From sequence record OM362897.1: DNA of 64,000 nt; one strand, written 5' to 3'. Shown one piece after another: positions 1 to 64,000 of this stretch. The notes under the pieces were generated by a model. The model did no database searches. It had not been told where the DNA came from and saw nothing but the letters and a program-made list of their open reading frames with translations. The first letter of the stretch is position 1, and each line of letters starts with the position of its first letter. Both the position numbers and the translations under genes were made by a program. The DNA comes from Escherichia phage SKA64.

Positions 1-47
1 CCAGTGTTGATCGTTATCCAGACGCAGAACAAACCACAGGAGGTTAC

Positions 48-1178
48 ATGTTAGATCTGATTCTTAAGAAATCAGGGTTATTGGGAATCGAAGACGTTTT
101 CGTAGATGCAGATAGTTTATCATTAGGAGATGTTGTTAAACTACTGGTAGACTTTAGATTTGCAACAGGTAAAAGCTTCTGGAAGCCAGAAGATGCTGAA
201 CGTTTGAAGACAATCGATCCAAGTATGTATGAACTGCCACAATATAAAGATAAACAATTCCGCAAGGTTATCTTCTTTGATCGTCAAGCAGGCTTAGATG
301 CAATGCATATTGAAGTTGGGGATTTACCACGCCCACACTCTGCTGCTACTGGTGATCGCGGCCTTGTAGAAGTCACGGCTCAAGAATTTAAAAATATGTT
401 TGCTGCGAAATACGATGAAGCTGCGCCTGTGCCAAGTATTGAGGAGCAAGAGGAAGAACAGTTTGTAGCGGAAGATACTGCATTTGAATATCTGCCGAAC
501 ACAGGTGTTATGCCTTCAGAAGATTTCGTGCAGGTTCGCTTCAACAATGGTCAAACAGATGTTGCTAAGGGAACAGTATTCACTTGGAATATCGACAATC
601 TGGAAGAGTGGGCGATTAAAGAATACTTCATTCTCCCGCGCACGGCAAAATACAACTATAATAATGGTGGACACCGCCCTTGTGGTGGTCACGTAGAAGT
701 TCTCTTTCGTGACGGAACTACGGATAGTGGATCGGCTACGCATTTCACTTGGGGTCATGTTGGATATGATCGGGATATTGTTGGTTGGCTTCCAACTAAC
801 AACCCTAAACCACGTTACCGTAAGCCTCGTAAGAAGCCTCCGGTAGGTAAGAAGAGTGTCGTTCGTGTCCTCTACACTACACAACAGACATACACATTTA
901 AAAATGTGGTTGATGTGCAAGTAACCGAGGAGCGGGTTTATATTCAATATGATCGTGAAGTTACAGAGGGTATCAAAGAATCGGTTACTACCGAAATTGA
1001 AAATAAGCTTGTTATGGCTATCATTGTGGAAGAAAGTAAAGTAGAGAACGGTAAAGCCTATACTGTTCGTGATAGCTTCTTGCGTAATATCGATGGAACT
1101 TGGGATTATAATGGACACGATGGGACCGCTGTAAAGAACGGTAAGATCATGGGAAGACAATTCCTCTCCAAACGATAA
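48..1178 (+). CDS. hypothetical protein (376 aa)
   Basis: Long ORF, GGAGG RBS about 6 nt upstream of ATG at 48; no motif recognised. Confidence 0.6.
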   Translation: MLDLILKKSGLLGIEDVFVDADSLSLGDVVKLLVDFRFATGKSFWKPEDAERLKTIDPSMYELPQYKDKQFRKVIFFDRQAGLDAMHIEVGDLPRPHSAATGDRGLVEVTAQEFKNMFAAKYDEAAPVPSIEEQEEEQFVAEDTAFEYLPNTGVMPSEDFVQVRFNNGQTDVAKGTVFTWNIDNLEEWAIKEYFILPRTAKYNYNNGGHRPCGGHVEVLFRDGTTDSGSATHFTWGHVGYDRDIVGWLPTNNPKPRYRKPRKKPPVGKKSVVRVLYTTQQTYTFKNVVDVQVTEERVYIQYDREVTEGIKESVTTEIENKLVMAIIVEESKVENGKAYTVRDSFLRNIDGTWDYNGHDGTAVKNGKIMGRQFLSKR

Positions 1179-1185
1179 AACTTAA

Positions 1186-1207
1186 AGGCGCACTTTGCGC
1201 CTTTTTT
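1186..1207 (+). terminator. rho-independent terminator
   Basis: GC-rich stem AGGCGCA/TGCGCCT with short loop followed by TTTTTT, directly after the stop of the first CDS. Confidence 0.6.
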
Positions 1208-1278
1208 GATTTTCCTCAAAGCTTTTTTCGGTTGGAAGAGGTAGAATAATAGTTCTACTCACAAAATAAGGATTAATA

Positions 1279-3093
1279 ATGAAAGATTTGTACCAAGATG
1301 TTTTTTCTTTTTTAGATCGCACTTCAGAAACATACACTAGAGAGAATGCAAACAAACCTTCCCACCTCGTTAACACACATAGGGATCTCTTGGCGGGGAT
1401 TTTAAGCAAACATATGGCAATGACACAGATACTGCCAAAAAACTTGTCAGAATGGCATACAGAAGGTTTTGGACATATTCACGACTTGGATTATCTGCTC
1501 TCTCCTCTTACAAACTGTTGTCTTGTTAATTATCAAGATATGTTAGAAAATGGTTTTAAGATCGGTGCCGCACAAATAGAAAAACCAAAATCTATTGGAG
1601 TAGCTACCACAGTGCTAACTCAAATCATCCAAGCTGTTGCCTCCAGTCAGTATGGAGGTCAGACGTGTGCGCACATTGATAAAGGTCTTAGTCCTTATGT
1701 TGAAGCTAGTTTCCTTAAAAACATGGAGATAACCAAACGTCGCTACGGTTGTTATGCAAGGAAAGAAGCCCTAGAAATGACCGAACAAGATGTATACGAT
1801 GCTATGCAAACTCTCTTGTATCAGGTTAATACTTTAATGAGTGTTAATGGACAATCTCCTTTTATTACAATCAGTATGGGTCTGGATACCTCTGTTTTTG
1901 GCAGAATGATCACAGCTAACTATCTTAAAGTGCATAGTAATGGTCTAGGCAAAGATCATGTAACGCCTGTATTCCCTAAAGTTATTTTCTTTTTACAAGA
2001 AGGTGTTAACATGAAACCTAGTGATCCTAACTATGACCTTAAGCAACAAGCTTTGGCATGTTGTGCTGATCGTATTTATCCAGATTTTATTTCTGTTCCT
2101 TTGAACAAAGAAGTTACGGGATCAGCAGATGGCACTGTTACGAGTATGGGTTGTCGTTCCTTTTTGTCGTACTATGCCACCGAACAAGGAGAAAAATACG
2201 ATGGACGATTCAACCTTGGAGTAGTTTCTATCAACTTACCTCTGATCGCTGCGGAAGCGAGAAGTAAAGGAGAATCTTTCACCGATCTTCTTAATAAACA
2301 TATGGAGATAGCCTACGATGCTCACATGCTACGTGTAAACCGTATCAGACATACCAAAGCATCTGAAAACCCTATTCTTTTCATGGAAGGGGCTTTAGCT
2401 CGTTTAAATGCCAACGATGAAATTGGTGTTTTGTTTGAAGGTGGTTATGCTTCTATTAGTATTGGTTATGTAGGTCTTGCCGAAGCTTTGGAAATCCTTT
2501 ATCCAGAAGAAAAAGATAAAAAGGAACTTGGTAAAAACATTCTGCAACATATGAAAGATGTGTGTGCTGTGTTTAAAGAACGATCTAATTTGGCGTTTAG
2601 TCTCTATGGAACTCCAGCAGAATCTTTGTGCTATAAGTTTGCAACAGCTTTAAATGAAAAATACCCAGGTTTGGTAGAAAGAGACTATCTTACTAACTCT
2701 TTTCATCAACCTGTGTGGTTGGTAACAAACCCTTTTGAAAAATGGGATTATGAAGCAGGTTTTGCACAGATTAGTAATGGTGGTAACATAAGTTATGTCG
2801 AAACACCAAACTTAAAGAATAACTTAGAAGCTTTGGAGACTTTAGTAGACTACGCTTATGAACATATTCACTATTTTGGTATTAATCAGCCCGTGGATCA
2901 ATGCTTTAAGTGTGGTTTTCATGGGGAATTTAAGGCAACGGCTAAAGGGTTTGAGTGTCCTGATTGTGGCAACCATGAAGAAGAAACTATTTCTGTAGTT
3001 AGACGTGTGTCAGGGTATCTTTCTGCCCCTAACTCACGCCCTTACAACAAAGGTAAAATGCAGGAAGTTTTGCAAAGGGAGAAACATCTTTGA
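1279..3093 (+). CDS. nrdD: anaerobic ribonucleoside-triphosphate reductase (class III), NrdD
   Basis: 604 aa; C-terminal zinc ribbon CFKCG...CPDCG followed by glycyl-radical loop RRVSGYL; size and layout typical of phage NrdD. Confidence 0.85.
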   Translation: MKDLYQDVFSFLDRTSETYTRENANKPSHLVNTHRDLLAGILSKHMAMTQILPKNLSEWHTEGFGHIHDLDYLLSPLTNCCLVNYQDMLENGFKIGAAQIEKPKSIGVATTVLTQIIQAVASSQYGGQTCAHIDKGLSPYVEASFLKNMEITKRRYGCYARKEALEMTEQDVYDAMQTLLYQVNTLMSVNGQSPFITISMGLDTSVFGRMITANYLKVHSNGLGKDHVTPVFPKVIFFLQEGVNMKPSDPNYDLKQQALACCADRIYPDFISVPLNKEVTGSADGTVTSMGCRSFLSYYATEQGEKYDGRFNLGVVSINLPLIAAEARSKGESFTDLLNKHMEIAYDAHMLRVNRIRHTKASENPILFMEGALARLNANDEIGVLFEGGYASISIGYVGLAEALEILYPEEKDKKELGKNILQHMKDVCAVFKERSNLAFSLYGTPAESLCYKFATALNEKYPGLVERDYLTNSFHQPVWLVTNPFEKWDYEAGFAQISNGGNISYVETPNLKNNLEALETLVDYAYEHIHYFGINQPVDQCFKCGFHGEFKATAKGFECPDCGNHEEETISVVRRVSGYLSAPNSRPYNKGKMQEVLQREKHL

Positions 3094-3560
3094 ATTTTGC
3101 AGGATATGAACCTGTAGATCTTATTAATGGCGAGGGAGTTAGGTGCTCCCTCTGGGTTAGTGGTTGTAGCCACGGTTGTCGTGGCTGTTTTAACCAAAAA
3201 GCCTGGTCTTATTCTTATGGGAAACCGTTCACTCACGAAAATGTAGAGCAAGTTTTAAAAGATTTGTCAAGACCGTTTGTAAAAGGTTTAACAATTTTAG
3301 GAGGAGAGCCATTAGATCCACAGAATATTTACAATGTTAAAAACCTTATAGAAAAGGTTAGAGACGTTTATGGGTCAAGCAAAGATATAATGGTGTATAC
3401 AGGGTATACTTTTGAGGAAGTGCCTTTGTATATTAAAAATCTTGTTGACATTATTGTAGACGGAAAGTATGAAATAAACAATCCAACTACAAAACCTTTC
3501 AGAGGGTCAGATAATCAAAGATTATGGACCAAAACGGCAAGTGGTTGGCAATCAGATTAA
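3090..3560 (+). CDS. nrdG: anaerobic ribonucleotide reductase activating protein (radical SAM), NrdG
   Basis: 156 aa; Cys cluster CSHGCRGC (Cx3Cx2C) near N-terminus; TTG start overlapping nrdD stop, AGGGAG RBS upstream. Confidence 0.8.
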   Translation: MNFAGYEPVDLINGEGVRCSLWVSGCSHGCRGCFNQKAWSYSYGKPFTHENVEQVLKDLSRPFVKGLTILGGEPLDPQNIYNVKNLIEKVRDVYGSSKDIMVYTGYTFEEVPLYIKNLVDIIVDGKYEINNPTTKPFRGSDNQRLWTKTASGWQSD

Positions 3561-3573
3561 CTTAGGAGGTTTC

Positions 3574-3765
3574 ATGGTTACATATTTTGCTGTAGGAGAT
3601 AGAGTAGGGACGGCAGGAGAACTTTTGAAGAACAGTGATCGGGACGTTAAGGACATTCTTGCAACCCTTGTGGATATTTTACAAAGAAAAGAGTTGCTTT
3701 CTGATCGAGATGTTGCTAAATTACTTGATATCGGAGGAGATGAACTTCAAAGACTTCCATTTTAA
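3574..3765 (+). CDS. hypothetical small protein
   Basis: ATG at 3574 preceded by AGGAGG; the track ORF from 3541 (GTG) overlaps nrdG, so the internal ATG start is preferred. Confidence 0.5.
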   Translation: MVTYFAVGDRVGTAGELLKNSDRDVKDILATLVDILQRKELLSDRDVAKLLDIGGDELQRLPF

Positions 3766-3780
3766 GTGAGGAGATAAGTA

Positions 3781-4386
3781 ATGCAACATAGTGTAGTAGT
3801 CAACATGCCGAATAGTGGGGATAAATCTTTTGGTGTCCCTGCTAAAAAAGTGTGGAAAGCCCATTTTCATCTTACTTTATCTAACGTTAGTTCTGAAGAG
3901 TTGATGAAAGCAGCTAAGATTATTGGTGCCAAATGCACAACAATTGATTTACATCGGGATACAAAGTCTCAACGTGATCGTATGTTAACAAAGTATCAAA
4001 GCGATCTCGACACTACTTTAATGTTGCAGTGTGTAGAAAAACTTGAGAATGCAGGTTTCAATGTTGTTCGTTACAAACTGGAACGAATGTTTAAACATGT
4101 TGCCTGTGTTCTTTTCATGGATCTAAGTAAAGAAAATTACGGAGAAGTTCACATTAAGACTTCAGCAAGTGATCCCGAAGTAGAAACAAACTTCTTCCGT
4201 ATTTCTTCTAATGCTGAAGAAATTGATTACCGATTTTATAATGCTCGCTTATATTCCGCAGAAGATAAGTTGCGTTTCAATGAAGCGTATGATATGCTCT
4301 TGAACAGTGGGATACAGATAAAAGGCTACCACATAGAACAAGTGGTAGTGGACAGTAATCTTAACTTAGACGCATGGTGGGCTTAA
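3781..4386 (+). CDS. hypothetical protein (201 aa)
   Basis: ORF with GAGGAG RBS; first gene of the HAD/PRTase/macro run; no secure motif. Confidence 0.6.
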   Translation: MQHSVVVNMPNSGDKSFGVPAKKVWKAHFHLTLSNVSSEELMKAAKIIGAKCTTIDLHRDTKSQRDRMLTKYQSDLDTTLMLQCVEKLENAGFNVVRYKLERMFKHVACVLFMDLSKENYGEVHIKTSASDPEVETNFFRISSNAEEIDYRFYNARLYSAEDKLRFNEAYDMLLNSGIQIKGYHIEQVVVDSNLNLDAWWA

Positions 4387-4387
4387 T

Positions 4388-5044
4388 ATGACTATTAAAC
4401 ATATCTCTTTTGATGTATGGAACACACTGATCACAGCAAACTCCAATTACGCAGACATGCGAGCCTGGACTATCGCAAAATATGGAGATATTACGGAAGT
4501 TGAAGCAAGAGCAGCTTATAAAAAGATCAAAAAGGAACTGGATAATGCAGCACTTCAAGGCAAAGCCGAGTGTGCAGCATACGCCTGGGAAAGACTTGGT
4601 TCTGAACTTGGGATAACGCCTTGGAAGTCTGCAAAGCTTCGTTTCGAGTGTGAACAGTGGTTCCTTAAGTTTCCACCACACGTAGCCGTAGATCTGCCGA
4701 TGTACTTGCTGTATCTTTCTGGGCGTTATGATTTGAGTATTAAGAGCAATACCAACTTCATATCAGGGGATATTCTGCGTCGTGCTTGTAAGTTTGATAG
4801 TTGGAATTGTTTTGAGTTCACCCATTTCTCGGATGAAGCTTTACTTTGTAAACCAGATCCGCGATTCTTTGCTCGCACGCTCACGTATTCTCCGATCCCT
4901 CTGTTAGGGCACGAAGTGTTGCACGTAGGCGATAGTGAAGAATATGATGGAAAATGTGTTGACTTAGGGTTTAACTTCTGTCATATTAAGAACCCTAACG
5001 ACTTACTAGAGAAACTTAAAAGAGGAGAAATTGTAAATGCGTAA
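4388..5044 (+). CDS. HAD-like hydrolase (tentative)
   Basis: N-terminal FDVWNTL (variant HAD motif I) and C-terminal VGDSEEYD (HAD motif IV-like); assignment by motif only. Confidence 0.45.
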   Translation: MTIKHISFDVWNTLITANSNYADMRAWTIAKYGDITEVEARAAYKKIKKELDNAALQGKAECAAYAWERLGSELGITPWKSAKLRFECEQWFLKFPPHVAVDLPMYLLYLSGRYDLSIKSNTNFISGDILRRACKFDSWNCFEFTHFSDEALLCKPDPRFFARTLTYSPIPLLGHEVLHVGDSEEYDGKCVDLGFNFCHIKNPNDLLEKLKRGEIVNA

Positions 5045-5864
5045 TCAAACTCAAATTTTTGCAAATAAATTTGATGACCTGGAAACTGCTACTTTTGATA
5101 TCCAAGATTATTCAAAATTGAAATTTGGTAGTAACCAAGCTGCGCGTCGTATGGGTAAAGAATTGGCACTTCAGTTTTTTGCTCAAGTGGCAATGAAACA
5201 TATTGGGGAACAATTTGTTATCATTCCTTCTCCTTACAACCATGTGCATAATGCTGCAACAATGATGACAGATCATTTTATTAATTACTTCAATATGTTG
5301 CAAGCACAATATGATCAAGGTCGTTCAGCAGAACTGGACATTATTCATCGTAAAGTTAGCTATATCAACGATTATGGTTTCTTGGATAAAGCTAGTCGTA
5401 AGAAACTTATTGATGGGGATACATTCTACTGTAACAAAGAATTCTGGGGTGATAAGAAGCTTGTGTTTATTGATGATGTAAATATCACTGGAACTCATGA
5501 AGACAAACTGATTGAGATCCTTGATGAAAATCAAGTTAAAAATGATGTTTACTTCTTGTATTTTGCAAAATACGAAGGTAATCAAGCAGATACCGAAGCT
5601 AAACTGAATTTTAATTATATTAATACACCAGAAGCGTTTGTTAAAATGATTAATGAAGAACGTGATGCACAGTGTCTTGTTCGTCCTATTAAGTATCTTA
5701 TGGGCCAAAATCACGAAGACTTCAAAATCATTCTTAGCCAATTACCACACTACTATGTAGAGCAACTTTTCTTCGGATGTTTGGGAGAAGGTTACAACCG
5801 AATTTCAAAGTATGCCGAAAACTTTGAATTCTTGGATCGTTACACAAAACAACACATTCTGTAA
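5037..5864 (+). CDS. phosphoribosyltransferase-like protein (type I PRTase fold)
   Basis: PRPP-binding signature LVFIDDVNITGTHE (hydrophobic run, DD, TG-T); ATGCGTAA overlap with upstream gene. Confidence 0.55.
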   Translation: MRNQTQIFANKFDDLETATFDIQDYSKLKFGSNQAARRMGKELALQFFAQVAMKHIGEQFVIIPSPYNHVHNAATMMTDHFINYFNMLQAQYDQGRSAELDIIHRKVSYINDYGFLDKASRKKLIDGDTFYCNKEFWGDKKLVFIDDVNITGTHEDKLIEILDENQVKNDVYFLYFAKYEGNQADTEAKLNFNYINTPEAFVKMINEERDAQCLVRPIKYLMGQNHEDFKIILSQLPHYYVEQLFFGCLGEGYNRISKYAENFEFLDRYTKQHIL

Positions 5865-5877
5865 TAAGGAGCTAAAA

Positions 5878-6351
5878 ATGCTTAAAATGAAAACAGGTAA
5901 TCTTATTGATGCCGCTAAAGCAGGTGAAGTAACTGTTATTGCTCATTGTTGCAATTGTATGTGTAATATGGGGGCAGGTATTGCCCCACAAATCAAACGA
6001 GCATTTCCTTACGCATATGCAGCAGACTTAGACACAATGGCTGGTGATCAAAGTAAACTAGGTTGTTTTAGTTTAGGGGTGCCAGACGAACAATCAGATC
6101 CTTTGGTATATAATCTATACGGGCAGTATCGTTATGGATACAATGCTAAAGGTCGTCAGTTGGACTATGATGCACTTTACGATGCACTAATAGCTATGGC
6201 TAACGATTTGCTTCTCCGTGACCAAAAATGTAAGATCGGCTTACCTATGATTGGCGCTGGATATGCTGGAGGTAATTGGGCTATCATCCAAGTGATGATT
6301 GAAGAAACTTTAGTAAAAACAGGTCACGATGTGACTATTTATAAACTTTAA
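5878..6351 (+). CDS. macro domain protein (ADP-ribose binding/processing family)
   Basis: GNLID...VIAHCCNC...MGAGIA...IKRAF and later IGLPMIGAGYAGG match macro-domain motifs; start set at ATG 5878 with AAGGAG RBS rather than track start 5812. Confidence 0.6.
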   Translation: MLKMKTGNLIDAAKAGEVTVIAHCCNCMCNMGAGIAPQIKRAFPYAYAADLDTMAGDQSKLGCFSLGVPDEQSDPLVYNLYGQYRYGYNAKGRQLDYDALYDALIAMANDLLLRDQKCKIGLPMIGAGYAGGNWAIIQVMIEETLVKTGHDVTIYKL

Positions 6352-6363
6352 GAGGAGATTAGT

Positions 6364-6585
6364 ATGGGTGTTTTTGCAGGTATTGTTGCAGTGGTAAGCT
6401 TTTTTGTTATTGCTTTTATGCTTAGTTTGATTCCAGCTTGGTTACTGTTGCTGGCTTACAACTATGTTGCTGAAGTTATGGGTCATGCAGATATCACTGT
6501 CCCAGTAACCTTCTGGACCGTGGTTTGTGTTTCGTTTATTCTGGCTGTATTACGAGGAATCTTTTCCTCTCATTCAACAAAATAA
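6364..6585 (+). CDS. small hydrophobic membrane protein (73 aa)
   Basis: GAGGAG RBS; two predicted transmembrane helices. Confidence 0.55.
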   Translation: MGVFAGIVAVVSFFVIAFMLSLIPAWLLLLAYNYVAEVMGHADITVPVTFWTVVCVSFILAVLRGIFSSHSTK

Positions 6586-6588
6586 GTG

Positions 6589-6616
6589 TTGACATAGTTC
6601 TTAAAAAGAGTAAGAT
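6589..6616 (+). promoter_or_regulatory. sigma70-like promoter (TTGACA-16-TAAGAT) upstream of TerC gene
   Basis: Exact TTGACA -35 in the intergenic gap, acceptable -10 at 16-nt spacing; a 7-bp hairpin (GCGGGGA/TCCCCGC, about 6629-6647) lies in the short leader. Confidence 0.45.
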
Positions 6617-6664
6617 ATATCACATGAAGCGGGGAATAGTTCCCCGCAAAGAGAGGAGAAAAGA

Positions 6665-7639
6665 ATGCAACTTGGTTTCCCCATTATTGATGTAGTTGTT
6701 TTAGTTGGTATTTTAGCATTGTCTATTGGTATCGATTTCTTTGGTCACAAAGAAAATAAAGAAATTTCATTCAAATCCGCAGTTGATTGGTCGATCTTTT
6801 GGATTGGTGTATCATTAGCTTATTATGGTTTTGTATACTTCCAACATGGTGCCGATTTTGCTAACTTGTTTTTAAGTGGATATGTGTTGGAAAAATCTTT
6901 GTCGGTAGATAACTTAGTAGTATTTGTAGCAGTATTCGCAAGTTTTGGTATTAAAAGCACACACTTGCAGCACAAGATTCTACTTTGGGGTATTGCAGGT
7001 GCGATTGTCTTCCGAGGTGTGTTTGTAGCAGTAGGCACTTACTTGTTAAGTTTGGGCTGGTATGTTAATATCTTCTTCGGTGCGGTCATCCTTTTCTGTG
7101 CAGCTAAAATGGTATTTGCTGGAGATAATGACGCAGAAGTTGATTACTCTAAACACTGGGCTACCCGTATTGTTCGTAAACTGTTCCCTGTATCTAATAA
7201 AATGGATGGGGAGAAGTTCTTCACAATCGAAAATGGTGTTCGTGTAGCAACTCCAGCTTTGGTTTGCGTATTCGTGATGGAAATGGTGGATGTAATCTTT
7301 GCAGTAGATTCGGTTCCAGCGGTGATCGCAGTGACACAAGAACCCCTACTTGTATTCTCTTCGATGTTATGTGCAATCTTAGGTCTACGTGCTCTGTTCT
7401 TTGTTCTTAGTGTCGCACTGAAGTATCTGGTTCACTTGGAGAAAGCAGTTATTGTGGTTCTGGTGTTTGTAGGCGTTAAACTGATGTATCACCCGTTTGC
7501 AGAAACATTGCATGAGAAAATGAGTTTCCTGCCAGCACATATTGATCCAACTATTAGTATGTATATCGTGCTTGGTACTTTGGCCCTTGGTGTTATTGCA
7601 AGCTTTATCTTCCCTGAAAAAGAAGAAGCTACTATTTAA
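6665..7639 (+). CDS. TerC-family integral membrane protein
   Basis: 324 aa polytopic membrane protein containing YVLEKSLSVDNLVVF, matching the conserved E-x-SLSVDN signature recalled for the TerC family. Confidence 0.7.
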   Translation: MQLGFPIIDVVVLVGILALSIGIDFFGHKENKEISFKSAVDWSIFWIGVSLAYYGFVYFQHGADFANLFLSGYVLEKSLSVDNLVVFVAVFASFGIKSTHLQHKILLWGIAGAIVFRGVFVAVGTYLLSLGWYVNIFFGAVILFCAAKMVFAGDNDAEVDYSKHWATRIVRKLFPVSNKMDGEKFFTIENGVRVATPALVCVFVMEMVDVIFAVDSVPAVIAVTQEPLLVFSSMLCAILGLRALFFVLSVALKYLVHLEKAVIVVLVFVGVKLMYHPFAETLHEKMSFLPAHIDPTISMYIVLGTLALGVIASFIFPEKEEATI

Positions 7640-7645
7640 TAAATG

Positions 7646-7670
7646 AGCCTCCTTCGGGAGGCTATTTTAT
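7646..7670 (+). terminator. rho-independent terminator
   Basis: Stem AGCCTCC/GGAGGCT with TTCG loop followed by ATTTTAT just after TerC stop. Confidence 0.6.
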
Positions 7671-7681
7671 AGGAGAGACTT

Positions 7682-8032
7682 ATGAGTAATTTTGATGAAA
7701 TTCAAGAACTTGTTTGGGATTTATCTGGTGATGTGGATTACATTTCAGATTATCTTTCAAAAGTTTACCCTGGGGTAAGCGTTATGATTGTGACCAAAGA
7801 TCCAATTAGTTTGCCTCCCAATGTTGTAGCTTGTTGTGGAAGTGGTTCAGGAGAAGTAGAGCCTGTATCTCGTTGGGAATTAACTAAAGCTGTTTCAAAA
7901 CGAAACGGTGAAGTTTTGAATATTGATATTGAGCAAATATGGACTTCTCCAGCAGCCAAATGGAATGATCCAAATGGTTGGGATTTGTTCTTCTGGGATA
8001 ATGAGACTGATGATGAGGTGTTTTTAAAATGA
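7682..8032 (+). CDS. hypothetical protein (116 aa)
   Basis: ORF with RBS; acidic C-terminal half. Confidence 0.55.
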   Translation: MSNFDEIQELVWDLSGDVDYISDYLSKVYPGVSVMIVTKDPISLPPNVVACCGSGSGEVEPVSRWELTKAVSKRNGEVLNIDIEQIWTSPAAKWNDPNGWDLFFWDNETDDEVFLK

Positions 8033-8274
8033 AATACTTGTTGGTTGTGTTTGAAAATATCTGTTTTGCAATAGGGTTGTTTGTTGTAATTTTTGTATTG
8101 ACAAGCGTAATCAACGGCAGTAAAGTGAGTTTATACCGAGATGGAGAGCAACTTTATTGCTTCTCTGGAGATTTCAAACACAGATGTATTAATAGCCAAA
8201 ACGAGGAAAGCAAATATGAAAAAACTAGCCCTGATTTTAATTGGTTGTATCTTTTTAACAGCTTGCGAGGATGA
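8029..8274 (+). CDS. hypothetical small membrane protein (uncertain)
   Basis: ATGA start/stop overlap with upstream gene; hydrophobic N-terminus; overlaps the lipoprotein gene in another frame. Confidence 0.3.
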   Translation: MKYLLVVFENICFAIGLFVVIFVLTSVINGSKVSLYRDGEQLYCFSGDFKHRCINSQNEESKYEKTSPDFNWLYLFNSLRG

Positions 8275-8653
8275 AACAAATCCTGCACAATACCAACAAC
8301 CTCCTCAACAATACGCTCAACAAGGATCTGACGGAGATACAACTATTATCAACAATGGTGGCGGTTCTAGTAGTAGCGGTGTTGGTGAGTTTGCTACAGG
8401 TATGTTGTTAGGGCATATGATGAGTGGCGGTAGTAATCGTAGCAGTGGGGATTATAACGATAACAGAACGATTATTAATAAGCATTATAATACACCTAAA
8501 CCGAAAACTAATTTTTATGGTAAGCCTAAACAAGAGATAAAAACTTATGAAAAGCCGAGACAAACTTTTAAAACAAATAGTAGCTATACAACTCGTAAAT
8601 CTTACAATAGCCCTTTAAGTAAAAAGAGTTCATCTCGTAGCAAGCGACGTTAA
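8216..8653 (+). CDS. putative lipoprotein (Gln/Gly/Ser-rich, basic C-terminus)
   Basis: MKKLALILIGCIFLTAC signal peptide with lipobox LTAC; GAGGAAAG RBS; internal ATG chosen over track start 8141. Confidence 0.6.
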   Translation: MKKLALILIGCIFLTACEDETNPAQYQQPPQQYAQQGSDGDTTIINNGGGSSSSGVGEFATGMLLGHMMSGGSNRSSGDYNDNRTIINKHYNTPKPKTNFYGKPKQEIKTYEKPRQTFKTNSSYTTRKSYNSPLSKKSSSRSKRR

Positions 8654-8667
8654 TAAGGAGAAAAACA

Positions 8668-9261
8668 ATGACAATTTCTATTCGTACTTCCATTACAGGT
8701 GTTAAAAGTTTGCCTAATGCTTTGCAAATCACACGTGCTTTGAGGGATACGTTCTCTGCTGTGGATGAGCATAAGATGCTCGATAATCTCTCAAATTGGC
8801 CCTATTTTCATTATTTTAAAAATGAAGACGACGAGTTTATAGACGCTGTTTCTTACGGTTATGATTTCGGTAAGGAGGTTTCCCCTGAAGAATTTGTAGC
8901 TACGGTGTTCCCAAACGGTTTGCCTACTCGCAGTAAACGTAAAAAAGGACCAAAAAACAAGAAACGTGCTACTAATAAAGCTACCATTTTCTTTACTGAT
9001 GGCACACAATATACGATTAAAGACTTTGAAGAGGTATCTTATACAGCAGGTGGGAGTCTTTCTTTCTACACCATCAAAAAACAAAACTATACGTTCAGCC
9101 ATGTTTCTAACATGATTGAAATGTTAGTAGAAGATATTGAAAGCGTGGCTGTGTTAGGTATGCATAAAAGCTTTTTAATTACAAATATTTCAGATTTCAG
9201 TGCAAGTTTATCTGGCCCTGATTTTGAAGCCACGACCACGCATTTCGCTTTTAAGGTGTAA
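8668..9261 (+). CDS. hypothetical protein (197 aa)
   Basis: ORF with GGAGAAAAA RBS; no motif recognised. Confidence 0.55.
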   Translation: MTISIRTSITGVKSLPNALQITRALRDTFSAVDEHKMLDNLSNWPYFHYFKNEDDEFIDAVSYGYDFGKEVSPEEFVATVFPNGLPTRSKRKKGPKNKKRATNKATIFFTDGTQYTIKDFEEVSYTAGGSLSFYTIKKQNYTFSHVSNMIEMLVEDIESVAVLGMHKSFLITNISDFSASLSGPDFEATTTHFAFKV

Positions 9262-9264
9262 GTT

Positions 9265-9855
9265 ATGCATACCGAGAGAGACTTGCAACTCTTGTGGTGG
9301 GAAGTGATGCAGGAAATAAAAGAAGATTTTCCTGTTTACTACAACATGTTACGTGAAGCAGGATATAAAGCTTGTGTTAGAAACAAAGTGAATAACTCTT
9401 TCGGTTGGTGCAACTACCGAGATAAAATTGTTGTTGTAAATTGGCACTTGCATAAGAACTCCACAAGAGATATGATCGTGGATACAATGAAGCACGAAAT
9501 TGCTCATGCTATTGATGGTTGTATGGGTAAGTTTAGTAGGCACGGTGCTCATTGGCAAAAACTGGCAGCAGAATTAGGGGCTAATCCTAAAGCCACTTCC
9601 AAAGAGCCGTTGAACCACGAATATAAATATGTTCTTGTTCTGGTAGATAGGTTTGCGACAAGATGTGTTAGAGGTTATAATCGTAAACCTAATCGCATGT
9701 ACCCAGGTAAGCAACCTAATATGTGGTTGAAATCAGATAAAGAAGGGACCGAAGGAAAATTATGGTTGTATAAATGGGACGATTGGGTTAAAGTAGCTAA
9801 AGAGTACGGTGTTTCACCATATATAAGAGATGCAGAAGAGGAGAATGAAGAATGA
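9265..9855 (+). CDS. SprT-like zinc metallopeptidase domain protein
   Basis: IVDTMKHEIAHAIDG (HExxH zinc-binding motif in SprT-like context). Confidence 0.55.
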   Translation: MHTERDLQLLWWEVMQEIKEDFPVYYNMLREAGYKACVRNKVNNSFGWCNYRDKIVVVNWHLHKNSTRDMIVDTMKHEIAHAIDGCMGKFSRHGAHWQKLAAELGANPKATSKEPLNHEYKYVLVLVDRFATRCVRGYNRKPNRMYPGKQPNMWLKSDKEGTEGKLWLYKWDDWVKVAKEYGVSPYIRDAEEENEE

Positions 9856-10964
9856 CAAGTCCATTTTTAAAAGCAGCTACTGGTGGTCAGAAGAAGCCTG
9901 AAATGAGCGTATTTGCTGCAACAACAGATGCAAGTAAATCTGTATTCGCTCCAAGCGTGTTAGATGCCAGTCCTGTTTATGCACCAGCGGCACCGCAAGA
10001 AGTTCCAGTTTTGCCTTCTATGACCCGACAAGAGATTGAAGAGATTGGGGCAGAGGCAGGAACAACCTTGCGTTCCTTGAATGCCGAGGTGTTAAAACAT
10101 CAACGTAGTAATCAAGGCGATCAGATGAGTGAACGACTCACAGCTTTGATTAAACAGGCAAAACAACTTGATCCAAACTCTATTAAACAAAGCAAGGGTA
10201 TTACTAAACTCATTAAAAAAGTTATGGGTATGAAAGAAGACCTGTTCGGGGAGTTTGATAATGTTAATAACCGTATTGAAGAGTTGGTAAAGAACCTTCA
10301 AATGGATATTCGCAAAGAAGAAGATTCCTTGGTATATCTTGAAAAGCTACATCAAGCTATTGGACAATATGCTGCAAGTTTGAACCGAGATATGCAGCTT
10401 CTAACAGCAACCTATGAAAAAGAAGAACAAGCTTTGGCTGCTCTTCCAGAAGATGCAGTAGAACAGCGACAAGTGATCCGAGATACTTTGGATCTTCTGG
10501 AGATTCGTATTGCAGATTTAAAAGCATTGCGCCTACTGTGTGTCCAAATGGGACCGCGTGTACAAGGTATGCAAAAAGTTTCTGCAAGCTTAATGCGATC
10601 TGCGCGTAACATAGTAAATAATGTTATTCCTGCTTACTCTGCTAACTTCTCAATGTATATCGAGAGCTTACGTCAAATGAAAGCAGCAGAGACGCAGAAT
10701 AACGTTCTTGATGAATTTAACCTGGCAATTAAACTGGGTAGCGATCTTGCCACACAGAATCAGATCGAAGCAGCAGCACTGGCTAACCGTCAAGTGTTGG
10801 ATATTGAAACTCTGCGTCACGATCAGGAAAACTTGGTTAAGATGCTGGAAGAAACTAACCGCATCAATACGGAAGCCCGTGCTGCTCGTGTTGATTATAT
10901 TAATGAAGTTCAATCTCTGGAAGACGGGATGGTAGCTGCTGTGAAACGAGGGCTTGGTAAATGA
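9852..10964 (+). CDS. TelA/KlaA-like toxic-anion-resistance family protein (tentative)
   Basis: 370 aa, largely alpha-helical/coiled-coil, size and composition consistent with TelA; assignment supported mainly by TerC/TerD context. Confidence 0.4.
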   Translation: MTSPFLKAATGGQKKPEMSVFAATTDASKSVFAPSVLDASPVYAPAAPQEVPVLPSMTRQEIEEIGAEAGTTLRSLNAEVLKHQRSNQGDQMSERLTALIKQAKQLDPNSIKQSKGITKLIKKVMGMKEDLFGEFDNVNNRIEELVKNLQMDIRKEEDSLVYLEKLHQAIGQYAASLNRDMQLLTATYEKEEQALAALPEDAVEQRQVIRDTLDLLEIRIADLKALRLLCVQMGPRVQGMQKVSASLMRSARNIVNNVIPAYSANFSMYIESLRQMKAAETQNNVLDEFNLAIKLGSDLATQNQIEAAALANRQVLDIETLRHDQENLVKMLEETNRINTEARAARVDYINEVQSLEDGMVAAVKRGLGK

Positions 10965-11158
10965 GAATCCGTATCTATATAATTGATGAAGACATTGGTG
11001 TCCGTTATGATGACGAAAAACGATTCGCACCGATGGGAGGCATATATCCCCCAAGTGTTCTAGCAGTTTGTCGTGATTGTTATATTTATGAAGGTTGTCG
11101 TAACTTCCGTAAATTCGAACTCCTTGCAGATATTGACTTCAATGAGGAGGAGGAGTAA
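10961..11158 (+). CDS. hypothetical small protein with Cys pairs
   Basis: 65 aa, CRDCYIYEGC; ATGA overlap with upstream gene. Confidence 0.45.
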   Translation: MRIRIYIIDEDIGVRYDDEKRFAPMGGIYPPSVLAVCRDCYIYEGCRNFRKFELLADIDFNEEEE

Positions 11159-11331
11159 TGAAAATATTACGAGTGAATATTGAAACTGCTTGGTGTGGAT
11201 GCAATGAGGTTGTGGATATCGAAATTGAAGATGATATGTCTCAAGAGGATATAGAAGATCTTGCACACGAAACCTTTCAGGATTATTGTAATTACGGGTT
11301 CCATATTTTAGAGGAGGAAGAAGATGTATAA
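11158..11331 (+). CDS. hypothetical small acidic protein (57 aa, below track cutoff)
   Basis: ATG overlapping upstream TAA, GAGGAGGAGG RBS; found by manual translation. Confidence 0.35.
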   Translation: MKILRVNIETAWCGCNEVVDIEIEDDMSQEDIEDLAHETFQDYCNYGFHILEEEEDV

Positions 11332-11722
11332 TCCAACAGGTATTCTTTTAAAACTTACAGTAACAGACCCTACTCTTTTCATCAAGTTAGCAAGTGGTGA
11401 AGTTTATGAAGTAATGAAAGATGATGACGGTTGGTGTTATCTTTGTGGCTACTTCCTCTGTGATGCAGAAGAGTTAGAATCCATTGTAACTAAAGGTTTT
11501 TATGAAGAACCAGGGTTCCGTGTGGAAACTACGCAGAAACCTGATACCATTACGTTGACTCGACAGGAACTGATCACAATCATTGAAGATGCTTTTATTG
11601 ATGGCTGGAATACACAAGATAATGACTGGGGTGGACCCGAAGCTTTTCTGGAACATCATAAAGCTTATGGAGAATTTTGTGAAACCACTGTAGCTCTTGA
11701 TAATCTGAAGGAGGGTTTGTAA
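11324..11722 (+). CDS. hypothetical protein (132 aa)
   Basis: ORF with GAGGAGGAAG RBS. Confidence 0.55.
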   Translation: MYNPTGILLKLTVTDPTLFIKLASGEVYEVMKDDDGWCYLCGYFLCDAEELESIVTKGFYEEPGFRVETTQKPDTITLTRQELITIIEDAFIDGWNTQDNDWGGPEAFLEHHKAYGEFCETTVALDNLKEGL

Positions 11723-12285
11723 TGGGTTGTTTTAGCTTTTTGTGCAAAGAATCGGGCAAAGCTGCCCTTTCTACTTCTTTCGACGGATCACCTTGCTACC
11801 TCTTTCTTTTGAAGGACGGTGTTGTTATTGAAGAGATGTATGGCAACTATGATAGTTATGGTTGTGTTTTCTCTGGAAAGGAGGATGAAAATGGTGTTCG
11901 TGAACGATTTGAATGGGCTATGGATTGGAGTAAGGTTTGTGATTTGATGCATTCCTCAAATCCAAGAGACGGTATCGCTATGGTGCTGGAAGAGTACTTT
12001 ACAGGTGAAATCCCTACAGAACAATCTGACGGAGATCCTAACCAAGGTTGGGGTGATGGTGAAGAAGATCCAGATTGTTTTTTCAGCACAGAAAAGAATA
12101 AGTTTAAACGTGTTGACAACCCTTATCACAAAGTGCATAATACTCTCATTGAAACAGAAGATGACAAGATGGAAATTGAAGAAGATGATCCTCTTGTAAC
12201 ACTTCCTATAAGTGAGTTACAAAAGATCACTAAGGAAGCTTACGATTTGGGCTTCAAAATTGGTAGAGGAGGTATGCGTGTTTAG
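11722..12285 (+). CDS. hypothetical acidic protein (187 aa)
   Basis: ORF with GGAGGG RBS; Asp/Glu-rich. Confidence 0.55.
   Translation: MGCFSFLCKESGKAALSTSFDGSPCYLFLLKDGVVIEEMYGNYDSYGCVFSGKEDENGVRERFEWAMDWSKVCDLMHSSNPRDGIAMVLEEYFTGEIPTEQSDGDPNQGWGDGEEDPDCFFSTEKNKFKRVDNPYHKVHNTLIETEDDKMEIEEDDPLVTLPISELQKITKEAYDLGFKIGRGGMRV
12113..12141 (+). promoter_or_regulatory. possible sigma70-like promoter (TTGACA-17-CATAAT), intragenic
   Basis: Consensus hexamers at proper spacing about 140 nt upstream of the paralog-A/vWA gene pair, but inside a CDS. Confidence 0.3.
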
Positions 12286-12556
12286 ATTCAATATTCAAGA
12301 AGAAAAAAGTCAAGATTTACCTATTGCTTTCGAAGATCTTGACGTAGGGGCAACATTCATGTATTATGATGCCTATGAAGACGCAGGGTTGGATACGTAC
12401 CGTAACTTGGTGTTCATTAAAAATTCCACAAACAGTGCGATTTGTATTAATGGATCACTAGCACAACGAGGCTATACTCATTGCATCCCACCAGATACAA
12501 ATATGGTGGAAGTAGATTTAGAAGTTACCAATATTACACTTAAGAAGGAGAAATAA
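12278..12556 (+). CDS. small conserved protein, paralog A (pairs with 13578..13847)
   Basis: GTG start with AGAGGAGG RBS; shares DLDVGxTF...GLD...ITLK pattern with paralog B. Confidence 0.5.
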   Translation: MFRFNIQEEKSQDLPIAFEDLDVGATFMYYDAYEDAGLDTYRNLVFIKNSTNSAICINGSLAQRGYTHCIPPDTNMVEVDLEVTNITLKKEK

Positions 12557-12557
12557 T

Positions 12558-13352
12558 ATGTCCGAGAAAATCAGCCTGAAAAAACGTCAAGAAAACCTTG
12601 CTTTCTCTCTGAAAAAGAATAAGAACCTGAATGAAGGTAAGATTGTTCTTCGTGTAGCATGTGCTCTAGATATTTCTGGTAGTATGCATGGTCTATATTC
12701 TAGTGGGGTAGTGAGTGATTTTGTAGGTAAACTGCTTCCTTTTGGTATGTTGTTCGACGATAATCAACAAATTGATATGTGGGCCTTCAATACGAGTTCC
12801 CAAGAGCTTACTCCAGCAACAGCAGACGTTTACGACGACTATGTTGGTAAATGTATGCGTAATGTTCGTATCGGAGGTGGAACAAATTACGCCCCTGTAA
12901 TGGCAGATATCTACGATGAGTATTTTGGCACTGTTACCAAATATATTACCACTAAACAAGTGGTACAAGAGGAGGCTCCAAAGAAAGGCTTCTTTAATCG
13001 TCTGCTTGGTAAAACTGAAACAGTGTCTGTAGAGCGTGAAAAAGTTGTAGCTGTATCAGAACCAGGTGCTGACGTTACCCCTGGTGTTGTATTCTTCCAG
13101 ACGGATGGTGAGAATGGTGATCCTAGTGCTGTTCGTCGTCTTATCGAAGAGAATAAGAATAAACCTATTTATTGGTTCATGGTTGGCGTTGGTAATGAGA
13201 AGTTTGGCTTCCTGAAAGAACTGGCAAATGCTTATGATAATGTTGGTTTTATTGGCATTAAAGATTTAGACTTGACAGATTCAGAGCTTTATGACAAACT
13301 CTTATCTGAAGAGTTCGGAGAGTGGGTTGTTAAAGTAGGTGCTAAAAAATGA
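12558..13352 (+). CDS. TerF-like protein: TerD-type N-terminus fused to von Willebrand factor A domain
   Basis: N-terminal KISLKK segment like TerD; MIDAS motif LDISGSM plus GGGTNY and FFQTDGENGD. Confidence 0.6.
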   Translation: MSEKISLKKRQENLAFSLKKNKNLNEGKIVLRVACALDISGSMHGLYSSGVVSDFVGKLLPFGMLFDDNQQIDMWAFNTSSQELTPATADVYDDYVGKCMRNVRIGGGTNYAPVMADIYDEYFGTVTKYITTKQVVQEEAPKKGFFNRLLGKTETVSVEREKVVAVSEPGADVTPGVVFFQTDGENGDPSAVRRLIEENKNKPIYWFMVGVGNEKFGFLKELANAYDNVGFIGIKDLDLTDSELYDKLLSEEFGEWVVKVGAKK

Positions 13353-13597
13353 TCGACGAGCTTGCCTCTCAAGTCATAGAAAATTATTGGCGCGAGAGAG
13401 AAGCTTTCATTATGCGCAGTCTCAAAGAGTATTTCATTGGGACTGTGCGAATGGAAGATATTGTAAGTAGAGTGGAGATTCATGTATGGCCCGATTATGA
13501 AGAATGGGTTGACAAAGAAAATGAAAATGCTATAATTCTTCGTATATACAAACCGGAGATAACATTAGGAGGAAGAAGTGTTAAACTTCGAAATTGA
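13349..13597 (+). CDS. hypothetical protein (82 aa)
   Basis: ATGA overlap with upstream gene; contains a promoter-like sequence near its end. Confidence 0.45.
   Translation: MIDELASQVIENYWREREAFIMRSLKEYFIGTVRMEDIVSRVEIHVWPDYEEWVDKENENAIILRIYKPEITLGGRSVKLRN
13509..13536 (+). promoter_or_regulatory. possible sigma70-like promoter (TTGACA-16-TATAAT), intragenic
   Basis: Perfect -35 and -10 hexamers upstream of paralog B and TerD, inside a CDS. Confidence 0.35.
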
Positions 13598-13847
13598 TGA
13601 GCAAAAAGTAAATAAACGATGCCTTACCATTAAAGATTTGGATGTAGGAGATACTTTCGTCTATGAAAATGCATTTGACGAAAATGGTTTAGACCTTAGT
13701 GAAATCATTGTTTATTTAAAAGTAGATGATGGGGAAAATGATTATTCTGCTGTAGAACTAAACCATCATGCACAATTAGTATCAATCCAAAGCACATCTA
13801 AGCTTTTGGAAGTAGAATTGACTGTAACTGGTATTACACTTAAATAA
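13578..13847 (+). CDS. small conserved protein, paralog B (pairs with 12278..12556)
   Basis: GTG start with AGGAGG RBS; shared motif pattern with paralog A. Confidence 0.5.
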   Translation: MLNFEIDEQKVNKRCLTIKDLDVGDTFVYENAFDENGLDLSEIIVYLKVDDGENDYSAVELNHHAQLVSIQSTSKLLEVELTVTGITLK

Positions 13848-13862
13848 TAGAGGAGACAAAAG

Positions 13863-14465
13863 ATGACTGATAAAATTTCCCTGAAAAAAGGCTCTAGCGA
13901 AAAAATTTCCCTGAAGAAGGTTGCTCCGGCTCTGAAAGAACTGCGCCTGGAATTCTCTTGGAAGTCTGATTCTAAACTGGATCTGGATGTAAGTGCACTG
14001 GTTTGTCGTCACAATGCCGCTGGCAATCCTGAAATGCTGTCTGCACGTCATCTTGTTTGCTATGCTAACAAGTTTGATCCTGAACGTTCTACCTTCGCTG
14101 GTGACGATGTTCGTGATGGCACTGGCAGCATGGAGCAGATCGATATTACTCTGGCTAAAATCTCTCCTGATGCACAAGAGATTGCCTTTGTTCTGACCAT
14201 TGATGATGATACAGGTCTGAAACGTTTTGGTCATGCTTCTGAAGGTATGCTTAAAATCTTCGACTCCGAGCGCAATGTGGAAATTCTGGATTTTGACTTC
14301 CTGGCTCCTGAAGTAGCTGGCAACACAATCTGCCACGTGGCTTCCTTGGTTCGTGAAGATGGGGAATGGAAGCTGAAAGCATATGGTGTAGGCAAAGCTG
14401 GTCTGGATATTTGTGATGTGGTGATGGCCTTCGGTGGTAAAAAAGAATGGTATGAATGTCCATAA
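13863..14465 (+). CDS. TerD-domain stress protein
   Basis: 200 aa; N-terminal KISLKKG...LDLDVSALV and GDDVRDGTG...IDDD pattern typical of TerD; codon usage biased to CTG/CGT/GGC. Confidence 0.75.
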   Translation: MTDKISLKKGSSEKISLKKVAPALKELRLEFSWKSDSKLDLDVSALVCRHNAAGNPEMLSARHLVCYANKFDPERSTFAGDDVRDGTGSMEQIDITLAKISPDAQEIAFVLTIDDDTGLKRFGHASEGMLKIFDSERNVEILDFDFLAPEVAGNTICHVASLVREDGEWKLKAYGVGKAGLDICDVVMAFGGKKEWYECP

Positions 14466-14483
14466 TAATTAACAAATGATTTT

Positions 14484-14503
14484 GAGGGGGAGAAATCCCC
14501 CTC
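14484..14503 (+). terminator. stem-loop / possible weak terminator after TerD
   Basis: GAGGGGG-AGAAAT-CCCCCTC hairpin; weak U-tract, so efficiency uncertain. Confidence 0.35.
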
Positions 14504-14532
14504 TTGCAATAAAGCCTCTATCGTGTTATACT
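14504..14532 (+). promoter_or_regulatory. sigma70-like promoter (TTGCAA-17-TATACT)
   Basis: Intergenic, immediately after hairpin and upstream of hydrolase gene. Confidence 0.5.
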
Positions 14533-14564
14533 AGAAATTCGTTAACTTAAAAAGGAGGCAAAAT

Positions 14565-15086
14565 TTGCTGATAAAAAACTTTGTAACAGTTGCGTTACTA
14601 TCCTTAACTGCTTTTACATTTACACCTGTTGTGGCGAAAGCCGAAGCTGCAAACGTAAAAACCGCTAAAGTAGTTCACAAATGTACAAAGCAATATAATG
14701 ATAAAATTCTATTAGCTTGTGCAATTTACGCAGAAGGTCGCGGTCTGGGTAAAAAAGGAATGAATGCCGTTGGGAATGTGGTAATCAACAGAAGAAATGA
14801 TACCTACTTCCCTAACACAGTCAGAGGGGTCTTGTTCCAGAAAGGGCAATTCTCATATGCGAAAACTTTTAACGTAACAGAGAAAGATAAGTGGCAGGAA
14901 GCAAAAGCAATAGCGGAGCGTTTACTTTATTTAGAGAAACATTTTCCTGAATTGCGGTCTGTTTTAGATGTTACTAAAGGTGCTCTATACTTCAAGAAAC
15001 GGAATATAAGGACACACTGGGAACGTGATATGCGTCTTGTTTATCGAGATAAAGTGCATGGTTTCTATCTACCAAAGGGGAGTTAA
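14565..15086 (+). CDS. secreted cell-wall hydrolase, SleB-like domain (candidate endolysin)
   Basis: TTG start with AAGGAGG RBS; Sec-type signal peptide ending AKA-EA; AIYAEGRG...VGNVVINR...QKGQFSYA matches SleB-type hydrolase motifs. Confidence 0.65.
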   Translation: MLIKNFVTVALLSLTAFTFTPVVAKAEAANVKTAKVVHKCTKQYNDKILLACAIYAEGRGLGKKGMNAVGNVVINRRNDTYFPNTVRGVLFQKGQFSYAKTFNVTEKDKWQEAKAIAERLLYLEKHFPELRSVLDVTKGALYFKKRNIRTHWERDMRLVYRDKVHGFYLPKGS

Positions 15087-15087
15087 A

Positions 15088-15372
15088 ATGCAAGAAGATA
15101 ATACTGTTGTTGTAGCAAGTTACCTGGTTGTCGGTCTTACTGAAGAGGATGTATACTACACCCGTAAGCATTTAGAAGCATACGCTACTTTGTTTATGGA
15201 AGATGAAAAGGATGTAGATAAATATAGCATTGACATGATCAACGACAGTATTTATCCTTGTATGGTTCTTAAAGTAGATGCTGTGTTGTGGGAGCGTTTT
15301 GCAAGGACTCATGATGCTGTAGAATGCTCCGCAGTAATGTCTCAAAACAACATTTTAGGGGAGATTCATTGA
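15088..15372 (+). CDS. hypothetical protein (94 aa)
   Basis: ATG at 15088 with AAGGGGAG RBS, 1 nt after hydrolase stop. Confidence 0.5.
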   Translation: MQEDNTVVVASYLVVGLTEEDVYYTRKHLEAYATLFMEDEKDVDKYSIDMINDSIYPCMVLKVDAVLWERFARTHDAVECSAVMSQNNILGEIH

Positions 15373-15602
15373 TGGGAGAAGTCATTGAAGTCAATTTTCG
15401 CACTAAACAGAAAGTGCAAAAATATGTCGTTATTAAAAACATTTGCGTTGTCTGCTTCAATACAGTAATATACGACTCACGACGCGGAGAAAACGAAAAT
15501 GAACCTTACATTGAAATTTCTAAGAACAAAGGTCAATGTATTTGTAAGAACTGTGCAGTAGCTATTAAGGAGGTTGTAAATGAAAACGCTTGGGACCAAT
15601 GA
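15372..15602 (+). CDS. hypothetical protein with two Cys pairs (possible zinc ribbon)
   Basis: CVVCF...CICKNC; start overlaps upstream stop. Confidence 0.45.
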   Translation: MGEVIEVNFRTKQKVQKYVVIKNICVVCFNTVIYDSRRGENENEPYIEISKNKGQCICKNCAVAIKEVVNENAWDQ

Positions 15603-15771
15603 AACTGGCGAGATCTCTCTTCAAGAAGTGACAAACGACAAACTGATTAAACTACGGGACGTAGCCCGTGACCATCTCCAAGAATCTTTTAAAGAATATA
15701 TGGAAGCACGAGATCGTGTGATTCAGATCCAACAAGAAATGATTAAACGTGGGATTGTAGCTGACAGTTAA
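15580..15771 (+). CDS. hypothetical small protein
   Basis: AAGGAGG RBS. Confidence 0.45.
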   Translation: MKTLGTNETGEISLQEVTNDKLIKLRDVARDHLQESFKEYMEARDRVIQIQQEMIKRGIVADS

Positions 15772-15787
15772 TATAACGGAGGGGAGA

Positions 15788-16351
15788 ATGATTTATTATA
15801 TTACTCCCTATCTGACAGGAAATATCGGCAAGGCTATCAATGAAGCCATTGCCGTTCTTCCAGATGATAGTTGGGTGTGTTTAAGAGATACCGATACAAT
15901 GTTCCTCCTACCTGATCAACCATCTATGCTTGAAGAGCTTGTTATGTCAAACCCGCCTTTTGATGTAATAGGTGCAACTTGTAACAGGTTAGGTAGTGGT
16001 TATCAGCTTTTCTCTAACCAAATTAACGATGATCCCGATATTCTAAACCATATAGAATATGCTAAGATTGCAAGAGAATATCATAAAGTGAGTGTTGAAG
16101 AAGTTCCTTTCGGAACACCTCTGGCAGGTTTCTTTTTGCTTTTTAGAAAATCATTGTGGAATGAAATTCCTTTCGAAGAAAAATCTATCCAATTCGACTT
16201 AATTTTCTCTCGCACTTTACATGAAAAAGGAAAGAGGTTAGGATTGATGCGGGGAATGTATCTGTTTCACATTTACAGATTAGGTCAAACAAATCCTCAA
16301 CGGTCTATACATCATTTATTACACTGTCATGATCACAGTAAAACTATTTAG
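15788..16351 (+). CDS. putative nucleotide-sugar transferase-like protein (weak)
   Basis: LRDTDTMF DxD-like segment; first gene of glycosyltransferase-like run. Confidence 0.3.
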   Translation: MIYYITPYLTGNIGKAINEAIAVLPDDSWVCLRDTDTMFLLPDQPSMLEELVMSNPPFDVIGATCNRLGSGYQLFSNQINDDPDILNHIEYAKIAREYHKVSVEEVPFGTPLAGFFLLFRKSLWNEIPFEEKSIQFDLIFSRTLHEKGKRLGLMRGMYLFHIYRLGQTNPQRSIHHLLHCHDHSKTI

Positions 16352-16359
16352 GAGAGAAA

Positions 16360-17043
16360 ATGGAAAATATTAAAATCGGAGTGGGTGTTATCACTGTAGG
16401 TGTCCGTCCACTTAAAGACTACCTTGTAACAGATCCACGTGCAGATTTTCGAGTATTCAACGATCCAGATCGTAAAGGTGTAGCTTATGCCAGGAATGAA
16501 CTTATGCACCAGTTTTATGAAGAAGGTTATGATTATTGGTTTATTTTTGACGATGATTGCTACCCAGTCATGGAGGGATGGGAAACATACTTTGTAGATC
16601 AAGCTGTCTCTGGAGGATGGGATTTCTTTGGTATGCCGGAGTATTTCAAAGATAAAGTTGTTGGAAGCAAAGGAGAAGTTATTCTCTGGGAACTTGCAAT
16701 GTGTCAATTTGCAATGTATTCTCGTGCCGTTGTTGAGAAGATGGGTTATTTCCGTCCTTACACTCACGGTTATGGTTTTGAAGATGCTGAATGGGGACAC
16801 CGTTTGCAAGCTGCTGGTTTGAATCATGGTATTCAGGCAACACCTTGTCCACTTCGTATCATGGCTTATATCCACCCAGACGATGTTTTTGGAAACAATC
16901 CTATGCCTTTTGCTAACCTGACAAAAGAAGAGAAAGAGGCTGCTATTGGGATTAACTGGGAAGAATATAAAGCATCTTTAGAGGATATTAAAAATGGGAA
17001 AATCCGAATTTCCTATGAGGAGGCACTAGCACATGTCAAATAA
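16360..17043 (+). CDS. glycosyltransferase family 2-like (GT-A fold)
   Basis: KGVAYARNEL and FIFDDDCYP (DxD) motifs. Confidence 0.5.
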   Translation: MENIKIGVGVITVGVRPLKDYLVTDPRADFRVFNDPDRKGVAYARNELMHQFYEEGYDYWFIFDDDCYPVMEGWETYFVDQAVSGGWDFFGMPEYFKDKVVGSKGEVILWELAMCQFAMYSRAVVEKMGYFRPYTHGYGFEDAEWGHRLQAAGLNHGIQATPCPLRIMAYIHPDDVFGNNPMPFANLTKEEKEAAIGINWEEYKASLEDIKNGKIRISYEEALAHVK

Positions 17044-17980
17044 AAAATGGTCTAAACTAAAAATTGATGCAAAACCTCACAGCGGTTGTGACTATCATCG
17101 TATTGTTATACCATTTAACAACAATAATATTCAACCTAAGAAAGATGTTGTTGTGTTTAACCGTATCCACTCTAAAGGTGCAGAATACGTTTTATCTTTG
17201 AAACGTCAAGGTGTTAAGGTTGTTGTAGACTTAGATGATTTTTACCAACTTAATCCAGAACATTATTTAGCAAGTCTATACGAGTCAAACACTCATGCTA
17301 TTGTAGCTATGGTTAAGCTTGCTGATGTGGTTATTGTGACTACGGAATATTTGGCATATAAGATCCGTCACTTAAATAGGAATGTTGTTGTGATCCGAAA
17401 TGCACTTCCTTTTGATAGCGGACAATTCACTTTGTCAAATGATCGTTCATCCGGTACCCCTGTTGTATGGGCTGGCGGTGCTAGTCACGAACCAGACTTA
17501 CGACTAGTCTCTAATACTTTCGATGATGAACTTCTTACTATTGCGGGATATGAAGCATCACAAAGCATCACGGGACAAGAGTGGATTAAGATTCGCAGAA
17601 ATTTACCAAATGCCAAATATAAAGCCGCTGTAAAAGATTTAGATAATTACATGAGTGTTTACGAAAGTCATGCTATTGCTATAGCTCCTTTGGTAGATAA
17701 TGATTTTAATAATTGTAAAAGTAATCTCAAAATCCTGGAAGCTGGAGCAAAAGGTATTCCAATTGTTTGTTCTAAGGTATTACCTTATTTTAACCCTGTA
17801 GATGCTCGCGCTGTTGCTTACGCAGAGAATAAAGCAGAATGGCATTACGAAATTGTTAAGCTTCTTCGCAATCCAAACTATCGGGAAGATCGTGGCTTGT
17901 TCTTGGCTGAACATGTTCGAACACATTATAATCTGGCAGATGCAAACGAGTTGCGACGCCAGGTTATTGAAAGTTTGTAG
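17033..17980 (+). CDS. glycosyltransferase-like protein, paralog 1 (GT-B-like)
   Basis: NCKSNLKILEAGAKGIPIVCS resembles GT-B donor-binding helix; paralogous to next gene. Confidence 0.4.
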   Translation: MSNKKWSKLKIDAKPHSGCDYHRIVIPFNNNNIQPKKDVVVFNRIHSKGAEYVLSLKRQGVKVVVDLDDFYQLNPEHYLASLYESNTHAIVAMVKLADVVIVTTEYLAYKIRHLNRNVVVIRNALPFDSGQFTLSNDRSSGTPVVWAGGASHEPDLRLVSNTFDDELLTIAGYEASQSITGQEWIKIRRNLPNAKYKAAVKDLDNYMSVYESHAIAIAPLVDNDFNNCKSNLKILEAGAKGIPIVCSKVLPYFNPVDARAVAYAENKAEWHYEIVKLLRNPNYREDRGLFLAEHVRTHYNLADANELRRQVIESL

Positions 17981-17987
17981 GTGAAGT

Positions 17988-18932
17988 ATGGGACAAATAA
18001 TTCTTGACAATCGTAACGGAATCAATTATAGTGTCTGCGATTTCCATAGGGTAGTGCTGCCTTACTCAAGGCAGTTCTCTTCACAACCTAAACACAACGT
18101 TTTCGTTTTTAACGGAGTGCCAACAAAAGGTAAAGAGGGCTTTTTAGCCCTTAAAAACCTAGGCTTTAAAATGGTTATGGATTTGGATGACTCTTTAGTT
18201 ATTCCAAAAGGACACATGTTAGAAGGTATTTTTGAATCAGGTATTCGTGAACATTTAAAATGGTTTTTAGAGCACAGCGATCTTGTTACAACTACGACAC
18301 CTGCTTTGCAAGTTGAACTTTCACAATACAATGATAATGTGCACATAATCCCTAATGGTCTTCCTTACGATGAAGGTCAATTTGTGTTGACCCGTGATCG
18401 CTACTCCAAAACTCCATTAGTCTGGGCGGGAAGTGAAACACATAAACAAGATTTGGCTATCTTGCCCGATTTTGGTAAAGATCTTACGATATGTGGTTTT
18501 CGTAGGGATTCTGAAGTTTTAAGTAGTCGTGAATGGTCTGTGATCAGAGAAAATGTAGCACCAACTTGTGTTTATGAAGGTGTAAGACCATATGCCAACT
18601 ACATGGAATCTTACGATGGTCATCAAATCAGTCTTGCGCCATTGATTGATAACGTGTTTAATAATGCAAAAAGCAATCTTAAAATTCTTGAGGCAGGTGC
18701 TAAGGGTTTACCTTTGATCTGTTCTCCTCGTGAGAATTATCATACACAAGAGTTTAAAGATTTGTTATTCTTTGCTGAAACGCCTTCCGAGTGGAAAGAT
18801 ATTACGGAATACTTATTAAGTGCTCCCGATGTTTGCATGGAGAAAGGATTAGCATTAGCTAAGTATGTCAGGACTCATTATCACATTGATGTGTTGAATG
18901 AGCGTCGTAGACTTTTATTTGAGGAGCTATAA
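17988..18932 (+). CDS. glycosyltransferase-like protein, paralog 2 (GT-B-like)
   Basis: NAKSNLKILEAGAKGLPLICS; conserved N-terminus C-D-F/Y-H-R-V/I with paralog 1. Confidence 0.4.
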   Translation: MGQIILDNRNGINYSVCDFHRVVLPYSRQFSSQPKHNVFVFNGVPTKGKEGFLALKNLGFKMVMDLDDSLVIPKGHMLEGIFESGIREHLKWFLEHSDLVTTTTPALQVELSQYNDNVHIIPNGLPYDEGQFVLTRDRYSKTPLVWAGSETHKQDLAILPDFGKDLTICGFRRDSEVLSSREWSVIRENVAPTCVYEGVRPYANYMESYDGHQISLAPLIDNVFNNAKSNLKILEAGAKGLPLICSPRENYHTQEFKDLLFFAETPSEWKDITEYLLSAPDVCMEKGLALAKYVRTHYHIDVLNERRRLLFEEL

Positions 18933-19210
18933 TGATTAACACTTTTGATTTTGAATACACCACTCGTAACGGGAAAGCTTTAGTCGTGGAGGTGGATTAC
19001 TATTATGAAGAGCCTAACCCGCTTTCTCGTGAAAGTGATTGGGATTACCACGGAGGGCTTTTAATTGACGGTATTCGTTTTTATGAAGGCTCTACAGAAG
19101 TTTTTGAAAAAGATTTAAATGTGACTGTAGCAGAAATTGCTTTCCAATTTAGAAAGCATATGGAAGAACTAGAAGCAGAATATATGATGGAGACTAACGA
19201 ACCATTTTAA
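18932..19210 (+). CDS. hypothetical protein (92 aa)
   Basis: ATGA overlap. Confidence 0.5.
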   Translation: MINTFDFEYTTRNGKALVVEVDYYYEEPNPLSRESDWDYHGGLLIDGIRFYEGSTEVFEKDLNVTVAEIAFQFRKHMEELEAEYMMETNEPF

Positions 19211-19222
19211 CAGGAGAACAAA

Positions 19223-21001
19223 GTGTCGCACATTATAACTAAATATGGATTTGATGTTGATCTTAGCAAGGAAGGGCATACAGGTTGTCCGCGCTGCATG
19301 AAAAATGGCAAGGATCGCTCTCGTAATAACCTGATGGTTTATGGATTAGATTCTAATGGAGAGCATAAAGGTGCTAAGTGCTTTGCGTGTGAATACACTA
19401 TTCCTAGCGTAGAATGGTTACGAGAAAATGGTGAAGTTTTAGAAGAAGAGGAGGAGATTGTGGGTTCGGAATTTAATAAACAGATTCATCGTAAAATTGT
19501 TCAAGAAACATCAACCAACCCACGTGGTTATCGAGGCATTAAAGAAAAAGTTTCATCTTTCTATGGTGTTCGTTATGAATACCGTCAGGAAGGGGATCAG
19601 ATGGTAGTAGAAAGTTGTTTATATCCAACTACTATCGGTAAAGAGTTGGTTGGTTTTAAGCGTCGTATTCATCCTAAAGATTTCAGTAAACCTATTGGTC
19701 AAGTAGGTAAAGATGTAGATCTTTTTGGACAAATTCGTTTTGCAGACCGTTCTCATACTGTGGTAATTACAGGTGGTGAACACGATGCTCTGGCAGCTTA
19801 TCAAATGCTGTCTGAAAACTTGGACAACAAATATGAACTTCCAGCAGTAGTTAGTGGCACAACTGGTGAAACCAGTATGTATAAACAAGTTCAGGCACAA
19901 TATCCTTTCTTTGAAAAATTTAAGAAGATTATTGTTTGCATGGATAATGACAAAGCAGGTAATGAGGCATTTGAAAATATTGTTAAGGTGCTGCCTCGTA
20001 ACAAAGTCTACCGTATGCAGATGGATCTTAAGGATGCCAATCAGTATCTGGAAGAAGGTCGTGCAAAAGATTTCGTAAAAGCTTTTTGGAGTGCTCGTCT
20101 ATACACCCCAGCAGGTGTTTATGCTTCTAATGTCTTGTATGAAGCTGCATTAGAATGCTTGGAATCCAAGATGATTACCTTGCCTCCTTTTATGCGTGTT
20201 GCTGCAAATATGCTGGGTGGTGGTTTAGTAGAGGAAGAGATTACAGTCATCCTGGCAAAGACCAGTATCGGTAAAACTTTGATGGTGAATGAGATCACCA
20301 AACATATTATTGTTGCACACCCAGAACATACCCTAGGTATTCTGTCCTTGGAAGCAACTTATAAGAAATATTCTCGTAACCTGTTGTCCTCGTTCCTGCA
20401 TATTCCTCTACACAGGAAAACACCGGAAGAGAAATTTCAAATCTTGGAAGAGAATAAAGAAAAAATCTTAGATTTTTACGAAAGAGAAGATGGATCGCCA
20501 CGTTTTTATGTGTGTGATGATCGTGGAGCAGATGTGGAGTCTATCAAAGAAAAAGTTTTGGAGATGATCATCTATTTTGGAGTAACAATTCTTGTTATCG
20601 ACCCTTATTCTGATTTGCTTTCTGGTATGGATGTTCAAGCCCAGGAAGAGTTAGCAACATGGTTGAAGCGCATCATGAAAGAGTATGCTATAACTATTAT
20701 CGTCATCTCACACGTTAAGAAATCGGCTAATGGTGGCAATGAACACTTAACAGAGGACGATGCAATGGGTAGTAGTTTCTTGGCTAAAGGTGCTGGTATT
20801 ACCTTGGCTTTGGAACGAGATAAAGCCGCTGAAGATCCTGTAGAACGTAATACGACTCATTGCTTTATCCTAAAAAACCGTGAGTTCTCGGAAACTGGTC
20901 CGGCAGGGCAGTTTTACTATGACATTAGAACTGCAACTCTGCATGACAAAGAGCAGTATTTCAACAATCCTGCTAATTTGCCTACGGATAGCAACTATTA
21001 A
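19223..21001 (+). CDS. bifunctional DNA primase/helicase (T7 gp4-like)
   Basis: GTG start with AGGAG RBS; N-terminal zinc finger CPRC...CFAC, TOPRIM-like VVITGGEHD...CMDNDKAG, helicase Walker A KTSIGKT and ILVIDPYSD. Confidence 0.75.
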   Translation: MSHIITKYGFDVDLSKEGHTGCPRCMKNGKDRSRNNLMVYGLDSNGEHKGAKCFACEYTIPSVEWLRENGEVLEEEEEIVGSEFNKQIHRKIVQETSTNPRGYRGIKEKVSSFYGVRYEYRQEGDQMVVESCLYPTTIGKELVGFKRRIHPKDFSKPIGQVGKDVDLFGQIRFADRSHTVVITGGEHDALAAYQMLSENLDNKYELPAVVSGTTGETSMYKQVQAQYPFFEKFKKIIVCMDNDKAGNEAFENIVKVLPRNKVYRMQMDLKDANQYLEEGRAKDFVKAFWSARLYTPAGVYASNVLYEAALECLESKMITLPPFMRVAANMLGGGLVEEEITVILAKTSIGKTLMVNEITKHIIVAHPEHTLGILSLEATYKKYSRNLLSSFLHIPLHRKTPEEKFQILEENKEKILDFYEREDGSPRFYVCDDRGADVESIKEKVLEMIIYFGVTILVIDPYSDLLSGMDVQAQEELATWLKRIMKEYAITIIVISHVKKSANGGNEHLTEDDAMGSSFLAKGAGITLALERDKAAEDPVERNTTHCFILKNREFSETGPAGQFYYDIRTATLHDKEQYFNNPANLPTDSNY

Positions 21002-21020
21002 GGGCTTCGGCCCTTTTATT
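21001..21020 (+). terminator. rho-independent terminator
   Basis: AGGGC-TTCG-GCCCT hairpin followed by TTTTATT. Confidence 0.55.
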
Positions 21021-21031
21021 AAAAATACCTG

Positions 21032-21060
21032 TTGACAACTTTACGGAAGGGACTTATACT
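21032..21060 (+). promoter_or_regulatory. sigma70-like promoter (TTGACA-17-TATACT)
   Basis: Consensus hexamers in intergenic gap just after terminator. Confidence 0.55.
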
Positions 21061-21093
21061 TGTCTCATCAACCAAACAAGAGGAGAAGTAAAA

Positions 21094-21525
21094 ATGCGTA
21101 TGACAATCGATCTGAATGCAAAAGTTAAAGCTGCTGGTGCTCTGGGTGCTGGTGTTATTAAACACAAACAAGCGTTGGCATTTGCCATCCCACATATGAT
21201 TGTTGAGGATCATCCTGAAGAGTTTGCTGTAAAAGTTGTTGAGAACAATGTCTCTGTTATTGAACATCTTCCAACTGGACGTTCTTACCGTGTTGTTTCT
21301 TCTAAAGGTTTCCGTTTCGATGTAAGCCCTTCTTTCACAAAAGGTGCTGGTCGTAGTAAAGTGGGTATTCTTTCTTACAAATATTATATCGATAAAGTTG
21401 CAGATGGTGTCGCATTCTGTCGTGTAAGTGAAGGTAAAGTAGATATCATCTTTAAAAATACCAAAAACATGGTTATTTCTGACGATGGTAAAGTTGACCT
21501 CACTATTGAGTTCGCTAACAACTAA
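21094..21525 (+). CDS. hypothetical protein (143 aa), probably highly expressed
   Basis: Strong promoter and AGAGGAG RBS; codon usage biased to CTG/CGT/GGT. Confidence 0.6.
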   Translation: MRMTIDLNAKVKAAGALGAGVIKHKQALAFAIPHMIVEDHPEEFAVKVVENNVSVIEHLPTGRSYRVVSSKGFRFDVSPSFTKGAGRSKVGILSYKYYIDKVADGVAFCRVSEGKVDIIFKNTKNMVISDDGKVDLTIEFANN

Positions 21526-21534
21526 GGAGGACTA

Positions 21535-22329
21535 TTGAGCAAGTTGAATACACTTGATCAATATTACACTAACCCCGCTTATGCGGGGTTCTTATGTGAT
21601 AAGATCAAAGAAATTTTTGGAGAGGAAGCTAACTACGTAGAACCATCTGCGGGAGAAGGAGCTTTCTCTTCTTGTTTTAAAAACATAACTTCTTTTGATA
21701 TTGACCCTAAGTTTGAAGATTGTATTGAGGCAGATTTTTTAGCTCAATCTGTTGAGTCTGTTGGCAGTGTAACTGCTTTTGTCGGTAATCCTCCGTTTGG
21801 AAAAAATGCCAGTCTTGCCATTAAGTTCTTTAACCATTGTGCTGAAATGTTGGATAACGAAGGTGGTATTTGTTTTATCTTGCCTCGCACATTTCAAAAA
21901 ATCTTTTTTGCACACAAACTAAATCCCCACATGCATCTTCTTTACGAAGAAGAATGTCCAAAAGGATCTTTTATTCTTCATGGAGAACCTTGGGATGTTC
22001 CTTGTGTATTCCAGATATGGATTAAACGCAACGAGAAGCGTTCTCCCGTTGTTTTAGGAGAGAATCGACTGTTCGTATTAGGTAACAGTAAAGACTACGA
22101 TATAGCCGTTAGGAGAGCGGGAGCAAGTGCAGGTAAAGTGTTATCAGAAGAGGATTCTTTATCTGAAGCATCTACCTATTTTTTAAAAACCTTGACTTCT
22201 GATCTTAAAACGCGTATCATTGAGGCTTACCCGTTACTTAAAGCTGAAGCTAGTAAAACTGCGGGAGTAAGAAGTTTAAGTTTAAAAGAACTTCAGTGGG
22301 TTCTGGAGAACATTAGAAAGGAGGAATAG
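21535..22329 (+). CDS. orphan DNA N6-adenine methyltransferase
   Basis: TTG start with AAGGAGG RBS; motif order DQYYTNP, VEPSAGEGAF (SAM binding), GNPPFG (catalytic NPPF); no adjacent restriction enzyme. Confidence 0.7.
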   Translation: MSKLNTLDQYYTNPAYAGFLCDKIKEIFGEEANYVEPSAGEGAFSSCFKNITSFDIDPKFEDCIEADFLAQSVESVGSVTAFVGNPPFGKNASLAIKFFNHCAEMLDNEGGICFILPRTFQKIFFAHKLNPHMHLLYEEECPKGSFILHGEPWDVPCVFQIWIKRNEKRSPVVLGENRLFVLGNSKDYDIAVRRAGASAGKVLSEEDSLSEASTYFLKTLTSDLKTRIIEAYPLLKAEASKTAGVRSLSLKELQWVLENIRKEE

Positions 22330-24926
22330 TGAGTAAGTTTACATGGGATATTGAAGCAAACGGATTGTTGAATAATGACACTATTGATTATTTAGCTAGT
22401 CCTTATCGTCTCAAAGACACATTTCAAATGCACTGTATTGTCTTAGAGAACCATGAAACAGGAGAAATAGTAGCTTTCCACGATGGCCCTAAATACATCT
22501 TTGATGGGCGTCCTTATGAAGAGTCAGATGGTAAATACACATATGTTCTTAAAGAGTATGTGGCGCAAGATTACACACATTTTCAACTAAAAGATTTCCC
22601 AGATTTTATTAATCATGAAGGTTATTTTAAAGACAAGCCTGAATATCTGGTTGAAATGGCTGTGGCTCACAACGGTATCAACTACGACTGGTTGGCTACA
22701 AAACTGTTTTATGGATTAGATTACAGTGTTAAATATAATACGTGGGGCAAAAATAAGGTAAAACTTATTGACTCCTTGATTTTGAGTAAAGTGTTAAACC
22801 CAGATCGAAAGATTGAGGGCAAATCAGGACATAGCTTGGCAGCACTTTCTCGAAAAGCAGGTGGTGATGTAAAAATAGATTTCCGTAAAGAGATCCCAGA
22901 AGAAGATCGATTTAAGACTTTTGCTGCGGATATGCTTTATTACTGTATCTATGACAACAAAGCCAATACGAGCGTATATAATTACCTTATGGAAGAATGG
23001 GGTGATTATGATAAATGGGAAGGTCCATTTGAACTTGAACAACGGGTAGCAGACATTATTACACGCCAGGAACACCGTGGGTTTGCTTTTAACATGAAAC
23101 AAGCAGAAGAGAACCTTGCTTTTTTGGATGCAGAAATGGAGCGTCTTCGTTTACTCGTTGAGCCTATTTTGCCACCTAAACCAGCAACAAAAGGTTATCT
23201 TAAGGCTTTTATTCCACCTAAGTTGCAAATTAAAAAGAACTTAGAGCCAACTAACCATATGATCAATTTTGCTAAGAAACATGATGGTCATTTGGAAGAG
23301 AGGGATGGCGATTGGTGGTTAGTTATGTTGGGGAAAGAGTGGAAACTGCCAGTTGCAGCAGATGAGCCTCTATGTGATCCTAACATTCCTGCAACATTGA
23401 ACGATACAACCCATATTAAAAACTGGCTTGTAGGATTAGGTTGGGTACCGTCTGAATATAAAGATAAAGACTTGACTCTTAAATCTGGCACCAAGATTAA
23501 AAAGAGCGAGGAAGAACTTCAGAAAGGTATTCGAGCTTACGTTGAGCAAACTCTATCTTCTAATTTTTGTCAGGATCGTTGTGATCATCTGGAGTGCACA
23601 CCGGAAACCCTGGAAAGGAAGATTCAAGAGCGTATAGCAAAAGGTAAAGGTCGCGGTCTTAAAGTATTGACTAACCCATGTTTTACCAAAGGTCAGGAAA
23701 AAGAAATTTGTCCTAACCTGCAAGCTTTGGGTGAGAAGTTTCCTTATGCTACACAGATTGTAGAATACTTAACGTATAAACATCGTAGGAACTCTATTTT
23801 AGGTGGCGGTGCTGATTGGGAAGAAGATGAAGAAGATCAAGAATACGATAAAGGTTTCTTAGCCGCAGTAAGGGCGGATGGGCGTATTCCTACCCCAGCC
23901 GCTACATGTGATGCTGCAACCTCTCGTATGAAGCATAGATCTGTAGCTAATATTCCTCGTGTCACATCTTTGTTTGGATGGGAGATGCGTAACTTGTTTG
24001 GTGTAGAGGTTCCTAAATACTTCCAGATCGGCTACGACTTCGACTCTTTGGAAGCAAAAATTGAATCACACTACTGTTGGCGGTACGAGCCGGAGCCACA
24101 CGAATATTGTAACGCTCTGTTGTTAGAGAAACCTAACGATGTTCACACAATGATGGCAAAACGTATCACTGAAACTATTGGACGTAAATTTGAACGTAGT
24201 CCTGCTAAATCTGTTAAGTATGGTATTACCTATGGTGCACAAGCCGACAAGGTTGCTAAAACAATTGGTAGCGATAAGTTTACAGGTCAATTAGTGTTTG
24301 ATGCTTTCTGGGAAGCTGCATTCCCATTGGCGCGTCTTAAAGAACGTTTAAACGATTTCTGGGTTAAGACTGGTAAACAATATGTTTTGGGTATTGACGG
24401 TCGTAAGGTTCCTACTCGTTCTGCTCACGCGATTCTTAACTCTCTGTTCCAAAGTGGTGGGGTTATCTGTGCTAAACGTGCAATGGTTATTTATGACGAC
24501 ATGATCGAAGAAGAAGGACTAAGTGTTGACTTCTTTAAAGATGACTGGAAGAATAAAGACTTCGTGCAACAAATGATTGCATATCACGATGAAGCCCAGC
24601 TTGAAGTTTCTCGTAACCTCGTAGAATTTAAATGGTTTTCACCTGAATCATTAGGTTGGAAGAAAGTAGACGATCCTGAAGAACAAAAGAAAATTGATAA
24701 AGAATGCCTTGCTAAAGTTGAAGAATGGAAGCATAATAAGGAAAAAGAGACGGGACAAATTTGGGCTAACATTCATGAATCTCCCAAAGGTGGATGGTTT
24801 ACAGCCTATAGTCGGGCAGGTGAACTTGCTGCCTTAGCTGTTACTAAGGCTGGAGAATTTTACAATCTTAATGTTCAGCTTACTGCCGGATATGATGTGG
24901 GTAATTCCTGGGCATCCTGTCATTGA
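22329..24926 (+). CDS. DNA polymerase, family A, with 3-prime-5-prime exonuclease domain
   Basis: GTG start; exo motif WDIEANGL; pol motifs GYDFDSLEAKI (A), KSVKYGITYG (B), YHDEAQLE (C). Confidence 0.85.
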   Translation: MSKFTWDIEANGLLNNDTIDYLASPYRLKDTFQMHCIVLENHETGEIVAFHDGPKYIFDGRPYEESDGKYTYVLKEYVAQDYTHFQLKDFPDFINHEGYFKDKPEYLVEMAVAHNGINYDWLATKLFYGLDYSVKYNTWGKNKVKLIDSLILSKVLNPDRKIEGKSGHSLAALSRKAGGDVKIDFRKEIPEEDRFKTFAADMLYYCIYDNKANTSVYNYLMEEWGDYDKWEGPFELEQRVADIITRQEHRGFAFNMKQAEENLAFLDAEMERLRLLVEPILPPKPATKGYLKAFIPPKLQIKKNLEPTNHMINFAKKHDGHLEERDGDWWLVMLGKEWKLPVAADEPLCDPNIPATLNDTTHIKNWLVGLGWVPSEYKDKDLTLKSGTKIKKSEEELQKGIRAYVEQTLSSNFCQDRCDHLECTPETLERKIQERIAKGKGRGLKVLTNPCFTKGQEKEICPNLQALGEKFPYATQIVEYLTYKHRRNSILGGGADWEEDEEDQEYDKGFLAAVRADGRIPTPAATCDAATSRMKHRSVANIPRVTSLFGWEMRNLFGVEVPKYFQIGYDFDSLEAKIESHYCWRYEPEPHEYCNALLLEKPNDVHTMMAKRITETIGRKFERSPAKSVKYGITYGAQADKVAKTIGSDKFTGQLVFDAFWEAAFPLARLKERLNDFWVKTGKQYVLGIDGRKVPTRSAHAILNSLFQSGGVICAKRAMVIYDDMIEEEGLSVDFFKDDWKNKDFVQQMIAYHDEAQLEVSRNLVEFKWFSPESLGWKKVDDPEEQKKIDKECLAKVEEWKHNKEKETGQIWANIHESPKGGWFTAYSRAGELAALAVTKAGEFYNLNVQLTAGYDVGNSWASCH

Positions 24927-24944
24927 TCTAACGTATTGTTTTAT

Positions 24945-24965
24945 AAGGGGCTTCTGCCCCTTTAT
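24945..24965 (+). terminator. stem-loop / probable terminator after DNA polymerase
   Basis: 7-bp stem AAGGGGC/GCCCCTT with TTCT loop and short T-run. Confidence 0.45.
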
Positions 24966-24975
24966 AGGAGAAGAT

Positions 24976-25167
24976 ATGAGTTACGATTTAGATTATTTTG
25001 GTATGCCTTACCTACCAGATGAATTTGAAGGTGAAGAAGAACGTGAATGGGACGATGGGGATATCCGTTGTTGGTCTTGTGGTAAAGATATGTCTTATGA
25101 ACAACATATGCACAATGATGGTTTCTGTATACATTGTTATAATGAAATTGATCTGGAGGAAGATTAA
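24976..25167 (+). CDS. small Cys-rich protein (possible zinc ribbon)
   Basis: AGGAG RBS; CWSCGKD...CIHCYNE; internal start chosen over track start 24871. Confidence 0.45.
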   Translation: MSYDLDYFGMPYLPDEFEGEEEREWDDGDIRCWSCGKDMSYEQHMHNDGFCIHCYNEIDLEED

Positions 25168-25325
25168 TGGGAAATGGTATCATGATTTGCTATAAAATTG
25201 TGCGTATTGTCGGAGACGAAGTTACCACTCGGTATTTTATGATAGAGTCTCAAGCCGATGAGGTTTACAATGACTGGCTTGAAAAGGTGGATACGATTTT
25301 GTATCTAAAGAAACTTTCCGTTTAG
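25167..25325 (+). CDS. hypothetical small protein (52 aa, below track cutoff)
   Basis: ATG overlapping upstream TAA, GGAGG RBS; manual translation. Confidence 0.3.
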   Translation: MGNGIMICYKIVRIVGDEVTTRYFMIESQADEVYNDWLEKVDTILYLKKLSV

Positions 25326-25343
25326 AAGTATAAGGAGAAAACA

Positions 25344-25562
25344 ATGCGTAAATTAGTGAGCTTTAATGTTTCAATTCTTGTTGATGAACAAAATGAAGAT
25401 GTTATTAAAGGTCTTGCAAATAAGATTGCAGGTGGAATGACGGAAGCTGAAGTGTGGGAAGAATGCGCTCGACTTTATGAGGAAGGTGTTATTGAGGTCT
25501 TGGGGGATGAGATTAATATGGACGATGTTGTAAAAGTAACTGTGGAGCGTATCAATGACTAA
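25344..25562 (+). CDS. hypothetical protein (72 aa)
   Basis: AAGGAGAAAA RBS. Confidence 0.5.
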   Translation: MRKLVSFNVSILVDEQNEDVIKGLANKIAGGMTEAEVWEECARLYEEGVIEVLGDEINMDDVVKVTVERIND

Positions 25563-26148
25563 ATCAAAACAAATCAATATTGCCAAAGAAATTCTTACCA
25601 TACTAAAGATCGCTGATCCTAATTCTGTCTTGGCTGGCGGTGCTGTTCGTGATTGGCGTATTCTTGATATTGCTGGACGTGATCTGGATTTCTATACATC
25701 CCTTCCTGCACATCGGACTGAAGAACAAATACAAGGATTAATTGCATCTGCTTTAATGGGAACCAATATTCGTAAACTAGGAAACAAAGAGGCTTCTGAC
25801 AATTATGAAGGTGTTACTGGTCTTAAACACGTTTTTGAGTTTGAACGTGATGGTCAGCTTTGCAACCTTATGATTATGGAACCAAGCGTAATGACAACCT
25901 TTCTAAATGAGTTCGATCTGTCCATCTGCCAGGCTGCATTTGATGGGAAGGACTGTTATTATTCTAAAGATTTTGAAACAACCTTGGAAACAGGGATCTG
26001 CTTCTTGCACAAAGATGTTAGAGAAGATGCCAAACATGTTATTAAAATTGCTACACGTTTCCCATATCTTCGTTTTGTGAAAGAGGTTAAGGTTCCACGT
26101 CCACCTCAAGTAGATACCAGATTGGAAGAAGATGATATTCCTTGGTAA
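25555..26148 (+). CDS. hypothetical protein (197 aa)
   Basis: ATGA-type overlap; no motif recognised. Confidence 0.55.
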   Translation: MTKSKQINIAKEILTILKIADPNSVLAGGAVRDWRILDIAGRDLDFYTSLPAHRTEEQIQGLIASALMGTNIRKLGNKEASDNYEGVTGLKHVFEFERDGQLCNLMIMEPSVMTTFLNEFDLSICQAAFDGKDCYYSKDFETTLETGICFLHKDVREDAKHVIKIATRFPYLRFVKEVKVPRPPQVDTRLEEDDIPW

Positions 26149-26155
26149 TTAAAGC

Positions 26156-26185
26156 TTGACAATATTAAACATTTTATGATAGGAT
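26156..26185 (+). promoter_or_regulatory. sigma70-like promoter (TTGACA-18-TAGGAT with upstream TG)
   Basis: Intergenic; -10 lies only about 8 nt before the ATG at 26194, implying a leaderless or near-leaderless transcript. Confidence 0.4.
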
Positions 26186-26193
26186 AGCATTCA

Positions 26194-26586
26194 ATGACTG
26201 AACGTTCTAAGATAGCTGTTGAAACTGTTTATGGAAACTATACCAGTTTGACACTAGTTGAGAAAAATGTTGTAGGTCTTGACAACTCTTTTTATTTTCA
26301 AATTTTGGTTATTCAAGGTGGAAACAAGAAGCTAACTGCTCGTGTCGAAACATCTGAAATAATTGAAACCACTGTTACAAACAAAGAATTCATTTCACTG
26401 CAAGATACAATCCGAAACGTTATAGACGAAGAAGGCAAAGCTGCCACAATTAAACTCGGAGGTTTCCCAGTGCAAATAGTTCATTTTCCTAATGGTGAAA
26501 TTGGAGTTGGAATAGGTAAAGGTAAATACCTGTTAGAGCAAGATGATATGGAAAGACTCCGCTCTTTCTGTGCAAAATTAATGTAA
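26194..26586 (+). CDS. hypothetical protein (130 aa)
   Basis: ORF after promoter; no obvious SD. Confidence 0.5.
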   Translation: MTERSKIAVETVYGNYTSLTLVEKNVVGLDNSFYFQILVIQGGNKKLTARVETSEIIETTVTNKEFISLQDTIRNVIDEEGKAATIKLGGFPVQIVHFPNGEIGVGIGKGKYLLEQDDMERLRSFCAKLM

Positions 26587-26602
26587 TGTAGAGGAGATAA
26601 TA

Positions 26603-27490
26603 ATGTCCGTAATTAATACTGAAACTGATCGTAAAGGCAAAACCGTAACTTATGCAACTGGTATCGTAGACTACGTTAAACTGGATAAATTCGCTGAACC
26701 TAAAACCTTCCATTGGGAAGGAAAAACGATTGTTTCAACTCACCGAGCTTCTCTTGTTCTGAAAGAGAAAGGTGCTAAACCAGATGAGAAAGGTGTTTGG
26801 ATTTCTCTTGGTGACATTGAACTGAAAGAAGGTTATGAAAACCTGCAAGTCAAAGAAGGTGATAATTGGATCACTATTGAAAAAGGTGTAGAAGTAAGTA
26901 TTGATATTGATCGCGTTGATAATAAAGGCGGTAAAACTTACTACAATACTAAAAAATCTCGTATTACAGTATTGTCTACCGATGGTGTTCAGAAGTCTAA
27001 CAAATCTTCTGGCAATAAAGGTTCCAACGATGCTGCTCCTAAGCAGTCCTATAAAAAACGTGATACCGTAGGTCTGGAAACTGGTCACGCAGTAAATGGT
27101 GCACTGGAACTGATTCGTAATGGTGTTAAAGGCGATGCTTTCGATATCGCTGGGGTTGTTCAATCTGCAACTGTCACGCTGAAATCTGAAATTGCTGAAT
27201 CTCGTGGCGTTGATATTAATGATTATGATCTTGGGGCATCTGTTGGTCACGCTATTCTCAATGCTTGTAAAGACCATACCATTAAGACTGTCTCTGTAGA
27301 AGATCTGATTGATTCTGCTCGTAAAGTTCTGGCTCTGTCTGATAAAGTTGCTGCTGCCATTCGTGGTTCCGCAGAACAACCTAAGAAAGAAGAGAAGAAA
27401 GAAGTTAAGAAACCTGAACCACAACCAGAACCAACTCCAAGCAATCAAGAAGAACCTCCAATGGACTTCGACGATGATATTCCGTTCTGA
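26603..27490 (+). CDS. single-stranded DNA-binding protein-like, with E. coli SSB-type C-terminal tip
   Basis: C-terminus ...EEPPMDFDDDIPF equals the host SSB interaction tail; GAGGAG RBS; highly biased codon usage; N-terminal body not E. coli SSB-like. Confidence 0.55.
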   Translation: MSVINTETDRKGKTVTYATGIVDYVKLDKFAEPKTFHWEGKTIVSTHRASLVLKEKGAKPDEKGVWISLGDIELKEGYENLQVKEGDNWITIEKGVEVSIDIDRVDNKGGKTYYNTKKSRITVLSTDGVQKSNKSSGNKGSNDAAPKQSYKKRDTVGLETGHAVNGALELIRNGVKGDAFDIAGVVQSATVTLKSEIAESRGVDINDYDLGASVGHAILNACKDHTIKTVSVEDLIDSARKVLALSDKVAAAIRGSAEQPKKEEKKEVKKPEPQPEPTPSNQEEPPMDFDDDIPF

Positions 27491-27520
27491 TCTTATTGAT
27501 TTATAAAGAGTTTTTATAAA

Positions 27521-27553
27521 AGAAAAGGGAACCTTTGCTGGTTCCCTTTTTTA
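27521..27553. terminator. bidirectional rho-independent terminator between convergent gene blocks
   Basis: Stem GGGAACC/GGTTCCC with 6-nt loop, flanked by A-run upstream and T-run downstream; functional in both orientations. Confidence 0.65.
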
Positions 27554-30229
27554 TTAGTCGTAATATTTCAAACCTGTAATGAACTTCGATCCCCAATCCG
27601 CACTTGCGGCGGTGAACGTCAACATCCAAGTTGTAGCTGTACCAGTGAAGACCTCTCGTTGCACAGTACCATCAGTGTGGTAAATGTCCACGCCAGTATG
27701 TCCATTCTTAGGAATAGTGAAGGTAACAGCACTGGTAGTGTCTCGTGCATAAGAACAAACAAATGGTGTCCCCGCCCAAACTGGATTTGTCATATCGCCC
27801 ATCTCAAGCTGTGGAACCCAAGCAATAAGACCTGCCGTACCATCTCCTGCGAAAGTGTCTGATCCACTTGCATTCAAAGCTATAATCTCATAGGTTATAG
27901 ATGCTTGTTTGGCAACTGTCACTTTGTGTAGAATTACACGATACCAACCATTCCCCATATCGATTATGTTTGCATCTGCACCTGTAAATGTTCCAGCTAC
28001 AAGATCATAAGTCCCTTCGTTAATCTCATCTCCTGAAGTCAATTTGAGTTTCACTTTAGTGATCCCATCTGGCTTCAAGAATACGGATGCCGCCCAGTGC
28101 TTACCTGCTGTAATATCAGAAGCTGTATTCACTGCTGATAAAATATGTTGTCCTGAAGTTGTAGAAGGTGTTAACTTGTAAGTGTTAGCTGTAGTTCCAA
28201 CCGGAGAGTTGATTGTTGATGCTGTGACTGTCAAGTTCGTCTTCAACCACGGGGAAGCTGTTGTCAAGTTATTGTTGATAAAGATATGTGTACGGTTGGC
28301 TGCTACAACACGTCTACCTTGTGGAGTTGTACCAACATATTCTAAAGGTGCTACGGGAGCAGAACTCTCTGTAGGTACAAGGATATCTCCAGAAGCCCTG
28401 GCATAACGGTTACTCCTGTTGACCTTTACATCCGCCGGAATAGTTTCTTGCGTCAAATCATAGTCCATCACAATCACCACAGCATTCACTGTGAGATAAG
28501 AACTATCTTCGGCAGTTACCACACCTTGATAAGTTGCTCTACAACCGATACGACAACCTCCATCAGCAACCGCTGTAATAACGCCTGTAACGGGGTCAAC
28601 TGTTGCTACCGTAGGGTCATTAGAGAAATACTCAACAACCATACCAGGTAAGCTTGCTGCTCCTGTTGGCGTTATTTCTGCTACCATTGTTTGTGTTGTT
28701 CCTACATCCATCGCAGATAAGCTAGGAGTGTAAACGCTCAATGTTGAAGCATATCCTCCAGAGGTATCTGATAAAGTTGTTCCTTCGGCGTTTAAGGCTG
28801 TCATACCTGCATCAAAACCACCTTCTGCATGGAAAGTCATTAAACCAGTAGATGATATTGTCATGTTTGCAGGGGCAGAAGAAGTGTATTTAATATTGAA
28901 AAGTTTACCTCCTTCTGGGCTAACAGAATGTGTCAACTGTTTAGTTCCACCTACAATACAAATTCCTAAAGAATCTGTAGTTAAGCCAGTTGCCAGAATA
29001 TCACCCGTAATCACGGAGCTTGCTATTGGTGTGAATTTATTATAGTTTAGACCGCTATTGAACAGATACGAGGCTTTCCCATCTTTCCAAATACCGGAAT
29101 AATACATATCTCCATTATAAACGAAAAAGGTTCCTTGATAACCTAATTGGTTAGTAACATCCATATTCAGCGTATGAACGCTTGTGAGCTTGTTTATATC
29201 CCAAGAACCCACTCCTTCAGGTTTAACTGGTTTTCCCACTTGGAGTGGATCTCCGCTCGCAGAATCATACCCCAAACCTAAGTTTGCAGTGTAGTTCTTA
29301 CCAATAGCCCACAAGGAATTATTGATCCCAACGAAAAAAGAGTGGCGGCTTGGTGGAAACTTCCATGTTGAGAAACCTGCTGCAAAGGTATCCAGTTTAG
29401 TGTAGGTTGTTTCTGTATTAGACCTAACATATAAGTAGTTTACTGTACCCGTGCCACCGGAGGTATCTCCTACAACTATTGTCTGGGAAACTGTATTGAT
29501 GTAATCTTTGACATACACTGTTTCAGTAGCGGATATCTTAGCATTGACAAAAGCTGTTGTTGTGTTATTATTACCTGCTAAACCTTTACTAGCTCCACAA
29601 ACACGCAAGGTTCCCACATTGTTGACATAAGAGCATTGGTTGTAACCTGCATCAAAAGCAACTGCTGCACTTGTTATCTGACGAGGAGTAGAAACTTCGT
29701 TAGTAGTACTTGCACCTAAACTACCTACTGTGTTTTGACCAGATCCGTAAAGAACACCACTATTCATTAACCAGAGAGTGTTGTTATATCCTCCCTTAAC
29801 CTCTTTAAGATTGGCTAAAGAGATAGTCCCTGTTATTACAGATGGAAAGCTGGTCCAAGTAGTTACACATGCGTCCGTACCACCTGCTGCTATAGATCCT
29901 ACCAATCCTGCTGTCAATCCTGAATATTGCCATCCCCCACTGTTAGTTTTAATAACAAAACAACGATCTGCGGTAAACACATCCGCTACTACAGTAGAAG
30001 CTAAGTGGAAATTATTGAATCGTGCACTACGAGTTCCATCTGCAATTTCACCAAAAAGGTTTGCGCCTTGAGTAAACAATCTACCATCATTAAGCAAAAT
30101 TGCTAAACTGCTATTAGAATTACCAGCATTATCTGGGTAATCTAAAGTGATTACTTTTTTAACAATACCCGCTGGCAGAGGAACGACACCAGTGCTGGTC
30201 ATAATAGTAAATATTGGAATTGGAAACAT
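27554..30229 (-). CDS. tail fibre protein (891 aa)
   Basis: Last gene of late operon; Gly/Thr/Ser/Asn-rich beta-rich composition; GGAGGG RBS. Confidence 0.45.
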   Translation of the reverse strand: MFPIPIFTIMTSTGVVPLPAGIVKKVITLDYPDNAGNSNSSLAILLNDGRLFTQGANLFGEIADGTRSARFNNFHLASTVVADVFTADRCFVIKTNSGGWQYSGLTAGLVGSIAAGGTDACVTTWTSFPSVITGTISLANLKEVKGGYNNTLWLMNSGVLYGSGQNTVGSLGASTTNEVSTPRQITSAAVAFDAGYNQCSYVNNVGTLRVCGASKGLAGNNNTTTAFVNAKISATETVYVKDYINTVSQTIVVGDTSGGTGTVNYLYVRSNTETTYTKLDTFAAGFSTWKFPPSRHSFFVGINNSLWAIGKNYTANLGLGYDSASGDPLQVGKPVKPEGVGSWDINKLTSVHTLNMDVTNQLGYQGTFFVYNGDMYYSGIWKDGKASYLFNSGLNYNKFTPIASSVITGDILATGLTTDSLGICIVGGTKQLTHSVSPEGGKLFNIKYTSSAPANMTISSTGLMTFHAEGGFDAGMTALNAEGTTLSDTSGGYASTLSVYTPSLSAMDVGTTQTMVAEITPTGAASLPGMVVEYFSNDPTVATVDPVTGVITAVADGGCRIGCRATYQGVVTAEDSSYLTVNAVVIVMDYDLTQETIPADVKVNRSNRYARASGDILVPTESSAPVAPLEYVGTTPQGRRVVAANRTHIFINNNLTTASPWLKTNLTVTASTINSPVGTTANTYKLTPSTTSGQHILSAVNTASDITAGKHWAASVFLKPDGITKVKLKLTSGDEINEGTYDLVAGTFTGADANIIDMGNGWYRVILHKVTVAKQASITYEIIALNASGSDTFAGDGTAGLIAWVPQLEMGDMTNPVWAGTPFVCSYARDTTSAVTFTIPKNGHTGVDIYHTDGTVQREVFTGTATTWMLTFTAASADWGSKFITGLKYYD

Positions 30230-30240
30230 TTAAACCCTCC

Positions 30241-30267
30241 ATAAAAAGAAAGCCCCTTTCGGGGCTT
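30241..30267 (-). terminator. rho-independent terminator after collagen-like fibre gene
   Basis: Minus-strand hairpin AAGCCCC-GAAA-GGGGCTT followed by TCTTTTTAT. Confidence 0.5.
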
Positions 30268-30270
30268 CTG

Positions 30271-31920
30271 TTATCGTGTTACAACAACCATGTCCACGAT
30301 ATCACCCACACCAGGATACGTTAATTGCAAAATTGTTACTGCGTTAGCAGTAGTTGCTATTTCTGTATCATTTAGTGCTCCATAAGACGCATCTAGTGTA
30401 ACCGTGTGTCCCGTTGTATCTTGAATCAAATAAATCATTGCTGAAAACGCTTTAGGTTTTGTAGAGCCAGTGACACCAGGCCATGCTCCAACTGTCAGAG
30501 CGTCAGTTACTGTAACAACATACATATTGGAAGTTCCAGAAGGAGTCCAAGATGCTCCAGAGTTGGCAGTAGTTGTTTCAAGTTCCATGAAACCTGCTGT
30601 AACTCTAGTTGGTGTTATAGCTTCCGTAGGATCTGATCCTGATATTTCGATCCAGTTTCCATCAGAACGACCATACGTCAAGCCGTCTTGAGGGGCTTCT
30701 GGTATACTAGGAAGAGTTCCTATAAGTGTCCACGTAGAAGAATCTGTTTTCTTAAACACTGCTCCAGTGGTAGTATTGAAGGCGTAATCATTGATAACAC
30801 CGTCTCCTGCGACTGGATTAGTTGTTGCTACAAACCACTGTGCGCCGTCCTTACCGTTGGTCCCATCAGTACCGTTGGTTCCGTTTGTTCCAGGATCACC
30901 CTTATCTCCTTTATCCCCTTTTTCACCTTTGTCGCCTTTAATACTTCCCATGTCAACAAAAGATGCGGAATTGGTGTCTTGATCGTAGGTATAGATGTAA
31001 AGATTACTAGTGTCTTCAGTTAAGTAAGCATCACCATAGTTATTGTAAACAGGGAGAGCTTCACTGTTCGGAACATGACCTTTAGCTGTAATTGATGTTC
31101 CTCCGAGACTGCCAACATTCATCCATTCCGTAGCATCTTGGACCCAAACATACAAATCATTATTAATTTTATATGCATCACCTACTTCTCCCGTCGGAGG
31201 AAGTTCAGCTTCGCTGTTCAGAACCCCGATAATCTCTAAGCCTGATCCTGTTGCGCCTACTGGTCCTTGTGGACCTAATTCGCCTTGTGGACCTCGCTCT
31301 CCTTGATCACCCTTGTCTCCTTTTGGACCTTTAAGCGAGGCAATAAAATCTACTTCTGTCCCTTCATTACCAGCATCCAGCCAACTTTGATATGCAGATT
31401 TCCCTTCATCTCCATCTGTTCCATCTAGACCGTCTTTACCTGCCTCACCTTGTGGACCTTGAGGACCAACAATATTACCCATGTTGACCCAAGCTGTCCC
31501 ATTAGAGACATAAAGATTACCACTGATAGAATAAGCTTGGCTTACGTTTTCAGAGTTAGGTTGTGGTAAGTTACTTGTAGAAGGCAAATCTCCACGATAA
31601 TCAAAACCGTTGGCGTTAACACCAGGTGCTCCCTGTGGCCCTGTAGGACCAACATCGCCTTTATCACCTTTTATAGAGGTAAGAAAATCATAAACAGATC
31701 CTGTATTACCATCTGCCAACCATACCTCGTAAGCTGATTTACCTTCTGGTCCAAGAGAAGAAATAAGTTTCCAAACAGAACCATCCCAAGCGTAGATTAC
31801 ATCGCCTACGATATAACCATCCCCTGCAACGTTACCTGTAGATGGTAGTTCACTAGTGCTTGCTAATGATCCTTTAATATTGAGTTGAGCACCAGTATCC
31901 CTTTCAAAGAGGCAAGCCAT
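30271..31920 (-). CDS. tail fibre protein with collagen-like Gly-X-Y repeats and phage-fibre repeats
   Basis: Runs such as GPQGPQGEAGKDGLDGTDGDEG, GDKGEKGDKGDKGDPGTNGTNG; repeated GKSAY..WL..GN.G...F..SLKG modules. Confidence 0.65.
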   Translation of the reverse strand: MACLFERDTGAQLNIKGSLASTSELPSTGNVAGDGYIVGDVIYAWDGSVWKLISSLGPEGKSAYEVWLADGNTGSVYDFLTSIKGDKGDVGPTGPQGAPGVNANGFDYRGDLPSTSNLPQPNSENVSQAYSISGNLYVSNGTAWVNMGNIVGPQGPQGEAGKDGLDGTDGDEGKSAYQSWLDAGNEGTEVDFIASLKGPKGDKGDQGERGPQGELGPQGPVGATGSGLEIIGVLNSEAELPPTGEVGDAYKINNDLYVWVQDATEWMNVGSLGGTSITAKGHVPNSEALPVYNNYGDAYLTEDTSNLYIYTYDQDTNSASFVDMGSIKGDKGEKGDKGDKGDPGTNGTNGTDGTNGKDGAQWFVATTNPVAGDGVINDYAFNTTTGAVFKKTDSSTWTLIGTLPSIPEAPQDGLTYGRSDGNWIEISGSDPTEAITPTRVTAGFMELETTTANSGASWTPSGTSNMYVVTVTDALTVGAWPGVTGSTKPKAFSAMIYLIQDTTGHTVTLDASYGALNDTEIATTANAVTILQLTYPGVGDIVDMVVVTR

Positions 31921-32053
31921 TGTGCTTCTGTTCCAACAAAACCATTATCAAGTGCGATCTGATAAGCCGATTTACCCCTTTCAAAGAGGCAAGCCATTGT
32001 GCTTCTGTTCCAACAAAACCATTATCAAGTGCGATCTGATAAGCCGATTTACC
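31899..32053. repeat. exact 77-bp direct tandem duplication (two copies)
   Basis: Copy 1 about 31899-31975 and copy 2 about 31976-32052 are identical by eye; spans the 3-prime end of ORF 31904..32371 and the ATG of ORF 30271..31920. Confidence 0.85.
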
Positions 32054-32371
32054 AGCTTCAGGTATTGTTTCCGACAGATCATCAATTTGTTGCTGCATTG
32101 CCGTAAACTTGGCATTGATAATTGCTATGTCATCAGCGGTCCCAACACTTTGCCATGCAAGGGAAGAAATACCACCTGTGGTGGCTGGCGTAGAGTTTGC
32201 TGGAACTACTTTAGGAAAAGTTCCTTTCCATTGGTAATAATTCCCTTCTGCTGCTAACAGCAAAACTTCACGGGAATTACGTAATGTAAAACCTGCCTCA
32301 AAGCTGCGACGTTTTCGATAAGTAGCTTCTACCAGATCGGCTATCGCACTATTAGGTCTTGTTAAATTCAT
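31904..32371 (-). CDS. tail fibre N-terminal segment (155 aa), C-terminus altered by tandem duplication
   Basis: Ends with a GKSAYQIALDNGFVGTEAQWLASLKG fibre module, then 23 out-of-frame residues derived from the second repeat copy. Confidence 0.45.
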   Translation of the reverse strand: MNLTRPNSAIADLVEATYRKRRSFEAGFTLRNSREVLLLAAEGNYYQWKGTFPKVVPANSTPATTGGISSLAWQSVGTADDIAIINAKFTAMQQQIDDLSETIPEAGKSAYQIALDNGFVGTEAQWLASLKGVNRLIRSHLIMVLLEQKHNGLPL

Positions 32372-32432
32372 TTATCTCTCCTATCATTAGACCATTCTAT
32401 TGGAAGAAGAGGGGAGATTCCCCTCTATTCCA

Positions 32433-35400
32433 TTAGGTTGTTGGCACATCTACTACTGGCGTTGGGCGAATAACCGCAGTATTACCTACAGAAACATTAC
32501 TGGAATCATTAGGTATGGTTTTAATTCTAACTCCAGCACTTGTAGGCGTTACAATTGGATCTGCAATGTCTATTTTAACTGGGTTAGTCCACGTATCATT
32601 ATCTTGATAAGGTGCACGAGTAATAACTGTGTCCAAATCTGCTCCACCTACGCCAGCACCAGGAATACGAATACGTGTCCCTGCTGACAGAGGGTAATGA
32701 TACAACCAAGAAGCATTTGTTGCTGTCCCGTTAGGAGTCAAGTTCTGTGTCAGGAAGGTATCTCCTGCCTGTGTAGCTCGAATACCGAAAGCTGGGATAT
32801 CTGGAATATATGCCCCACTTGTTGTTACAAGGAAGAACGTATTATCCGCCTTGACTATCATATCACCTTTGTCAAACTCTTTCCCTGTTGGGAAATGCAT
32901 TCCATCAATGTTTCGACTAGGATTAGGCTCTAAGTAATAAACTTTGCCCGTTGTCCCTACAATAGCTCCAATACCACCTGCGATATTGGTATACATATTA
33001 GCTTCAACATTACAGTTGACACGATGAATATCCGAGTAACGGCAACGGCTCCACTGTGGACGACCAGTAACCATCGTCTTGCCATCTGGGTAACAGTTTA
33101 CGTTAACCATTTCAAGAACAGATTTTTCTCTACGGAAGAATCCATCATAAAATGTCCCTGGACCAGATTCAGGTTGACCAACACAATCGAAGATATTACA
33201 GGTGATGTTAGACATTGAAAGCCAAGAAGCTATACCGAACAACTGCAATGCAGCGCAACGAATATTTTCAAAGCTAACTCTGTTTTCATAACCTGGCCCA
33301 GCGGAAACTCCCGCAAAAACACGCCCAGTTTTGGTGTGAATGTTACGAACAGAATAGTTAAAGCATGGGTTTGAAGGTCTACCCTGTGCCGGAACTACCG
33401 GATTACCCTCTTCGTCCAGAACTGCGTTAGTTCCCCACTCCAAATAAATCATACGGATATTACTTGCAAGTGTGCTACCGTCTGTTTTAGGCTCTCCGTA
33501 AACACCGTCAATCGTAAAATCTTTACTTCCATACATTACAACTGCGCCAGTTGCCAAACCTGTCCCAACAGATACGGTCTGGTCTGGATCGCCATGAATG
33601 TTTTCGATAGAGATATTACGACCAACTTCTACGTGGACAATCTGACGACAACGTTTTGCAAAAACGTTACGAATTGTAATATTCTTACAATATTGATCAT
33701 CAGGGATTCCGTAACCATATGGTCCTTTACCAGCTACACCGATACCGATACCCCAGTTGGACAGAGGAATAGGAGCGTTAGTCCCATCGATATTAGACAG
33801 GTAAATATTCTCAATCACACAACCATCGTCATAATGTTTATTGATGACGTTCAGTTCTATTGCATCACCTTGCATGTCCATGAAGGTAAGGTTACGGAAG
33901 ACACCACGTGTTACTGGTTCCCCTGTTCCTTGTTGAAGGATGCCATACAACCCGTTTTTAAAAGTACAGTTATCAATTTCAAAAGTACCTGATATTGGGT
34001 TGCCTTGGAATACCAAGCTACCAACTTGACCTGCGCGAGGAGCACCGTCCCACAAACAATCGAACATGCGCACAGCACCACCCCAATACATAACACGAGA
34101 GTTACGGAAAGTTGTGCCTTCTACTGTAGCATTTTGCACACGATAGTCGCGTTGACCACGGAACACACCCCCACGCAAAGTGATACCTTGAATATCAAAA
34201 GAGCTTGTCGTGAAAGTCATATCGCAACCGTAAGCATCGAGAATCTTGCTTTTCGAAGCTTTTGCTGCTAACAGTGCCGCCTGGAAAGCTGCTTCTGGTG
34301 TGGTATAGGTAGTTGTATTGTTAGCAAATTCTGACAAGTAGACAACATCGAATAAATCGTTGTATGTTCCACCACGAGGGGTTAACAGTCCTTCCGTATT
34401 AGTTAGAACCCATGCGTTTGGACCTAATCCACCGCTTGTCTCTAATGTGTCAGAGGCCAAAATACTTTTTGGTAAACTTCCAGCCCAACGATAACGACCA
34501 GCACCACGTCCAATCGTCTGATTTTTAGCTGTCAGGGTTACGTTATTACCAAAGCTTGTAGGCAAATGGACAAATTGTCCACGTTCAACAGCCAGTGCGG
34601 AAAGATCTACAGATCCCCCAGAATAAGTCATTACTCCAGAAACAGACAAAGATGTTAAAGTTCCTGTGATGTTAGGAGGTAATGTGTAGGAAGACTGTGC
34701 TACCGGATCATACAGAGCTTTAATCCCTGTTAACGATTGCCCTGCTGTTGCGTAAGCCACCTCATCATCTAACAAACCATATTTACGAGCAATAGTTTGC
34801 AGAGGGACTTTATCCATGCTTTCTGTTAGTTCTTCCGTTTTTGTTTCTAAACTAACAAGACGGTTCTCTAGATTAGGATCTGTATCTGCTGAAGCTACGA
34901 TTTTACCAATATAAGCGAAAAGCTTGTTTGGCAGTCCTGTTGCAGGATCGTGTCCCAAAGGTTCAGATAAGATGATCTTACTATCTTCTATACGGAAAGC
35001 TTCCCCCAGAACCTGAATAACACCATTGATCGTAACAATAGCACTATCAAAGATGTAAGGAGGACTGATTACTGTTTCATAACCAGTTGCACCAGAATAT
35101 ACCCAAGGTGTGACTTCTGTTGCCAATTGTTCTGTCTTCAATCCCCACAATACCCAGTTGTTATCTCCTACTGGAGTACCTTGCATAGGGATTGGGTTTA
35201 CCAATGTAGCATTAGGAGCATAATAATAACCGCTCAATACCCCATTCTGAAAATAACGAAGTTGGTTAAAAACTGTTTCGTTTGTGCCTTGCGCCCAATC
35301 CAATGGGCTTTTAAAGAAAAAGTTGTCAACAAGGGCTTTTCTCAGGGTTGGTATCAACCCTGATTCTGTTTCAATACTCTCTGTAGCACTTCCATTAATA

Positions 35401-35486
35401 ACATCATGGAGTTGGTTAGATGAGAAAATAACCAGGTCTACGCCCTGTTCGAGAGACGTTGCTGGATATGTTGGGAATGTTGCCAT
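32433..35486 (-). CDS. tailspike protein (1017 aa), probable beta-helix enzymatic spike
   Basis: Size, Asn/Gly/Thr/Val-rich repetitive composition, position among receptor-binding genes; no catalytic motif assigned. Confidence 0.45.
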   Translation of the reverse strand: MATFPTYPATSLEQGVDLVIFSSNQLHDVINGSATESIETESGLIPTLRKALVDNFFFKSPLDWAQGTNETVFNQLRYFQNGVLSGYYYAPNATLVNPIPMQGTPVGDNNWVLWGLKTEQLATEVTPWVYSGATGYETVISPPYIFDSAIVTINGVIQVLGEAFRIEDSKIILSEPLGHDPATGLPNKLFAYIGKIVASADTDPNLENRLVSLETKTEELTESMDKVPLQTIARKYGLLDDEVAYATAGQSLTGIKALYDPVAQSSYTLPPNITGTLTSLSVSGVMTYSGGSVDLSALAVERGQFVHLPTSFGNNVTLTAKNQTIGRGAGRYRWAGSLPKSILASDTLETSGGLGPNAWVLTNTEGLLTPRGGTYNDLFDVVYLSEFANNTTTYTTPEAAFQAALLAAKASKSKILDAYGCDMTFTTSSFDIQGITLRGGVFRGQRDYRVQNATVEGTTFRNSRVMYWGGAVRMFDCLWDGAPRAGQVGSLVFQGNPISGTFEIDNCTFKNGLYGILQQGTGEPVTRGVFRNLTFMDMQGDAIELNVINKHYDDGCVIENIYLSNIDGTNAPIPLSNWGIGIGVAGKGPYGYGIPDDQYCKNITIRNVFAKRCRQIVHVEVGRNISIENIHGDPDQTVSVGTGLATGAVVMYGSKDFTIDGVYGEPKTDGSTLASNIRMIYLEWGTNAVLDEEGNPVVPAQGRPSNPCFNYSVRNIHTKTGRVFAGVSAGPGYENRVSFENIRCAALQLFGIASWLSMSNITCNIFDCVGQPESGPGTFYDGFFRREKSVLEMVNVNCYPDGKTMVTGRPQWSRCRYSDIHRVNCNVEANMYTNIAGGIGAIVGTTGKVYYLEPNPSRNIDGMHFPTGKEFDKGDMIVKADNTFFLVTTSGAYIPDIPAFGIRATQAGDTFLTQNLTPNGTATNASWLYHYPLSAGTRIRIPGAGVGGADLDTVITRAPYQDNDTWTNPVKIDIADPIVTPTSAGVRIKTIPNDSSNVSVGNTAVIRPTPVVDVPTT

Positions 35487-35489
35487 TAA

Positions 35490-35825
35490 TTACCCCTTAT
35501 TCTGTGTACGTTTAACTATGTCATCTAGCATCATTTGGATAGTCGCATTCTTGAGGTCCATAATCTTTTCAATTTTTTGCTCAAGGGTGTTGTTATTTGC
35601 CATTAATGTAGAGTTAATTTGATTTAGCATCTGGGTAAGTTCGGCTTTAGTTGCGTAAGTTGATTCAACAAAGACCAACTTCTTCTCTAGCTCTCGACTT
35701 TTCTCCTCCATTTCCTCAAGATCAGAGCCGAATTTATCCATTTTTTGTTTGAAAAAGAACCAGATGACTCCGATTAAAGGGATTATTGCATCCTTTGCAA
35801 GTCCCCATGCTTCTTGAAATTCCAT
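35490..35825 (-). CDS. hypothetical membrane-anchored coiled-coil protein (111 aa)
   Basis: N-terminal hydrophobic helix IIPLIGVIWFFF then charged helical region. Confidence 0.4.
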   Translation of the reverse strand: MEFQEAWGLAKDAIIPLIGVIWFFFKQKMDKFGSDLEEMEEKSRELEKKLVFVESTYATKAELTQMLNQINSTLMANNNTLEQKIEKIMDLKNATIQMMLDDIVKRTQNKG

Positions 35826-35834
35826 AGTGATCCC

Positions 35835-36380
35835 TTATTCCGTCGGTAATGTAGGCCAATCTATAGTGTAAGGATAATCTTTTTGAAGCGGAACACGATT
35901 TAGTTTAACCACATAAACTTGAAGATTTTTAAGATAAGCTAATTCTTCTTCAGTAGCCATTTCTAAATCTTTAGCATACTGTAAAGGTGTTATAAGTGCT
36001 ACCGCTGTTTCTTGTAAAGAGCGAATTTTTGCACTAGCTTGTGTCATCAACTCTTCACGGGAATACTCTTTATCCTTAAGAGTCAAAGTTTCTAAATCCA
36101 GAACCTTGTTTCTAATATCCTCAAAAGTGTCTATATTAAAGTCCACTTGTGCTATAGAAAGATCTTCAGGGCAAAGTAATGTAGGATCAGTGTTCCAAAA
36201 CACAATACGATTTTGATCGTCAAAAACGACTTTCATTTTATCGTTATTGAATTCTGTGCTACGTAAATCATACCAATCGTAACCTTGATCGCAACGAAGA
36301 AAAAGAATGTTCTCTACTTCTACCAATTCTTTTAGTTCGGGATCTTCGGGAATATATCTTTTAAAATTTGTAAATATCAT
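35835..36380 (-). CDS. hypothetical protein (181 aa), possibly tail fibre assembly
   Basis: Position downstream of fibre-like gene. Confidence 0.35.
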   Translation of the reverse strand: MIFTNFKRYIPEDPELKELVEVENILFLRCDQGYDWYDLRSTEFNNDKMKVVFDDQNRIVFWNTDPTLLCPEDLSIAQVDFNIDTFEDIRNKVLDLETLTLKDKEYSREELMTQASAKIRSLQETAVALITPLQYAKDLEMATEEELAYLKNLQVYVVKLNRVPLQKDYPYTIDWPTLPTE

Positions 36381-37442
36381 TTAGCCTCCGATATCGTACC
36401 AGTTTCCGTTAACGTTGCGCTGGAGGCGTTTGAAATAAACCCCACCGATGTTATCCGCAGAACTACGCCCTGTTTCCTGGACAATAATACCAGAAAGAAC
36501 ATAACCAGAAGAACAGATATAAGTCCAAGAAACTTCGTTCCCTGGTGGATAATACACACCTTGGCTAGTGTAACGAATATCTCTTACAAAGGTTCCGTTA
36601 GCATAATTGTAGTTGTTTGTAATCTGACTTTGATGATTACTTTCTACATTGTTTATACGGGAAGAGAGGTTGCTGTTAACACTATTCAGGTTGTTTTGAA
36701 CAGTGTTAATATTCGTCTGCAATGTGTTCTGAAGAGAAGTCAAACGAGAATTCAGATAATCTAAGCGAACTAAAGCATTTCCGTTAGAAGTATCTTGTCC
36801 ACTGTTTGATCTTGGACTGTCTATTAGAACATAACCTGCATCATATAAACGAACACCTGCTGATACACTACCTGTGCTAGGATTTCTACGATAAATATAA
36901 AGCTGACCTCCACTTTGGTATTCGGCAGAAATCTCACCATTAGTTTGTCCTGCAAAGTTTTTGAAAAACAGTGTCGCAGGATCTGTTGTGGAAGTACCGT
37001 TAACATAAACATCACCACCATAAATAGCACCACCCGCATCACGTTTTACCAACACGTTTGGTGTTACTGTTGAACTAGTGGCATCTGTAATGTTTGCCGA
37101 CAAGTGATTATGACTGTTATCTTGAACTTGGATAGATAAAGTAACTTCTTTATTACCATTCCAAGTAGCCTCACCAGTAGCATCACCTGCCATTGTAATC
37201 TTAGTTCCAACTAAAGGCAAGTAAGTATCAGGTAAAGTTGGAAGAAAGTCATCCACCAAATAGCGAATCCATAAACCGATATTATTAAGAATCCAGTTCA
37301 TTTCTTCGCAAGTCATGATTTGACCATAATCCATACCAACTGTGCGGATGGTTTCTTTAGGTCTAATTTTGTTTGTGTTTAAAGTTCCTGGGAGCGTTAC
37401 AGTTTGTGTAGCCCAGTCAGGATAATATATTGGCTTCGCCAT
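36381..37442 (-). CDS. tail fibre-like protein (353 aa)
   Basis: Asn/Ser/Thr-rich with heptad-like LNSRLTSLQNTLQTNINTVQNNLNSV segment. Confidence 0.4.
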   Translation of the reverse strand: MAKPIYYPDWATQTVTLPGTLNTNKIRPKETIRTVGMDYGQIMTCEEMNWILNNIGLWIRYLVDDFLPTLPDTYLPLVGTKITMAGDATGEATWNGNKEVTLSIQVQDNSHNHLSANITDATSSTVTPNVLVKRDAGGAIYGGDVYVNGTSTTDPATLFFKNFAGQTNGEISAEYQSGGQLYIYRRNPSTGSVSAGVRLYDAGYVLIDSPRSNSGQDTSNGNALVRLDYLNSRLTSLQNTLQTNINTVQNNLNSVNSNLSSRINNVESNHQSQITNNYNYANGTFVRDIRYTSQGVYYPPGNEVSWTYICSSGYVLSGIIVQETGRSSADNIGGVYFKRLQRNVNGNWYDIGG

Positions 37443-37451
37443 TTAAACTCC

Positions 37452-38081
37452 TTAATCTATTTGCTTGAGAAGCGTACACATGCGTCCTGTTTCATCCCCA
37501 GTAGATTCCATGTACAGGGAACCTAAACCACCAATACCATGAGGCGGTTTGGTAGCATAATAAGAACTAAAACCAAAAGCTGATCCTGCTTTTGCTCCAA
37601 GACGGTAGCTACTAATAATAGGGAAAACACTTAGCAACTGCTCTAAAGCTTGATCAGATTGAAGACACAGGTTGTAGAAAAACACATCAAAGGTTTTATT
37701 CAAACCTACGTAAGTATTAAGCGTTTCACGCTCTGTTCCTGTGAAACGGGCGAAGATATCAATTATGTCACCACGAGTCCCCGATGAGGCTACGCGGTAA
37801 GCCCTGATTTTTAATATTGTTCTATACTCTTCATCATCAGAGCCATTACGTTCGATCCCCATTTCTTCTCCTAAGATATCTAGGTATTTGCCTGTGGCTG
37901 TGGAGATCAAGCGGTGTTTAGCAAGATAGATCATTGCCTGATCTATCTTTTGCTTTTCACTGGATACGATGTAGAGGAGCTTGACAATGTTAGGAGAAGA
38001 TTTAAAATCTTCAATCAGAAGGTTTTTAACATCTTCATTGATACTGGCCCAAGTTGTTACATGGTCAACACTCACTGCCAT
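37452..38081 (-). CDS. baseplate/tail structural protein (209 aa)
   Basis: Position in baseplate region. Confidence 0.35.
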   Translation of the reverse strand: MAVSVDHVTTWASINEDVKNLLIEDFKSSPNIVKLLYIVSSEKQKIDQAMIYLAKHRLISTATGKYLDILGEEMGIERNGSDDEEYRTILKIRAYRVASSGTRGDIIDIFARFTGTERETLNTYVGLNKTFDVFFYNLCLQSDQALEQLLSVFPIISSYRLGAKAGSAFGFSSYYATKPPHGIGGLGSLYMESTGDETGRMCTLLKQID

Positions 38082-38083
38082 TT

Positions 38084-39571
38084 TTACACTCCATACTCGT
38101 AAGAAATGTTATCAAGGTCAAAAGAAGGGACAACATTATAAGCAGGAACTATATTATTCTCTGTATATTTACTGTCATCCTCAGTATTAAGTTTAACATA
38201 AACACGAAGAGAAGTCAAGCGTCCAAAAGCAAGTGCTGCATAAATAACACCTTTGATTTGATCGTTCGTTACTGAAGAACCTAACTCAAAGTAAGCTTGC
38301 AGGTTTTGTAAAGCTTCTACGATGTTTTGTTTTTCTGTTCCACTTAAAGTTGTTCCGTTGACAGTTTGATAAACAAGTTTTACGGAATACGTAGCAGAAG
38401 CACCAGGAGAAAAACGAATAATTTCTTGTCCTCCGTCTTCTGTTGTAACAGTTATGTTGGTTGTTCCATGTGTCAAACTGTTGATTGGTTTAGTTTTGTA
38501 AATAACTTCAGCAACTTCTTCAGCACTCCCTCCATAAACTATAGTCTGGAAAGTCATAGCTGGAGCATGTTCTTGATCATGTAACGTAGGGTTATCATAA
38601 ATCTTCACCTTAGTAACACCATCTGTAAGTAGCAGAGCTTTCACAATAGCTGCTCGTGTCCCTGCGTTAGCTTCATCAACGTTGTCATTGAAACGAGAGC
38701 GGAATTCTGCGTCTGTCTCAACATCTCGACCAGGAGAAAATGAATAGAAGTTACCACTGTCAAGATAACCTGTAAAGGTAGAAGATATCCCTGTAATAGA
38801 CTCCACACCAACAGGATTGTATCCTTTCTCTGCTGCAACTACCGGAATCTCACTCCACTTGGTTCCAACCGGAACACTAGCATAAAATTTAATGGGAGTT
38901 ACCAGTCCCACTGGCGTATCACTGGTTAAAGAAGTAAAACCAACTGATAAGTTACCCGAATCAGAAAATACAAGACTACGATCAGCTTCTGTTAAATTCG
39001 CCTTGATAAAAGTTTCAAGATCTGTTATAAATGTAGAAGAACCAGGTGCAAGTGTTTTACTGTTTAGTCCTCCGTCTACCGCACTTTGTGCATAAAAAGT
39101 AATATTTGGAACACCTGTAGCAGTTGCATTAGCACGAGAGATTTGATAAGCTGCAATCTTAGCATTCAACATAGTTGGTGTGCTAACATAGTAGTTCATA
39201 TCACTATCAGAGTTGAAGTAAATATCCGTGCCTAACTCATAAGTCCAAGCTGCTTTGTTATTACTCTTAACATAGGCATAACCTGTACTTGCTGCTGCCC
39301 CTGCTCGATAGAAACCGCGTTTAGAAAAGATTTCGTCAAGATAAATACCTTCTGCACCATCCAGTGTTTGAGTATTATAAACCCCTTGCATACCTTCCCA
39401 CAATGTGTAATCTGTGTATGCAATTATTCTAAACAGTTGTCCGATCACAGTATCTTCCGAAGTGGCTGCATCTGCACCAAATGTGTTTTTTACTGCTGTC
39501 ATGTAGTTGTTTAAAACATCGTCAAAAGTCGGGATTACAAATCCCGCATCTGTCAAACCATATTCGTCCAT
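38084..39571 (-). CDS. baseplate wedge-like structural protein (495 aa)
   Basis: Size and position. Confidence 0.35.
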   Translation of the reverse strand: MDEYGLTDAGFVIPTFDDVLNNYMTAVKNTFGADAATSEDTVIGQLFRIIAYTDYTLWEGMQGVYNTQTLDGAEGIYLDEIFSKRGFYRAGAAASTGYAYVKSNNKAAWTYELGTDIYFNSDSDMNYYVSTPTMLNAKIAAYQISRANATATGVPNITFYAQSAVDGGLNSKTLAPGSSTFITDLETFIKANLTEADRSLVFSDSGNLSVGFTSLTSDTPVGLVTPIKFYASVPVGTKWSEIPVVAAEKGYNPVGVESITGISSTFTGYLDSGNFYSFSPGRDVETDAEFRSRFNDNVDEANAGTRAAIVKALLLTDGVTKVKIYDNPTLHDQEHAPAMTFQTIVYGGSAEEVAEVIYKTKPINSLTHGTTNITVTTEDGGQEIIRFSPGASATYSVKLVYQTVNGTTLSGTEKQNIVEALQNLQAYFELGSSVTNDQIKGVIYAALAFGRLTSLRVYVKLNTEDDSKYTENNIVPAYNVVPSFDLDNISYEYGV

Positions 39572-39813
39572 TAGTCATCCTCTTTGGTAGATTGTGATCT
39601 GCCCCAGCGTAAATCAATAAGATTTTTCATGAGGCGAGAAGGAGTTATCATGAAAACAAAAGCCCAACCCATCCATTCAGGAATTTCTTTTTCTATTCCT
39701 AAAAAGATAAACATGCCTGTCATAACCGACATGCCTACAGCGTTCCAGACTTTCGTAGAACTGACTTTATTATCAGGATATGTACAGAACATACCTATTA
39801 AAAATTTTCTCAT
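39571..39813 (-). CDS. small membrane protein (80 aa)
   Basis: Two hydrophobic segments and charged C-terminus. Confidence 0.4.
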   Translation of the reverse strand: MRKFLIGMFCTYPDNKVSSTKVWNAVGMSVMTGMFIFLGIEKEIPEWMGWAFVFMITPSRLMKNLIDLRWGRSQSTKEDD

Positions 39814-40154
39814 AGTGCGTTCTCATTACTTTTTAAATCACGATATACAGCTAATTCCCCAAGGTCTACAGAACCCGCTGAATGCACAAGTACAGCAGCA
39901 CTAAGACTAATGGCAGTAGTACCTGGGGCAATATCAGCAGGTAGGGAATACGCCCTTTGCGTCTCCTTATCATAGATAACCTTATACCCACCCAAATCCA
40001 CACCAATCTGGACAATGGTGTACGCGATAGCTGCAACGTAGAACCATTCGTTCAGTGTAAATCCGAAGAAGAACCGACTGGCACCATCAGCCGCAGCGGT
40101 CCCGACGATAGGAGAGGCTTTAAGGATCTCATTCTTGAAGTCTAACTCAATCAT
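39810..40154 (-). CDS. hypothetical membrane protein (114 aa)
   Basis: Hydrophobic central region. Confidence 0.4.
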   Translation of the reverse strand: MIELDFKNEILKASPIVGTAAADGASRFFFGFTLNEWFYVAAIAYTIVQIGVDLGGYKVIYDKETQRAYSLPADIAPGTTAISLSAAVLVHSAGSVDLGELAVYRDLKSNENAL

Positions 40155-40201
40155 AAAAACTCCAGTTTAAAGCGGGTCGTCCTTGACCCAAAGTTGTTAC
40201 C

Positions 40202-42751
40202 CTACGTTCGTGAGAACCCAAAGTTGGCTTCCATTTCCACCAGATAAGTACCAGCAGTACGCTTGAACACACCGATTTTACCTGAAGTCACCGCAGTGGT
40301 GTATAAAGGTGTCGCAATGACTCTGCCATCATCTGTTACAATTGTAAATGAGTAGCGACCGCTAGCGTCTGTGTAGACCCACACAGTAAACCCGACACCA
40401 ACGAAGTTAGTGGTCGTAATATCACCGAGTAAAGTCCAGTCAGTTGGTTCAGCGCCCATCCATGTACCAATGGCCATTCTGCCATCACTTGCTACACCAA
40501 CAAGAACAGCGGTCCCAGACAGCGAGTCCCAGTTCAGTGCAACGTAGGTGTTTAGGCCAAGACCAGACTTGACGTATACTCTGCCTACCAGTGTTTGTTG
40601 GTTAATATAAGCATCAGACGTCATTGCCCCAGCAGAGCCAGAGAATACGTTAGACAGCACATGGTCATCAAACTGGTTCCCGTCAGAGATAAAGCTAGTT
40701 GGAGCACTAGACTGGGAGATTGCTAAACGTGTCATCGGAATGTTGATACCATCGGTTCGCACACTGCCAAACTTGAGAGCGGGATACCATACATTTGGTA
40801 ACTGACCGCCATTAATTATGGTTATAAGATTTAACCCCTTACGCAGGCGTCCAGCATAAGTTGTAAGGGTCTTAGATCCTCCAAGATATGATGAGGCCAG
40901 CTTACCTACAGCAAATTTAGCGTATGAGTTTATTTTAGTATTCCTTTCAGAATATGATGGGTCAGATTCATTCAGCTCGATGCCAGCAGGTGCAATAACC
41001 CTTAAGTGGTTGTAATCCCCAACCTTACCTGCACCACTCCAAGGCTCCAGCACTGTCAGTGTCATATCCTCCTCCTCACACCATACAAACGTGTTGAATG
41101 TAATATTCTCACCATTTGTTGGTGCCAGAGGTATATATCCAAAGGTATTCAGCTTCGGAGTACCACTAGCTTTATGGTAATGAGGACGGAGGTGATTCTG
41201 TGATGGATAAGTCACGGCATCCCAATAGTTCTCTACCACTGACGTGTTCATCATATCACCCGGACGTACACGGCGAACGTACTTCTCACCAATGGTCTGC
41301 ATGAACATGGAGCCACCCATAACCCTCTGTCCCAACTCTTGTGGGTGAGTAGTATCGTACTGAGGTTCCTTCTTCACGTAGTAATAATCCATGCCTTGCA
41401 TGTTGATGTTAGACATCTCGGTAAGGTCTGGACCTAAGTTGAAGTAGTCGATACCCAATGTCTCGCACATCTGACGCTTGGTAGCTCCCTCGAAACCAAT
41501 ACGCGACCAGTCGTTGTCGTTAACAGTCACGATACCAACCGTGCATCCATAACCCCATGCCTTGCGTACAAACATGTCAATCTGATCTCGGTATGTCGCC
41601 ATGTCCTGACTTGAGTCATTCCACCCCATCGCTAAGAGACAGACGCGAGGTGCTTTGGCCCCATATCGAATGTTACCGAAGAACCCTCGGTCAAAGTTAC
41701 GGTATCCCCACCCATCGGATAACTTAGCTCCTGATAGAGACGCGTTATAAACTTGGAAGATAGCCTCACTAGACCAGCGTGACTGGACCGTGTTCATAAG
41801 CCACTGCCAGTGAGCACACCAAGAGTGTGAACCTCCAGCCAGACTGTGGTTGTAGTCTATCGGAGCAGCCAAGTCTCGATTGGAATCCAGAGGAGGGGAA
41901 CTCCAGTTCTGTTTACCCCAAGCACCGTCAGTGATGGAGTCACCAACAATGCCAATAGTACCATCTTCATACCTTTGAGAACGAACAGCTTCTAATAGAA
42001 CGGATTTAACAGAACGTCCATTACCATTGGTTGCCTTCTCTACGTCAAACAGCATGTCACCACCGTAGAACTGGTTCTTGACGATAAGTTTACCTTCGCC
42101 AACGAACTTACGGACATCATCATCAGGCAGCAGGTTTACACGGATAGTTACATCACGAGGGATGTAAATCTTACCGGCAAACGCATAGGCTGCAGCACGG
42201 TTATCAACCGAAGTGTTAAAGTTGATGTTCGGTACATAATAGACGGACTCAGCTCCTTCGAACTTGAAGCGTCCCCTCAGCATTTCTGTACGCAACGTTG
42301 CATCACCAACATTAACCCACGCGCCTAATCCAATTCCACCAGTGCTATCTGGAGTTGAACCAGCAGCTACTGTTTTGGGAAATTCGCCCCCCCACGTATA
42401 GCATTGACCGCCAGCAATGTGCCAAACAGCATCTGTTGCCTTAGTGACTGTAGCCCCTTCTTCAAAACTACCATCAACAAGAGTTAACCCAGCCTCGGCA
42501 AGACTACGACGCCACTGTTCACGATCATTAAGAAGATTGTTATTCAACTCTTCCTGAACAGTATTACCATTTGAGGATTGTATTAAATCTGCTCCATCTG
42601 TATCTTTCAACTGGGTGGCTAAAACCACCCCAGTGTCAGTAAGAAAGTTGGAAACTGTGCTTTTAACAGTTTTATCAGGTTGATCTAAAACCAGGTAATC
42701 TGAACCATTAACTTTTGATGTTTCGGGTAAATTAGTAATTGTAGTTGACAT
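40202..42751 (-). CDS. tailspike protein with SGNH/GDSL esterase domain
   Basis: GIVGDSITDGAWG (GDS block I) and downstream DTTHPQ (DxxH block V); N-terminal anchor region. Confidence 0.6.
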   Translation of the reverse strand: MSTTITNLPETSKVNGSDYLVLDQPDKTVKSTVSNFLTDTGVVLATQLKDTDGADLIQSSNGNTVQEELNNNLLNDREQWRRSLAEAGLTLVDGSFEEGATVTKATDAVWHIAGGQCYTWGGEFPKTVAAGSTPDSTGGIGLGAWVNVGDATLRTEMLRGRFKFEGAESVYYVPNINFNTSVDNRAAAYAFAGKIYIPRDVTIRVNLLPDDDVRKFVGEGKLIVKNQFYGGDMLFDVEKATNGNGRSVKSVLLEAVRSQRYEDGTIGIVGDSITDGAWGKQNWSSPPLDSNRDLAAPIDYNHSLAGGSHSWCAHWQWLMNTVQSRWSSEAIFQVYNASLSGAKLSDGWGYRNFDRGFFGNIRYGAKAPRVCLLAMGWNDSSQDMATYRDQIDMFVRKAWGYGCTVGIVTVNDNDWSRIGFEGATKRQMCETLGIDYFNLGPDLTEMSNINMQGMDYYYVKKEPQYDTTHPQELGQRVMGGSMFMQTIGEKYVRRVRPGDMMNTSVVENYWDAVTYPSQNHLRPHYHKASGTPKLNTFGYIPLAPTNGENITFNTFVWCEEEDMTLTVLEPWSGAGKVGDYNHLRVIAPAGIELNESDPSYSERNTKINSYAKFAVGKLASSYLGGSKTLTTYAGRLRKGLNLITIINGGQLPNVWYPALKFGSVRTDGINIPMTRLAISQSSAPTSFISDGNQFDDHVLSNVFSGSAGAMTSDAYINQQTLVGRVYVKSGLGLNTYVALNWDSLSGTAVLVGVASDGRMAIGTWMGAEPTDWTLLGDITTTNFVGVGFTVWVYTDASGRYSFTIVTDDGRVIATPLYTTAVTSGKIGVFKRTAGTYLVEMEANFGFSRT

Positions 42752-42759
42752 TTTTACTC

Positions 42760-44913
42760 CTATATATAAAATTTTTGTGTTGTTACTAAATCTTCTCCAG
42801 ATTTAGTGGCTAATGTAATTCCACTTATGGTGGCAATCTCAACATTTACCTGTTTAAGAGTGATATCCTGTAAATAAACGTTCAAAGGCACGTTACCCAT
42901 ATAGAAAACTTGGGATTGAGAATTAACTACCGTGATAGAATCATGCATTATTTGAGGATAGGCCCATATATATTGTGTAAGTCCGTCAAACTTATTGGCG
43001 TTCAACACTATATTACCTATAATCATTTTCCAAAGATACGTGCGGTAGTTTGATTCAGGATCAAAGCCATACAAAGGTGCAAGAGTAGCATCTGGAACAA
43101 AACCTGCAAGATAGTGAATATCAGAATATTCAAAACCTAATTTTTCATGTGGTATGGTAATTGCATCAAATGCTTTCATCATTTTACCTTCCAGAAGCCA
43201 GTCGTAACACTCTGAACAGTAAAAATCAAAAGCTTCAGGAATGTAGTAATCAGACGGAAAGTTAACTTTCTCCATCAAACCGTTGCCGATAATCGATGGT
43301 AAGAACGGAAGCAATGTTACTTTAGCTCCTGGGTAAGTTGCTCTAGTATCTGTTGCAAACTTTGTAACTCTTAATCCTAGTTTACGAGACAAAAACGCAT
43401 AGTATTCGTCAAACGGCGTTCCTGTTTTATAATTATCTATTGTTCCTGCATCTTGTGCAAATAAGCCAGTTTCTGTGTTGAATGCCAGTTTGGTAGTGTA
43501 ATCGTATATGCAAGGCATTTTACTTGCTGTATTATACCACCACCAAGGTTCACCAATTTGAATGACGACTGGAATGTTATTAGCTTGAGAAATAGATGCT
43601 ATTTTGTTAATAACATTTTGCAAATATTCCATGCCTTCGTCAATAGTTGGAGACAACACGTAACTAGGAGGCTTATACCCTGTTGCTGCAAGAGCATCGT
43701 TCCAATCATGCTGGACCCATTCAACAGGACAAACTGTGCTCATCAACTCAAAACTCAAAGAGTTCATTATTGTGTAGCCATTTTCATTAGCTATAGAATG
43801 GAAACTGTTAAGCCAAGCTTCTGTAGCCGGATTCAGGAAAACAGATCTATTTAAAGCCCAAGATGTTCCGTTCCATGAGAACTCATAATAGTGAGACATT
43901 CCGTTGTAATGGTTAATCATTCCACGATAACCTAGTGCATATGTATTATAAATAACTCTCTCTGGAGTCAGGTTATACATATCATCATAAGATGTGCACA
44001 TGCGAATATCATGTTCAGGCTGGACAAGGTTGCTGACTTTCATCATACTGTAACCAGAAGTAGGTTCAAGAAGAGTGAAAGTAAACCAAGCCTCTTGACT
44101 GGCAATAGGTACAATCTCTTCTATTTCTTCATACCTTGCTGTAATCAAAGAGAAGAAAATATTATCTACAGCATTCATATCCAAAGGAATATCATTATTA
44201 GGGCCAGAAAAGATATTACCAAAATCTAACTTTATTGTGGCTGTTTTACCATCTTCTGAAATATCTGAAGCGTAGAATCCTAAACTGACATAATGAACAC
44301 TTTTATCCAGGAGAGTTACAGTCAAAGTCGGCACCAAAGGTTCTTCTTTAAAACCTGGCATGTTTTGACTAATTTCCATTTTAAACCAAAGTTTCTCTGA
44401 ACTTAAATCTGTGTGAGGCAAATACCCAACACCTTTATGGTCATATTTGTCAACTGTGCTCCAGATAACCCCTGCCAAACCTGCTGTTGTTCTGTTTACA
44501 AATCTTGCAGTAAAAGAGTCTCCATGAGATACAATAGAACAACTTTCCGTTGCTTGAGAATCTATTGTCCAATACATAGGAGAGAACATTTTAACGTCTT
44601 TTGTAGTCCAAGTTATTGGAGTAGTATTTTCTTGGATAGTAGTTATAATACAATTGATGGTTGTTTCAACCATCATGTTATTTTGACTAATCCCTGAAAC
44701 TTGGAGGGAGAAGTTAAGATCTATTGAGTTCTTTGGTCGTTCAAATACTTCAACCACAATAGTAGCAGAATCAGCATCATCAGGGAACACAAGTGTTCCC
44801 GATTTTGCAATATAATCTCTACCAGCGACTGCTGTTCCGTCAACAGTCGTGTAGTTAAATGAACTCGCATTTACTCTCTTGTCTCGCGTGACAGTAAATA
44901 TAGCTTGTTTCAT
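42760..44913 (-). CDS. large tail-associated protein (717 aa)
   Basis: Size and position between baseplate and tailspike genes. Confidence 0.45.
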   Translation of the reverse strand: MKQAIFTVTRDKRVNASSFNYTTVDGTAVAGRDYIAKSGTLVFPDDADSATIVVEVFERPKNSIDLNFSLQVSGISQNNMMVETTINCIITTIQENTTPITWTTKDVKMFSPMYWTIDSQATESCSIVSHGDSFTARFVNRTTAGLAGVIWSTVDKYDHKGVGYLPHTDLSSEKLWFKMEISQNMPGFKEEPLVPTLTVTLLDKSVHYVSLGFYASDISEDGKTATIKLDFGNIFSGPNNDIPLDMNAVDNIFFSLITARYEEIEEIVPIASQEAWFTFTLLEPTSGYSMMKVSNLVQPEHDIRMCTSYDDMYNLTPERVIYNTYALGYRGMINHYNGMSHYYEFSWNGTSWALNRSVFLNPATEAWLNSFHSIANENGYTIMNSLSFELMSTVCPVEWVQHDWNDALAATGYKPPSYVLSPTIDEGMEYLQNVINKIASISQANNIPVVIQIGEPWWWYNTASKMPCIYDYTTKLAFNTETGLFAQDAGTIDNYKTGTPFDEYYAFLSRKLGLRVTKFATDTRATYPGAKVTLLPFLPSIIGNGLMEKVNFPSDYYIPEAFDFYCSECYDWLLEGKMMKAFDAITIPHEKLGFEYSDIHYLAGFVPDATLAPLYGFDPESNYRTYLWKMIIGNIVLNANKFDGLTQYIWAYPQIMHDSITVVNSQSQVFYMGNVPLNVYLQDITLKQVNVEIATISGITLATKSGEDLVTTQKFYI

Positions 44914-44921
44914 TTTACCCC

Positions 44922-47798
44922 TTACTCGGTAACGTCCACACTAATGTTTGCCATTGTCAAAACAGTAAGTGCAGGAATATTGCTCGAATCCAAAACAGGT
45001 AATGCATTTTGGGGATTAAGTTTTTTGTATAAAGCATACAACCCAAAACCACGTAACAACTCTCCAGCGTGGAAGCCAAAGAAGACTCCGTTATCACTGT
45101 CTGGTCTAGGAGCAGCACTCCAACAACCATTCATAACGTGATTAGGACCAAGAACAATATAGTTTTCCTGAATAAGTTCAAAACAGCGGTCTGCTACTAT
45201 TTTAATGTTAGGAATTTCTGAATCATATCCAGCCATCCCCATTATAGCACATCCCGCCATAAAGAGCGCAGACATGTGACTTGTAAAGTCATCTACAGGT
45301 GCAGCCACTTCTCCGTTGGGATAAAATATTGTTGGTGTTCTTCCTTCGTTGTTATCTTGGAACCACTTCAGGTAGTTGATCCAGTTTTTACAAACTGTTA
45401 AAAGTTTTTCAGGAACTTCGGCTCCTCGTCGCTTTAGTTCGTATACCGTATGACACGCACAGAAGAATGCTCGTGCTTCATAACCATCCCAAGCTTTATC
45501 GTTCCAATGATACATTGTGAACTCATTTTTGTTTCCATATTTATGAGCATCCCAACGATCCCAAACATAAGCTTGTGCCATTGGCCCAGGCATTACAGGG
45601 GCAAACTTATTATAAAACCACATTTGTGAATCATATAAAAAGTCTATACTGTTGTTCATACGAACCCAGTCAATATCTCTCCCTTTAAAACAATATAAGG
45701 ATGGGTATTGATAACCTGGGTAAGGAATACCACGCCAACCGTCATATAATGCTGTGTTAGGATCACTAATATTGGAAAATGGAATGATTCCTGGAGTATA
45801 ATTCAAACTGTCAAGTTTGTAGTCCAGTATTGTACAATCTCCAAGTTTTGCTGTATAAGGATTTTCAGATGAAACTGTAACCCTGAAATACATTGTGTAA
45901 TCATCGCCAGCGGCTGAAGAATACAAAGATGGGATATCGTTAACGCAATAAAAGTCGATTGCCCCTGTCAAGCCATTTGCAGGTTCAGAATCCAATGCAA
46001 TATTGATCTGATCAACAGCAGTCAGGTTTATTGACGAAGGTTTTGCCTCTGTGTCTTCGTGATTAGGTTGCCAAGTACTTAATTTGAAATCGGCAGGACT
46101 TAAAGCTTTAGTAACCCATGCAGAATTTGTTTTTTCTAACATGGCCCACCATCTCCAACCTGCGGAATCCGTAATAGTGATGTTAAAATCATCTGCGTAT
46201 GAACGATACGTAATAGATTTTAAATTGGCTGTTTTAGTTGGTGTTAACCAAAACCCAACAGTAAAACCACCATCTGAATCCATATTAGCAGAAACTATCT
46301 GATCACTATTTGTCCCAGCAATACCAGTTGCATATTTATATTGTATCACAGTATTGCTTCCCCAGTCAACAATAATTCTGGGTTCAGCAATAATATATAC
46401 ACCACCTCCAGGAGGTTCGGTGCGCATAAAACTAGATAAAGGTATATCCATCTTAGTCATATTAGCTGCACCAAGAGGTAAGCCACAACGATATGTCACT
46501 GTGTCTGTTTCACTCTTAGTTTTGCTTAATTCTAGCTCTGGACGGAAAAGAACACCTTCCCCTGCATCATCTACACCTTGAAACTCAATACGCAGTTTTG
46601 AATTCTGATCTACTCTGAACCAAACTGCCTGTTGTTCTAGAGTTGTTTGTGCTGAAACATCTTGGCGAATTACTGTGTATCCTAATTCGTCACGAGAATA
46701 TTTAGGTATTGCTGTAGATGGGTATGAGTAATCATACGAGATACCATCTGTAAAAGGAATTATTGCTGTCGTAGATCTACGGAAGAATTTATCAAACATA
46801 TCGATGTTTGAGTAGTCTTGACACAACAATAAAGAAGATTGCCAGCAAAGCCAGTATTTTCTCTCTCCTGTGATCTGATACATCAAGTAGTTTGCATCAC
46901 ACCACCACGTTTCAGCATCGGAAGCATTGTCTTGATAACCTAACTCTACCGGAACGTTTACAGGACGGTTATGCCACATCTCATTACGCTTAAGCAGATA
47001 TCCACCGTGTTCTACAGGGTTGCATGTAGCGTAGTTGAATTTATAGTCACCGTTCACAGAAGCGTTTTTAAGTTGCACTGTTCCATATTCTGCAAAGCTA
47101 TGCCCAGTGGATAAAATATTACCATCCCAATCAACTTTACGTCCTAGACGATCTATAATCCATTCAACGTCCCACTGATCTCCATATTCTTTCCAGTTGG
47201 TTGAACCATCTGGGTTAGTTGCATACACTGTTGCGTTAACAGAGTTCCAACCAAGATTACCATTGAAAGCAAACCAAGCTTTATCTAAGTATTCTCCCCA
47301 ATGTGGCGCACCTTTAGGAATAACAGTCCTTCCGTTAATCCAAGTCATCATGCTACCTTTGAACCCGCCGTGCGTAGGATACCCATCATCTGTGAGAGGG
47401 TAATGTGCTAAACGTGGTTCTTTACCATTGATGATCCAATTGGGACGATATTTAGCTGGAGGATCAGGAATAGGTTGGCCCCCGAAGAAGTGATCTATAT
47501 AGGCTTGCCAATACTTCTCGGCAGATTCAAGATATTTTTTATCCCCTGTAGCCAAATATGCATAAGCAAAACCAGTGATAAGCACAGATTGACCTTCGGT
47601 AGTAGCGTCACCGTTTGGTTGCCCTTCCTGCGCTGTCCAGTTAATAAAGTGTCTGTTGTTCGCCAATACGTTTTGTGGGTTGATAATGTAATGCTGAACC
47701 GTAGGATCTATGGTAAGCCCAGTATTTCTTTCCAAAAACTGAACCAACCCTTCAATCAACTGAAACGTGTTGTCAATATTGTGCTTAACTCTTGACAT
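44922..47798 (-). CDS. large tail-associated protein (958 aa), possibly polysaccharide-degrading
   Basis: Trp/Tyr/Asp-rich composition; no catalytic motif assigned. Confidence 0.45.
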   Translation of the reverse strand: MSRVKHNIDNTFQLIEGLVQFLERNTGLTIDPTVQHYIINPQNVLANNRHFINWTAQEGQPNGDATTEGQSVLITGFAYAYLATGDKKYLESAEKYWQAYIDHFFGGQPIPDPPAKYRPNWIINGKEPRLAHYPLTDDGYPTHGGFKGSMMTWINGRTVIPKGAPHWGEYLDKAWFAFNGNLGWNSVNATVYATNPDGSTNWKEYGDQWDVEWIIDRLGRKVDWDGNILSTGHSFAEYGTVQLKNASVNGDYKFNYATCNPVEHGGYLLKRNEMWHNRPVNVPVELGYQDNASDAETWWCDANYLMYQITGERKYWLCWQSSLLLCQDYSNIDMFDKFFRRSTTAIIPFTDGISYDYSYPSTAIPKYSRDELGYTVIRQDVSAQTTLEQQAVWFRVDQNSKLRIEFQGVDDAGEGVLFRPELELSKTKSETDTVTYRCGLPLGAANMTKMDIPLSSFMRTEPPGGGVYIIAEPRIIVDWGSNTVIQYKYATGIAGTNSDQIVSANMDSDGGFTVGFWLTPTKTANLKSITYRSYADDFNITITDSAGWRWWAMLEKTNSAWVTKALSPADFKLSTWQPNHEDTEAKPSSINLTAVDQINIALDSEPANGLTGAIDFYCVNDIPSLYSSAAGDDYTMYFRVTVSSENPYTAKLGDCTILDYKLDSLNYTPGIIPFSNISDPNTALYDGWRGIPYPGYQYPSLYCFKGRDIDWVRMNNSIDFLYDSQMWFYNKFAPVMPGPMAQAYVWDRWDAHKYGNKNEFTMYHWNDKAWDGYEARAFFCACHTVYELKRRGAEVPEKLLTVCKNWINYLKWFQDNNEGRTPTIFYPNGEVAAPVDDFTSHMSALFMAGCAIMGMAGYDSEIPNIKIVADRCFELIQENYIVLGPNHVMNGCWSAAPRPDSDNGVFFGFHAGELLRGFGLYALYKKLNPQNALPVLDSSNIPALTVLTMANISVDVTE

Positions 47799-48271
47799 TA
47801 AATAACTCCTGCTAAAACTAAGCTACCTGTCCAAGTTGCTCCATTATCATAACTGATAAACTCAAAAGTGTCTGTTGCACCTTGACGATAACTCAAAACT
47901 GGGGGGCGACCAAAACTCCATTTTACAGAAGAAGGCCATACGACTTTATTTGCACCACTTCCTTGACGCAAAGCTAAAGTAAAGTTTAAAACTGCATTTG
48001 TTGCTACTGGAATATTAGTAAAACTAATTGTGCACGTTGCAGAAGATAAAGTTGCAGAAAAATATTCTGCTGAACTAATATCTAATGCCAAGGTGCTAGT
48101 TACTGTTCCCCGTGCATTCAGACGGTTTCTAGTTACCCCTGCACCACTCAACAGCACTTTCAAAGAAGTTTTCTTTGTTATTCCAGCCTGATCTGTTACA
48201 AAGAAATCTGTATCAGACACAGAGGTTGTTTGTGTAAGATCAGAAATTTTGATCGTAGTTAAATCTGCCAT
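47798..48271 (-). CDS. baseplate protein (157 aa)
   Basis: Position; overlapping start/stop. Confidence 0.4.
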   Translation of the reverse strand: MADLTTIKISDLTQTTSVSDTDFFVTDQAGITKKTSLKVLLSGAGVTRNRLNARGTVTSTLALDISSAEYFSATLSSATCTISFTNIPVATNAVLNFTLALRQGSGANKVVWPSSVKWSFGRPPVLSYRQGATDTFEFISYDNGATWTGSLVLAGVI

Positions 48272-48897
48272 TACTCTTCTACTCCTGTCATAGCTGTTAT
48301 ACCGAAGTCATTGTTTGTAGCTAATGCATCACCTTTTTCGTTAACCATGATTCTTTCCACTGCTGACTCTGTAGACCATTCATTCCACCAAGTAGAGTAG
48401 GTATCACGTGGCAAACCAACAAAGTTGATAAAGCGATAAAGTCTATTCGAATTCTCAACAATACTGTAAGCTTCACAAATGATCGCTGCATTGTCTTCAC
48501 CAGCTTCAGGGTAAATAAACTCTTCAGAAGGTTGAGTATTGAATATAGATGTTACTGTATCTGCTCCAACTGTGACCATAACTGTCATTGAGTAATAACG
48601 TTGGTCCATATCATAAGCAGATTTATAACTGTTTATTGTATCTACGTAAACGTTTTTGGCAATCTCTGCTAAAAATATTCTATCTACAATATCTTTCTTT
48701 CTGGCAACACCAATAATCTCTTGTAAATAAGGAACACCGAAGTTAGTATTTAAAAACCACTCTCCACGATACGTGTTCAGAGTTATCCCAAGAGTTTGTG
48801 CTGCAATTTCTGTTCTGGTTGTGGTAAGGACCAAATCCCCATCGTCCATGATGAGGTCGTTGTTTGGTCCAAGTTTTAAGTCAAAAGGGATTCCCAT
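48271..48897 (-). CDS. baseplate protein (208 aa)
   Basis: Position. Confidence 0.4.
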   Translation of the reverse strand: MGIPFDLKLGPNNDLIMDDGDLVLTTTRTEIAAQTLGITLNTYRGEWFLNTNFGVPYLQEIIGVARKKDIVDRIFLAEIAKNVYVDTINSYKSAYDMDQRYYSMTVMVTVGADTVTSIFNTQPSEEFIYPEAGEDNAAIICEAYSIVENSNRLYRFINFVGLPRDTYSTWWNEWSTESAVERIMVNEKGDALATNNDFGITAMTGVEE

Positions 48898-48898
48898 G

Positions 48899-49633
48899 TT
48901 AGGCTCCTGTTGGTTTTAAGGACTCGGCACTTGAGCTACCGCTCTGAATATTACGAACCGTGTGCGTGTGAGTATGGAATCCGATGCCATTACCATCTGT
49001 CATCAAACCGTTCTGATCTATTTTAAGACCATTGATATCTGCTACGCCGCCTTTGAAAGTTAAATTACCACCTTTTAGATCCAAAGTCCCTGTGCCGTCT
49101 GTAATAGTAATACCGGAGGTAGTAATATCTATTTTCATCCCTTGACTATTCCATATTGAAATATTACCTGTAGGGTCGAAAGAAGCGTACGTGTTTTTGT
49201 TATTAGAAATAACTACCTTTTCAGAATCTACAGCTTCTGTTGAATCTGTTCCTGTAGCTATTTTAGGAATAAAACAAATAGGGTATAATCCACAAGGCTG
49301 CATAAAAGTGGATGATGAAGAGGTTTCCCCACTAGTTTGCAGTGCATTAGAAGGATCTCTTTCAGAAAATATAACAGTTCCTAAATCGCCAGCTTTAATA
49401 GGGAATGAGATTCTTCCTGTCCCACCACCATTAACCATAAAAGGAACATCTTCAAAAGTAGGATAATCTATTTCATCTTCACTAGATCGTGTGTTTTTAA
49501 CAATAGATTCTAAGGTGACAGTTTTAGCACCATAATTAACGCCAGTCACACGGACTGGCAAGGCTGTATGGACTTCTGCTAATTGTTCTGTCATTAAGCC
49601 ACGCATTGCTGTGACAAAATTCAATGCATCCAT
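48899..49633 (-). CDS. baseplate spike-like protein (244 aa)
   Basis: Gly/Thr-rich beta-helix-like repeats ITITDGTGTLDLKGGNLTFKGG and His-rich HTHTHT near C-terminus. Confidence 0.45.
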   Translation of the reverse strand: MDALNFVTAMRGLMTEQLAEVHTALPVRVTGVNYGAKTVTLESIVKNTRSSEDEIDYPTFEDVPFMVNGGGTGRISFPIKAGDLGTVIFSERDPSNALQTSGETSSSSTFMQPCGLYPICFIPKIATGTDSTEAVDSEKVVISNNKNTYASFDPTGNISIWNSQGMKIDITTSGITITDGTGTLDLKGGNLTFKGGVADINGLKIDQNGLMTDGNGIGFHTHTHTVRNIQSGSSSAESLKPTGA

Positions 49634-50643
49634 TATTTCTCCTTAGTCATTATTTCAGACACGGATACACATTCCACTTCAGTAACCCACTCTTTACCTT
49701 CTTTATCTCCGTTGTGAGAAACAGAAACTACTTTAAATGGACCATCATAATCTCGGCTTTTTAACCAGATTGTTTTTTCTGGTAATATTGCACCATTCAT
49801 TTGGCATTTGAATTTAACACCATCTGTAGGTTTCTTTGCCTTCTTAGAGGATTTGGTAACTTTTTTAGTAGGTTTTATATCGTTGTGGAATGGTTCTGGA
49901 CTTCCTATCAGACCAGTTTCAGGGCTAATATAGGCGCTACGTGCACTAGACATTTGTGAACGAGGAGTGACATAAACAGACCCATCTTGTATTGACACAT
50001 TGTGATCAATACTTTTACAAATATGTTCTAGGTAATGTGAAGTGTTTCCACACATAGCTGTTGCTGAAGATAAGGTTTGATCATTATCTACGTGTATATT
50101 ACCTTCTGTAGTTCCTAAATCCTTTACCAAATCTGTCACAACACGTTTGATTTTAGTTCCTTTTGGATAACTGCGGCTTGTTCTTGCTTCTGCAATGTTA
50201 ATACCGCCATCCAAACAGTGTAAAGTGGTTTTCCTGTCTACCGAGTCAAAAGTATCACTAACCCACTGGATAGTTCCTTTGAAGATCATAACCAACTCTT
50301 CACCTTCGTATCCTACCGCTAAAGCAACAGCCAAGTTATTTCGGATACCACGGTTTATATAGTTAACAGTATCATCCGAAAGGTTATAAACTACAATCTC
50401 TGCTTGGTTAGGATCTTTGTTATTATCTTTCTTAATACTGAAGGTTATTTGATGGTCTTGCAACAAATACAAATTAGAAGAGGATTTTTCTGTTGTCCCT
50501 AACTTGGTATCCAAATCTACTGTAGATTTAAATGCCGAGTTCTTAGTTCTCTTCTGTATTGTGTTTGTGGCAGAACCAATTAATAATTTGTATGCCCTGT
50601 TTAAATTAGGGGCAGGAGCTTTTGTATACTCTCTTTCTGCCAT
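49633..50643 (-). CDS. baseplate hub-like protein (336 aa)
   Basis: Position after tape measure. Confidence 0.35.
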   Translation of the reverse strand: MAEREYTKAPAPNLNRAYKLLIGSATNTIQKRTKNSAFKSTVDLDTKLGTTEKSSSNLYLLQDHQITFSIKKDNNKDPNQAEIVVYNLSDDTVNYINRGIRNNLAVALAVGYEGEELVMIFKGTIQWVSDTFDSVDRKTTLHCLDGGINIAEARTSRSYPKGTKIKRVVTDLVKDLGTTEGNIHVDNDQTLSSATAMCGNTSHYLEHICKSIDHNVSIQDGSVYVTPRSQMSSARSAYISPETGLIGSPEPFHNDIKPTKKVTKSSKKAKKPTDGVKFKCQMNGAILPEKTIWLKSRDYDGPFKVVSVSHNGDKEGKEWVTEVECVSVSEIMTKEK

Positions 50644-50652
50644 ATTATCTCC

Positions 50653-51066
50653 TTACGCCTGATTAGGTTTGTTATCAATATAAACCAATACAAAACGTTT
50701 ATCTCGACCTGTAGTTGTATACCCAGGACGACCATTAATCTTAACTGTATCTACTATATACAATTGACCATCTGGCACACTTTCAAGATATTTATAAGGT
50801 TTAAGAAGATCTAAACCATTTGTAACTTTGAAACTTATACTTGGATCATCTCCAGATAATCCAATCTGACATTGCCAAGACTCGTCCCTAGTGTTCCACC
50901 TTAAACGAATGTCATAATCAACTCCATCCAATGTAACCGTATATGTTTGATCAGGATACTCTTCAGTTTTCAGGTACCATGCAAAATAAGTAGAATGGTC
51001 CTCTAGATAAACTGCACTGTAGCCTGTATTACTTGTAGACCTTGTTGTTTTAGAATAAGTTGTCAC
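50653..51066 (-). CDS. tail structural protein (137 aa)
   Basis: Position. Confidence 0.4.
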   Translation of the reverse strand: MTTYSKTTRSTSNTGYSAVYLEDHSTYFAWYLKTEEYPDQTYTVTLDGVDYDIRLRWNTRDESWQCQIGLSGDDPSISFKVTNGLDLLKPYKYLESVPDGQLYIVDTVKINGRPGYTTTGRDKRFVLVYIDNKPNQA

Positions 51067-51068
51067 TA

Positions 51069-51770
51069 TTAACCTCCGTTGTTTGTTGGGGTATTAGTAG
51101 CTTCAGCAGTTCTTACTGTAATATCTGACTTAGGCCCATTCGAAGCAACTTGACCTTTCACATCACCACCCGTCGATTTATTTGGTGCTGTTTTTACAGC
51201 AATAGCATTAGTAGTGGCCTTAGAAACGAGACGGATTTGTTCAAACTCTAAATCAAATTGCATAGCAAATTCAGATTTATAATCATACGAATAACCTTTG
51301 AGAATAACATTTTCAAAAGTTCTGTGTTCTGTCAAAAGAACTATTGGTTGTCTTGACTCAAATATTTGATCTAGATATTCTATTGCTTGAGAAATCCTTG
51401 CACCATTTACACCTGCACTGTATAATTGATCTCGCATAAGCCGAATTGGTGTTTCGGTAATTATACCTGAAAGTTTAAATCTGTTGTTTTTTATTTGAAC
51501 GTGGTCACTTACATCCGATCCTGATTCTACTGGAAAACTTGTAACATCTGCCTCACGAGTTACACCTACTTCAGGGACCGAATCGAAAGTAATTGCTTTA
51601 AAGTTTTGAATGTATTGATCACTTGAACTATTATAAACACTTGCTAAAATGCAGAAACCATTATCACCCTTTACAGTAGATGCCGAGGTATTTTTATTCT
51701 CGGTAGAGTTGATTTCCTGTTCTGCCTTATAGACGGCTCTCACCGACTGTTGTGGAGTCATTGCTGCCAT
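51069..51770 (-). CDS. tail structural protein (233 aa)
   Basis: Position after tape measure. Confidence 0.4.
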   Translation of the reverse strand: MAAMTPQQSVRAVYKAEQEINSTENKNTSASTVKGDNGFCILASVYNSSSDQYIQNFKAITFDSVPEVGVTREADVTSFPVESGSDVSDHVQIKNNRFKLSGIITETPIRLMRDQLYSAGVNGARISQAIEYLDQIFESRQPIVLLTEHRTFENVILKGYSYDYKSEFAMQFDLEFEQIRLVSKATTNAIAVKTAPNKSTGGDVKGQVASNGPKSDITVRTAEATNTPTNNGG

Positions 51771-51829
51771 GATAACCTCGTAGTAATGATAATGCCAAAA
51801 GGAAGATGCAAGATCTTCCCATATTGATT

Positions 51830-51859
51830 ATTGTAACACATATAGAAACTTCGTGTCAA
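51830..51859 (-). promoter_or_regulatory. sigma70-like promoter on minus strand (TTGACA-18-TACAAT)
   Basis: Intergenic, just after the tape-measure terminator. Confidence 0.4.
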
Positions 51860-51865
51860 GGGAAA

Positions 51866-51890
51866 CGAAAAAACCCCGCCGAAGCGAGGT
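51866..51890 (-). terminator. rho-independent terminator after tape measure gene
   Basis: Minus-strand RNA stem CCUCGC/GCGGGG (one G-U pair) with UUCG loop followed by TTTTTT. Confidence 0.55.
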
Positions 51891-51896
51891 ATTTTA

Positions 51897-53885
51897 TTAA
51901 CCACCAGTGTTAGATTGTCCACTTAGAGTTGAAAGAGACAAACGTTGGAAAATACTATTTCCGCTATTTTGAATTCTTGCATCAAGAATATTTCCAAACT
52001 CTGAAGAAGGGCTGATCGTAACTTTGATAAGATCACTTGGTATTGCTACCGTATTCTCAACAACAGGTTGATTACGAGCCAAACTTACGTTAGGTGTATA
52101 GGCTGATTCACGTAAATCTTCAAGAGGATTACCAAATCCAAAAGCACGTGTCCTTGTTTGTTCTCCTCTCCACATACGACCAATATCTTGTGTATCAATA
52201 CCTGTTAAATTGTACAACCAATCTGCTACAGGATTGCTGTCTCCACTTTGCGTTGCCTCGTATGCTTTTTGTGCCATAGATTTATTAGGATCTGTGTTGT
52301 CTCCAAATGTATCTGGGAATGTTTCTTTAAGCCAATTGGTAAAAGATCCGAAACCATCTCCCAATTCTTTAGCAAAACCTCCTAATTGAACTGTTGTCTT
52401 ACCGAGTTCTTCACCTAAATCTTTGGCAAACTGATCTAGCACTTTAACGTTATCCAGCCAAGAATCATCTTTAGGTAAGGCTTTCACAAAACCCTCTAAG
52501 AAGTGGTTCTGCATACCTTGACCTACAAGCTGAACTGTTGCAGCAAAACGAGTAAACTCTTTAGAAGCATCTATTTGTTCTTGAGTTAATGTTGCACCTG
52601 TTCTTTGAAGCATTTTCAATACTTCATTATACCCTTCGCCGTTTTTACTAAACATACGTTGGTAGTGCATAAGGTCATCACCAAGGTTTTCAAGAAGTCG
52701 CCCGATTTGAGCAGAGTTCATACCTCGACGCTCACCTTCATTAACAGTAGCCTGAATAAAAGCTAAAGGATCGTTCTGTAAAGGTTTAAGCTGTTCTGGA
52801 TTCCATCCAAACAAGTTCATAATGTCATTTATGCCATTATCACCGCCTTTCCACTTCCCTTCTTTCTCATTCCATTTTGAGGCTAAAACTGTATTACCAA
52901 GACGTTCACGAACGTCTTTAATATTATCTATTGACTTAATAATATTTGCAGAGTCTACACCGTTCTGTTCACCCCAAGCTGTCATTGCCAAAATAGCGTT
53001 GGCGTTTGTCTGAACGTTTTCAGCACCACGACTTACAAGTTTAATTCTTTCGTTAGTATTCATCAACGTGTTACCAACTACAGAACCACCTGCAAACAGC
53101 CCAGCACCTATCAAAGAGGATGCAATCATGCGTGGATTAAGACCTGCTGCACCTTCTTTTAATTGTCCATATCGACGATCACGATCACGTTTTTGTTGAG
53201 CTAATTCACGCTTACGGTTGCGTTCTATATCTCTAAGTTCACGATTTCGCATACGTATACGCATTTTAGCTTCTGCTTCTAGCTCTCTACGAATACGGCG
53301 ACGACCGCGAACCTCGTCTTCTATTTCGGCATTCTTTTCACGATGAGATCTGCGTAAGGCATCTAACTGGTGAGCAAGAGCTTGGTTCATACGTTGAAGA
53401 GTTATTTCACCCTTTTTGTATTGCTCTACAGCTTTACCCATAACGTCCCTAGCTTCTTGCATAGCACCAGGACTGGCTTTACTAAATGCTCTTGCTCGGT
53501 AGTTAAAGTTCTGCAAACGAAGATTACCTAAATCTTCCCTACGTGCTGCTGCTTTAGCTTCGCGTTCAGCAGCTTTACGAGCTTTTTCTTCTTCTCTTCC
53601 TTGCGGGGTTTTAGGAGTTCTAGGTCTACCAGATCCGCCTACAGGAGCACCCGCTCCAGCGGGAGTAGGTGCTCGCATAGGTTTTTGACTTTGAGTTTGA
53701 GCTTTCTTAAGTTCACGCTCAATCTCTTTCATTTGTTGTCTAAACTTGGTCATGTTCATAGTGGGTTGCATTTTATTTGCAAACTTCTGAACACTCAACA
53801 CGGCATCTTTTGCTTCCTTGAGACTGTTCTTGTCCACCTTAAACGTAACCACGTTACTAATTTTGGAGGCGTTAATTTCTAACAA
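51897..53885 (-). CDS. tail tape measure protein (662 aa)
   Basis: Immediately after frameshifted chaperone pair; long Arg/Glu/Lys coiled-coil region. Confidence 0.7.
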   Translation of the reverse strand: MLEINASKISNVVTFKVDKNSLKEAKDAVLSVQKFANKMQPTMNMTKFRQQMKEIERELKKAQTQSQKPMRAPTPAGAGAPVGGSGRPRTPKTPQGREEEKARKAAEREAKAAARREDLGNLRLQNFNYRARAFSKASPGAMQEARDVMGKAVEQYKKGEITLQRMNQALAHQLDALRRSHREKNAEIEDEVRGRRRIRRELEAEAKMRIRMRNRELRDIERNRKRELAQQKRDRDRRYGQLKEGAAGLNPRMIASSLIGAGLFAGGSVVGNTLMNTNERIKLVSRGAENVQTNANAILAMTAWGEQNGVDSANIIKSIDNIKDVRERLGNTVLASKWNEKEGKWKGGDNGINDIMNLFGWNPEQLKPLQNDPLAFIQATVNEGERRGMNSAQIGRLLENLGDDLMHYQRMFSKNGEGYNEVLKMLQRTGATLTQEQIDASKEFTRFAATVQLVGQGMQNHFLEGFVKALPKDDSWLDNVKVLDQFAKDLGEELGKTTVQLGGFAKELGDGFGSFTNWLKETFPDTFGDNTDPNKSMAQKAYEATQSGDSNPVADWLYNLTGIDTQDIGRMWRGEQTRTRAFGFGNPLEDLRESAYTPNVSLARNQPVVENTVAIPSDLIKVTISPSSEFGNILDARIQNSGNSIFQRLSLSTLSGQSNTGG

Positions 53886-53905
53886 AGTATGTTCCTCGTG
53901 TTGGA

Positions 53906-54654
53906 TTAAACAAGTTTCTTAAACAAATCTGACATTTTATTTGTCTGGTTTTGATGTTTTCTCTTTATTGAAGTGTCTTTAACATACATGGCTTCAACAT
54001 ACTCTTCGTATGTTAAATACTCATATAGTTTTAAAAGATAATCTACACCGTAGTTATCCAATGTTTTCAGTGTTTCCGAGGTATCTTTAACGACTTTGCA
54101 AAGAATAACCTCATACCACTTCAAAGTAAGGGTTTTCGTTGCTGTGTCGATAGCATGTTCAATCGCAGGTGTTAATTTGCTGCTAAACTCGTCATCGCCT
54201 GAAGCTGTGTGAACAGTTTTCCGAAACCTCGTTTGAAAAAAGGGCCGTAGTTTACCTCCAGAACTTTAGCAGTAAGATCTAACACTAGTTCTGGGTGAGC
54301 CATAAATAATTCATCAAAATTTTCTGCAACGTTATAACCGTCTTGAGTATAAACCTCATCTAAAATTTTACGCAAAAAGACCGTTAAATTCTTTTCTTCC
54401 AAACCTGCAAAAAGTTGGATCAGTGCCATAGCAATACGTGACTCAAGGTCTTCGTCTGCGGACATTGTTGCTGTGCTATACATAGTCATAGGAACAACCA
54501 GAACACTACCCAATTCTGGAATCCTGTCAAACACTTTAGATGGACTCCACTTCATAATACGGAAAGTAACAGATCTGTTTCCATCTAACGGAATCTCAAC
54601 TACTTCTTCTGGTCGAGCATATTTTTGAATTGTGTTATCTTGTTCTTGTGACAT
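53906..54654 (-). CDS. tail assembly chaperone, -1 frameshift-extended product (GT-like)
   Basis: -1 frame is open from the slippery site through ORF 53906..54124; manual translation across the junction gives ...YGPFF-QTRFRKTVH...TLTLKWYEVILCK... Confidence 0.45.
54172..54654 (-). CDS. tail assembly chaperone (G-like, 160 aa)
   Basis: Located between tube and tape measure; acidic. Confidence 0.55.
   Translation of the reverse strand: MSQEQDNTIQKYARPEEVVEIPLDGNRSVTFRIMKWSPSKVFDRIPELGSVLVVPMTMYSTATMSADEDLESRIAMALIQLFAGLEEKNLTVFLRKILDEVYTQDGYNVAENFDELFMAHPELVLDLTAKVLEVNYGPFFKRGFGKLFTQLQAMTSLAAN
54235..54241 (-). other. -1 programmed ribosomal frameshift slippery heptamer T_TTT_TTC
   Basis: Zero-frame codons CCT TTT TTC (P-F-F) about 20 codons before the chaperone stop. 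Confidence 0.5.
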
Positions 54655-54671
54655 ATTTTCCTCTCTAATGA

Positions 54672-54697
54672 TAAAAAGGGCATTTCTGCCCTTTATT
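54672..54697 (-). terminator. stem-loop / attenuating terminator after tail tube gene
   Basis: AAAGGGCA-GAAA-TGCCCTTT hairpin followed by T-rich run. Confidence 0.5.
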
Positions 54698-54699
54698 TA

Positions 54700-55179
54700 T
54701 TATTGAATTGTCAGAGCAGAGATTGAGTTAAGGGTGCTCAAACCTACACCAACTTCATTACGCAGAAGGCTTGCATCTTTAAGACCAATAACCCATTGGT
54801 TCTCTGTAATCATTTCGCCAATAGTATCTTCAGGCTGACTTTGAATCCATCCAATCGTGCTAATGTAATAGCCACGTGGGTCTTCCAAGTAAACACTGAA
54901 CGCTACTTGACGAGTAGAATACATTGTTTGTGCATATGTTGCAAGTACTTCGTTAGCTGGAGATGTGCGTTGCAAAGACATTGTGAGTGTTCCTAAACGG
55001 TTACGACTCAAAGCTAGTGAAACGTCGCCATCAGTCCCTGAATAAGGGTTGATAATATCGTTAGATTTAGCAATAACGATTTTAGTATCAGCCGCAAAAC
55101 CCCACGGTTCCCAACCACCTAATGAAAGGATAACTTGAGATGGGTCGTAGGCCATTACGCCAGTAAGCATTTTATCCAT
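54700..55179 (-). CDS. tail tube protein (159 aa)
   Basis: Small gene between sheath-sized gene and chaperones. Confidence 0.5.
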   Translation of the reverse strand: MDKMLTGVMAYDPSQVILSLGGWEPWGFAADTKIVIAKSNDIINPYSGTDGDVSLALSRNRLGTLTMSLQRTSPANEVLATYAQTMYSTRQVAFSVYLEDPRGYYISTIGWIQSQPEDTIGEMITENQWVIGLKDASLLRNEVGVGLSTLNSISALTIQ

Positions 55180-55225
55180 TATAGATCCTCTTTATTTTGA
55201 TAACGGGGGCTTAACCCCCGCCGTA

Positions 55226-56599
55226 TTAGTTTGCAGTACGGTTAGTCAGGACGTTGACCTGAACTTTAACGTAATGGAAGAAGCCAGCGTAAACATATTC
55301 AATCTTCATCCCATCGACCAGACGAGCATTGATTTGCGCATCAGTCATATCGGCACGAGAAGGAATATAAACAATAGGTTTCAGATCGACACGCAAACCA
55401 GTCTCTTCAGAAGTAACAACTTCATTAGCGATGGAACCGTTGAGGATACCTACTTGGATCGGGTTAGCCAGAACAGCTTGTCGGATCAAAGCCAGACCGT
55501 TTGAAGTAGCACGAACACCACCACCCAGCATAGACTGTTGTTTAAACAGTGTAAACAGTGATTCTTCTGTGCGAGCTTTAAACCACAAAGCATGAACAAC
55601 ATAGTCAACAAAGAAACCGCTAACCATCAATCCATCACGATAGAACAGAGTTCCATGCTCTTTACGATAGATGTTACCGTTCTGTTGAACAATATTGTTT
55701 TCCGAAGTCTGATCCAGTTTCTCGATCTCTACACCTACCAGTGTTTTACCGTGAAGAGTAGTTAAACCAGGTTGACGAGAACAGATTGCACCAACAACTG
55801 CTGCTTCTGGGAATACAGAATCTGCATCGGTCATCCACAAAGCAAAGCAAGTGTTATTATAACCGAGGTCATTCAGTCGTTCCAGAACGTTATCTTCTGC
55901 TTTCGTTTTAATTCCAGGTTCAGAGCTAGAGAAGAAGTAAACTTTATCATTCTCTTCTACCCATGCAGCCAAAGCTAGAACATCTTCTGTTTCATGGGAA
56001 TCTGAAAGGGTCCAGAACCAGCTACTATCAATATCATGCAGAGCAGCAATATCTTCCGTAATAGCATTAGCATAGACAGTTTCTTGGGTGAAACCTGTGC
56101 TGTCAATAGAACCAAACTTACCTTCTACTGGAGTGAAAGTCATTGCAGCGCCGTTGTTAGCTACTGTAAACAGTGGGCCATAAACAAGATCTGCATTGAT
56201 CATTTCAGTCAGACCAACTACAATCTCTTGTGCAGTTGCAGTGTCATCAGCAATGAATTTAAATTCTTTTTTCTTGGTACCATTTTTGATGGTAATTGTG
56301 TAAGTTGCACTATCTTCTACGATTGGAGTTAGAGTAAAGTTTGTAACTTCACGCTTACCAACCATGACTTGATCTGGTGGGAACAAACCGTTAAACAGTT
56401 TGACTGCCATAATATACGCTGGATCATTTAATCCATAACCTGCTTCCAAAAGTGCATCGGAAGAAGAGTAATATTGAATCGCTTCGCCAGTTACGTTCTG
56501 ACCTGTAAGGATCAGGGGAATATCGAACTGGGTTTCACGAATTGATGTAGCACCATACAGTAAAGTTACGGTTGCTACCTTTTCACGAAAAGTTGCCAT
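55226..56599 (-). CDS. tail sheath protein (457 aa)
   Basis: Sheath-sized gene upstream of tube/chaperone/tape-measure order typical of contractile tails. Confidence 0.55.
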   Translation of the reverse strand: MATFREKVATVTLLYGATSIRETQFDIPLILTGQNVTGEAIQYYSSSDALLEAGYGLNDPAYIMAVKLFNGLFPPDQVMVGKREVTNFTLTPIVEDSATYTITIKNGTKKKEFKFIADDTATAQEIVVGLTEMINADLVYGPLFTVANNGAAMTFTPVEGKFGSIDSTGFTQETVYANAITEDIAALHDIDSSWFWTLSDSHETEDVLALAAWVEENDKVYFFSSSEPGIKTKAEDNVLERLNDLGYNNTCFALWMTDADSVFPEAAVVGAICSRQPGLTTLHGKTLVGVEIEKLDQTSENNIVQQNGNIYRKEHGTLFYRDGLMVSGFFVDYVVHALWFKARTEESLFTLFKQQSMLGGGVRATSNGLALIRQAVLANPIQVGILNGSIANEVVTSEETGLRVDLKPIVYIPSRADMTDAQINARLVDGMKIEYVYAGFFHYVKVQVNVLTNRTAN

Positions 56600-56633
56600 T
56601 TATGCTCCTGTTAGAAACTTAATTCCAATGAGT

Positions 56634-57293
56634 TTATTCGGTAGGGTTGTTAAATAATGATCCATTTTGATTGACTGACGAGTATTCGCCTGGAACCAAA
56701 GTAATTGCATAAACCCTGTTTAGAATTAAATCTAAAGGGATAGGATCATTGTAACTATCTCTGAATGAACGGATGTGCATGTTGATTGCTTCTATTGGTG
56801 TAGTAGCAATATCTTCAATACTCATACGAGTGTTGAACGTCATAACCATACGCGCTCTTAATTCAGTCTTATCTCCGTCTACAATTGTATTGGCTTGAGC
56901 TATATTAGAGGCTCCTAAAAAACCAAGACCTTTAGAATAGAGATGTTTGTATTTTAATTCCTCTGCACCACGGAGAGCAGCCAGAACATAGCTCATCAAA
57001 GTGGTAGGTCTTCCACGATAGGCTACAAGTTCAATCTCGTAGGTATTATCCATCTCGTAGGAATACATATCATTTTGAATAGAGCTTCGGTAAGACCAAC
57101 CTCCAGAATCGCTGGAAGTGATAATACGTAGTGCTAGGTAAGGAGTATCCGGTTTAATGAATGGCTTATCCATAACATAGACTGGCAACCCCACTAATTC
57201 TTGAAGGAAGCCACCTATATTTAAGTAGATGGCATTTTCGTATGCTTCTATTTGTTGGTAAATATTAGCCAAAGTTTCCTCCTTCTGTTCCAT
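56634..57293 (-). CDS. neck/tail completion protein (219 aa)
   Basis: Position between head and sheath genes. Confidence 0.4.
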   Translation of the reverse strand: MEQKEETLANIYQQIEAYENAIYLNIGGFLQELVGLPVYVMDKPFIKPDTPYLALRIITSSDSGGWSYRSSIQNDMYSYEMDNTYEIELVAYRGRPTTLMSYVLAALRGAEELKYKHLYSKGLGFLGASNIAQANTIVDGDKTELRARMVMTFNTRMSIEDIATTPIEAINMHIRSFRDSYNDPIPLDLILNRVYAITLVPGEYSSVNQNGSLFNNPTE

Positions 57294-57714
57294 AAGACCA
57301 GGAGTTGTTTTGATCGTCTAATATTGCAACACAGTGATGATGGACTAAGAAAGATGTTCTGGTCCAATCTTTAAGGGAATAAACAGAATACCATTTACCA
57401 TCTATCAATATCTGATCTGATAACTGTTCTGTTCCTTGTTGTAACCCCTTCATTTCTGTTTTAGTCCAGAAACTATATTGAGCCTTAGATCTGTAACCTT
57501 CAGGTAGTGCATTCAGTGTTTTACCAGATATCGGTTGTAAGCTTGCAGCTTCAATAGTAAATGGTTCATATTCTACACTACTTTCTAAGTTAGCAATAAC
57601 TGAACCAACGGCCTCTTTGTAGACTCGTCTACGACCTTGGTATTCAGTTAGATCAAGGAGAGTAAATTGATCTAGTAACACTTGTATCTCCTTTTTAGTA
57701 TACATCAAAAACAA
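57265..57714 (-). CDS. neck protein (149 aa)
   Basis: Position. Confidence 0.4.
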   Translation of the reverse strand: MFLMYTKKEIQVLLDQFTLLDLTEYQGRRRVYKEAVGSVIANLESSVEYEPFTIEAASLQPISGKTLNALPEGYRSKAQYSFWTKTEMKGLQQGTEQLSDQILIDGKWYSVYSLKDWTRTSFLVHHHCVAILDDQNNSWSYGTEGGNFG

Positions 57715-57726
57715 AGTTTATGCAAG

Positions 57727-58215
57727 TTATTTTTTAGACTTGCTTTTTGTGATTTTTGTTTCGATTGCATTTATCATGTGTGCCGTATCTATTAAGATAT
57801 GATTAGAATAGTTGCCTTTATCTTGTCGTATCTTAATTGTCACAGGAGATAAAGGACGATAACGTTGCATTGCAATCGCTTGAGCTATTCCTTCTCTAGA
57901 GGCTCTCGCTATAGGCTCAAAAACAGCTAACCCGACATTATTCATTAAGTAATTTGCAAACACCTGCTTCATCTTTTTAGCGATATCGTTCTGTGAGATA
58001 ACAGCACCATCTGTTATAAAAGGGCGAGCAGGTATGTTATTTGTTTCATTACCATATTGTTGAATAGCTGCTATTGCAGGAATAGTGAGATCTGATTCAG
58101 GATGCCTTTTGTTTGTTAAAAAACCAGCTTCGATTTGAACTTGTTCAAGGTCCATCATCTTTTTGATAATGGTTTCCCAATCTGTATCGTCACCTGGTAA
58201 GATCTCACTTTCCAT
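57727..58215 (-). CDS. head-tail connector protein (162 aa)
   Basis: Position. Confidence 0.4.
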   Translation of the reverse strand: MESEILPGDDTDWETIIKKMMDLEQVQIEAGFLTNKRHPESDLTIPAIAAIQQYGNETNNIPARPFITDGAVISQNDIAKKMKQVFANYLMNNVGLAVFEPIARASREGIAQAIAMQRYRPLSPVTIKIRQDKGNYSNHILIDTAHMINAIETKITKSKSKK

Positions 58216-58763
58216 TATTTGTCCCTACGATAAAAAGAAACAGGTCCGTAATTTCGCAAATAATTAACGTTGCGTGTATTACGATCAACACTTGCAACAT
58301 TACCAAGACCATTTACAGAGTTAGGATCACTGTTTACTCGATCAATCTCACGAGCATCAACACCACCAATAAGAACTTTACTGGTTGCTCCTCGTCCTGC
58401 CGTGCACCCAGGGATCACCATAAGACCATTTAAATAGTTATGATAGATATCTTCCCACGGAGATTTATAAGTGACTTGACCGTTGTTAAATTTAACTTCA
58501 ACTTCGACTTCACCCATCTTTTCTCTGCGGGACATAGCTCCTCCTGTTTGAGTACTGTTGTTAAGAACATCGTTGTTCCATAAATACTCTAAAACAGAAA
58601 TCAAGCTGTTCCACAATACTGCACACTTATCCTTATCTTCATTCCCTATAATATCAATCCAAGTTTGGATGATCTGAATCAGCATTGCATCTGGCAACAC
58701 TTCTTGAGAAGGGTTATAAACAAGAATTCGGATCAGTGGTGCCAACTCTACCGCATTCAGCAT
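58215..58763 (-). CDS. head-tail connector protein (182 aa)
   Basis: Position. Confidence 0.4.
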   Translation of the reverse strand: MLNAVELAPLIRILVYNPSQEVLPDAMLIQIIQTWIDIIGNEDKDKCAVLWNSLISVLEYLWNNDVLNNSTQTGGAMSRREKMGEVEVEVKFNNGQVTYKSPWEDIYHNYLNGLMVIPGCTAGRGATSKVLIGGVDAREIDRVNSDPNSVNGLGNVASVDRNTRNVNYLRNYGPVSFYRRDK

Positions 58764-58772
58764 AAGCCCACC

Positions 58773-59171
58773 TTATTTTTTACGAAGGGAACGTTTTTTA
58801 GCTGGAGTGTCTACCGCTTCTACTTTTAAAACTTCTTCTTTGATTTTTACAGGTGCATAGTCTTCGTAACTTACAAGATAGTAACCCATGTGTTCTTCAC
58901 TTGCAAAAGGATGCACAAGAATACCTGTTTCTTCTCTCAAACGCGTGAGGAAGTGAATGAAGTTTCCACCTAATGCAATACGACCATCTTTCAGATAGAA
59001 AGACATTGGTGGCGCAGATACTAATGTTTTATCAGCATCAATCAGTGGTGAAAGCGATTCGAAATCACGAATCATTTCGTGATAACTAAAGTAACGTTTC
59101 AATTCTGGGTTTGACATATCAATCTCCTCATTGTAAACTCTTATTGTAAACAGAAAAGGCTCGCCCATCAC
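58773..59171 (-). CDS. head completion protein (132 aa)
   Basis: GTG start lying inside the hairpin that follows the capsid gene. Confidence 0.4.
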   Translation of the reverse strand: MMGEPFLFTIRVYNEEIDMSNPELKRYFSYHEMIRDFESLSPLIDADKTLVSAPPMSFYLKDGRIALGGNFIHFLTRLREETGILVHPFASEEHMGYYLVSYEDYAPVKIKEEVLKVEAVDTPAKKRSLRKK

Positions 59172-59190
59172 GGACGAGCCTCTAATCTTA
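59150..59190 (-). terminator. hairpin after major capsid gene (terminator/attenuator)
   Basis: Minus-strand GGCTCG...CGAGCC stem with 11-nt loop followed by TTTTCTGTTT; loop contains GTG ATG of the next gene. Confidence 0.45.
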
Positions 59191-59201
59191 ACAGAGTTCT
59201 A

Positions 59202-60203
59202 TTAAGCCGTAGTCAGTTTAACTACCAGTTCTGGACGGGTGTTAACTGCGAGCAGCGAGAATTCAGACTGAAGCTGAATAGTGCGGTGCTGGCTGATCAT
59301 GAAGGTATACAGTTCACGAGCCTGGGTGTTAGCCAGTTCTGGAGTATCCGCAGGAGCGTAGTGCGCCTGGAACATACCTTCGATACCCATAGGCAGAACA
59401 TATGCTTCACCAGCAGGGATGTTACCGTGGATATCTTCAATGTAAGTTACACCGTTCCATTCGAACACCTGAACATCCATGTTACCGCTAAGGCGGTCAC
59501 GCAGAAGGTTAGGAGTTCCCTGGAAATACTGATATGCCTGGCGAACAAATGGAGAGTTAACCAGAGATGCGAAAAACTCACGAGAACACAGAGCTACGAT
59601 ACGGGTAGCGGTAGAGCCATCTTGTTTAGTATCGATGATGTAAGCACGAGCTTCTTGTTCGATAGTGGCTGCTGGAGAAACAGTGGTAGAAGCAAAGTCT
59701 ACAGCAACAGATTTCTGGGTAGCACCCCATTCGGTATACCAGTTGTATGCAGAGTTAGCTGCACCACCTACGCCGTTATAGGCACGACCCATAACTGCTT
59801 CTGCAAAGATTTTCTCTTTGGTTTTTGCTACGTCACGCAGAATCTGGGACATATAGCGGTTAACAACTTCAGCGTCTGTGCGCAGAGAGTCATTGATTCC
59901 TGCCATTGCAAAGCTACGGAAAGATTGAATATCTTGAGCTTTGATGTTTTTATCCAGAGGGAAGAACGGAATGCGGAACGCTTTCAGTTCTGGATTTTTC
60001 ATGGTCAGGAAGTTACGCTCACCACCACGCTCACGAGCGGAGATCAGAGCATCTTCAGCTTTTTCTTTACCGATTTCAATAGCGGTAGTTGAATGATAGT
60101 CAACACTGAACAGATTCAGGCTGGCAATCAGTGTATCAGGGGAATCCTGAAGTTCGATCATAGGGCTGAAATCTACAACCTGATCTAAAATTACTGCTGG
60201 CAT
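59202..60203 (-). CDS. major capsid protein (lambda gpE-like by size and gene order)
   Basis: 333 aa; follows portal/scaffold/decoration-sized genes; highly biased codon usage. Confidence 0.65.
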   Translation of the reverse strand: MPAVILDQVVDFSPMIELQDSPDTLIASLNLFSVDYHSTTAIEIGKEKAEDALISARERGGERNFLTMKNPELKAFRIPFFPLDKNIKAQDIQSFRSFAMAGINDSLRTDAEVVNRYMSQILRDVAKTKEKIFAEAVMGRAYNGVGGAANSAYNWYTEWGATQKSVAVDFASTTVSPAATIEQEARAYIIDTKQDGSTATRIVALCSREFFASLVNSPFVRQAYQYFQGTPNLLRDRLSGNMDVQVFEWNGVTYIEDIHGNIPAGEAYVLPMGIEGMFQAHYAPADTPELANTQARELYTFMISQHRTIQLQSEFSLLAVNTRPELVVKLTTA

Positions 60204-60224
60204 TATATTAATCTCCTATTAAAA

Positions 60225-60623
60225 TTAAGAAGTGAAAACGACTTTTTCGGTCAGTTTCAGATCATGTGTTTCCAGTGCTGCTACGCCAGCGTCATCTACC
60301 AGGGAGCCATCTTTGTAGTATACTGCAAAGCGGTTCAGAGTAAGATCACGTACGCCAACAACTGCGGTGAAAGTGTCACCTACTGCTACATCGTCAATAC
60401 CGAACAGAGCATCAGTCCAAATCAGAACTTTAGCAGCATCGGCAGCTTCAGCTTTAGCAGCTTCAGTGTTGTCAGCTTTCAGGATAGAACCAATTTTCAT
60501 GGTTGCTGTTTTAACCAGGTTAACTTCACGTACACAGTGTCCAAGGTCAGAGCTAAACACTCCACCCAGAACCAGGTGTCCGAATTCCTGGCGAGAGTTA
60601 GATAAAGTAATTCCTTTAGCCAT
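60225..60623 (-). CDS. head decoration protein (132 aa, tentative)
   Basis: Small gene immediately upstream of capsid gene as in lambda D-E order. Confidence 0.4.
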   Translation of the reverse strand: MAKGITLSNSRQEFGHLVLGGVFSSDLGHCVREVNLVKTATMKIGSILKADNTEAAKAEAADAAKVLIWTDALFGIDDVAVGDTFTAVVGVRDLTLNRFAVYYKDGSLVDDAGVAALETHDLKLTEKVVFTS

Positions 60624-60642
60624 TTAATTTAATCTCCTAAGA

Positions 60643-61758
60643 TTATTGTTTCTGGGCTTTTTTAAGTTCAGCAGCTTTCTGACTAATCAGTTCAGAAGAA
60701 GATTTAGCTACAGGTTGAGTATTGATCACATCAACACCACGTTCTGTTCCAAATTCTTTCTTAACTGCGTCCACTTCTGCACGTGCTTTTTCGAATGCTT
60801 TGACGATAGTTTCAGCGATATCTTTATTGTCTACCAGATATTTAACGAGAGCTTCAACTTTGTCTTCTTCTACGAAAGAATAGGATTTAACAACAGTTGT
60901 ATATTCTTCTTCGATACGAGCTTGTTCAGCTTTACGAAGTTCTTCTGCTTCCTGTTCTGCCTTAGCGATTTTTTCCTGTGCTTCAAGTTCTGCGGCTGCA
61001 CGTGCATCTGCTGCTGCTTTTTCTACAGCTTCAGCGATCTGTGCTTTCATCAGTTCTTGGAATTCAGCAGATTTCAGGAATTCTTCTTTGTTGATATTTT
61101 CCAAAGGGGTTTCTCCTTTATTGATTCCAGTTGTGTTTGCAGATTTATCACCTGCGGGGTTAGCCTCTGCATCCACAGAGTTTGTATTAGCTTTAGCGTG
61201 AGCTTTCACTAAATAATCTTTAACTTGACTTTGTTTCAAGGAACTCTTAACGAGATTACTCAAAGCATCGTCTAAAACGTCCTCAAAGAAATCAATGGAG
61301 ATCATTACATCACCATCAACAACTTGATAATCAGTAACACGAACAACAGGTTTAGCAACCTCTTCAACTTCAACATTCAGTCCGTCAACTTTAAAGCCAA
61401 CAGAGAACATACCGTTATCTGAACAGAAAATTGCAACGTTCGCATCGAAGTCAGCATCAATAACGTAAACCCAATCCCAACCAGCTTCAAATTTTTCACG
61501 CACTTTTTCAGAAATGCGATCCATCACTTGTTGAATATAGCTTTTACGTAACTCTGTAACATCTTCTCCCATTTTAGTGAGAGCTTCTAACTTTTCAAAA
61601 GTTATGTCTGGAGATCCGTCTGACTTAAATAAAAGGGGGGTATTGTAACCAGATGCCGCTCCACCTTGAAAATCAAAAGTGTAAGCAATATGAGCACCTA
61701 GTGACTCTTCCGTAGCTTTTCCAGAAAAGTCTACGTTAGTTAAATATGTATTTGCCAC
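60643..61758 (-). CDS. scaffolding protein (possibly protease-scaffold fusion)
   Basis: 371 aa with C-terminal Ala/Glu/Lys coiled coil AKAEQEAEELRKAEQARIEEE; between portal and capsid. Confidence 0.5.
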   Translation of the reverse strand: MANTYLTNVDFSGKATEESLGAHIAYTFDFQGGAASGYNTPLLFKSDGSPDITFEKLEALTKMGEDVTELRKSYIQQVMDRISEKVREKFEAGWDWVYVIDADFDANVAIFCSDNGMFSVGFKVDGLNVEVEEVAKPVVRVTDYQVVDGDVMISIDFFEDVLDDALSNLVKSSLKQSQVKDYLVKAHAKANTNSVDAEANPAGDKSANTTGINKGETPLENINKEEFLKSAEFQELMKAQIAEAVEKAAADARAAAELEAQEKIAKAEQEAEELRKAEQARIEEEYTTVVKSYSFVEEDKVEALVKYLVDNKDIAETIVKAFEKARAEVDAVKKEFGTERGVDVINTQPVAKSSSELISQKAAELKKAQKQ

Positions 61759-61760
61759 GA

Positions 61761-62240
61761 TTAGTCCTTCTTGACTTTAACGCCCATTGCGCCTATACTC
61801 AAACCTTTAAGAACGCCGTCTTTACGAGCTTGATATAATTCAGGGTCGTTGAATTGGATTTTAACGAGGGGAGTTCCTTCCACAACGAGTTCGTCACCAA
61901 TGTAACAATCGACTTCATTTACCCAAGCTTTAATTGGAGAAAACTTATCGGTGTTCTTCATGTGACCAAGATTACCACTAATGTTGGTAATATTCTCATT
62001 GAAGTTGTCAACCATCTTCCTGATTTCCAAATCAGACATGCGCTCTCCGTGGAGATCGTCTTCTTCAGGTGGACAATACAAGACCTCAATAACCTGCATC
62101 TTTTCTTCATCAAATTTATTTTGTTTGACTAGAGTTTCAGGTTTTTGAGATGGTATAGAATCTTGTTGGGATTCAGAATTCTCTTTAAAACCAGCGAAGG
62201 TTTTGAAGAGTTCCCACAGTGTATCTTTATTGAGTTCCAT
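61761..62240 (-). CDS. head morphogenesis protein (159 aa)
   Basis: Position between portal and scaffold. Confidence 0.4.
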   Translation of the reverse strand: MELNKDTLWELFKTFAGFKENSESQQDSIPSQKPETLVKQNKFDEEKMQVIEVLYCPPEEDDLHGERMSDLEIRKMVDNFNENITNISGNLGHMKNTDKFSPIKAWVNEVDCYIGDELVVEGTPLVKIQFNDPELYQARKDGVLKGLSIGAMGVKVKKD

Positions 62241-62275
62241 TTGAAACCTCTTAAAAACAGATATCCCATAAATCT

Positions 62276-62304
62276 TAGTCTACAGGATATTTGTTGTTTT
62301 GTCA
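62276..62304 (-). promoter_or_regulatory. sigma70-like promoter on minus strand (TTGACA-17-TAGACT)
   Basis: AT-rich intergenic gap between portal and downstream head genes. Confidence 0.4.
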
Positions 62305-62333
62305 ATAGAAAAATTAAAAAATATTAAATATTT

Positions 62334-63899
62334 TTAATTCGACAGGTTTTGTGCTGAAGGATCTAAAGCAGAAACAGTATCAGATGTTCCAGTTCCCGCT
62401 GTAGCTAAACCATCTCCTGATCGTGAAGTTTTGTCAGGCATATAGTTATCCATGAATTCAAAGAATTTCTCTTTATTGGCAACAATATCGTCAGGGATAC
62501 GATATTCAAAACCAATTTTTTCAAGGAACTCGTTAATAACTTCTGGGGTTAAAGGTATTGCACCAGAGGCTACCAACTGCTGAATAGCTTTAGCATTTAC
62601 TTCAATATCAGGATCACCCATTTCACCACTGACAAACTTAGGCATATCTTCATCAGAAAGGAAGATATTGTTTAGTCGTAGTGTTTGAGGGATTAGTTGA
62701 GAGTTTATAGCTTCTACAACAATATCTACATCTCGCTCAATAAAATGAGACAATAGTGTTTGTTTGTTGTCAGAAAGCGCAAAACTTCCTGCATCACCAT
62801 CACCCATAATCAACACACCCGCACCAAAGCGGTTATAAATATCTAGCTTGCGTTGTTTGATTAGTGCTTGAGTGTCAAACTGTTTACCCGTGCCATCAAC
62901 ACCTTGGAATACAAGATCGTATTGACGCATCACTGTGCCTTCATAAACGTCTGAAGGCAATACCATATAGGCTTGCTCACCAGAGTGCAGGTTAGCGATG
63001 TTGGCTTGGAGAACTCGAAGAGATTGTGCTTCATCCCCAGCAGGATCTAAAGATGCCCTGTTTAGAATGTCACTTGGAACCTTAAGAACTGGCATACCAC
63101 CTAAATCTTTAGATACCCCAATAACCTCAAATTCCTGAATAAGAGATTTTTCACGCCAGCTACGATATACAGCTAAAAGCGGACTAACTCCTAGTGGGTT
63201 ATTCTCTGTAATGTTGCTACCAACAAATAAAACTTTACTGAAAGGAATTTCTTTAATACCAGTTTCTAAAGTTTTATTACCTGGAGCTAACATCGTGTTG
63301 GTGATATTCTGGTTAACAGATAGAATAGAACGTCCGTCTGCCGAATATGTAAAAGGTTGAGCCATGTGAAGAGTGTCTTGTGGTCTAAAAGCCAGTTTGG
63401 TTAATCGCCAATACCCAAAGTAAGGACTTTTAGGATCTTCATCCAACTCATAAACTTTCTCTGCAAATGCAAAACCATATTGCTTATATGTCAAAAGTGA
63501 TCTAACATATTGACGTAGAGGGGCTTGCATATTGCGTAACATGTAATCAATAAACTTAGCAGCTTTTCTTGACTTTGCCGAGTTTACATTGTATTTTATC
63601 TTGAAATCAAAGAATGCTCTATCTACAAAGATATATGTAGCGTCAAGAGCAGTAGCTACATCAGGGTCTTCACCCATCTCTTTAAAAGTGCGAATACATT
63701 CTGGGAAACGAGTCTCATAAGGTTGCATGAAATTCGTAAATGCTTTGATTGAGTTTAATCCGATCGTTCCTATTTCAGGTGACAGGAGTAACGTTTTCTC
63801 TTTCTCTGCCTCTTTTGTTGGAGAGAGAGCAGCTTTATTTGCAGCACCTTTGTCCCAGTATTCTGACTTTTTAGTGTACGTTCTTTTTCCTGTTGACAC
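62334..63899 (-). CDS. portal protein (521 aa)
   Basis: GTG start with GGAGG RBS; size and position ahead of scaffold and capsid. Confidence 0.6.
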   Translation of the reverse strand: MSTGKRTYTKKSEYWDKGAANKAALSPTKEAEKEKTLLLSPEIGTIGLNSIKAFTNFMQPYETRFPECIRTFKEMGEDPDVATALDATYIFVDRAFFDFKIKYNVNSAKSRKAAKFIDYMLRNMQAPLRQYVRSLLTYKQYGFAFAEKVYELDEDPKSPYFGYWRLTKLAFRPQDTLHMAQPFTYSADGRSILSVNQNITNTMLAPGNKTLETGIKEIPFSKVLFVGSNITENNPLGVSPLLAVYRSWREKSLIQEFEVIGVSKDLGGMPVLKVPSDILNRASLDPAGDEAQSLRVLQANIANLHSGEQAYMVLPSDVYEGTVMRQYDLVFQGVDGTGKQFDTQALIKQRKLDIYNRFGAGVLIMGDGDAGSFALSDNKQTLLSHFIERDVDIVVEAINSQLIPQTLRLNNIFLSDEDMPKFVSGEMGDPDIEVNAKAIQQLVASGAIPLTPEVINEFLEKIGFEYRIPDDIVANKEKFFEFMDNYMPDKTSRSGDGLATAGTGTSDTVSALDPSAQNLSN

Positions 63900-63968
63900 T
63901 TGTTCCTCCAGTCAGGTATAAAATCGTTAAGGCAAGGCTGTATTATATACAACCTCACCTATCTAGTT

Positions 63969-63997
63969 ATAATACACTTTAAAGTGACTTTTGTCAA
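63969..63997 (-). promoter_or_regulatory. sigma70-like promoter on minus strand (TTGACA-17-TATTAT)
   Basis: Exact -35 and near-consensus -10 about 70 nt upstream of portal start. Confidence 0.5.
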
Positions 63998-64000
63998 CAA

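What the first reader, a model, noticed from the sequence alone, without database searches (positions are those of the whole stretch)
3781..14465. Phage-borne Ter-like module: TerC + TerD + TerF-type vWA + TelA-like, next to PRTase/HAD/macro enzymes
Within about 10 kb of the early region the sequence shows a TerC-family membrane protein (EKSLSVDN), a TerD-domain protein, a second TerD-like N-terminus fused to a vWA domain (DxSxS MIDAS), a TelA-like helical protein and an SprT-like peptidase, preceded by PRTase-like, HAD-like and macro-domain enzymes. In bacteria Ter proteins sit in conserved neighbourhoods with PRTase and HAD genes, which comparative genomics (Aravind group) predicted to build a nucleoside-like metabolite, and the plasmid ter operon is classically linked to phage inhibition. 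A near-complete set in a virulent phage suggests it imports or counteracts this stress pathway. I am not aware of this arrangement being characterised in a phage.
Basis: partly seen in the sequence, partly recalled or inferred. Interest (0 to 1): 0.85.

Follow-up and report, generated by a model that had tools for sequence, protein, structure and literature searches.

The report
Phage-borne Ter-type membrane stress module
A 150-kb virulent E. coli phage (phAPEC8-like) really does carry a working-looking set of "tellurite-resistance" (Ter) genes plus a linked two-enzyme small-molecule pathway, but such sets have already been described by sequence comparison in other phages, and nobody has yet tested what they do.

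Summary
Profile searches place the proteins in TerC, TelA, TerF-type vWA, TerD, PRTase_3, SprT-like, HAD-like (weak) and macro (borderline). Two details are wrong. The first gene (3781-4386) belongs to none of the named families. The vWA protein has no TerD domain, only a 20-residue N-terminal motif that is shared across the vWA-TerF family.

The window is a Phapecoctavirus (99% identical to phage tuntematon), and 132 phage records hold the block. Among 18 PRTase_3-anchored loci (14 phage lineages with the window), HAD lies directly upstream of PRTase_3 in all 18. The only gene families that recur nearby in more than 3 of the 14 lineages are vWA-TerF, TerD, TelA and TerC or TerC-like DUF475. 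So the functional unit has six families. The 201-aa protein, the macro domain and SprT are lineage-specific passengers. Core genes are under strong purifying selection (dN/dS 0.04-0.09).

Ter sets in virulent phages are already in print, including one with PRTase and HAD (Iyer et al. 2021; also phiKp34 and phiPsa374), together with the superinfection-exclusion idea. I found no experimental test. Verdict: real, a new member of a known kind, mechanism still open. Its main value is as a compact Ter system in phages that grow on E. coli K-12.

The parts
3781..4386 (+). 201-aa protein of an uncharacterised family (phrog_22504). It is a lineage-specific neighbour, probably not part of the Ter unit.
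4388..5044 (+). HAD-superfamily (type IA-like) hydrolase, the invariant partner of PRTase_3
   Evidence: Pfam HAD 21 bits, below the gathering score; NCBIfam DREG-2/YjjG-like matches are weak. It lies directly upstream of PRTase_3 in 18 of 18 loci and on Rhizobium plasmids. The nucleophile Asp, SN, Lys and GDxxxD are conserved; the Asp+2 position is always Trp or Tyr.
5037..5864 (+). PRTase_3 (ComF-like type I phosphoribosyltransferase)
   Evidence: PF15610, 144 bits, full length. The PRPP-loop residues D146, D147, T151, G152 and T153 are invariant in 17 homologues. Present in 156 phage records. No solved relative.
5878..6351 (+). Macro domain of the TARG1/SCO6735/DarG class; accessory
   Evidence: Pfam 22.9 bits against a gathering score of 22. 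PDB 5E3B E 9e-13, also TARG1 and the DarG macro domain. PADLOC DarG 37 bits; NCBIfam DarG 34 bits, far below its cut-off of 250. Found near PRTase_3 in 2 of 14 lineages.
6364..6585 (+). 73-aa protein with two hydrophobic helices
   Evidence: Hydropathy scan. Conserved only in close relatives.
6589..6616 (+). sigma-70-like promoter in front of terC
   Evidence: TTGACA-16-TAAGAT. Independently annotated as a host-dependent promoter in phAPEC8 and ASO2A.
6629..6647 (+). Stable 5'-leader hairpin of the terC transcript. It has no U tract and no riboswitch match.
   Evidence: -14.6 kcal/mol, z -3.2. Rfam finds nothing in 1-20000.
6665..7639 (+). TerC (TerC/Alx subfamily) polytopic inner-membrane protein
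   Evidence: dN/dS 0.04.
7646..7663 (+). Intrinsic-terminator-like hairpin after terC
   Evidence: Annotated as a terminator in ASO2A.
9265..9855 (+). SprT-like Zn-metallopeptidase (HEIAH). Its stop overlaps the telA start. Accessory. The annotated start in relatives is 9307.
   Evidence: PF10263, 37 bits. Found only in L006 and L009 among related loci.
9852..10964 (+). TelA-family all-helical protein
   Evidence: PF05816, 116 bits. The AF2 model shows long helical hairpins, pLDDT 74. No significant fold match. No hydrophobic segment.
12113..12141 (+). sigma-70-like promoter (11 of 12 matches) ahead of the small ORF and vWA unit
12278..12556 (+). About 92-aa acidic protein, paralogue of 13578-13847. 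It starts with GTG after the RBS AGAGGAGG.
12558..13352 (+). vWA-TerF-like protein with an intact MIDAS and a lineage-specific insertion of about 25 residues
   Evidence: 28% identical to the C-terminal vWA part of IncHI2 TerF. 39% identical to the vWA of a Caballeronia TelA-vWA-DUF475-TerD cluster.
13509..13536 (+). Perfect-consensus sigma-70-like promoter (TTGACA-16-TG-TATAAT) ahead of the small ORF and terD unit
13578..13847 (+). 89-aa acidic protein, paralogue of 12278-12556
13863..14465 (+). TerD-domain protein
   Evidence: PF02342, 99 bits. PDB 2KXT and 3IBZ. dN/dS 0.05.
14485..14504 (+). G+C-rich hairpin after terD (terminator-like, weak T tract)
   Evidence: Sequence read. A terminator is annotated at the matching position in ASO2A.

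Best explanation
This is a phage-encoded Ter-type system made of six protein families.

The soluble enzyme pair is PRTase_3 plus its invariant HAD partner. Inferred: it uses PRPP and an unknown base-like acceptor to make a nucleotide- or nucleoside-like small molecule.

The membrane arm has four parts:
- TerC, a polytopic cation-handling inner-membrane protein;
- TerD, a Ca2+-binding beta-sandwich;
- a TerF-type vWA protein with an intact MIDAS metal site;
- TelA, a long-helix protein.

Inferred: these four assemble at the cytoplasmic face of the inner membrane. Inferred from consensus promoters: host RNA polymerase expresses them from sigma-70-type promoters early in infection. Inferred: the assembly changes the ion handling and permeability state of the infected cell's inner membrane, so that the cell resists a second insult while the phage replicates. 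Such insults include DNA injection by superinfecting phages, pore-forming colicins and membrane-depolarising abortive-infection effectors. This is the phage-inhibition and colicin-resistance phenotype known for plasmid ter operons, used here by the phage for its own benefit.

Shown: family membership, intact motifs, purifying selection, and recurrent co-occurrence with shuffled gene order. Not shown: the product, the complex and the phenotype.

I put the identification as a Ter-type system at about 0.9. The confidence of 0.4 given for this explanation refers to the membrane-protection and superinfection-exclusion mechanism.
For: - Family assignments.
- Motifs: the PRPP loop, the HAD nucleophile and motifs II-IV and the MIDAS are all intact.
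- Selection: dN/dS is 0.04-0.09 for HAD, PRTase_3, TerC, TelA and TerD, as low as for the phage's NrdD.
- Unbiased clustering of all + strand ORFs within 10 kb of PRTase_3, over 14 phage lineages (18 loci plus the window). HAD is present in 14 of 14. The only other families present in more than 3 lineages are vWA-TerF (7), TerD (7), TelA (5) and TerC (4). TerC-like DUF475 is present in 3 further lineages. Gene order differs between lineages: L004 and L005 have TerC-x-TerD-x-vWA-HAD-PRT, while the window has HAD-PRT...TerC...TelA...vWA...TerD.
- Bacterial counterparts: a compact TelA-vWA-DUF475-TerD cluster on a Caballeronia plasmid, and terZABCDE plus TerF beside an ATP-grasp/PRTase cluster on IncHI2.
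- Expression: the best sigma-70-like + strand sites fall just ahead of terC, of the vWA unit and of the terD unit. Terminator-like hairpins follow terC and terD.
- Literature: the same reading was proposed for jumbo phages by Iyer et al. 2021. terD genes of gut jumbo phages are highly transcribed and lie next to a pspA-like gene (PMC12880540).
Against: - No experiment on any phage Ter gene was found.
- In 7 of 14 lineages, and on Rhizobium plasmids, the HAD-PRTase_3 pair has no detectable Ter gene within 10 kb. The pair can therefore work alone.
- The HAD family lacks the Asp+2 general acid of classical HAD phosphatases; it is always Trp or Tyr. The 'nucleotide to nucleoside' step is therefore uncertain.
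- PRTase_3, TerC, TelA and vWA-TerF have no solved relatives. The TelA model gives only weak, non-specific helical matches.
- The overall count of promoter-like sites is no higher than in shuffled sequence: 49 against 44.8 +/- 7.3.
- No PADLOC defence model matches TerC, TelA, vWA, TerD, HAD or PRTase_3.
Confidence: 0.4

Rival explanations
1. Metal-homeostasis auxiliary genes. TerC/Alx-type proteins move Mn2+ and related cations, TerD buffers Ca2+, and the vWA MIDAS binds divalent metal. On this reading the phage adjusts cytoplasmic or periplasmic Mn/Ca/Zn to suit its own metallo-enzymes, which include the RNR genes immediately upstream and the secreted SleB-type lysin downstream. Excluding competitors would not be the purpose.
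For: TerC passes the NCBIfam 'TerC/Alx family metal homeostasis membrane protein' model (319 bits). The title of a K. pneumoniae study states that terC contributes to both tellurite and zinc resistance (PMC12054061, listed; not read). The closest solved relative of the TerD protein is K. pneumoniae TerD, which I recall to be a Ca2+-binding protein. The block lies between nrdDG and the endolysin. Gut jumbo phages with highly transcribed terD also carry a Ca2+ P-type ATPase.
Against: It does not explain why a PRTase/HAD pair and TelA travel with TerC and TerD in independent lineages. There is no yybP-ykoY Mn2+ riboswitch or any other Rfam element ahead of terC. The second acidic Ca2+-site cluster of K. 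pneumoniae TerD (GDGDDE) reads GTGSMEQ in the phage protein (alignment).
Confidence: 0.2
2. Two unrelated gene sets that happen to be neighbours. On this reading the left arm (201-aa protein, HAD, PRTase_3, macro) is an NAD/ADP-ribose or nucleotide-signal counter-defence or salvage pathway, and only the right arm (TerC, TelA, vWA, TerD) is 'Ter'.
For: Relatives of the 201-aa protein are fused to NUDIX or HD_4. In other phages they lie next to Acb1 and NADAR, or to NAD kinase, NAMPT and NUDIX. The macro domain is of the TARG1/DarG class that removes ADP-ribose. HAD-PRTase_3 occurs without Ter genes in 7 of 14 lineages and on Rhizobium plasmids. terC has its own promoter and terminator.
Against: The 201-aa and macro genes accompany PRTase_3 in only 1-2 of 14 lineages, whereas the Ter families do so in 7. 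In L004 and L005 the HAD-PRTase_3 pair is contiguous with vWA, TerD and TerC. Pfam's PRTase_3 family name comes from the Ter comparative-genomics work (my knowledge of the Anantharaman et al. 2012 paper, which could not be opened).
Confidence: 0.2
3. Control of lysis timing. On this reading the membrane-associated Ter proteins stabilise the inner membrane against the phage's own holin and lysin until assembly is complete. They would act with the small TM proteins and the lipoprotein in the block and with the adjacent SleB-type endolysin.
For: The SleB-like endolysin follows terD directly. It co-occurs with the block in the close relatives and in L018. The block holds a 2-TM protein, and a 1-TM protein that overlaps a lipoprotein gene.
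Against: The endolysin is linked in only 2 of 14 lineages. Bacterial and plasmid Ter clusters have no lysis genes. Consensus sigma-70 promoters suggest early rather than late expression.
Confidence: 0.1
4. Decoy or dominant-negative proteins that disable a host Ter defence.
For: Plasmid ter operons are reported to inhibit phages (Whelan et al. 1995, as cited). Phage TerC is 47% identical to plasmid TerC.
Against: Catalytic and metal-binding motifs are intact and under purifying selection. The phages are propagated on K-12 MG1655, which to my knowledge has no ter operon. The same six-family set occurs in phages of Rhizobium-, Caulobacter- and Xanthomonas-type hosts.
Confidence: 0.05

Closest known systems
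Phage-borne Ter systems described by Iyer, Anantharaman, Krishnan, Burroughs & Aravind 2021 (jumbo phages: Acinetobacter phage ME3 with PRTase+HAD; Caulobacter jumbo phages with TerD/TerC/TerF/TelA)
   Same: The families are the same (PRTase, HAD, TerD, TerC, TerF-type vWA, TelA) and the setting is again a virulent phage. The proposed role in competition with superinfecting phages is the same. Caulobacter, Brevundimonas and Xanthomonas jumbo phages carry homologues of the window's PRTase_3 and TerD.
   Different: This phage has a 150-kb genome and is not a jumbo phage (Stephanstirmvirinae). The genes are spread over 10.7 kb with many small ORFs between them. There are lineage-specific additions: the 201-aa protein, the macro domain, SprT and two paralogous 90-aa ORFs. 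The genus is not named in that paper.
terC-terD-terF(vWA)-telA sets noted in Klebsiella phage phiKp34 and Pseudomonas phage phiPsa374
   Same: The same four effector families occur in virulent phages, and the authors state that the function is unknown.
   Different: Those reports do not mention the PRTase_3/HAD pair.
Plasmid/island terZABCDEF operon (IncHI2 R478 type) with its divergent ATP-grasp/PRTase/HpcH cluster
   Same: TerC is 47% identical over its full length. The TerD domain is shared. The vWA protein aligns to the C-terminal vWA part of TerF at 28% identity. A PRTase-containing biosynthetic cluster lies alongside.
   Different: The phage block has no TerB, no TerZ/A/E paralogues, no TerD-vWA fusion, and no ATP-grasp, StiP or HpcH genes. 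Its PRTase belongs to a different family: tblastn with PRTase_3 finds no enterobacterial plasmid. TelA is present here but is not part of that operon.
Bacterial four-gene TelA-vWA-TerC-like(DUF475)-TerD cluster (for example Caballeronia grimmiae plasmid p2)
   Same: The same four families are present, and the vWA protein is 39% identical. Phage loci L011, L015 and L016 use DUF475 in place of TerC.
   Different: The genes there are compact and contiguous, and no HAD or PRTase gene is annotated next to the cluster.
E. coli Alx / B. subtilis TerC-family Mn2+ exporters
   Same: They belong to the same NCBIfam subfamily, TIGR03718.
   Different: There is no Mn2+ riboswitch leader and no nucleotide-level similarity to any E. 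coli genome. The phage gene is linked to TerD, TelA and vWA genes.

Membership tests
Ter system (Anantharaman/Iyer/Aravind sense) | TerC-family polytopic membrane protein | tested here: met
   PF03741, 133 bits; TIGR03718, 319 bits, above its cut-off; about 9-10 hydrophobic segments.
Ter system (Anantharaman/Iyer/Aravind sense) | TerD-domain protein | tested here: met
   PF02342, 99 bits; PDB 2KXT E 1.5e-15. The first Ca2+-site motifs (DLDVSA, GDD) are kept, and the second acidic cluster is degenerate.
Ter system (Anantharaman/Iyer/Aravind sense) | TelA and TerF-type vWA 'sub-membrane' components | tested here: met
   PF05816, 116 bits; PF10138, 130 bits with an invariant MIDAS.
Ter system (Anantharaman/Iyer/Aravind sense) | Linked PRTase plus HAD biosynthetic enzymes | tested here: met
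   PRTase_3, 144 bits. HAD is adjacent in 18 of 18 loci. Co-occurs with Ter families in 7 of 14 lineages.
Ter system (Anantharaman/Iyer/Aravind sense) | TerB-domain protein | tested here: not met
   Most ORFs of the block (20 scanned; four small ones at 3574, 8029, 11158 and 12278 were not) gave no TerB match. The rest of the genome was not scanned.
Ter system (Anantharaman/Iyer/Aravind sense) | Phenotype: resistance to tellurite, phages or pore-forming colicins | not testable with these tools
   This needs wet-lab assays. No published test for any phage Ter set was found.
Classical terZABCDEF operon | Contiguous operon with TerZ/A/D/E paralogues, TerB, TerC and TerF (TerD+vWA fusion) | tested here: not met
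   The block has one TerD, no TerB, a vWA protein without a TerD domain (264 aa against 413 aa) and dispersed genes.
HAD phosphatase | Motif I DxDx(T/V) with the nucleophile Asp and the Asp+2 general acid | tested here: not met
   The nucleophile Asp is invariant, but position +2 is Trp or Tyr in all 15 phage and rhizobial members. The Pfam score is below the gathering score.
HAD phosphatase | Motifs II (S/T), III (K) and IV (GDxxxD) | tested here: met
   SN, K-P and H-[VI]-G-D...D are invariant.
Type I phosphoribosyltransferase | PRPP-binding loop (acidic pair followed by T-G-x-T) | tested here: met
   FIDDVNITGTH; D146, D147, T151, G152 and T153 are invariant in 17 sequences. The acceptor substrate cannot be tested here.
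DarG antitoxin (anti-DarT macro protein) | Macro domain plus the DarT-binding C-terminal domain, above the equivalog cut-off | tested here: not met
   NCBIfam NF048014, 34 bits against a cut-off of 250. The protein is 157 aa and consists of the macro domain only. Its closest solved relative is SCO6735, 5E3B.
2H phosphoesterase (considered for the 201-aa protein because of the HxT motif) | Bilobed 2H fold with two HxT/S motifs | tested here: not met
TerY-P defence system | Match to PADLOC defence-system models | tested here: not met
   The vWA, TerD, TelA and TerC proteins have no PADLOC match at E <= 0.01. I assumed, but did not check, that the PADLOC library contains TerY-P models. No kinase or PP2C domain was found among the scanned ORFs of the block.
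yybP-ykoY (Mn2+) riboswitch-controlled alx/terC | Riboswitch in the leader | tested here: not met
   No Rfam match at E <= 1 in 1-20000. The leader holds only a 19-nt hairpin.

The most novel reading that the evidence does not exclude
The six-family phage set may be a minimal, self-sufficient Ter machine. PRTase_3 and HAD would make a so far unknown nucleoside-like messenger. TerD or the vWA protein would sense it, and a TerC/TelA membrane assembly would then close the infected cell to incoming DNA and to pore-forming or abortive-infection effectors.

These phages grow on E. coli K-12, which to my knowledge has no ter operon. That would make them a tractable system for working out how Ter proteins act, a question open since the plasmid ter operons were described. 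It could also reveal a new small-molecule signal in phage-phage competition.
Probability: 0.2. Interest if true: 0.75.

Novelty: new member of a known kind. Interest (0 to 1): 0.4.

Why it matters
Ter proteins are widespread in bacteria, plasmids and phages. They are linked to tellurite, colicin and phage resistance, yet they have no accepted mechanism. Four of the six families here have no relative of solved structure detectable by sequence search.

This analysis sharpens what the phage version consists of: an invariant HAD-PRTase_3 pair whose only recurrent partners are TerD, TerF-type vWA, TelA and TerC or DUF475. It separates that core from the passenger genes. It also shows that the set is conserved and under selection across the Phapecoctavirus and Justusliebigvirus records examined (the two Stephanstirmvirinae genera seen here), which are phages being isolated for therapy.

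If the module mediates superinfection exclusion or protects against membrane-targeting defences, that would bear on phage-cocktail design. It would also give a genetically tractable entry to Ter biology. As an observation, though, it is not new.

Tried and rejected
- 2H-phosphoesterase idea for the 201-aa protein: rejected on fold searches. Its PADLOC 'AbiEi' match (E 5e-13) could not be backed by Pfam or by gene context. Follow-up contexts point to NAD/nucleotide enzymes instead. Two further look-ups hit contigs too short to help.
- Mn2+ riboswitch ahead of terC: none.
- Recent capture of host alx: no nucleotide match in 5,426 E. coli genomes.
- TelA as a PspA/ESCRT-III-like or BAR-like protein: the Foldseek matches are weak (E >= 8e-3, TM <= 0.38) and generic for long helices. 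ClyA-family toxins and F-BAR domains appear among them, but not convincingly.
- The unknown 311-402-aa proteins between the Ter genes in L004 and L005 as divergent TelA: BLASTP and Pfam do not support it.
The bacterial context therefore came from plasmids.
- The afdb50 fold library was unavailable.
- The Anantharaman et al. 2012 paper could not be opened. Statements about it rest on citing papers and on my own knowledge.
- The promoter scan as a whole finds no more sites than in shuffled sequence. Only the positions of the top hits, and their agreement with two independent annotations, carry weight.

Full report
**What the window is.** The block 3781-14465 matches 132 phage records, 62 of them over at least 80% of its length. 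The best are Escherichia phages tuntematon, ESCO37, REC and Mt1B1_P17 at 99.1% identity. These are Phapecoctavirus, subfamily Stephanstirmvirinae, with linear genomes of about 150 kb, and several were isolated on E. coli K-12 MG1655. All genes from 48 to about 27,500 lie on the + strand. The block lies between the anaerobic ribonucleotide reductase genes nrdD/nrdG (1279-3560) and a SleB-type endolysin (14565-15086). Four glycosyltransferase genes and the replication genes follow.

**Check of the observation.**
- TerC, 6665-7639: 133 bits in Pfam. It passes the TerC/Alx NCBIfam model with 319 bits against a cut-off of 246.
- TelA, 9852-10964: 116 bits.
- vWA-TerF-like, 12558-13352: 130 bits.
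- TerD, 13863-14465: 99 bits; K. pneumoniae TerD 2KXT at E 1.5e-15.
- SprT-like, to 9855: 37 bits, with an HEIAH motif.
- PRTase_3 'ComF-like', 5037-5864: 144 bits.
- HAD, 4388-5044: weak, 21 bits against a gathering score of 26.
- Macro, 5878-6351: borderline, 22.9 bits against 22, but E 9e-13 to the solved macrodomain 5E3B.

Phage TerC is 47% identical over its full length to the TerC of IncHI2-type ter operons. The vWA protein aligns at 28% identity to the C-terminal vWA half of the 413-aa TerF of those operons.

Two details of the observation do not hold. First, gene 3781-4386 matches none of the named families. Second, the 'TerD-like N-terminus' of the vWA protein is only a 20-residue motif, and all twelve vWA-TerF-like homologues I aligned share it. 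The protein is therefore a stand-alone TerF-type vWA, not a TerD-vWA fusion. No TerB, TerA, TerZ or TerE is present in the block.

**What belongs together.** I anchored on PRTase_3 and collected 18 loci with up to 10 kb on each side. Two came from metagenome contigs of phage character and sixteen from IMG/VR. Together with the window they represent 14 lineages, counting all Stephanstirmvirinae-like loci as one.

An iterative HMM search finds the HAD gene directly upstream of PRTase_3 in 18 of 18 loci. The same pair stands alone on Rhizobium and Sinorhizobium plasmids at 37-40% identity.

I then clustered every + strand ORF without reference to annotation. Apart from HAD and PRTase_3, the only families present in more than three lineages are vWA-TerF (7), TerD (7), TelA (5) and TerC (4). 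One further cluster, found in L011, L015 and L016, is DUF475, a TerC-related membrane family. A TerC-like protein therefore accompanies the pair in 7 of 14 lineages.

Gene order differs between lineages. In L004 and L005 it is TerC-x-TerD-x-vWA-HAD-PRTase_3, all contiguous. In the window it is HAD-PRTase_3 ... TerC ... TelA ... vWA ... TerD. Conserved content with shuffled order argues for functional linkage rather than inherited synteny.

By the same measure the other genes are lineage-specific passengers. These are the 201-aa protein (close relatives only), the macro domain (2 lineages), SprT (close relatives only), the endolysin (2 lineages) and all the small ORFs.

**Are the genes functional?** Against the 79-93%-identical relative L006, dN/dS is:
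- 0.09 for HAD,
- 0.04 for PRTase_3, TerC and TelA,
- 0.05 for TerD.

These values are comparable with the 0.09 obtained for NrdD against L007. Synonymous sites are near saturation, so the values are rough.

Catalytic and binding motifs are intact:
- The PRPP loop FIDDVNITGTH has invariant D146, D147, T151, G152 and T153.
- The MIDAS motifs D-x-S-G-S, GGT and TDG are invariant.
- The HAD nucleophile Asp, the SN motif, the Lys and GDxxxD are invariant.

One caveat deserves attention. The Asp+2 general acid of classical HAD phosphatases is Trp or Tyr in every member of this HAD family, bacterial members included. The usual assumption that this enzyme simply dephosphorylates the PRTase product is therefore not secure.

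**Expression signals.** The strongest sigma-70-like + strand sites fall in three places:
- 6589-6616, in the 80-nt gap before terC;
- 12113-12141, before a small ORF and the vWA gene;
- 13509-13536, a perfect TTGACA-16-TG-TATAAT before a paralogous small ORF and terD.

A strong terminator hairpin follows terC (7646-7663), and a G+C-rich hairpin follows terD (14485-14504). The annotators of phAPEC8 and ASO2A independently placed a host-type promoter before terC and terminators after terC and terD. The total number of promoter-like sites does not exceed that in shuffled sequence. Only the placement of the top hits and the agreement with those annotations count as evidence.

The terC leader carries a stable hairpin (6629-6647; -14.6 kcal/mol, z -3.2) without a U tract. 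No Rfam family, including the Mn2+ riboswitch that precedes E. coli alx, matches anywhere in 1-20000.

- a 36%-identical homologue overlaps the start of an Acb1 gene, with NADAR nearby;
- the HD_4 fusion follows an NAD kinase gene near NAMPT and NUDIX genes.

This points to NAD or nucleotide-signal chemistry that is independent of Ter.

The macro domain is closest to SCO6735, BT1257, TARG1 and the DarG macro domain. It falls far short of the DarG equivalog threshold.

**Mechanism.** None of the steps has been shown experimentally for any phage. The best-supported reading follows.
- PRTase_3 and HAD make a small nucleotide- or nucleoside-like product from PRPP (inferred from the family and from intact motifs).
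- TerD, the vWA protein and TelA are soluble and acidic, with no hydrophobic segment. They are inferred to act at the cytoplasmic face of the inner membrane together with TerC.
- The assembly alters cation handling and membrane permeability so that the infected cell resists further insults: superinfecting phages, pore-forming colicins and membrane-depolarising abortive-infection effectors.

This mirrors the phage-inhibition and colicin-resistance phenotypes reported for the R478 ter cluster (Whelan et al. 1995, as cited). It is also the hypothesis Iyer et al. proposed for jumbo phages. Circumstantial support comes from gut jumbo phages, whose terD genes are among the most highly transcribed and lie next to a pspA-like gene. 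In L018 an SPFH/Band-7 gene directly follows PRTase_3.

The rivals are:
- metal-homeostasis auxiliary genes;
- two unrelated neighbouring gene sets;
- control of lysis timing;
- decoys against a host Ter system.

The last is the least likely. The motifs are intact, and the phages are grown on K-12, which to my knowledge lacks a ter operon.

**Comparison with what is known.** The block meets the defining features of the Ter network as set out by the Aravind group: TerC, TerD, TelA, TerF-type vWA and a linked PRTase and HAD. It lacks TerB. It is not a copy of the classical terZABCDEF operon, for three reasons:
- there are no TerB or TerZ/A/E paralogues and no TerD-vWA fusion;
- the PRTase family is different, since tblastn with PRTase_3 hits no enterobacterial plasmid;
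- the ATP-grasp, StiP and HpcH genes that flank the IncHI2 operon are absent.

The closest bacterial arrangement I found is the compact TelA-vWA-DUF475-TerD cluster on a Caballeronia plasmid, where the vWA protein is 39% identical.

Phage-borne Ter sets are already in print. They are reported for jumbo phages, including one with PRTase and HAD, for Klebsiella phage phiKp34 and for Pseudomonas phage phiPsa374, whose authors state that the functions are unknown. Several GenBank records of this very block carry names such as TelA-like, TerC, VWA, SprT-like and 'general stress protein 16U'. RefSeq, however, still calls most of the genes hypothetical.

**Verdict.** The feature is real and conserved, and it was read largely correctly, but it is a new member of a known kind rather than a new kind. 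This analysis adds four things:
- a data-driven definition of the six-family core;
- the separation of the passenger genes from that core;
- the Asp+2 anomaly in the HAD partner;
- the point that phages infecting K-12 offer a compact system for testing how Ter proteins work.

PRTase_3, TerC, TelA and vWA-TerF have no relative of solved structure detectable by sequence search, which shows how open the mechanism remains. Interest 0.4.

Noticed in passing
window 3781-4386; L029 8001-8534; L034/L035 5001-6125: The 201-aa protein (phrog_22504) belongs to an uncharacterised, phage-rich family of 254 clusters. Its conserved residues include H28, H30, T32, E122, H124, K126 and an RFYNAR motif. The fold has no convincing known match. 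Some homologues are fused to NUDIX or HD_4. In other phages, homologues sit next to Acb1 and NADAR, or to NAD kinase, NAMPT and NUDIX genes. It also matches two PADLOC models labelled 'AbiEi' (E about 1e-13). It may be a new NAD/nucleotide-signal enzyme or a counter-defence protein.
   Followed up: partly
window 6665-7639 compared with L007/L010 about 12088-13100: TerC is 95% identical (dS 0.55) to the TerC of another lineage (L007/L010, whose proteins match the ~65%-identity group that includes Justusliebigvirus records). The neighbouring genes are only 49-81% identical (dS 1-2). This suggests a recent exchange of terC between phage genera.
   Followed up: partly
window 12278-12556 and 13578-13847: Two paralogous acidic ORFs of about 90 aa (31% identity over the aligned part). 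Each follows a sigma-70-like promoter and comes just before a Ter gene (vWA and TerD respectively). The function is unknown. One GenBank record labels the second one 'RNA ligase', which the sequence does not support.
   Followed up: partly
window 8029-8274 and 8216-8653: An 81-aa protein with a single TM segment overlaps the start of a gene for a 145-aa basic lipoprotein (lipobox LTAC, Gly/Ser-rich). The arrangement recalls overlapping spanin genes or a superinfection-exclusion lipoprotein.
   Followed up: no
window 6589-6664: The terC leader has a host-type promoter followed by a 19-nt G+C-rich hairpin without a U tract, and the RBS is left free. It may be a 5' stabiliser. One annotated relative calls it a terminator.
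   Followed up: partly
L002, L003 (GTDB genome contigs JAEZZU010000022.1, JAPMLR010000123.1); phage records MG065650, MG065656, MG065645, OP562383, OR584014: Two bacterial 'genome' assemblies (a Proteobacteria MAG and a Lysobacteraceae isolate) contain DNA whose PRTase_3 is 97-99% identical in protein sequence to this phage's. Separately, records named Campylobacter, Acinetobacter or Pseudomonas phage are Stephanstirmvirinae-like (ABPW7 96.7% and B15 96% DNA identity over the block; PsgM04F 79% and C3 65% PRTase_3 protein identity). The binning and the host labels look doubtful.
   Followed up: no
L018 10835-11776: In one distant phage lineage an SPFH/Band-7 membrane-scaffold gene directly follows PRTase_3. 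This is another hint that the pair works at the membrane.
   Followed up: no
window 15788-18932: Four consecutive glycosyltransferase genes lie just downstream of the endolysin, and the last two are paralogues. They were not examined further. They may modify the host surface or the phage DNA.
   Followed up: no

Follow-up and report, generated by a model that had tools for sequence, protein, structure and literature searches.

Anantharaman, Iyer and Aravind reportedly proposed in 2012 that the phosphoribosyltransferase (PRTase) and HAD module associated with Ter genes makes a "nucleoside-like" Ter metabolite, and the larger bacterial Ter modules are said to contain an ATP-grasp, a second PRTase and a C-C lyase as well. 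In phages, Ter systems that include PRTase and HAD enzymes for "signal biosynthesis" have already been described (Iyer et al. 2021, PMC7824862). Among phage macrodomain proteins, T4 Tk.4 is AdfM, which acts against DNA ADP-ribosylation by DarTG2 (bioRxiv 10.1101/2025.11.20.689424), and phiKZ gp104 is an AdfM macrodomain too, with a Lys at the catalytic position, like DarG (PMC13309987). Adpp of Vibrio phage Gary is an ADPR-1''-phosphate phosphatase encoded in a NARP1-AP operon and feeds NAD+ reconstitution (bioRxiv 10.64898/2026.01.28.702374). Bas63, the NARP1 model phage, is a Felixounavirus. SCO6735 from Streptomyces coelicolor (PDB 5E3B) removes ADP-ribose from thymidine in DNA; mutation of Asn27, Gln85 or Gly128 abolishes or strongly reduces thymidine de-ADP-ribosylation, and His24 is structural (PMC9411070).

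The window, which is the whole stretch of 64,000 nucleotides analysed from Escherichia phage SKA64 (OM362897.1), is Phapecoctavirus DNA and 99% identical to phage tuntematon. The first-pass annotation had described a type I PRTase signature beside a compact macro domain, and this description was borne out: the window contains the two ORFs together with the two quoted motifs, and Pfam and PHROG matches identified both as real genes. The sequence LVFIDDVNITGTHE makes up residues 142-155 of the 275-aa ORF at 5037-5864, and VIAHCCNC...GAGIA falls within the ORF that ends at 6351. The longest ORF of the macrodomain opens at 5812, within the PRTase gene; its real start is the ATG at 5878, which is the annotated start in phages tuntematon and P3322 and from which the homologues align. 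A Shine-Dalgarno sequence, AAGGAG, was read at 5866-5871 on the + strand, 6 nt before this ATG. The PRTase and macrodomain genes are separated by 13 nt, with no terminator predicted between them by the terminator scan, and from the absence of a terminator a single co-directional gene run was inferred. Compared with phage PNJ1809-36, the HAD, PRTase and macrodomain genes showed 8/0, 13/0 and 5/1 synonymous/non-synonymous differences, respectively, indicating purifying selection.

Each gene belongs to a known kind, and together they form no new two-gene system. We consider it rather probable that the locus holds two separate modules, lying side by side by chance in one co-directional run, and that the macrodomain is most likely AdfM-like. 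Module 1 would consist of the PRTase and a HAD hydrolase, a translationally coupled and evolutionarily inseparable pair acting as the small-molecule arm of a Ter cluster. Module 2 would be the macrodomain alone.

The PRTase (5037-5864, + strand, 275 aa) is a ComF-like type I enzyme of the Pfam family PRTase_3. It matched PF15610 with an E value of 7.7e-42 and 143.9 bits (cut-off 28.7) over model positions 9-264 of 264, and phrog_13415 with an E value of 2e-161. PRTase_3 was the only family given by Pfam, and the NCBIfam search returned no family at E <= 0.01, including no salvage PRTase or OPRT/PyrE model. The PRPP-binding loop LVFIDDVNITGTH, with its acidic pair and T-G-x-T, is intact and invariant. 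The fold comparison that had been suggested for both proteins was run; for the PRTase the closest structural match was ComF and no salvage enzyme, and the fold is not that of the type II Nampt/Namat enzymes. A BFVD fold search with the PRTase returned no close viral structure. An extra C-terminal helical domain is conserved and specific to PRTase_3. The family is small, with 850 cluster representatives among 1.84 billion and 156 phage records, and no biochemistry for any PRTase_3 protein or HAD partner, nor any characterised PRTase_3 member, was found in the literature searched.

The gene upstream of the PRTase (4388-5044, + strand), tightly coupled to it and absent from the first-pass annotation, encodes a HAD-superfamily hydrolase, which matched phrog_14393 with an E value of 3e-117, Pfam Hydrolase weakly, and the NCBIfam REG-2-like and YjjG-like HAD-IA models weakly. 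Its last 8 nt, which include the stop, overlap the start of the PRTase gene. A HAD hydrolase adjoins PRTase_3 in 23 of the 24 lineages, rhizobial plasmids and Bacteroidota included, and the two are fused in three proteins (P0294, P0318 and P0401). Judged from these gene neighbourhoods, the PRTase is obligately paired with the HAD hydrolase, the gene on the other side from the macrodomain. The macrodomain adjoins PRTase_3 in only two of the 24 lineages, both Stephanstirmvirinae. Motif I of the HAD protein is S-F-D-V-W-N-T-L, with Trp in place of the Asp+2 general acid/base, and this D-x-W motif, instead of D-x-D, is conserved in every lineage.

The window also encodes TerC-family (6665-7639; PF03741, E 1e-38), TelA-family (9852-10964; PF05816, E 3e-33), vWA-TerF-like (12558-13352; PF10138, E 1.6e-37) and TerD-domain (13863-14465; PF02342, E 3e-28) proteins, all less than 9 kb from the HAD-PRTase pair and on the same (+) strand. 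A promoter-like site was found before TerC at 6589-6616 by the promoter scan, and the terminator scan placed a strong terminator after TerC at 7646-7663 and predicted none before 7646. Between the macrodomain and TerC, a gene at 6364-6585 (+ strand) encodes a small hydrophobic protein of 73 aa with two predicted membrane spans; a protein 60% identical to it is encoded at this position in Justusliebigvirus as well. Across lineages, Ter genes occur no more than 10 kb from PRTase_3 in 12 of 24, and at least two Ter genes in nine of 24. Independent jumbo phages carry a compact cluster of TelA, vWA-TerF, TerC, HAD, PRTase_3 and TerD, with no macrodomain gene. Many HAD-PRTase_3 pairs on rhizobial plasmids and in several phages have no detectable Ter genes, so a Ter cluster is evidently not required for the pair to work. 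The rhizobial context was also considered as a clue and rejected as too inconsistent: one locus lies amid decaprenyl-phosphoribose-pathway-like genes (UbiA, GMC oxidoreductase, epimerase) and another does not. Loose NAD-related neighbours of PRTase_3 were seen as well, namely Nampt/Namat-like genes at a distance of 4-8.5 kb (lineages L032 and L035) and, in Rhizobium phages, a Nudix gene one gene away.

In module 1, the PRTase would move 5-phosphoribose from PRPP to a base-like acceptor. The HAD protein would then process the product, classically by 5'-dephosphorylation; the partner lacks Asp+2 in every lineage, so a simple nucleotidase step is not assured. The output would be the "nucleoside-like" Ter metabolite, to be sensed or used by the Ter membrane proteins, perhaps in the exclusion of competing phages or the conditioning of the host envelope.

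The macrodomain protein (5878-6351, + strand, 157 aa) belongs to PHROG 335 (phrog_335, E 1e-54) and to the phage family of Tk.4 (AdfM) and Adpp. Its match to Pfam Macro was 22.9 bits (cut-off 22), and it matched the PADLOC DarG model with an E value of 4e-10. In a phmmer search of the PDB, the best matches were SCO6735 (1e-12), BT1257, TARG1, DarG and, weakly, Poa1p. The predicted model had a pLDDT of 94.1, and its top Foldseek matches were TARG1, BT1257, DarG, Poa1p and SCO6735, with E values of 1e-11 to 1e-7 for TARG1, DarG and SCO6735; Poa1p structures aligned with an E value of about 2e-8 and a TM of 0.8. H23, N26, Q83, G126 and G132 were invariant in 58 homologues, and G128 was present in at least 90% of them. 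On this sequence and model evidence, the protein is a predicted ADP-ribose hydrolase of the ALC1-like/TARG1/DarG/SCO6735/Poa1p class with its catalytic residues intact. No in silico sign of a catalytically dead fold was seen in either the PRTase or the macrodomain. As module 2, the macrodomain would be a stand-alone hydrolase that cleaves C1'' substituents of ADP-ribose. As a counter-defence enzyme, it would strip the ADP-ribose put by DarT2 on thymidines of phage single-stranded DNA. The reversal of host ADP-ribosylation, which the first-pass annotation had ascribed to the PRTase-macrodomain pair, is therefore retained for the macrodomain alone, on its class, its catalytic residues and its homology to AdfM and Adpp, and is dropped for the pair.

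The macrodomain family spans 2927 phage records, and for two of its members, AdfM and Adpp, a function has been proven by experiment. Among the 80 closest viral homologues, 29-31 adjoin NARP1 genes, and the best of these NARP1-adjacent homologues are about 50% identical to the window protein, compared with 36% for T2 Tk.4. The window protein's own clade, made up of Stephanstirmvirinae and Vequintavirinae, has no NARP1 linkage, and PRTase_3, Ter and NARP1 genes are all missing within 6 kb of its closest relatives outside the subfamily, those of Vequintavirinae. We also tried to tell AdfM-type from Adpp-type macrodomains; a neighbour-joining (NJ) tree intermixed both, and the His, Asn, Gln and Gly residues were common to all. 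A tblastn search (E < 0.1) of the window and of 146.5 of the 150.5 kb (97%) of phage tuntematon found no Adps or Namat gene. The "NMNAT/Nudix" gene of Rhizobium phage TM21B, used as a Nudix query, had no match in the window, and a search of this phage for NADAR (AdfN) with one distant query returned no match. Since the searches of this phage turned up no NARP1 genes, the AdfM-like role is favoured for the macrodomain. As annotated in tuntematon, the 28 kb around the locus contain no darT gene. Bas60, a related Justusliebigvirus phage, carries a NADAR anti-DarTG1 factor, and pressure from DarT systems on Stephanstirmvirinae is thereby documented.

The gene at 3781-4386 (+ strand), just upstream of the HAD gene, encodes a 201-aa protein that is assigned to neither module and is a candidate anti-defence gene, with matches to the PADLOC "AbiEi" models (E 5e-13) and none in Pfam, NCBIfam or PDB profile searches. 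A homologue in another phage overlaps an Acb1 gene and lies near a NADAR gene. An HLTL motif had suggested a 2H-phosphoesterase, which together with the macrodomain would have given the classical route from Appr>p through Appr-1''p to ADPR; this assignment found no support in Pfam (with the single protein or with 16 homologues at E <= 10), NCBIfam or the PDB.

Other readings of the PRTase were weighed. Some deposited annotations name it a putative orotate phosphoribosyltransferase, and NrdD and NrdG lie just upstream (1279-3560), so that an ordinary salvage enzyme boosting nucleotides alongside the ribonucleotide reductase genes could be imagined. This is extremely unlikely, given the lack of any NCBIfam salvage-PRTase match, the top structural match to ComF, the family-specific C-terminal domain and the small size of the family; moreover, the obligate hydrolase partner would be expected to destroy a salvage nucleotide. 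A joint pathway was also considered, in which HAD, PRTase_3 and macrodomain together restore or salvage a metabolite derived from NAD, replacing Adps-Namat without being homologous to it; for example, the macrodomain would free ADP-ribose or remove a 1''-phosphate, with nicotinamide re-attached, or NMN made from PRPP, by the PRTase. The same macrodomain family lies within or beside NARP1 in 29-31 of 80 viral loci, the macrodomain of Vibrio phage K354 is located directly between Adps and Namat, and in Stephanstirmvirinae it is HAD-PRTase_3 that occupies the position beside the macrodomain. The 13-nt gap without a predicted terminator makes co-transcription likely, and the loose Nampt/Namat-like and Nudix neighbours noted above point the same way. 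However, the macrodomain lies beside PRTase_3 in only the two lineages, and in a more distant relative (L034/L060) the Ter cluster has the macrodomain gene at one end and the HAD-PRTase genes at the other, some 10 kb away. PRTase_3 has the type I ComF-like fold and not the type II fold, Adps was not found, and HAD-PRTase_3 pairs in bacteria occur within Ter clusters or alone, with no NAD context. An NMN phosphatase would also be expected to oppose NAD+ synthesis. The joint pathway is accordingly quite improbable, and its stronger form, in which the D-x-W HAD, PRTase_3 and macrodomain of Stephanstirmvirinae make up a novel ADP-ribose/NAD-linked counter-defence pathway in place of Adps-Namat, is very improbable; if it were true, the Ter metabolite would be an NAD- or ADP-ribose-related compound. 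The NAD proposal of the first-pass annotation was not supported: the PRTase is ComF-like, outside the Nampt/Namat family, HAD-paired in 23 lineages of 24, Ter-linked in 12 and macrodomain-adjacent in two, and neither Namat nor Adps was found in the window or in the 97% of tuntematon that was searched. From this distribution, the adjacency of PRTase and macrodomain appears to be an inherited feature of one phage subfamily and not the mark of a pathway.

For the macrodomain, the likeliest alternative to the AdfM-like role is that it is mainly an ADPR-1''-phosphate phosphatase, like Adpp and Poa1p, and not a DNA de-ADP-ribosylase, and would clear products made by NAD+ phosphorylases of the RES type or in RNA 2'-phosphotransferase reactions. 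Both the fold search and the sequence search matched Poa1p, Gary Adpp is a macrodomain of like kind with proven activity, and the closest homologues outside Stephanstirmvirinae and Vequintavirinae, those with 46-51% identity, are neighbours of Namat and Adps. As in K354 and L070, the mobile loop that follows the catalytic Gln is also of the long form, whereas that of T2 Tk.4 is 5 residues shorter. However, with no Adps or Namat found in the window or in 97% of tuntematon, released ADPR would have no known phage route to NAD+; the clade of the window protein has no NARP1 linkage, and SCO6735, its best PDB match, is a DNA-thymidine de-ADP-ribosylase. We regard a mainly phosphatase role as unlikely; the two activities may not be mutually exclusive, and an Adpp-like ADPR-1''-phosphate phosphatase activity may coexist with the AdfM-like one. 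It is improbable that the macrodomain functions within the Ter module, for example by trimming or recycling an intermediate (ribosyl or ADP-ribosyl) on the way to the Ter metabolite, or by turning the Ter signal off. The gene does lie between PRTase and TerC in the co-directional run, where the first predicted terminator is at 7646, and it has kept a place at or near the Ter cluster, within about 4 kb of TerC, in three lineages: Phapecoctavirus, Justusliebigvirus and the more divergent L060. This holds even where the PRTase is not its neighbour. However, the HAD-PRTase_3 Ter clusters of other jumbo phages and of bacteria have no adjacent macrodomain, shared descent alone predicts such conservation of gene order within one subfamily, and the macrodomain family outnumbers PRTase_3 in phages about 20-fold.

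These results correct the annotation of a large group of therapeutic-candidate coliphages with about 130 Stephanstirmvirinae records. The label "putative phosphatase" would be replaced by a DarG/TARG1-class macrodomain of the AdfM/Adpp counter-defence family, from which resistance to host defences of the DarTG2 type, and possibly of the RES type, is predicted. The label "orotate phosphoribosyltransferase" would be replaced by a Ter-type PRTase_3, one half of a HAD-PRTase unit. With one PRTase and one unusual D-x-W HAD, the phage has a minimal two-gene Ter module and offers an easy system for identifying the metabolite.

Compared with the Ter-associated PRTase and HAD module, the phage pair shares the strong PF15610 match, the ComF-like type I fold and the adjacent HAD gene, and it is likewise clustered with TerC, TelA, vWA-TerF and TerD. 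In contrast to the larger bacterial modules, the phage has one PRTase and the HAD protein, and no ATP-grasp, second PRTase or C-C lyase was among the Pfam-scanned ORFs, which were part of the cluster ORFs. The phage HAD protein differs in having D-x-W for D-x-D, and the macrodomain and small membrane-protein genes are inserted between the phage PRTase and TerC.

Like DarG, the window macrodomain matched the N-terminal macro part of the PADLOC (positions 1-144 of 329) and NCBIfam DarG models, and the Thermus and Mycobacterium DarG macrodomains were among its top fold matches. However, it has no C-terminal DarT-binding domain, is 157 and not about 330 aa long, reached 34.6 bits against the NCBIfam cut-off of 250, and has Gln where DarG has its catalytic Lys. 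SCO6735 was the top PDB sequence match, at about 26% identity; N26, Q83 and G128 correspond to Asn27, Gln85 and Gly128, H23 to His24 and G126 to Gly126, and both have a long, basic mobile loop of equal length, but SCO6735 is a cellular, DNA-damage-regulated protein and the window macrodomain is encoded by a phage gene. With Adpp it shares the common macrodomain family, a Poa1p-like fold and 37% identity to the NARP1-embedded macrodomain of Vibrio phage K354, whereas it lies outside any NARP1 operon, with HAD-PRTase_3 and TerC as its neighbours. Like AdfM, it is a phage macrodomain of the DarG/TARG1 class that stands alone and is about 155 aa long. It is 36% identical to T2 Tk.4 (BLASTP E 7e-21) and has the same His-x-x-Asn, Gly-rich loops and Gln at the catalytic position, with a mobile loop 5 residues longer, and it differs from the Lys-bearing AdfM of phiKZ in having this Gln, as SCO6735 does.

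Over 4.4 kb the region was 99.1% identical to Escherichia phage tuntematon, and about 130 kindred records of the genera Phapecoctavirus and Justusliebigvirus (subfamily Stephanstirmvirinae) matched it. All of the genes from NrdD/NrdG to TerD (1279-14465) were co-directional on the plus strand: NrdD and NrdG (1279-3560), an ORF of 201 aa with no assigned family (3781-4386), the HAD hydrolase (4388-5044), the PRTase (5037-5864), the macrodomain protein (5878-6351), a membrane protein of 73 aa (6364-6585), TerC (6665-7639), and then SprT-like, TelA, vWA-TerF and TerD genes up to 14465. A promoter-like site for TerC was located at 6589-6616 and a strong hairpin terminator 3' of TerC at 7646-7663. 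Since no terminator was predicted before 7646-7663, the HAD, PRTase, macrodomain and small membrane protein genes probably form one transcript. Unrelated accessory genes are commonly co-transcribed in phage early regions, so co-transcription is not evidence for a pathway shared by the PRTase and the macrodomain protein. Comparison with phage PNJ1809-36 gave 8, 13 and 5 synonymous and 0, 0 and 1 non-synonymous differences for the HAD, PRTase and macrodomain genes, respectively, and on these sequence counts all three are under purifying selection.

TerC (6585-7663, compared with loci L141 and L003) was mosaic, with the breakpoint at the promoter-like site. Its protein was 95% identical to TerC of Justusliebigvirus Bas62, its DNA was only 72% identical to TerC of Phapecoctavirus PNJ1809-36, and the genes directly upstream (3781-6585) were 98-100% identical to PNJ1809-36. 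The SprT-like metallopeptidase gene (9265-9855, plus strand) lay within the Ter cluster, its stop overlapping the TelA start (9852), and was missing from the corresponding position in Justusliebigvirus. Four successive ORFs at 15788-18932 (plus strand) are annotated as glycosyltransferases in tuntematon, with weak GT4-type Pfam matches for the last two and a weak TET-associated glycosyltransferase match for the second; they may serve glycan or DNA modification, and a dTDP-rhamnose pathway is present elsewhere in tuntematon. PADLOC matched the 201-aa ORF directly 5' of the HAD gene over nearly its full length with two AbiEi (antitoxin) models (E 5e-13); Pfam, NCBIfam and PDB gave no match. An unrelated 110-kb phage contig carried a homologue of 36% identity (L139 5001-5534), which overlapped an Acb1 (anti-CBASS) gene and had a NADAR gene 4 kb away. 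The ORF may be a counter-defence gene of the orphan-antitoxin type.

The first-pass annotation had proposed that the PRTase and the adjoining macrodomain protein may act jointly in an ADP-ribose- or NAD-linked anti-defence. Both quoted motifs and both ORFs were present in the window. The PRTase covered the whole Pfam model PF15610 (PRTase_3, "ComF-like") at E 7.7e-42, and its alignment-based AlphaFold model was confident (pLDDT 92.9). Among 54 homologues, with identity down to 44%, the PRPP loop (D146, D147, V148, I150, T151, G152, T153, H154 and E155), a Ser-Pro-Tyr-Asn stretch at the pyrophosphate-loop position, R105, Y109, D112-F115 and R121 in a flexible low-confidence loop, and residues of the family-specific C-terminal helical domain were invariant. 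With the PRPP loop intact, the sequence gave no sign of a dead enzyme. No salvage-PRTase model of NCBIfam matched, and the label "orotate phosphoribosyltransferase" carried by some records had no support. Of 1.84 billion cluster representatives, 850 matched the family at E <= 1e-3, which makes it a small one, and the literature search found no paper naming the product of a PRTase_3 or testing any member.

The true partner of the PRTase is the HAD hydrolase, whose gene contains a good ribosome-binding site and has a stop codon that overlaps the PRTase start by 8 nt. We collected 49 PRTase_3-anchored loci from annotated phages, plasmids, IMG/VR viral contigs, GTDB genomes and metagenome contigs, which formed 24 clusters at 70% identity. 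The immediately upstream gene was a HAD homologue in 23 of these clusters, mostly overlapping or a few bases apart, while a macrodomain homologue directly followed the PRTase in only two, the Phapecoctavirus and Justusliebigvirus types; the proposed PRTase-macrodomain partnership was thus unsupported. Metagenomic proteins fused HAD to PRTase_3 (P0294, P0318, P0401) or joined PRTase, HAD and PRTase_3 (P0292). Further family members were tandem PRTase repeats of 900-1150 aa. Motif I of this HAD subfamily was unusual: it read S-F-D-V-W-N-T-L (residues 7-14) in the window, and D-x-W (D-x-Y once) occurred in every lineage, across 21 related partners encoded at other loci and five fusion proteins. 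The nucleophile Asp, Ser/Thr, Lys and G-D...D motifs were retained in the PRTase_3-partner HADs. Classical HAD phosphatases have an Asp+2 general acid/base that these HADs lack, which makes a nucleotidase role tentative.

Ter genes (TerC, TelA, vWA-TerF, TerD) were found within 10 kb in 12/24 PRTase_3 clusters, with at least two in 9/24. Several jumbo-phage contigs of 200-350 kb carried a compact cluster of TelA, vWA-TerF, TerC, HAD, PRTase_3 and TerD without a macrodomain gene, and TerD and TerC lay near the pair in Bacteroidota loci and one actinobacterial locus. On rhizobial plasmids the pair stood alone. Three jumbo-phage lineages that lack Ter genes (L008 10967-12562, L012 7152-8555 and L004 8941-10527) had a DUF2828/DUF7788 protein flanking the pair, and two of them had an RNA ligase gene no more than about 3 kb away. 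Surroundings resembling tRNA repair (CCA-adding enzyme, Nudix) were also seen in two of the three, and L008 additionally carried PTH2 and a weak 2H-SAK match. Linkage to Ter genes fits the published account of the Ter system, which assigns synthesis of a nucleoside or nucleotide derivative to PRTases and HAD enzymes (PMC7824862). The pair would carry out a PRPP-driven ribosylation of some acceptor and then process the product, which would pass to the membrane and sensor proteins of the downstream Ter genes; in the phage this could serve superinfection exclusion or envelope or ion conditioning, a conjecture from PMC7824862.

The macrodomain gene lies outside the HAD-PRTase unit. Although the open frame has its first ATG at 5812, the gene start was placed at 5878, because AAGGAG lies 6 nt upstream of it, the PRTase gene stops at 5862-5864 and the annotations of related phages agree. 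The Justusliebigvirus ORF (L003 9833-10567, phage JohannJBalmer, Bas62) had an in-frame N-terminal extension of about 90 aa overlapping the PRTase stop, which may be an extra domain; metagenomic macrodomain proteins of 220-223 aa also exist (e.g., P0150, P0151). A macrodomain homologue lay within 10 kb of PRTase_3 in 5/24 clusters, and in a more distant Stephanstirmvirinae-like contig (L034/L060) it and HAD-PRTase bounded the Ter cluster on either side, some 10 kb from each other. The macrodomain family occurred in 2927 phage records, versus 156 for PRTase_3. No PRTase_3, HAD, Ter or NARP1 (NAD+ reconstitution pathway) genes were found within 6 kb of the closest relatives outside the subfamily (Vequintavirinae, e.g., phage 4MG, 49% identity).

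The macrodomain protein barely passed the Pfam Macro threshold, matched PHROG 335 at E 1e-54 and matched the macrodomain part of the PADLOC and NCBIfam DarG models. The PDB sequence search ranked Streptomyces SCO6735 (E 1e-12), Bacteroides BT1257, human TARG1, Thermus DarG and, weakly, yeast Poa1p, and the model (pLDDT 94.1) matched the folds of the same five proteins at TM ~0.75-0.83. Sequence and model place the protein in the ALC1-like class. SCO6735 strips DarT-installed ADP-ribose off thymidine in DNA; its activity was abolished by mutation of Asn27 or Gln85 and strongly reduced by G128E, and the loss in H24Y was ascribed to disrupted structure (PMC9411070). Asn27, Gln85, Gly128 and His24 aligned with N26, Q83, G128 and H23 of the window protein. 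Among 58 homologues H23, N26, Q83 and G126 were invariant and G128 nearly so.

Functions have now been demonstrated for two members of this phage family, T4 Tk.4 and the Adpp (ADPR-1''-phosphate phosphatase) of Vibrio phage Gary. T4 Tk.4, named AdfM, came out as the sole hit of a transposon screen in which the host carried DarTG2, and T4 without it was sensitised to DarTG2 (bioRxiv 10.1101/2025.11.20.689424). The DarG-like AdfM of phiKZ takes DarT2 modifications off DNA (PMC13309987). Among the 80 closest viral homologues, Namat was found within 6 kb in 29 and Adps in 27, and the macrodomain gene lay between or beside these two NARP1 enzymes in 29-31, including K354 (L017), PAK_P1-like Pseudomonas phages (L126-L130 and L137) and L070-L117. 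This share exceeds the reported 15% of NARP1 operons with a macrodomain gene, the denominators being different. The earlier idea of replenishing NAD-derived metabolites was right for some relatives. A neighbour-joining tree intermixed contexts of AdfM type and Adpp type and the catalytic residues were common to all members, so the two activities are inseparable from sequence; one enzyme might even have both, since each reaction cleaves the C1'' substituent of ADP-ribose. Because Adps and Namat homologues were found neither in the window nor in 146.5/150.5 kb of tuntematon, an AdfM-like role is more likely than an Adpp-like one. It is very improbable that HAD-PRTase_3 replaces Adps-Namat beside the macrodomain gene as a new NAD/ADPR pathway. 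DarT systems matter to Stephanstirmvirinae, since the related Justusliebigvirus Bas60 has a NADAR factor against DarTG1. Outside the window, some 100 kb away from its macrodomain gene, tuntematon encodes a Sir2-like (NAD-dependent) protein, gp208 (NC_052660.1 136756-137571). Sirtuin-macrodomain pairs occur in bacteria; no linkage of these two tuntematon genes was seen.

The earlier suggestion of reversed host ADP-ribosylation was right in kind for the macrodomain gene only, as indicated by homology to SCO6735 and Tk.4 and the kept catalytic residues; the protein would be a counter-defence hydrolase independent of HAD-PRTase. The PRTase is the PRTase_3 of the known Ter module, and the macrodomain protein belongs to the known AdfM/Adpp family. 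It was 36% identical to T2 Tk.4 and 37% identical to the Adpp equivalent encoded between Adps and Namat in Vibrio phage K354 (L017 4166-7119); Adpp itself was described from Vibrio phage Gary (bioRxiv 10.64898/2026.01.28.702374). SCO6735 and T4/T2 Tk.4 share its Gln at the catalytic position, whereas DarG, TARG1 and phiKZ AdfM have Lys.

What the first reader, a model, noticed from the sequence alone, without database searches (positions are those of the whole stretch)
12278..14465. Duplicated two-gene cassette: small paralog followed by a TerD-type protein, twice
Two about 90-aa proteins (12278..12556 and 13578..13847) share a clear motif pattern (DLDVGxTF...GLD...ITLK), both use GTG starts after AGGAGG-type RBS, and each is followed by a protein beginning with the TerD-like KISLKK segment (vWA fusion, then canonical TerD). 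Each cassette has a consensus promoter-like sequence upstream. This looks like an ancient tandem duplication of a functional pair.
Basis: seen in the sequence. Interest (0 to 1): 0.6.

Follow-up and report, generated by a model that had tools for sequence, protein, structure and literature searches.

The report
Paralogous small proteins in phage Ter operon
Two related 90-residue proteins of unknown function sit in front of the vWA and TerD genes of a "tellurite-resistance-like" (Ter) gene cluster carried by an E. coli phage; they are real, conserved genes that are probably small accessory subunits of that known system, but the region is not a duplicated two-gene cassette.

Summary
S1 (12278..12556) and S2 (13578..13847) are true paralogs: 34% identity, pairwise E=1e-14, both in PHROG 11278. 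Both have GTG starts behind GGAGG. S1 precedes a vWA-TerF-like gene and S2 a TerD gene. The two best sigma-70-like promoter matches in 8000..16000 lie just upstream of them.

The window is a Phapecoctavirus. The genes belong to a larger phage Ter cluster (HAD, PRTase_3, Macro, TerC, SprT, TelA, vWA, TerD), a kind of system already described in phages.

The cassette-duplication reading is only partly right. vWA and TerD are unrelated folds that are already neighbours in phage Ter modules lacking S. Relatives carry one S gene, either before vWA (phi92, Klebsiella 05F01) or between vWA and TerD (metagenomic phages). An 82-aa ORF lies between the two "cassettes". Only the S gene was duplicated.

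S is predicted to be an SH3-like small beta-barrel (pLDDT 83). Every member whose surroundings I read lies next to vWA and/or TerD on phage-like contigs. It is under purifying selection but evolves much faster than its neighbours.

Best guess, inferred rather than shown: S proteins are adaptor or regulatory subunits of the phage Ter complex. Moderate-to-low interest.

The parts
12113..12141 (+). Promoter-like site P1 (TTGACA-N17-CATAAT, 11/12) inside the 3' part of the 187-aa ORF, 137 nt before S1
   Evidence: The same 11/12 site is present in phi92 (L002 4836..4864), and an 11/12 site sits at the equivalent place in phiWec179 (L003 3647..3675). Function not tested.
12278..12556 (+). S1: 92-aa member of PHROG 11278, GTG start, predicted SH3-like small beta-barrel with one helix
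12558..13352 (+). vWA-TerF-like protein (264 aa) with an intact MIDAS motif; its start lies 1 nt after the S1 stop
   Evidence: PF10138, E=1.6e-37. D38 and S42 are invariant, S40 is >=90% conserved, and T109 and D183 are invariant across 32 homologs. AF2 pLDDT 91.7. dN/dS 0.08-0.16.
13349..13597 (+). orf82: conserved 82-aa ORF of unknown function (PHROG 22387). It overlaps the vWA stop (ATGA) and the S2 start (20 nt) and contains promoter P2
   Evidence: Present only where S2 is present (L003, L013, L014, L020, L021). dN/dS 0.2-0.37. No similarity to the 187-aa ORF.
13509..13536 (+). Promoter-like site P2: perfect TTGACA-N16-TATAAT with an extended -10 TG
   Evidence: The only 12/12 match in the 64-kb window on either strand. 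Found as a 12/12 site with TG in L001, L003, L013, L014 and L020, although the flanking proteins are only ~50% identical. Function not tested.
13578..13847 (+). S2: 89-aa paralog of S1 (PHROG 11278), GTG start
   Evidence: The independent BFVD model of the phAPEC8 ortholog superposes on the S1 model with TM 0.78-0.81. dN/dS ~0.4.
13863..14465 (+). TerD-domain protein (200 aa), 15 nt after S2, with its own GGAG site
   Evidence: PF02342, E=3e-28. dN/dS 0.05-0.11. 16 of 19 Leu codons are CTG, against 0 of 12 in S2.
14484..14503 (+). GC-rich hairpin (8 bp, GAAA loop) after TerD. It may mark the transcript end or stabilise it; there is no U tract
   Evidence: sequence.: -18.5 kcal/mol, z=-2.8. The terminator scan does not call it.

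Best explanation
S1 and S2 are paralogous ~90-residue SH3-like beta-barrel proteins. They form a small family seen so far only on phage or phage-like contigs, and they are accessory components of a phage-borne Ter module (TerC, TelA, vWA-TerF-like, TerD, plus PRTase, HAD and Macro genes upstream).

In this Phapecoctavirus the order is P1 - S1 - vWA - orf82 - (P2) - S2 - TerD - hairpin. The genes are tightly packed, with overlapping or abutting stops and starts. This suggests one early operon read by host sigma-70 polymerase, with an internal consensus promoter that boosts S2 and TerD.

I think each S protein most likely binds a Ter scaffold protein encoded next to it: S1 the vWA protein, possibly through the near-invariant Asp of the GLD motif at the MIDAS site, and S2 the TerD protein. 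In that role S would tune or direct assembly of the membrane-proximal TelA/TerC/vWA/TerD complex. Others have proposed that phages use this complex against superinfecting phages or envelope stress.

Shown: paralogy, predicted fold, strict synteny, promoter conservation, purifying selection. Inferred: physical binding, the MIDAS contact, and the biological role. The duplication involved the S gene only.
For: - Paralogy and family.
- Ter cluster composition.
- Synteny: all 26 S genes that the family HMM finds in 21 fetched loci are adjacent to vWA-TerF and/or TerD, in three architectures, down to ~25-30% identity. The 906-bp fragment L019 is uninformative.
- Distribution: about 30 protein clusters in two searches of 5.8 billion proteins, plus an exhaustive HMMER scan of 1.84 billion representatives. 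Every member whose contig I read lies on a phage or phage-like contig.
- Coupling: the S1 stop and the vWA start are 1 nt apart here and overlap in the Klebsiella-type phages.
- Selection: dN/dS 0.2-0.4.
- Promoters: the P2 consensus is conserved across diverged lineages. Sites scoring >=11/12 number 9 in the window against 2.7+-1.6 in shuffles.
- MIDAS residues in vWA are conserved. GLD is invariant or nearly invariant in S.
- Phage Ter systems and the superinfection-exclusion idea: PMC7824862 and PMC8386662.
Against: - No interaction was tested or predicted; the tools here cannot co-fold two chains.
- S is absent from many phage Ter modules (CcrColossus, Kremar, L022, L023). No S homolog turned up outside phage-like contigs, so none is known in bacterial Ter operons. 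S is therefore dispensable for core Ter function.
- S evolves much faster than vWA or TerD: S2 is 51% identical where TerD is 90%.
- TerD is strongly codon-optimised (16 of 19 Leu are CTG) while S2 is not (0 of 12). This argues against 1:1 stoichiometry.
- The role of the Ter system itself is unproven.
Confidence: 0.55

Rival explanations
1. One reading: an ancestral pair (small protein + KISLKK-headed Ter protein) was duplicated in tandem as a unit, and the two downstream genes then diverged into vWA and TerD.
For: Each S is followed by a protein that starts with KISLKK. DNA similarity of 76-77% runs across both S 3' ends, the RBS and the first ~9 codons of the downstream genes (families D3 and D4). 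Both units have a promoter-like site upstream.
Against: vWA and TerD are different folds and Pfam families, with no similarity beyond the short N-terminal motif. They are neighbours in S-less phage Ter modules, directly or with only TerC between them. The motif is a general feature of vWA-TerF-like proteins, including TerD-vWA fusions where it lies between the domains. Single-S genomes already have both vWA and TerD. orf82 interrupts the supposed repeat. The junction DNA similarity is explained by conserved residues plus the RBS.
Confidence: 0.07
2. The S genes are independent small early genes, such as host-takeover or anti-defence effectors. They ride in the same operon as vWA and TerD but do not act with them; the adjacency reflects shared early expression only.
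For: S evolves fast, as arms-race proteins do. S is missing from many Ter modules. Phage early regions are full of small ORFans. S2 and TerD have very different codon usage.
Against: Adjacency to vWA or TerD is kept in three different gene orders across lineages down to ~25% identity, while other small flanking ORFs come and go. No S gene was found away from vWA or TerD. Stop and start coupling with vWA is conserved.
Confidence: 0.2
3. S proteins act on the Ter proteins as negative regulators or caps. For example, they could occupy the vWA MIDAS site or block TerD oligomerisation until a trigger arrives. They would then be assembly inhibitors rather than positive adaptor subunits.
For: Same synteny evidence as the main explanation. 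A near-invariant acidic GLD motif in S sits alongside an intact MIDAS in vWA. S2 codon usage is weak relative to TerD, which suggests a sub-stoichiometric regulator.
Against: There is no direct evidence. The data here cannot distinguish this from the adaptor model.
Confidence: 0.15

Closest known systems
Phage-encoded Ter systems (Iyer, Anantharaman, Krishnan, Burroughs and Aravind 2021, PMC7824862; also phiKp34, PMC8386662)
   Same: The same component families occur in one cluster: TerC, TelA, vWA-TerF-like and TerD, plus PRTase and HAD 'signal biosynthesis' genes. The TelA-vWA-(TerC)-TerD order is also seen in Caulobacter and Pseudomonas phages.
   Different: In the passages I read, those descriptions list no small SH3-like component. 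Here one or two S genes flank vWA and TerD. S is restricted to Stephanstirmvirinae-type phages and one related metagenomic lineage.
Bacterial terZABCDEF / telAB and B. subtilis yceCDEFGH Ter operons (Anantharaman, Iyer and Aravind 2012, cited from memory and via PMC7824862; the paper itself was not held)
   Same: The same domain families occur: TerD, TerC, TelA and the vWA of TerF. The vWA keeps its MIDAS motif and the N-terminal [IV]SLxK-x-[IV]SLxK element.
   Different: No S homolog was found outside phage-like contigs in three large searches. The phage vWA is stand-alone, not fused to TerD. The phage has one TerD rather than several paralogs.
PHROG 11278 (unknown function)
   Same: S1 and S2 are full-length members (E=4e-51 and 1e-44). 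So are the distant relatives P0027, P0028, P0031, P0033 and P0034.
   Different: Nothing: this is the family. It carries no functional annotation.
SH3-like small beta-barrels (ribosomal L2 C-terminal domain, KOW, Tudor, FeoA, DtxR C-terminal domain, HspQ)
   Different: Sequence identity is 4-15%. There is no Pfam match. S has an extra helix after strand 1, and its conserved N- and C-terminal segments are not assigned regular strands in the monomer model. This is a fold-level resemblance only.

Membership tests
PHROG 11278 (S family) | Full-length match to the family HMM | tested here: met
   S1 E=4.2e-51 over 1-92/92; S2 E=1.4e-44 over 1-89/92.
TerD domain family (PF02342), for 13863..14465 | HMM score above Pfam's gathering threshold over the whole domain | tested here: met
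   98.9 bits against a cut-off of 25.3; residues 5-179 match profile positions 3-177 of 187.
TerD domain family (PF02342), for 13863..14465 | Ca2+ binding by the conserved acidic loops | not tested
   Acidic GDDVRDG and DxD motifs are visible in the sequence, but I did not map them onto a solved TerD structure.
vWA-TerF-like (PF10138), for 12558..13352 | HMM score above the gathering threshold | tested here: met
   130.1 bits against a cut-off of 29.4.
vWA-TerF-like (PF10138), for 12558..13352 | MIDAS motif DxSxS plus the downstream Thr and Asp | tested here: met
   D38, S42, T109 and D183 are invariant and S40 is >=90% conserved in 32 homologs. The model has a Rossmann-like vWA fold, pLDDT 91.7.
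TerF proper (TerD domain fused to vWA) | An N-terminal TerD domain | tested here: not met
   There is no PF02342 match on the 264-aa protein. Only a ~20-residue motif precedes the vWA domain, and it is predicted helical. True fusions of 424-459 aa exist elsewhere (P0096-P0099).
Ter system as a gene neighbourhood | Co-location of TerD, TerC, TelA and vWA, with PRTase and HAD genes | tested here: met
   HAD 4388..5044 (weak match, below Pfam's cut-off), PRTase_3 5037..5864, TerC 6665..7639, TelA 9852..10964, vWA, TerD.
Tandem duplication of a two-gene cassette | Both genes of copy 1 are paralogous to both genes of copy 2 | tested here: not met
   S1 and S2 are paralogous. vWA and TerD are not.
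Tandem duplication of a two-gene cassette | The copies are contiguous, and the outgroup carries one copy of the unit | tested here: not met
   orf82 lies between the copies. Outgroups carry vWA and TerD together with one S or none.
SH3-like small beta-barrel fold | A five-stranded, strongly bent barrel superposable on known SH3-like domains | tested here: inconclusive
Sigma-70 promoters (P1, P2) | Transcription initiation about 7 nt downstream of the -10 element | not testable with these tools
   Only consensus matches and their conservation were assessed.

The most novel reading that the evidence does not exclude
S proteins are dedicated specificity or regulatory subunits of the phage Ter machine. 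S1 docks on the MIDAS face of the vWA protein through its near-invariant GLD aspartate, and S2 docks on TerD. Their rapid evolution would then reflect an arms race with the competing phages or host factors that the complex senses or excludes. If so, the S-vWA and S-TerD pairs would be the first defined protein-protein contacts in any Ter system, and a handle on what Ter modules recognise.
Probability: 0.15. Interest if true: 0.55.

Novelty: new variant of a known kind. Interest (0 to 1): 0.33.

Why it matters
Ter clusters are widespread in bacteria, plasmids and phages. They have been linked to tellurite, colicin and phage resistance for decades, yet no molecular mechanism is known. A small accessory protein that always sits beside the vWA and TerD genes, and that one phage genus keeps in two diverged copies, one per partner, offers a concrete set of candidate interactions to test. 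Beyond that the finding is incremental. The genes are already deposited as hypothetical proteins in more than 100 phage genomes, and the surrounding system has already been described.

Tried and rejected
- **Extending the S family.** Two profile searches of 5.8 billion proteins and one exhaustive HMMER scan of 1.84 billion representatives gave only about 30 small proteins, all on phage-like contigs wherever I read the contig. The long hits in the exhaustive scan (P0023, P0029, P0030, P0032) are Ig, cadherin or fn3 repeat proteins that match short stretches many times. I rejected them as spurious; P0026 looked the same but was not scanned.
- **S as a TerD fragment.** hhalign of the S profile against a phage TerD profile gave probability 0.2%. 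Rejected.
- **orf82 as a duplicate of the 3' end of the 187-aa ORF upstream of S1.** This would imply a larger duplicated block. There is no similarity. Rejected.
- **Timing of the duplication.** An NJ bootstrap tree of 24 members recovers four clades (S2 76%, S1+phi92 83%, Klebsiella-type 99%, vWA-S-TerD lineage 88%), but the deep order is unresolved. A tblastn with a vWA-S-TerD lineage member hits S2 loci best. That is only suggestive.
- **Defence-system match.** PADLOC models gave no hits for any of ten cluster proteins.
- **Wider fold search.** The Foldseek afdb50 library was not available.
- **Literature.** Anantharaman et al. 2012 (PMC4104200) is not held. I found no paper mentioning both phAPEC8 and TerD.
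- **Co-folding S with its partner.** This was not possible. The structure tool takes one chain and returns no inter-chain metrics. An in-frame S2-TerD read-through would have lacked a TerD alignment.
Full report
**What the window is.** The 2.9-kb region around the finding is 98.7-99.4% identical to dozens of ~150-kb E. coli myoviruses of the genus Phapecoctavirus (phAPEC8-like, Stephanstirmvirinae). All genes discussed here are on the + strand.

**Checking the observation.**
- ORFs at 12278..12556 (S1, 92 aa) and 13578..13847 (S2, 89 aa) align over their full length at 34% identity, pairwise BLASTP E=1e-14.
- Both ORFs are full-length members of PHROG 11278, which has no known function. Neither has a Pfam match above threshold.
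- Both are annotated as CDS at these coordinates in Shigella phage SF1-1.
- Both start with GTG, 5-6 nt after GGAGG. Orthologs in other lineages have ATG at exactly that codon.
- The gene after S1 (12558..13352) is a vWA-TerF-like protein (PF10138, 1.6e-37). The gene after S2 (13863..14465) is a TerD-domain protein (PF02342, 3e-28). Both begin with KISLKK.

**The surroundings.** The genes belong to a larger Ter cluster on one strand:
- a weak HAD-type hydrolase match (4388..5044), below Pfam's cut-off
- the Ter-linked PRTase_3 (5037..5864)
- a Macro domain (5875..6351)
- TerC (6665..7639)
- a SprT-like peptidase (9265..9855)
- TelA (9852..10964)
- small ORFs, then a 187-aa ORF, S1, vWA, orf82, S2 and TerD
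- a SleB-type cell-wall hydrolase, the endolysin (14565..15086)

Phage-borne Ter systems with these components have been described. They are proposed to act against superinfecting phages or xenobiotics (PMC7824862; PMC8386662). PADLOC has no model that matches any of the ten proteins tested.

**Comparative anatomy.** Four arrangements occur in related phages.
- **S-vWA-TerD-endolysin, one S.** Seen in phi92 (Justusliebigvirus), Klebsiella phage 05F01 and related metagenomic contigs (L005, L008). S1 is 67% identical to phi92 gp174.
- **S1-vWA-orf82-S2-TerD, two S.** Seen only in Phapecoctavirus-type genomes: the window, phiWec179 (L003) and a diverged metagenomic lineage (L013, L014, L020, L021). 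In that diverged lineage S1 and S2 are only ~50% identical to the window copies, while vWA is 83% and TerD 90% identical.
- **vWA-S-TerD-(Band_7)-endolysin, one S in the S2 position.** Seen in a more distant group of metagenomic phages (L012, L015-L018; the short L011 shows S-TerD).
- **No S.** Caulobacter phage CcrColossus and Pseudomonas phage Kremar have TelA-vWA-TerC-TerD. Two ~145-kb phage contigs have vWA next to TerD. None has an S gene. An HMM scan of all fetched loci confirms the absence there. It also finds exactly two copies in the 64-kb window.

**What this means for the cassette idea.**
- vWA and TerD are pre-existing neighbours of unrelated fold. The only BLASTP similarity between them is the short N-terminal stretch (E=0.013).
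- That stretch, [IV]SLxK-x(5-7)-[IV]SLxK, is a general N-terminal element of vWA-TerF-like proteins. It is found in S-less phages, in a bacterial stand-alone vWA (Neobacillus), and between the TerD and vWA domains of true TerF-like fusions.
- In a confident model of the window's vWA protein (pLDDT 91.7), residues 7-20 are helical. The resemblance to the TerD N-terminus is therefore at the motif level only.
- DNA similarity of 76-77% across the two S-3'end/RBS/start junctions is explained by conserved residues plus the Shine-Dalgarno sequence.
- The duplicated unit is the S gene, with orf82 accompanying S2.

**When the duplication happened is unresolved.** An NJ tree recovers four supported clades but no deep order. 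Members of the vWA-S-TerD lineage are slightly closer to S2 (four of five are closer to S2; tblastn best hits fall on S2 loci). Like S2, they lack the C-terminal xEK tail. This hints at an old duplication followed by differential loss.

**What S is.**
- AlphaFold2 with a 21-sequence alignment gives pLDDT 83.4 and pTM 0.72: a small beta-barrel with one helix after the first strand.
- In BFVD the best match is the phAPEC8 S2 ortholog (TM 0.78-0.81). The two paralogs therefore share the fold.
- A profile comparison with TerD is negative.
- The family is tiny. About 30 clusters turned up in two searches of 5.8 billion proteins and an exhaustive scan of 1.84 billion representatives. Every member whose contig I read is on a phage or phage-like contig. 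The large Ig-repeat hits are spurious.
- Conserved positions include F4, L21, G24, T26, F27, the G37-L38-D39 motif, A54, N58 and the alternating V79/L81/V83 in the C-terminal segment.
- dN/dS is 0.2-0.4 for S1, S2 and orf82, against 0.05-0.16 for vWA and TerD. These are real genes that evolve fast.

**Expression signals.**
- P2 (13509..13536) is the only perfect TTGACA-N16-TGnTATAAT in 64 kb on either strand. It is found as a 12/12 site with TG in L001, L003, L013, L014 and L020.
- P1 is conserved as an 11/12 site in phi92, and there is an 11/12 site at the equivalent position in phiWec179.
- Sites scoring at least 11/12 number 9 in the window, against 2.7+-1.6 in shuffles.
- Gene junctions are tight. 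S1 stop to vWA start is 1 nt. vWA and orf82 overlap in ATGA. orf82 and S2 overlap by 20 nt. S2 and TerD are 15 nt apart.
- A GC-rich hairpin (14484..14503, -18.5 kcal/mol, z=-2.8) follows TerD.
- TerD uses CTG for 16 of 19 leucines, against 0 of 12 in S2. This suggests very high TerD expression and argues against equimolar S2 and TerD.

**Most likely mechanism (inferred).** S proteins are small adaptor or regulatory subunits of the phage Ter complex. They would be made early from host-type promoters together with their partners. The vWA protein has an intact MIDAS motif (D38 and S42 invariant, S40 near-invariant, T109 and D183 invariant). S has a near-invariant acidic GLD motif. An S-to-MIDAS contact is therefore a concrete, testable guess.

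The main rival is that the S genes are unrelated early genes hitch-hiking in the operon. The strict adjacency across three gene orders argues against this. The patchy distribution of S and its fast evolution keep it alive.

**Verdict.** This is a lineage-specific elaboration of an already described phage Ter module, of moderate-to-low interest. Its value is as an entry point for interaction studies on a system whose mechanism is still unknown.

Noticed in passing
window 12930..13064 (vWA residues 125-169): The vWA protein carries an insertion that AF2 models as a long two-stranded beta arm (E125-141, E153-169) with a short helix at its tip (145-150, GFFNRLLG). G144, F145 and G151 are nearly invariant across 32 homologs, including a bacterial one. 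The tip may be amphipathic and touch the membrane.
   Followed up: partly
window 13863..14465 versus 13578..13847: There is a sharp codon-usage break between adjacent genes. TerD uses CTG for 16 of 19 Leu codons (GC3 0.38), while S2 uses CTG for 0 of 12 (GC3 0.21). Other genes in the cluster range from 0 to 33% CTG. This suggests very high TerD expression or a different origin.
   Followed up: partly
protein P0022 (metagenomic contig, 14.5 kb); corresponds to window 11722..~11790 joined to ~12440..12556: A 55-aa protein joins the N-terminus of the 187-aa ORF (MGCFSFLCKESGKAALSTSFDGS) to the C-terminal 37 residues of S1. This looks like a natural deletion variant that lacks most of both genes.
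   Followed up: no
window 12539..12584 and 13836..13918: The C-terminal strand of S ([IV]-[ST]-L-K-K: ITLKK in S1, ITLK in S2) resembles the [IV]SLKK motif that opens the next protein. Each gene junction therefore encodes three similar short motifs in a row. No explanation found.
   Followed up: partly
window 12339..12367 (inside S1); L020 6062..6090: The conserved LDVG codons of S1 (cTTGACg) create a promoter-like site inside the gene. It scores 10/12 here and 11/12 in the diverged lineage. It may be a by-product of coding or an internal promoter.
   Followed up: no
window 17033..17980 and 17988..18932: Two adjacent glycosyltransferase genes (315 and 314 aa, both annotated as PHROG 7162 in SF1-1) are 41% identical, E=1e-77. 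This is a second tandem gene duplication in the same window.
   Followed up: partly
window 14484..14532: The hairpin after TerD has a GAAA tetraloop and no U tract. It overlaps the -35 of a promoter-like site (TTGCAA-N17-TATACT with TG, 14504..14532) in front of the endolysin gene.
   Followed up: partly
one search hit list (records OP562383, MG065650, MH252123 and others): Records named as Acinetobacter, Campylobacter, Klebsiella and Pseudomonas phages are 98.7-99.4% identical to E. coli Phapecoctavirus genomes over this region. The host labels may reflect contamination or mis-assignment.
   Followed up: no
L002 6788..7390 (phi92 gp171); L015 2095..2574: Other lineages insert different genes between TerD and the endolysin. 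phi92 has a 200-aa protein with no Pfam match; one vWA-S-TerD phage has a Band_7 (SPFH) protein. The 3' side of the module is a variable slot.
   Followed up: no
window 3781..6351: Upstream of TerC lie a 201-aa ORF with no Pfam match, a weak HAD-type hydrolase match, a Ter-linked PRTase_3 and a Macro domain. Together these look like a nucleotide-derivative synthesis or processing block. The literature passage I read does not list a Macro domain among Ter components.
   Followed up: no
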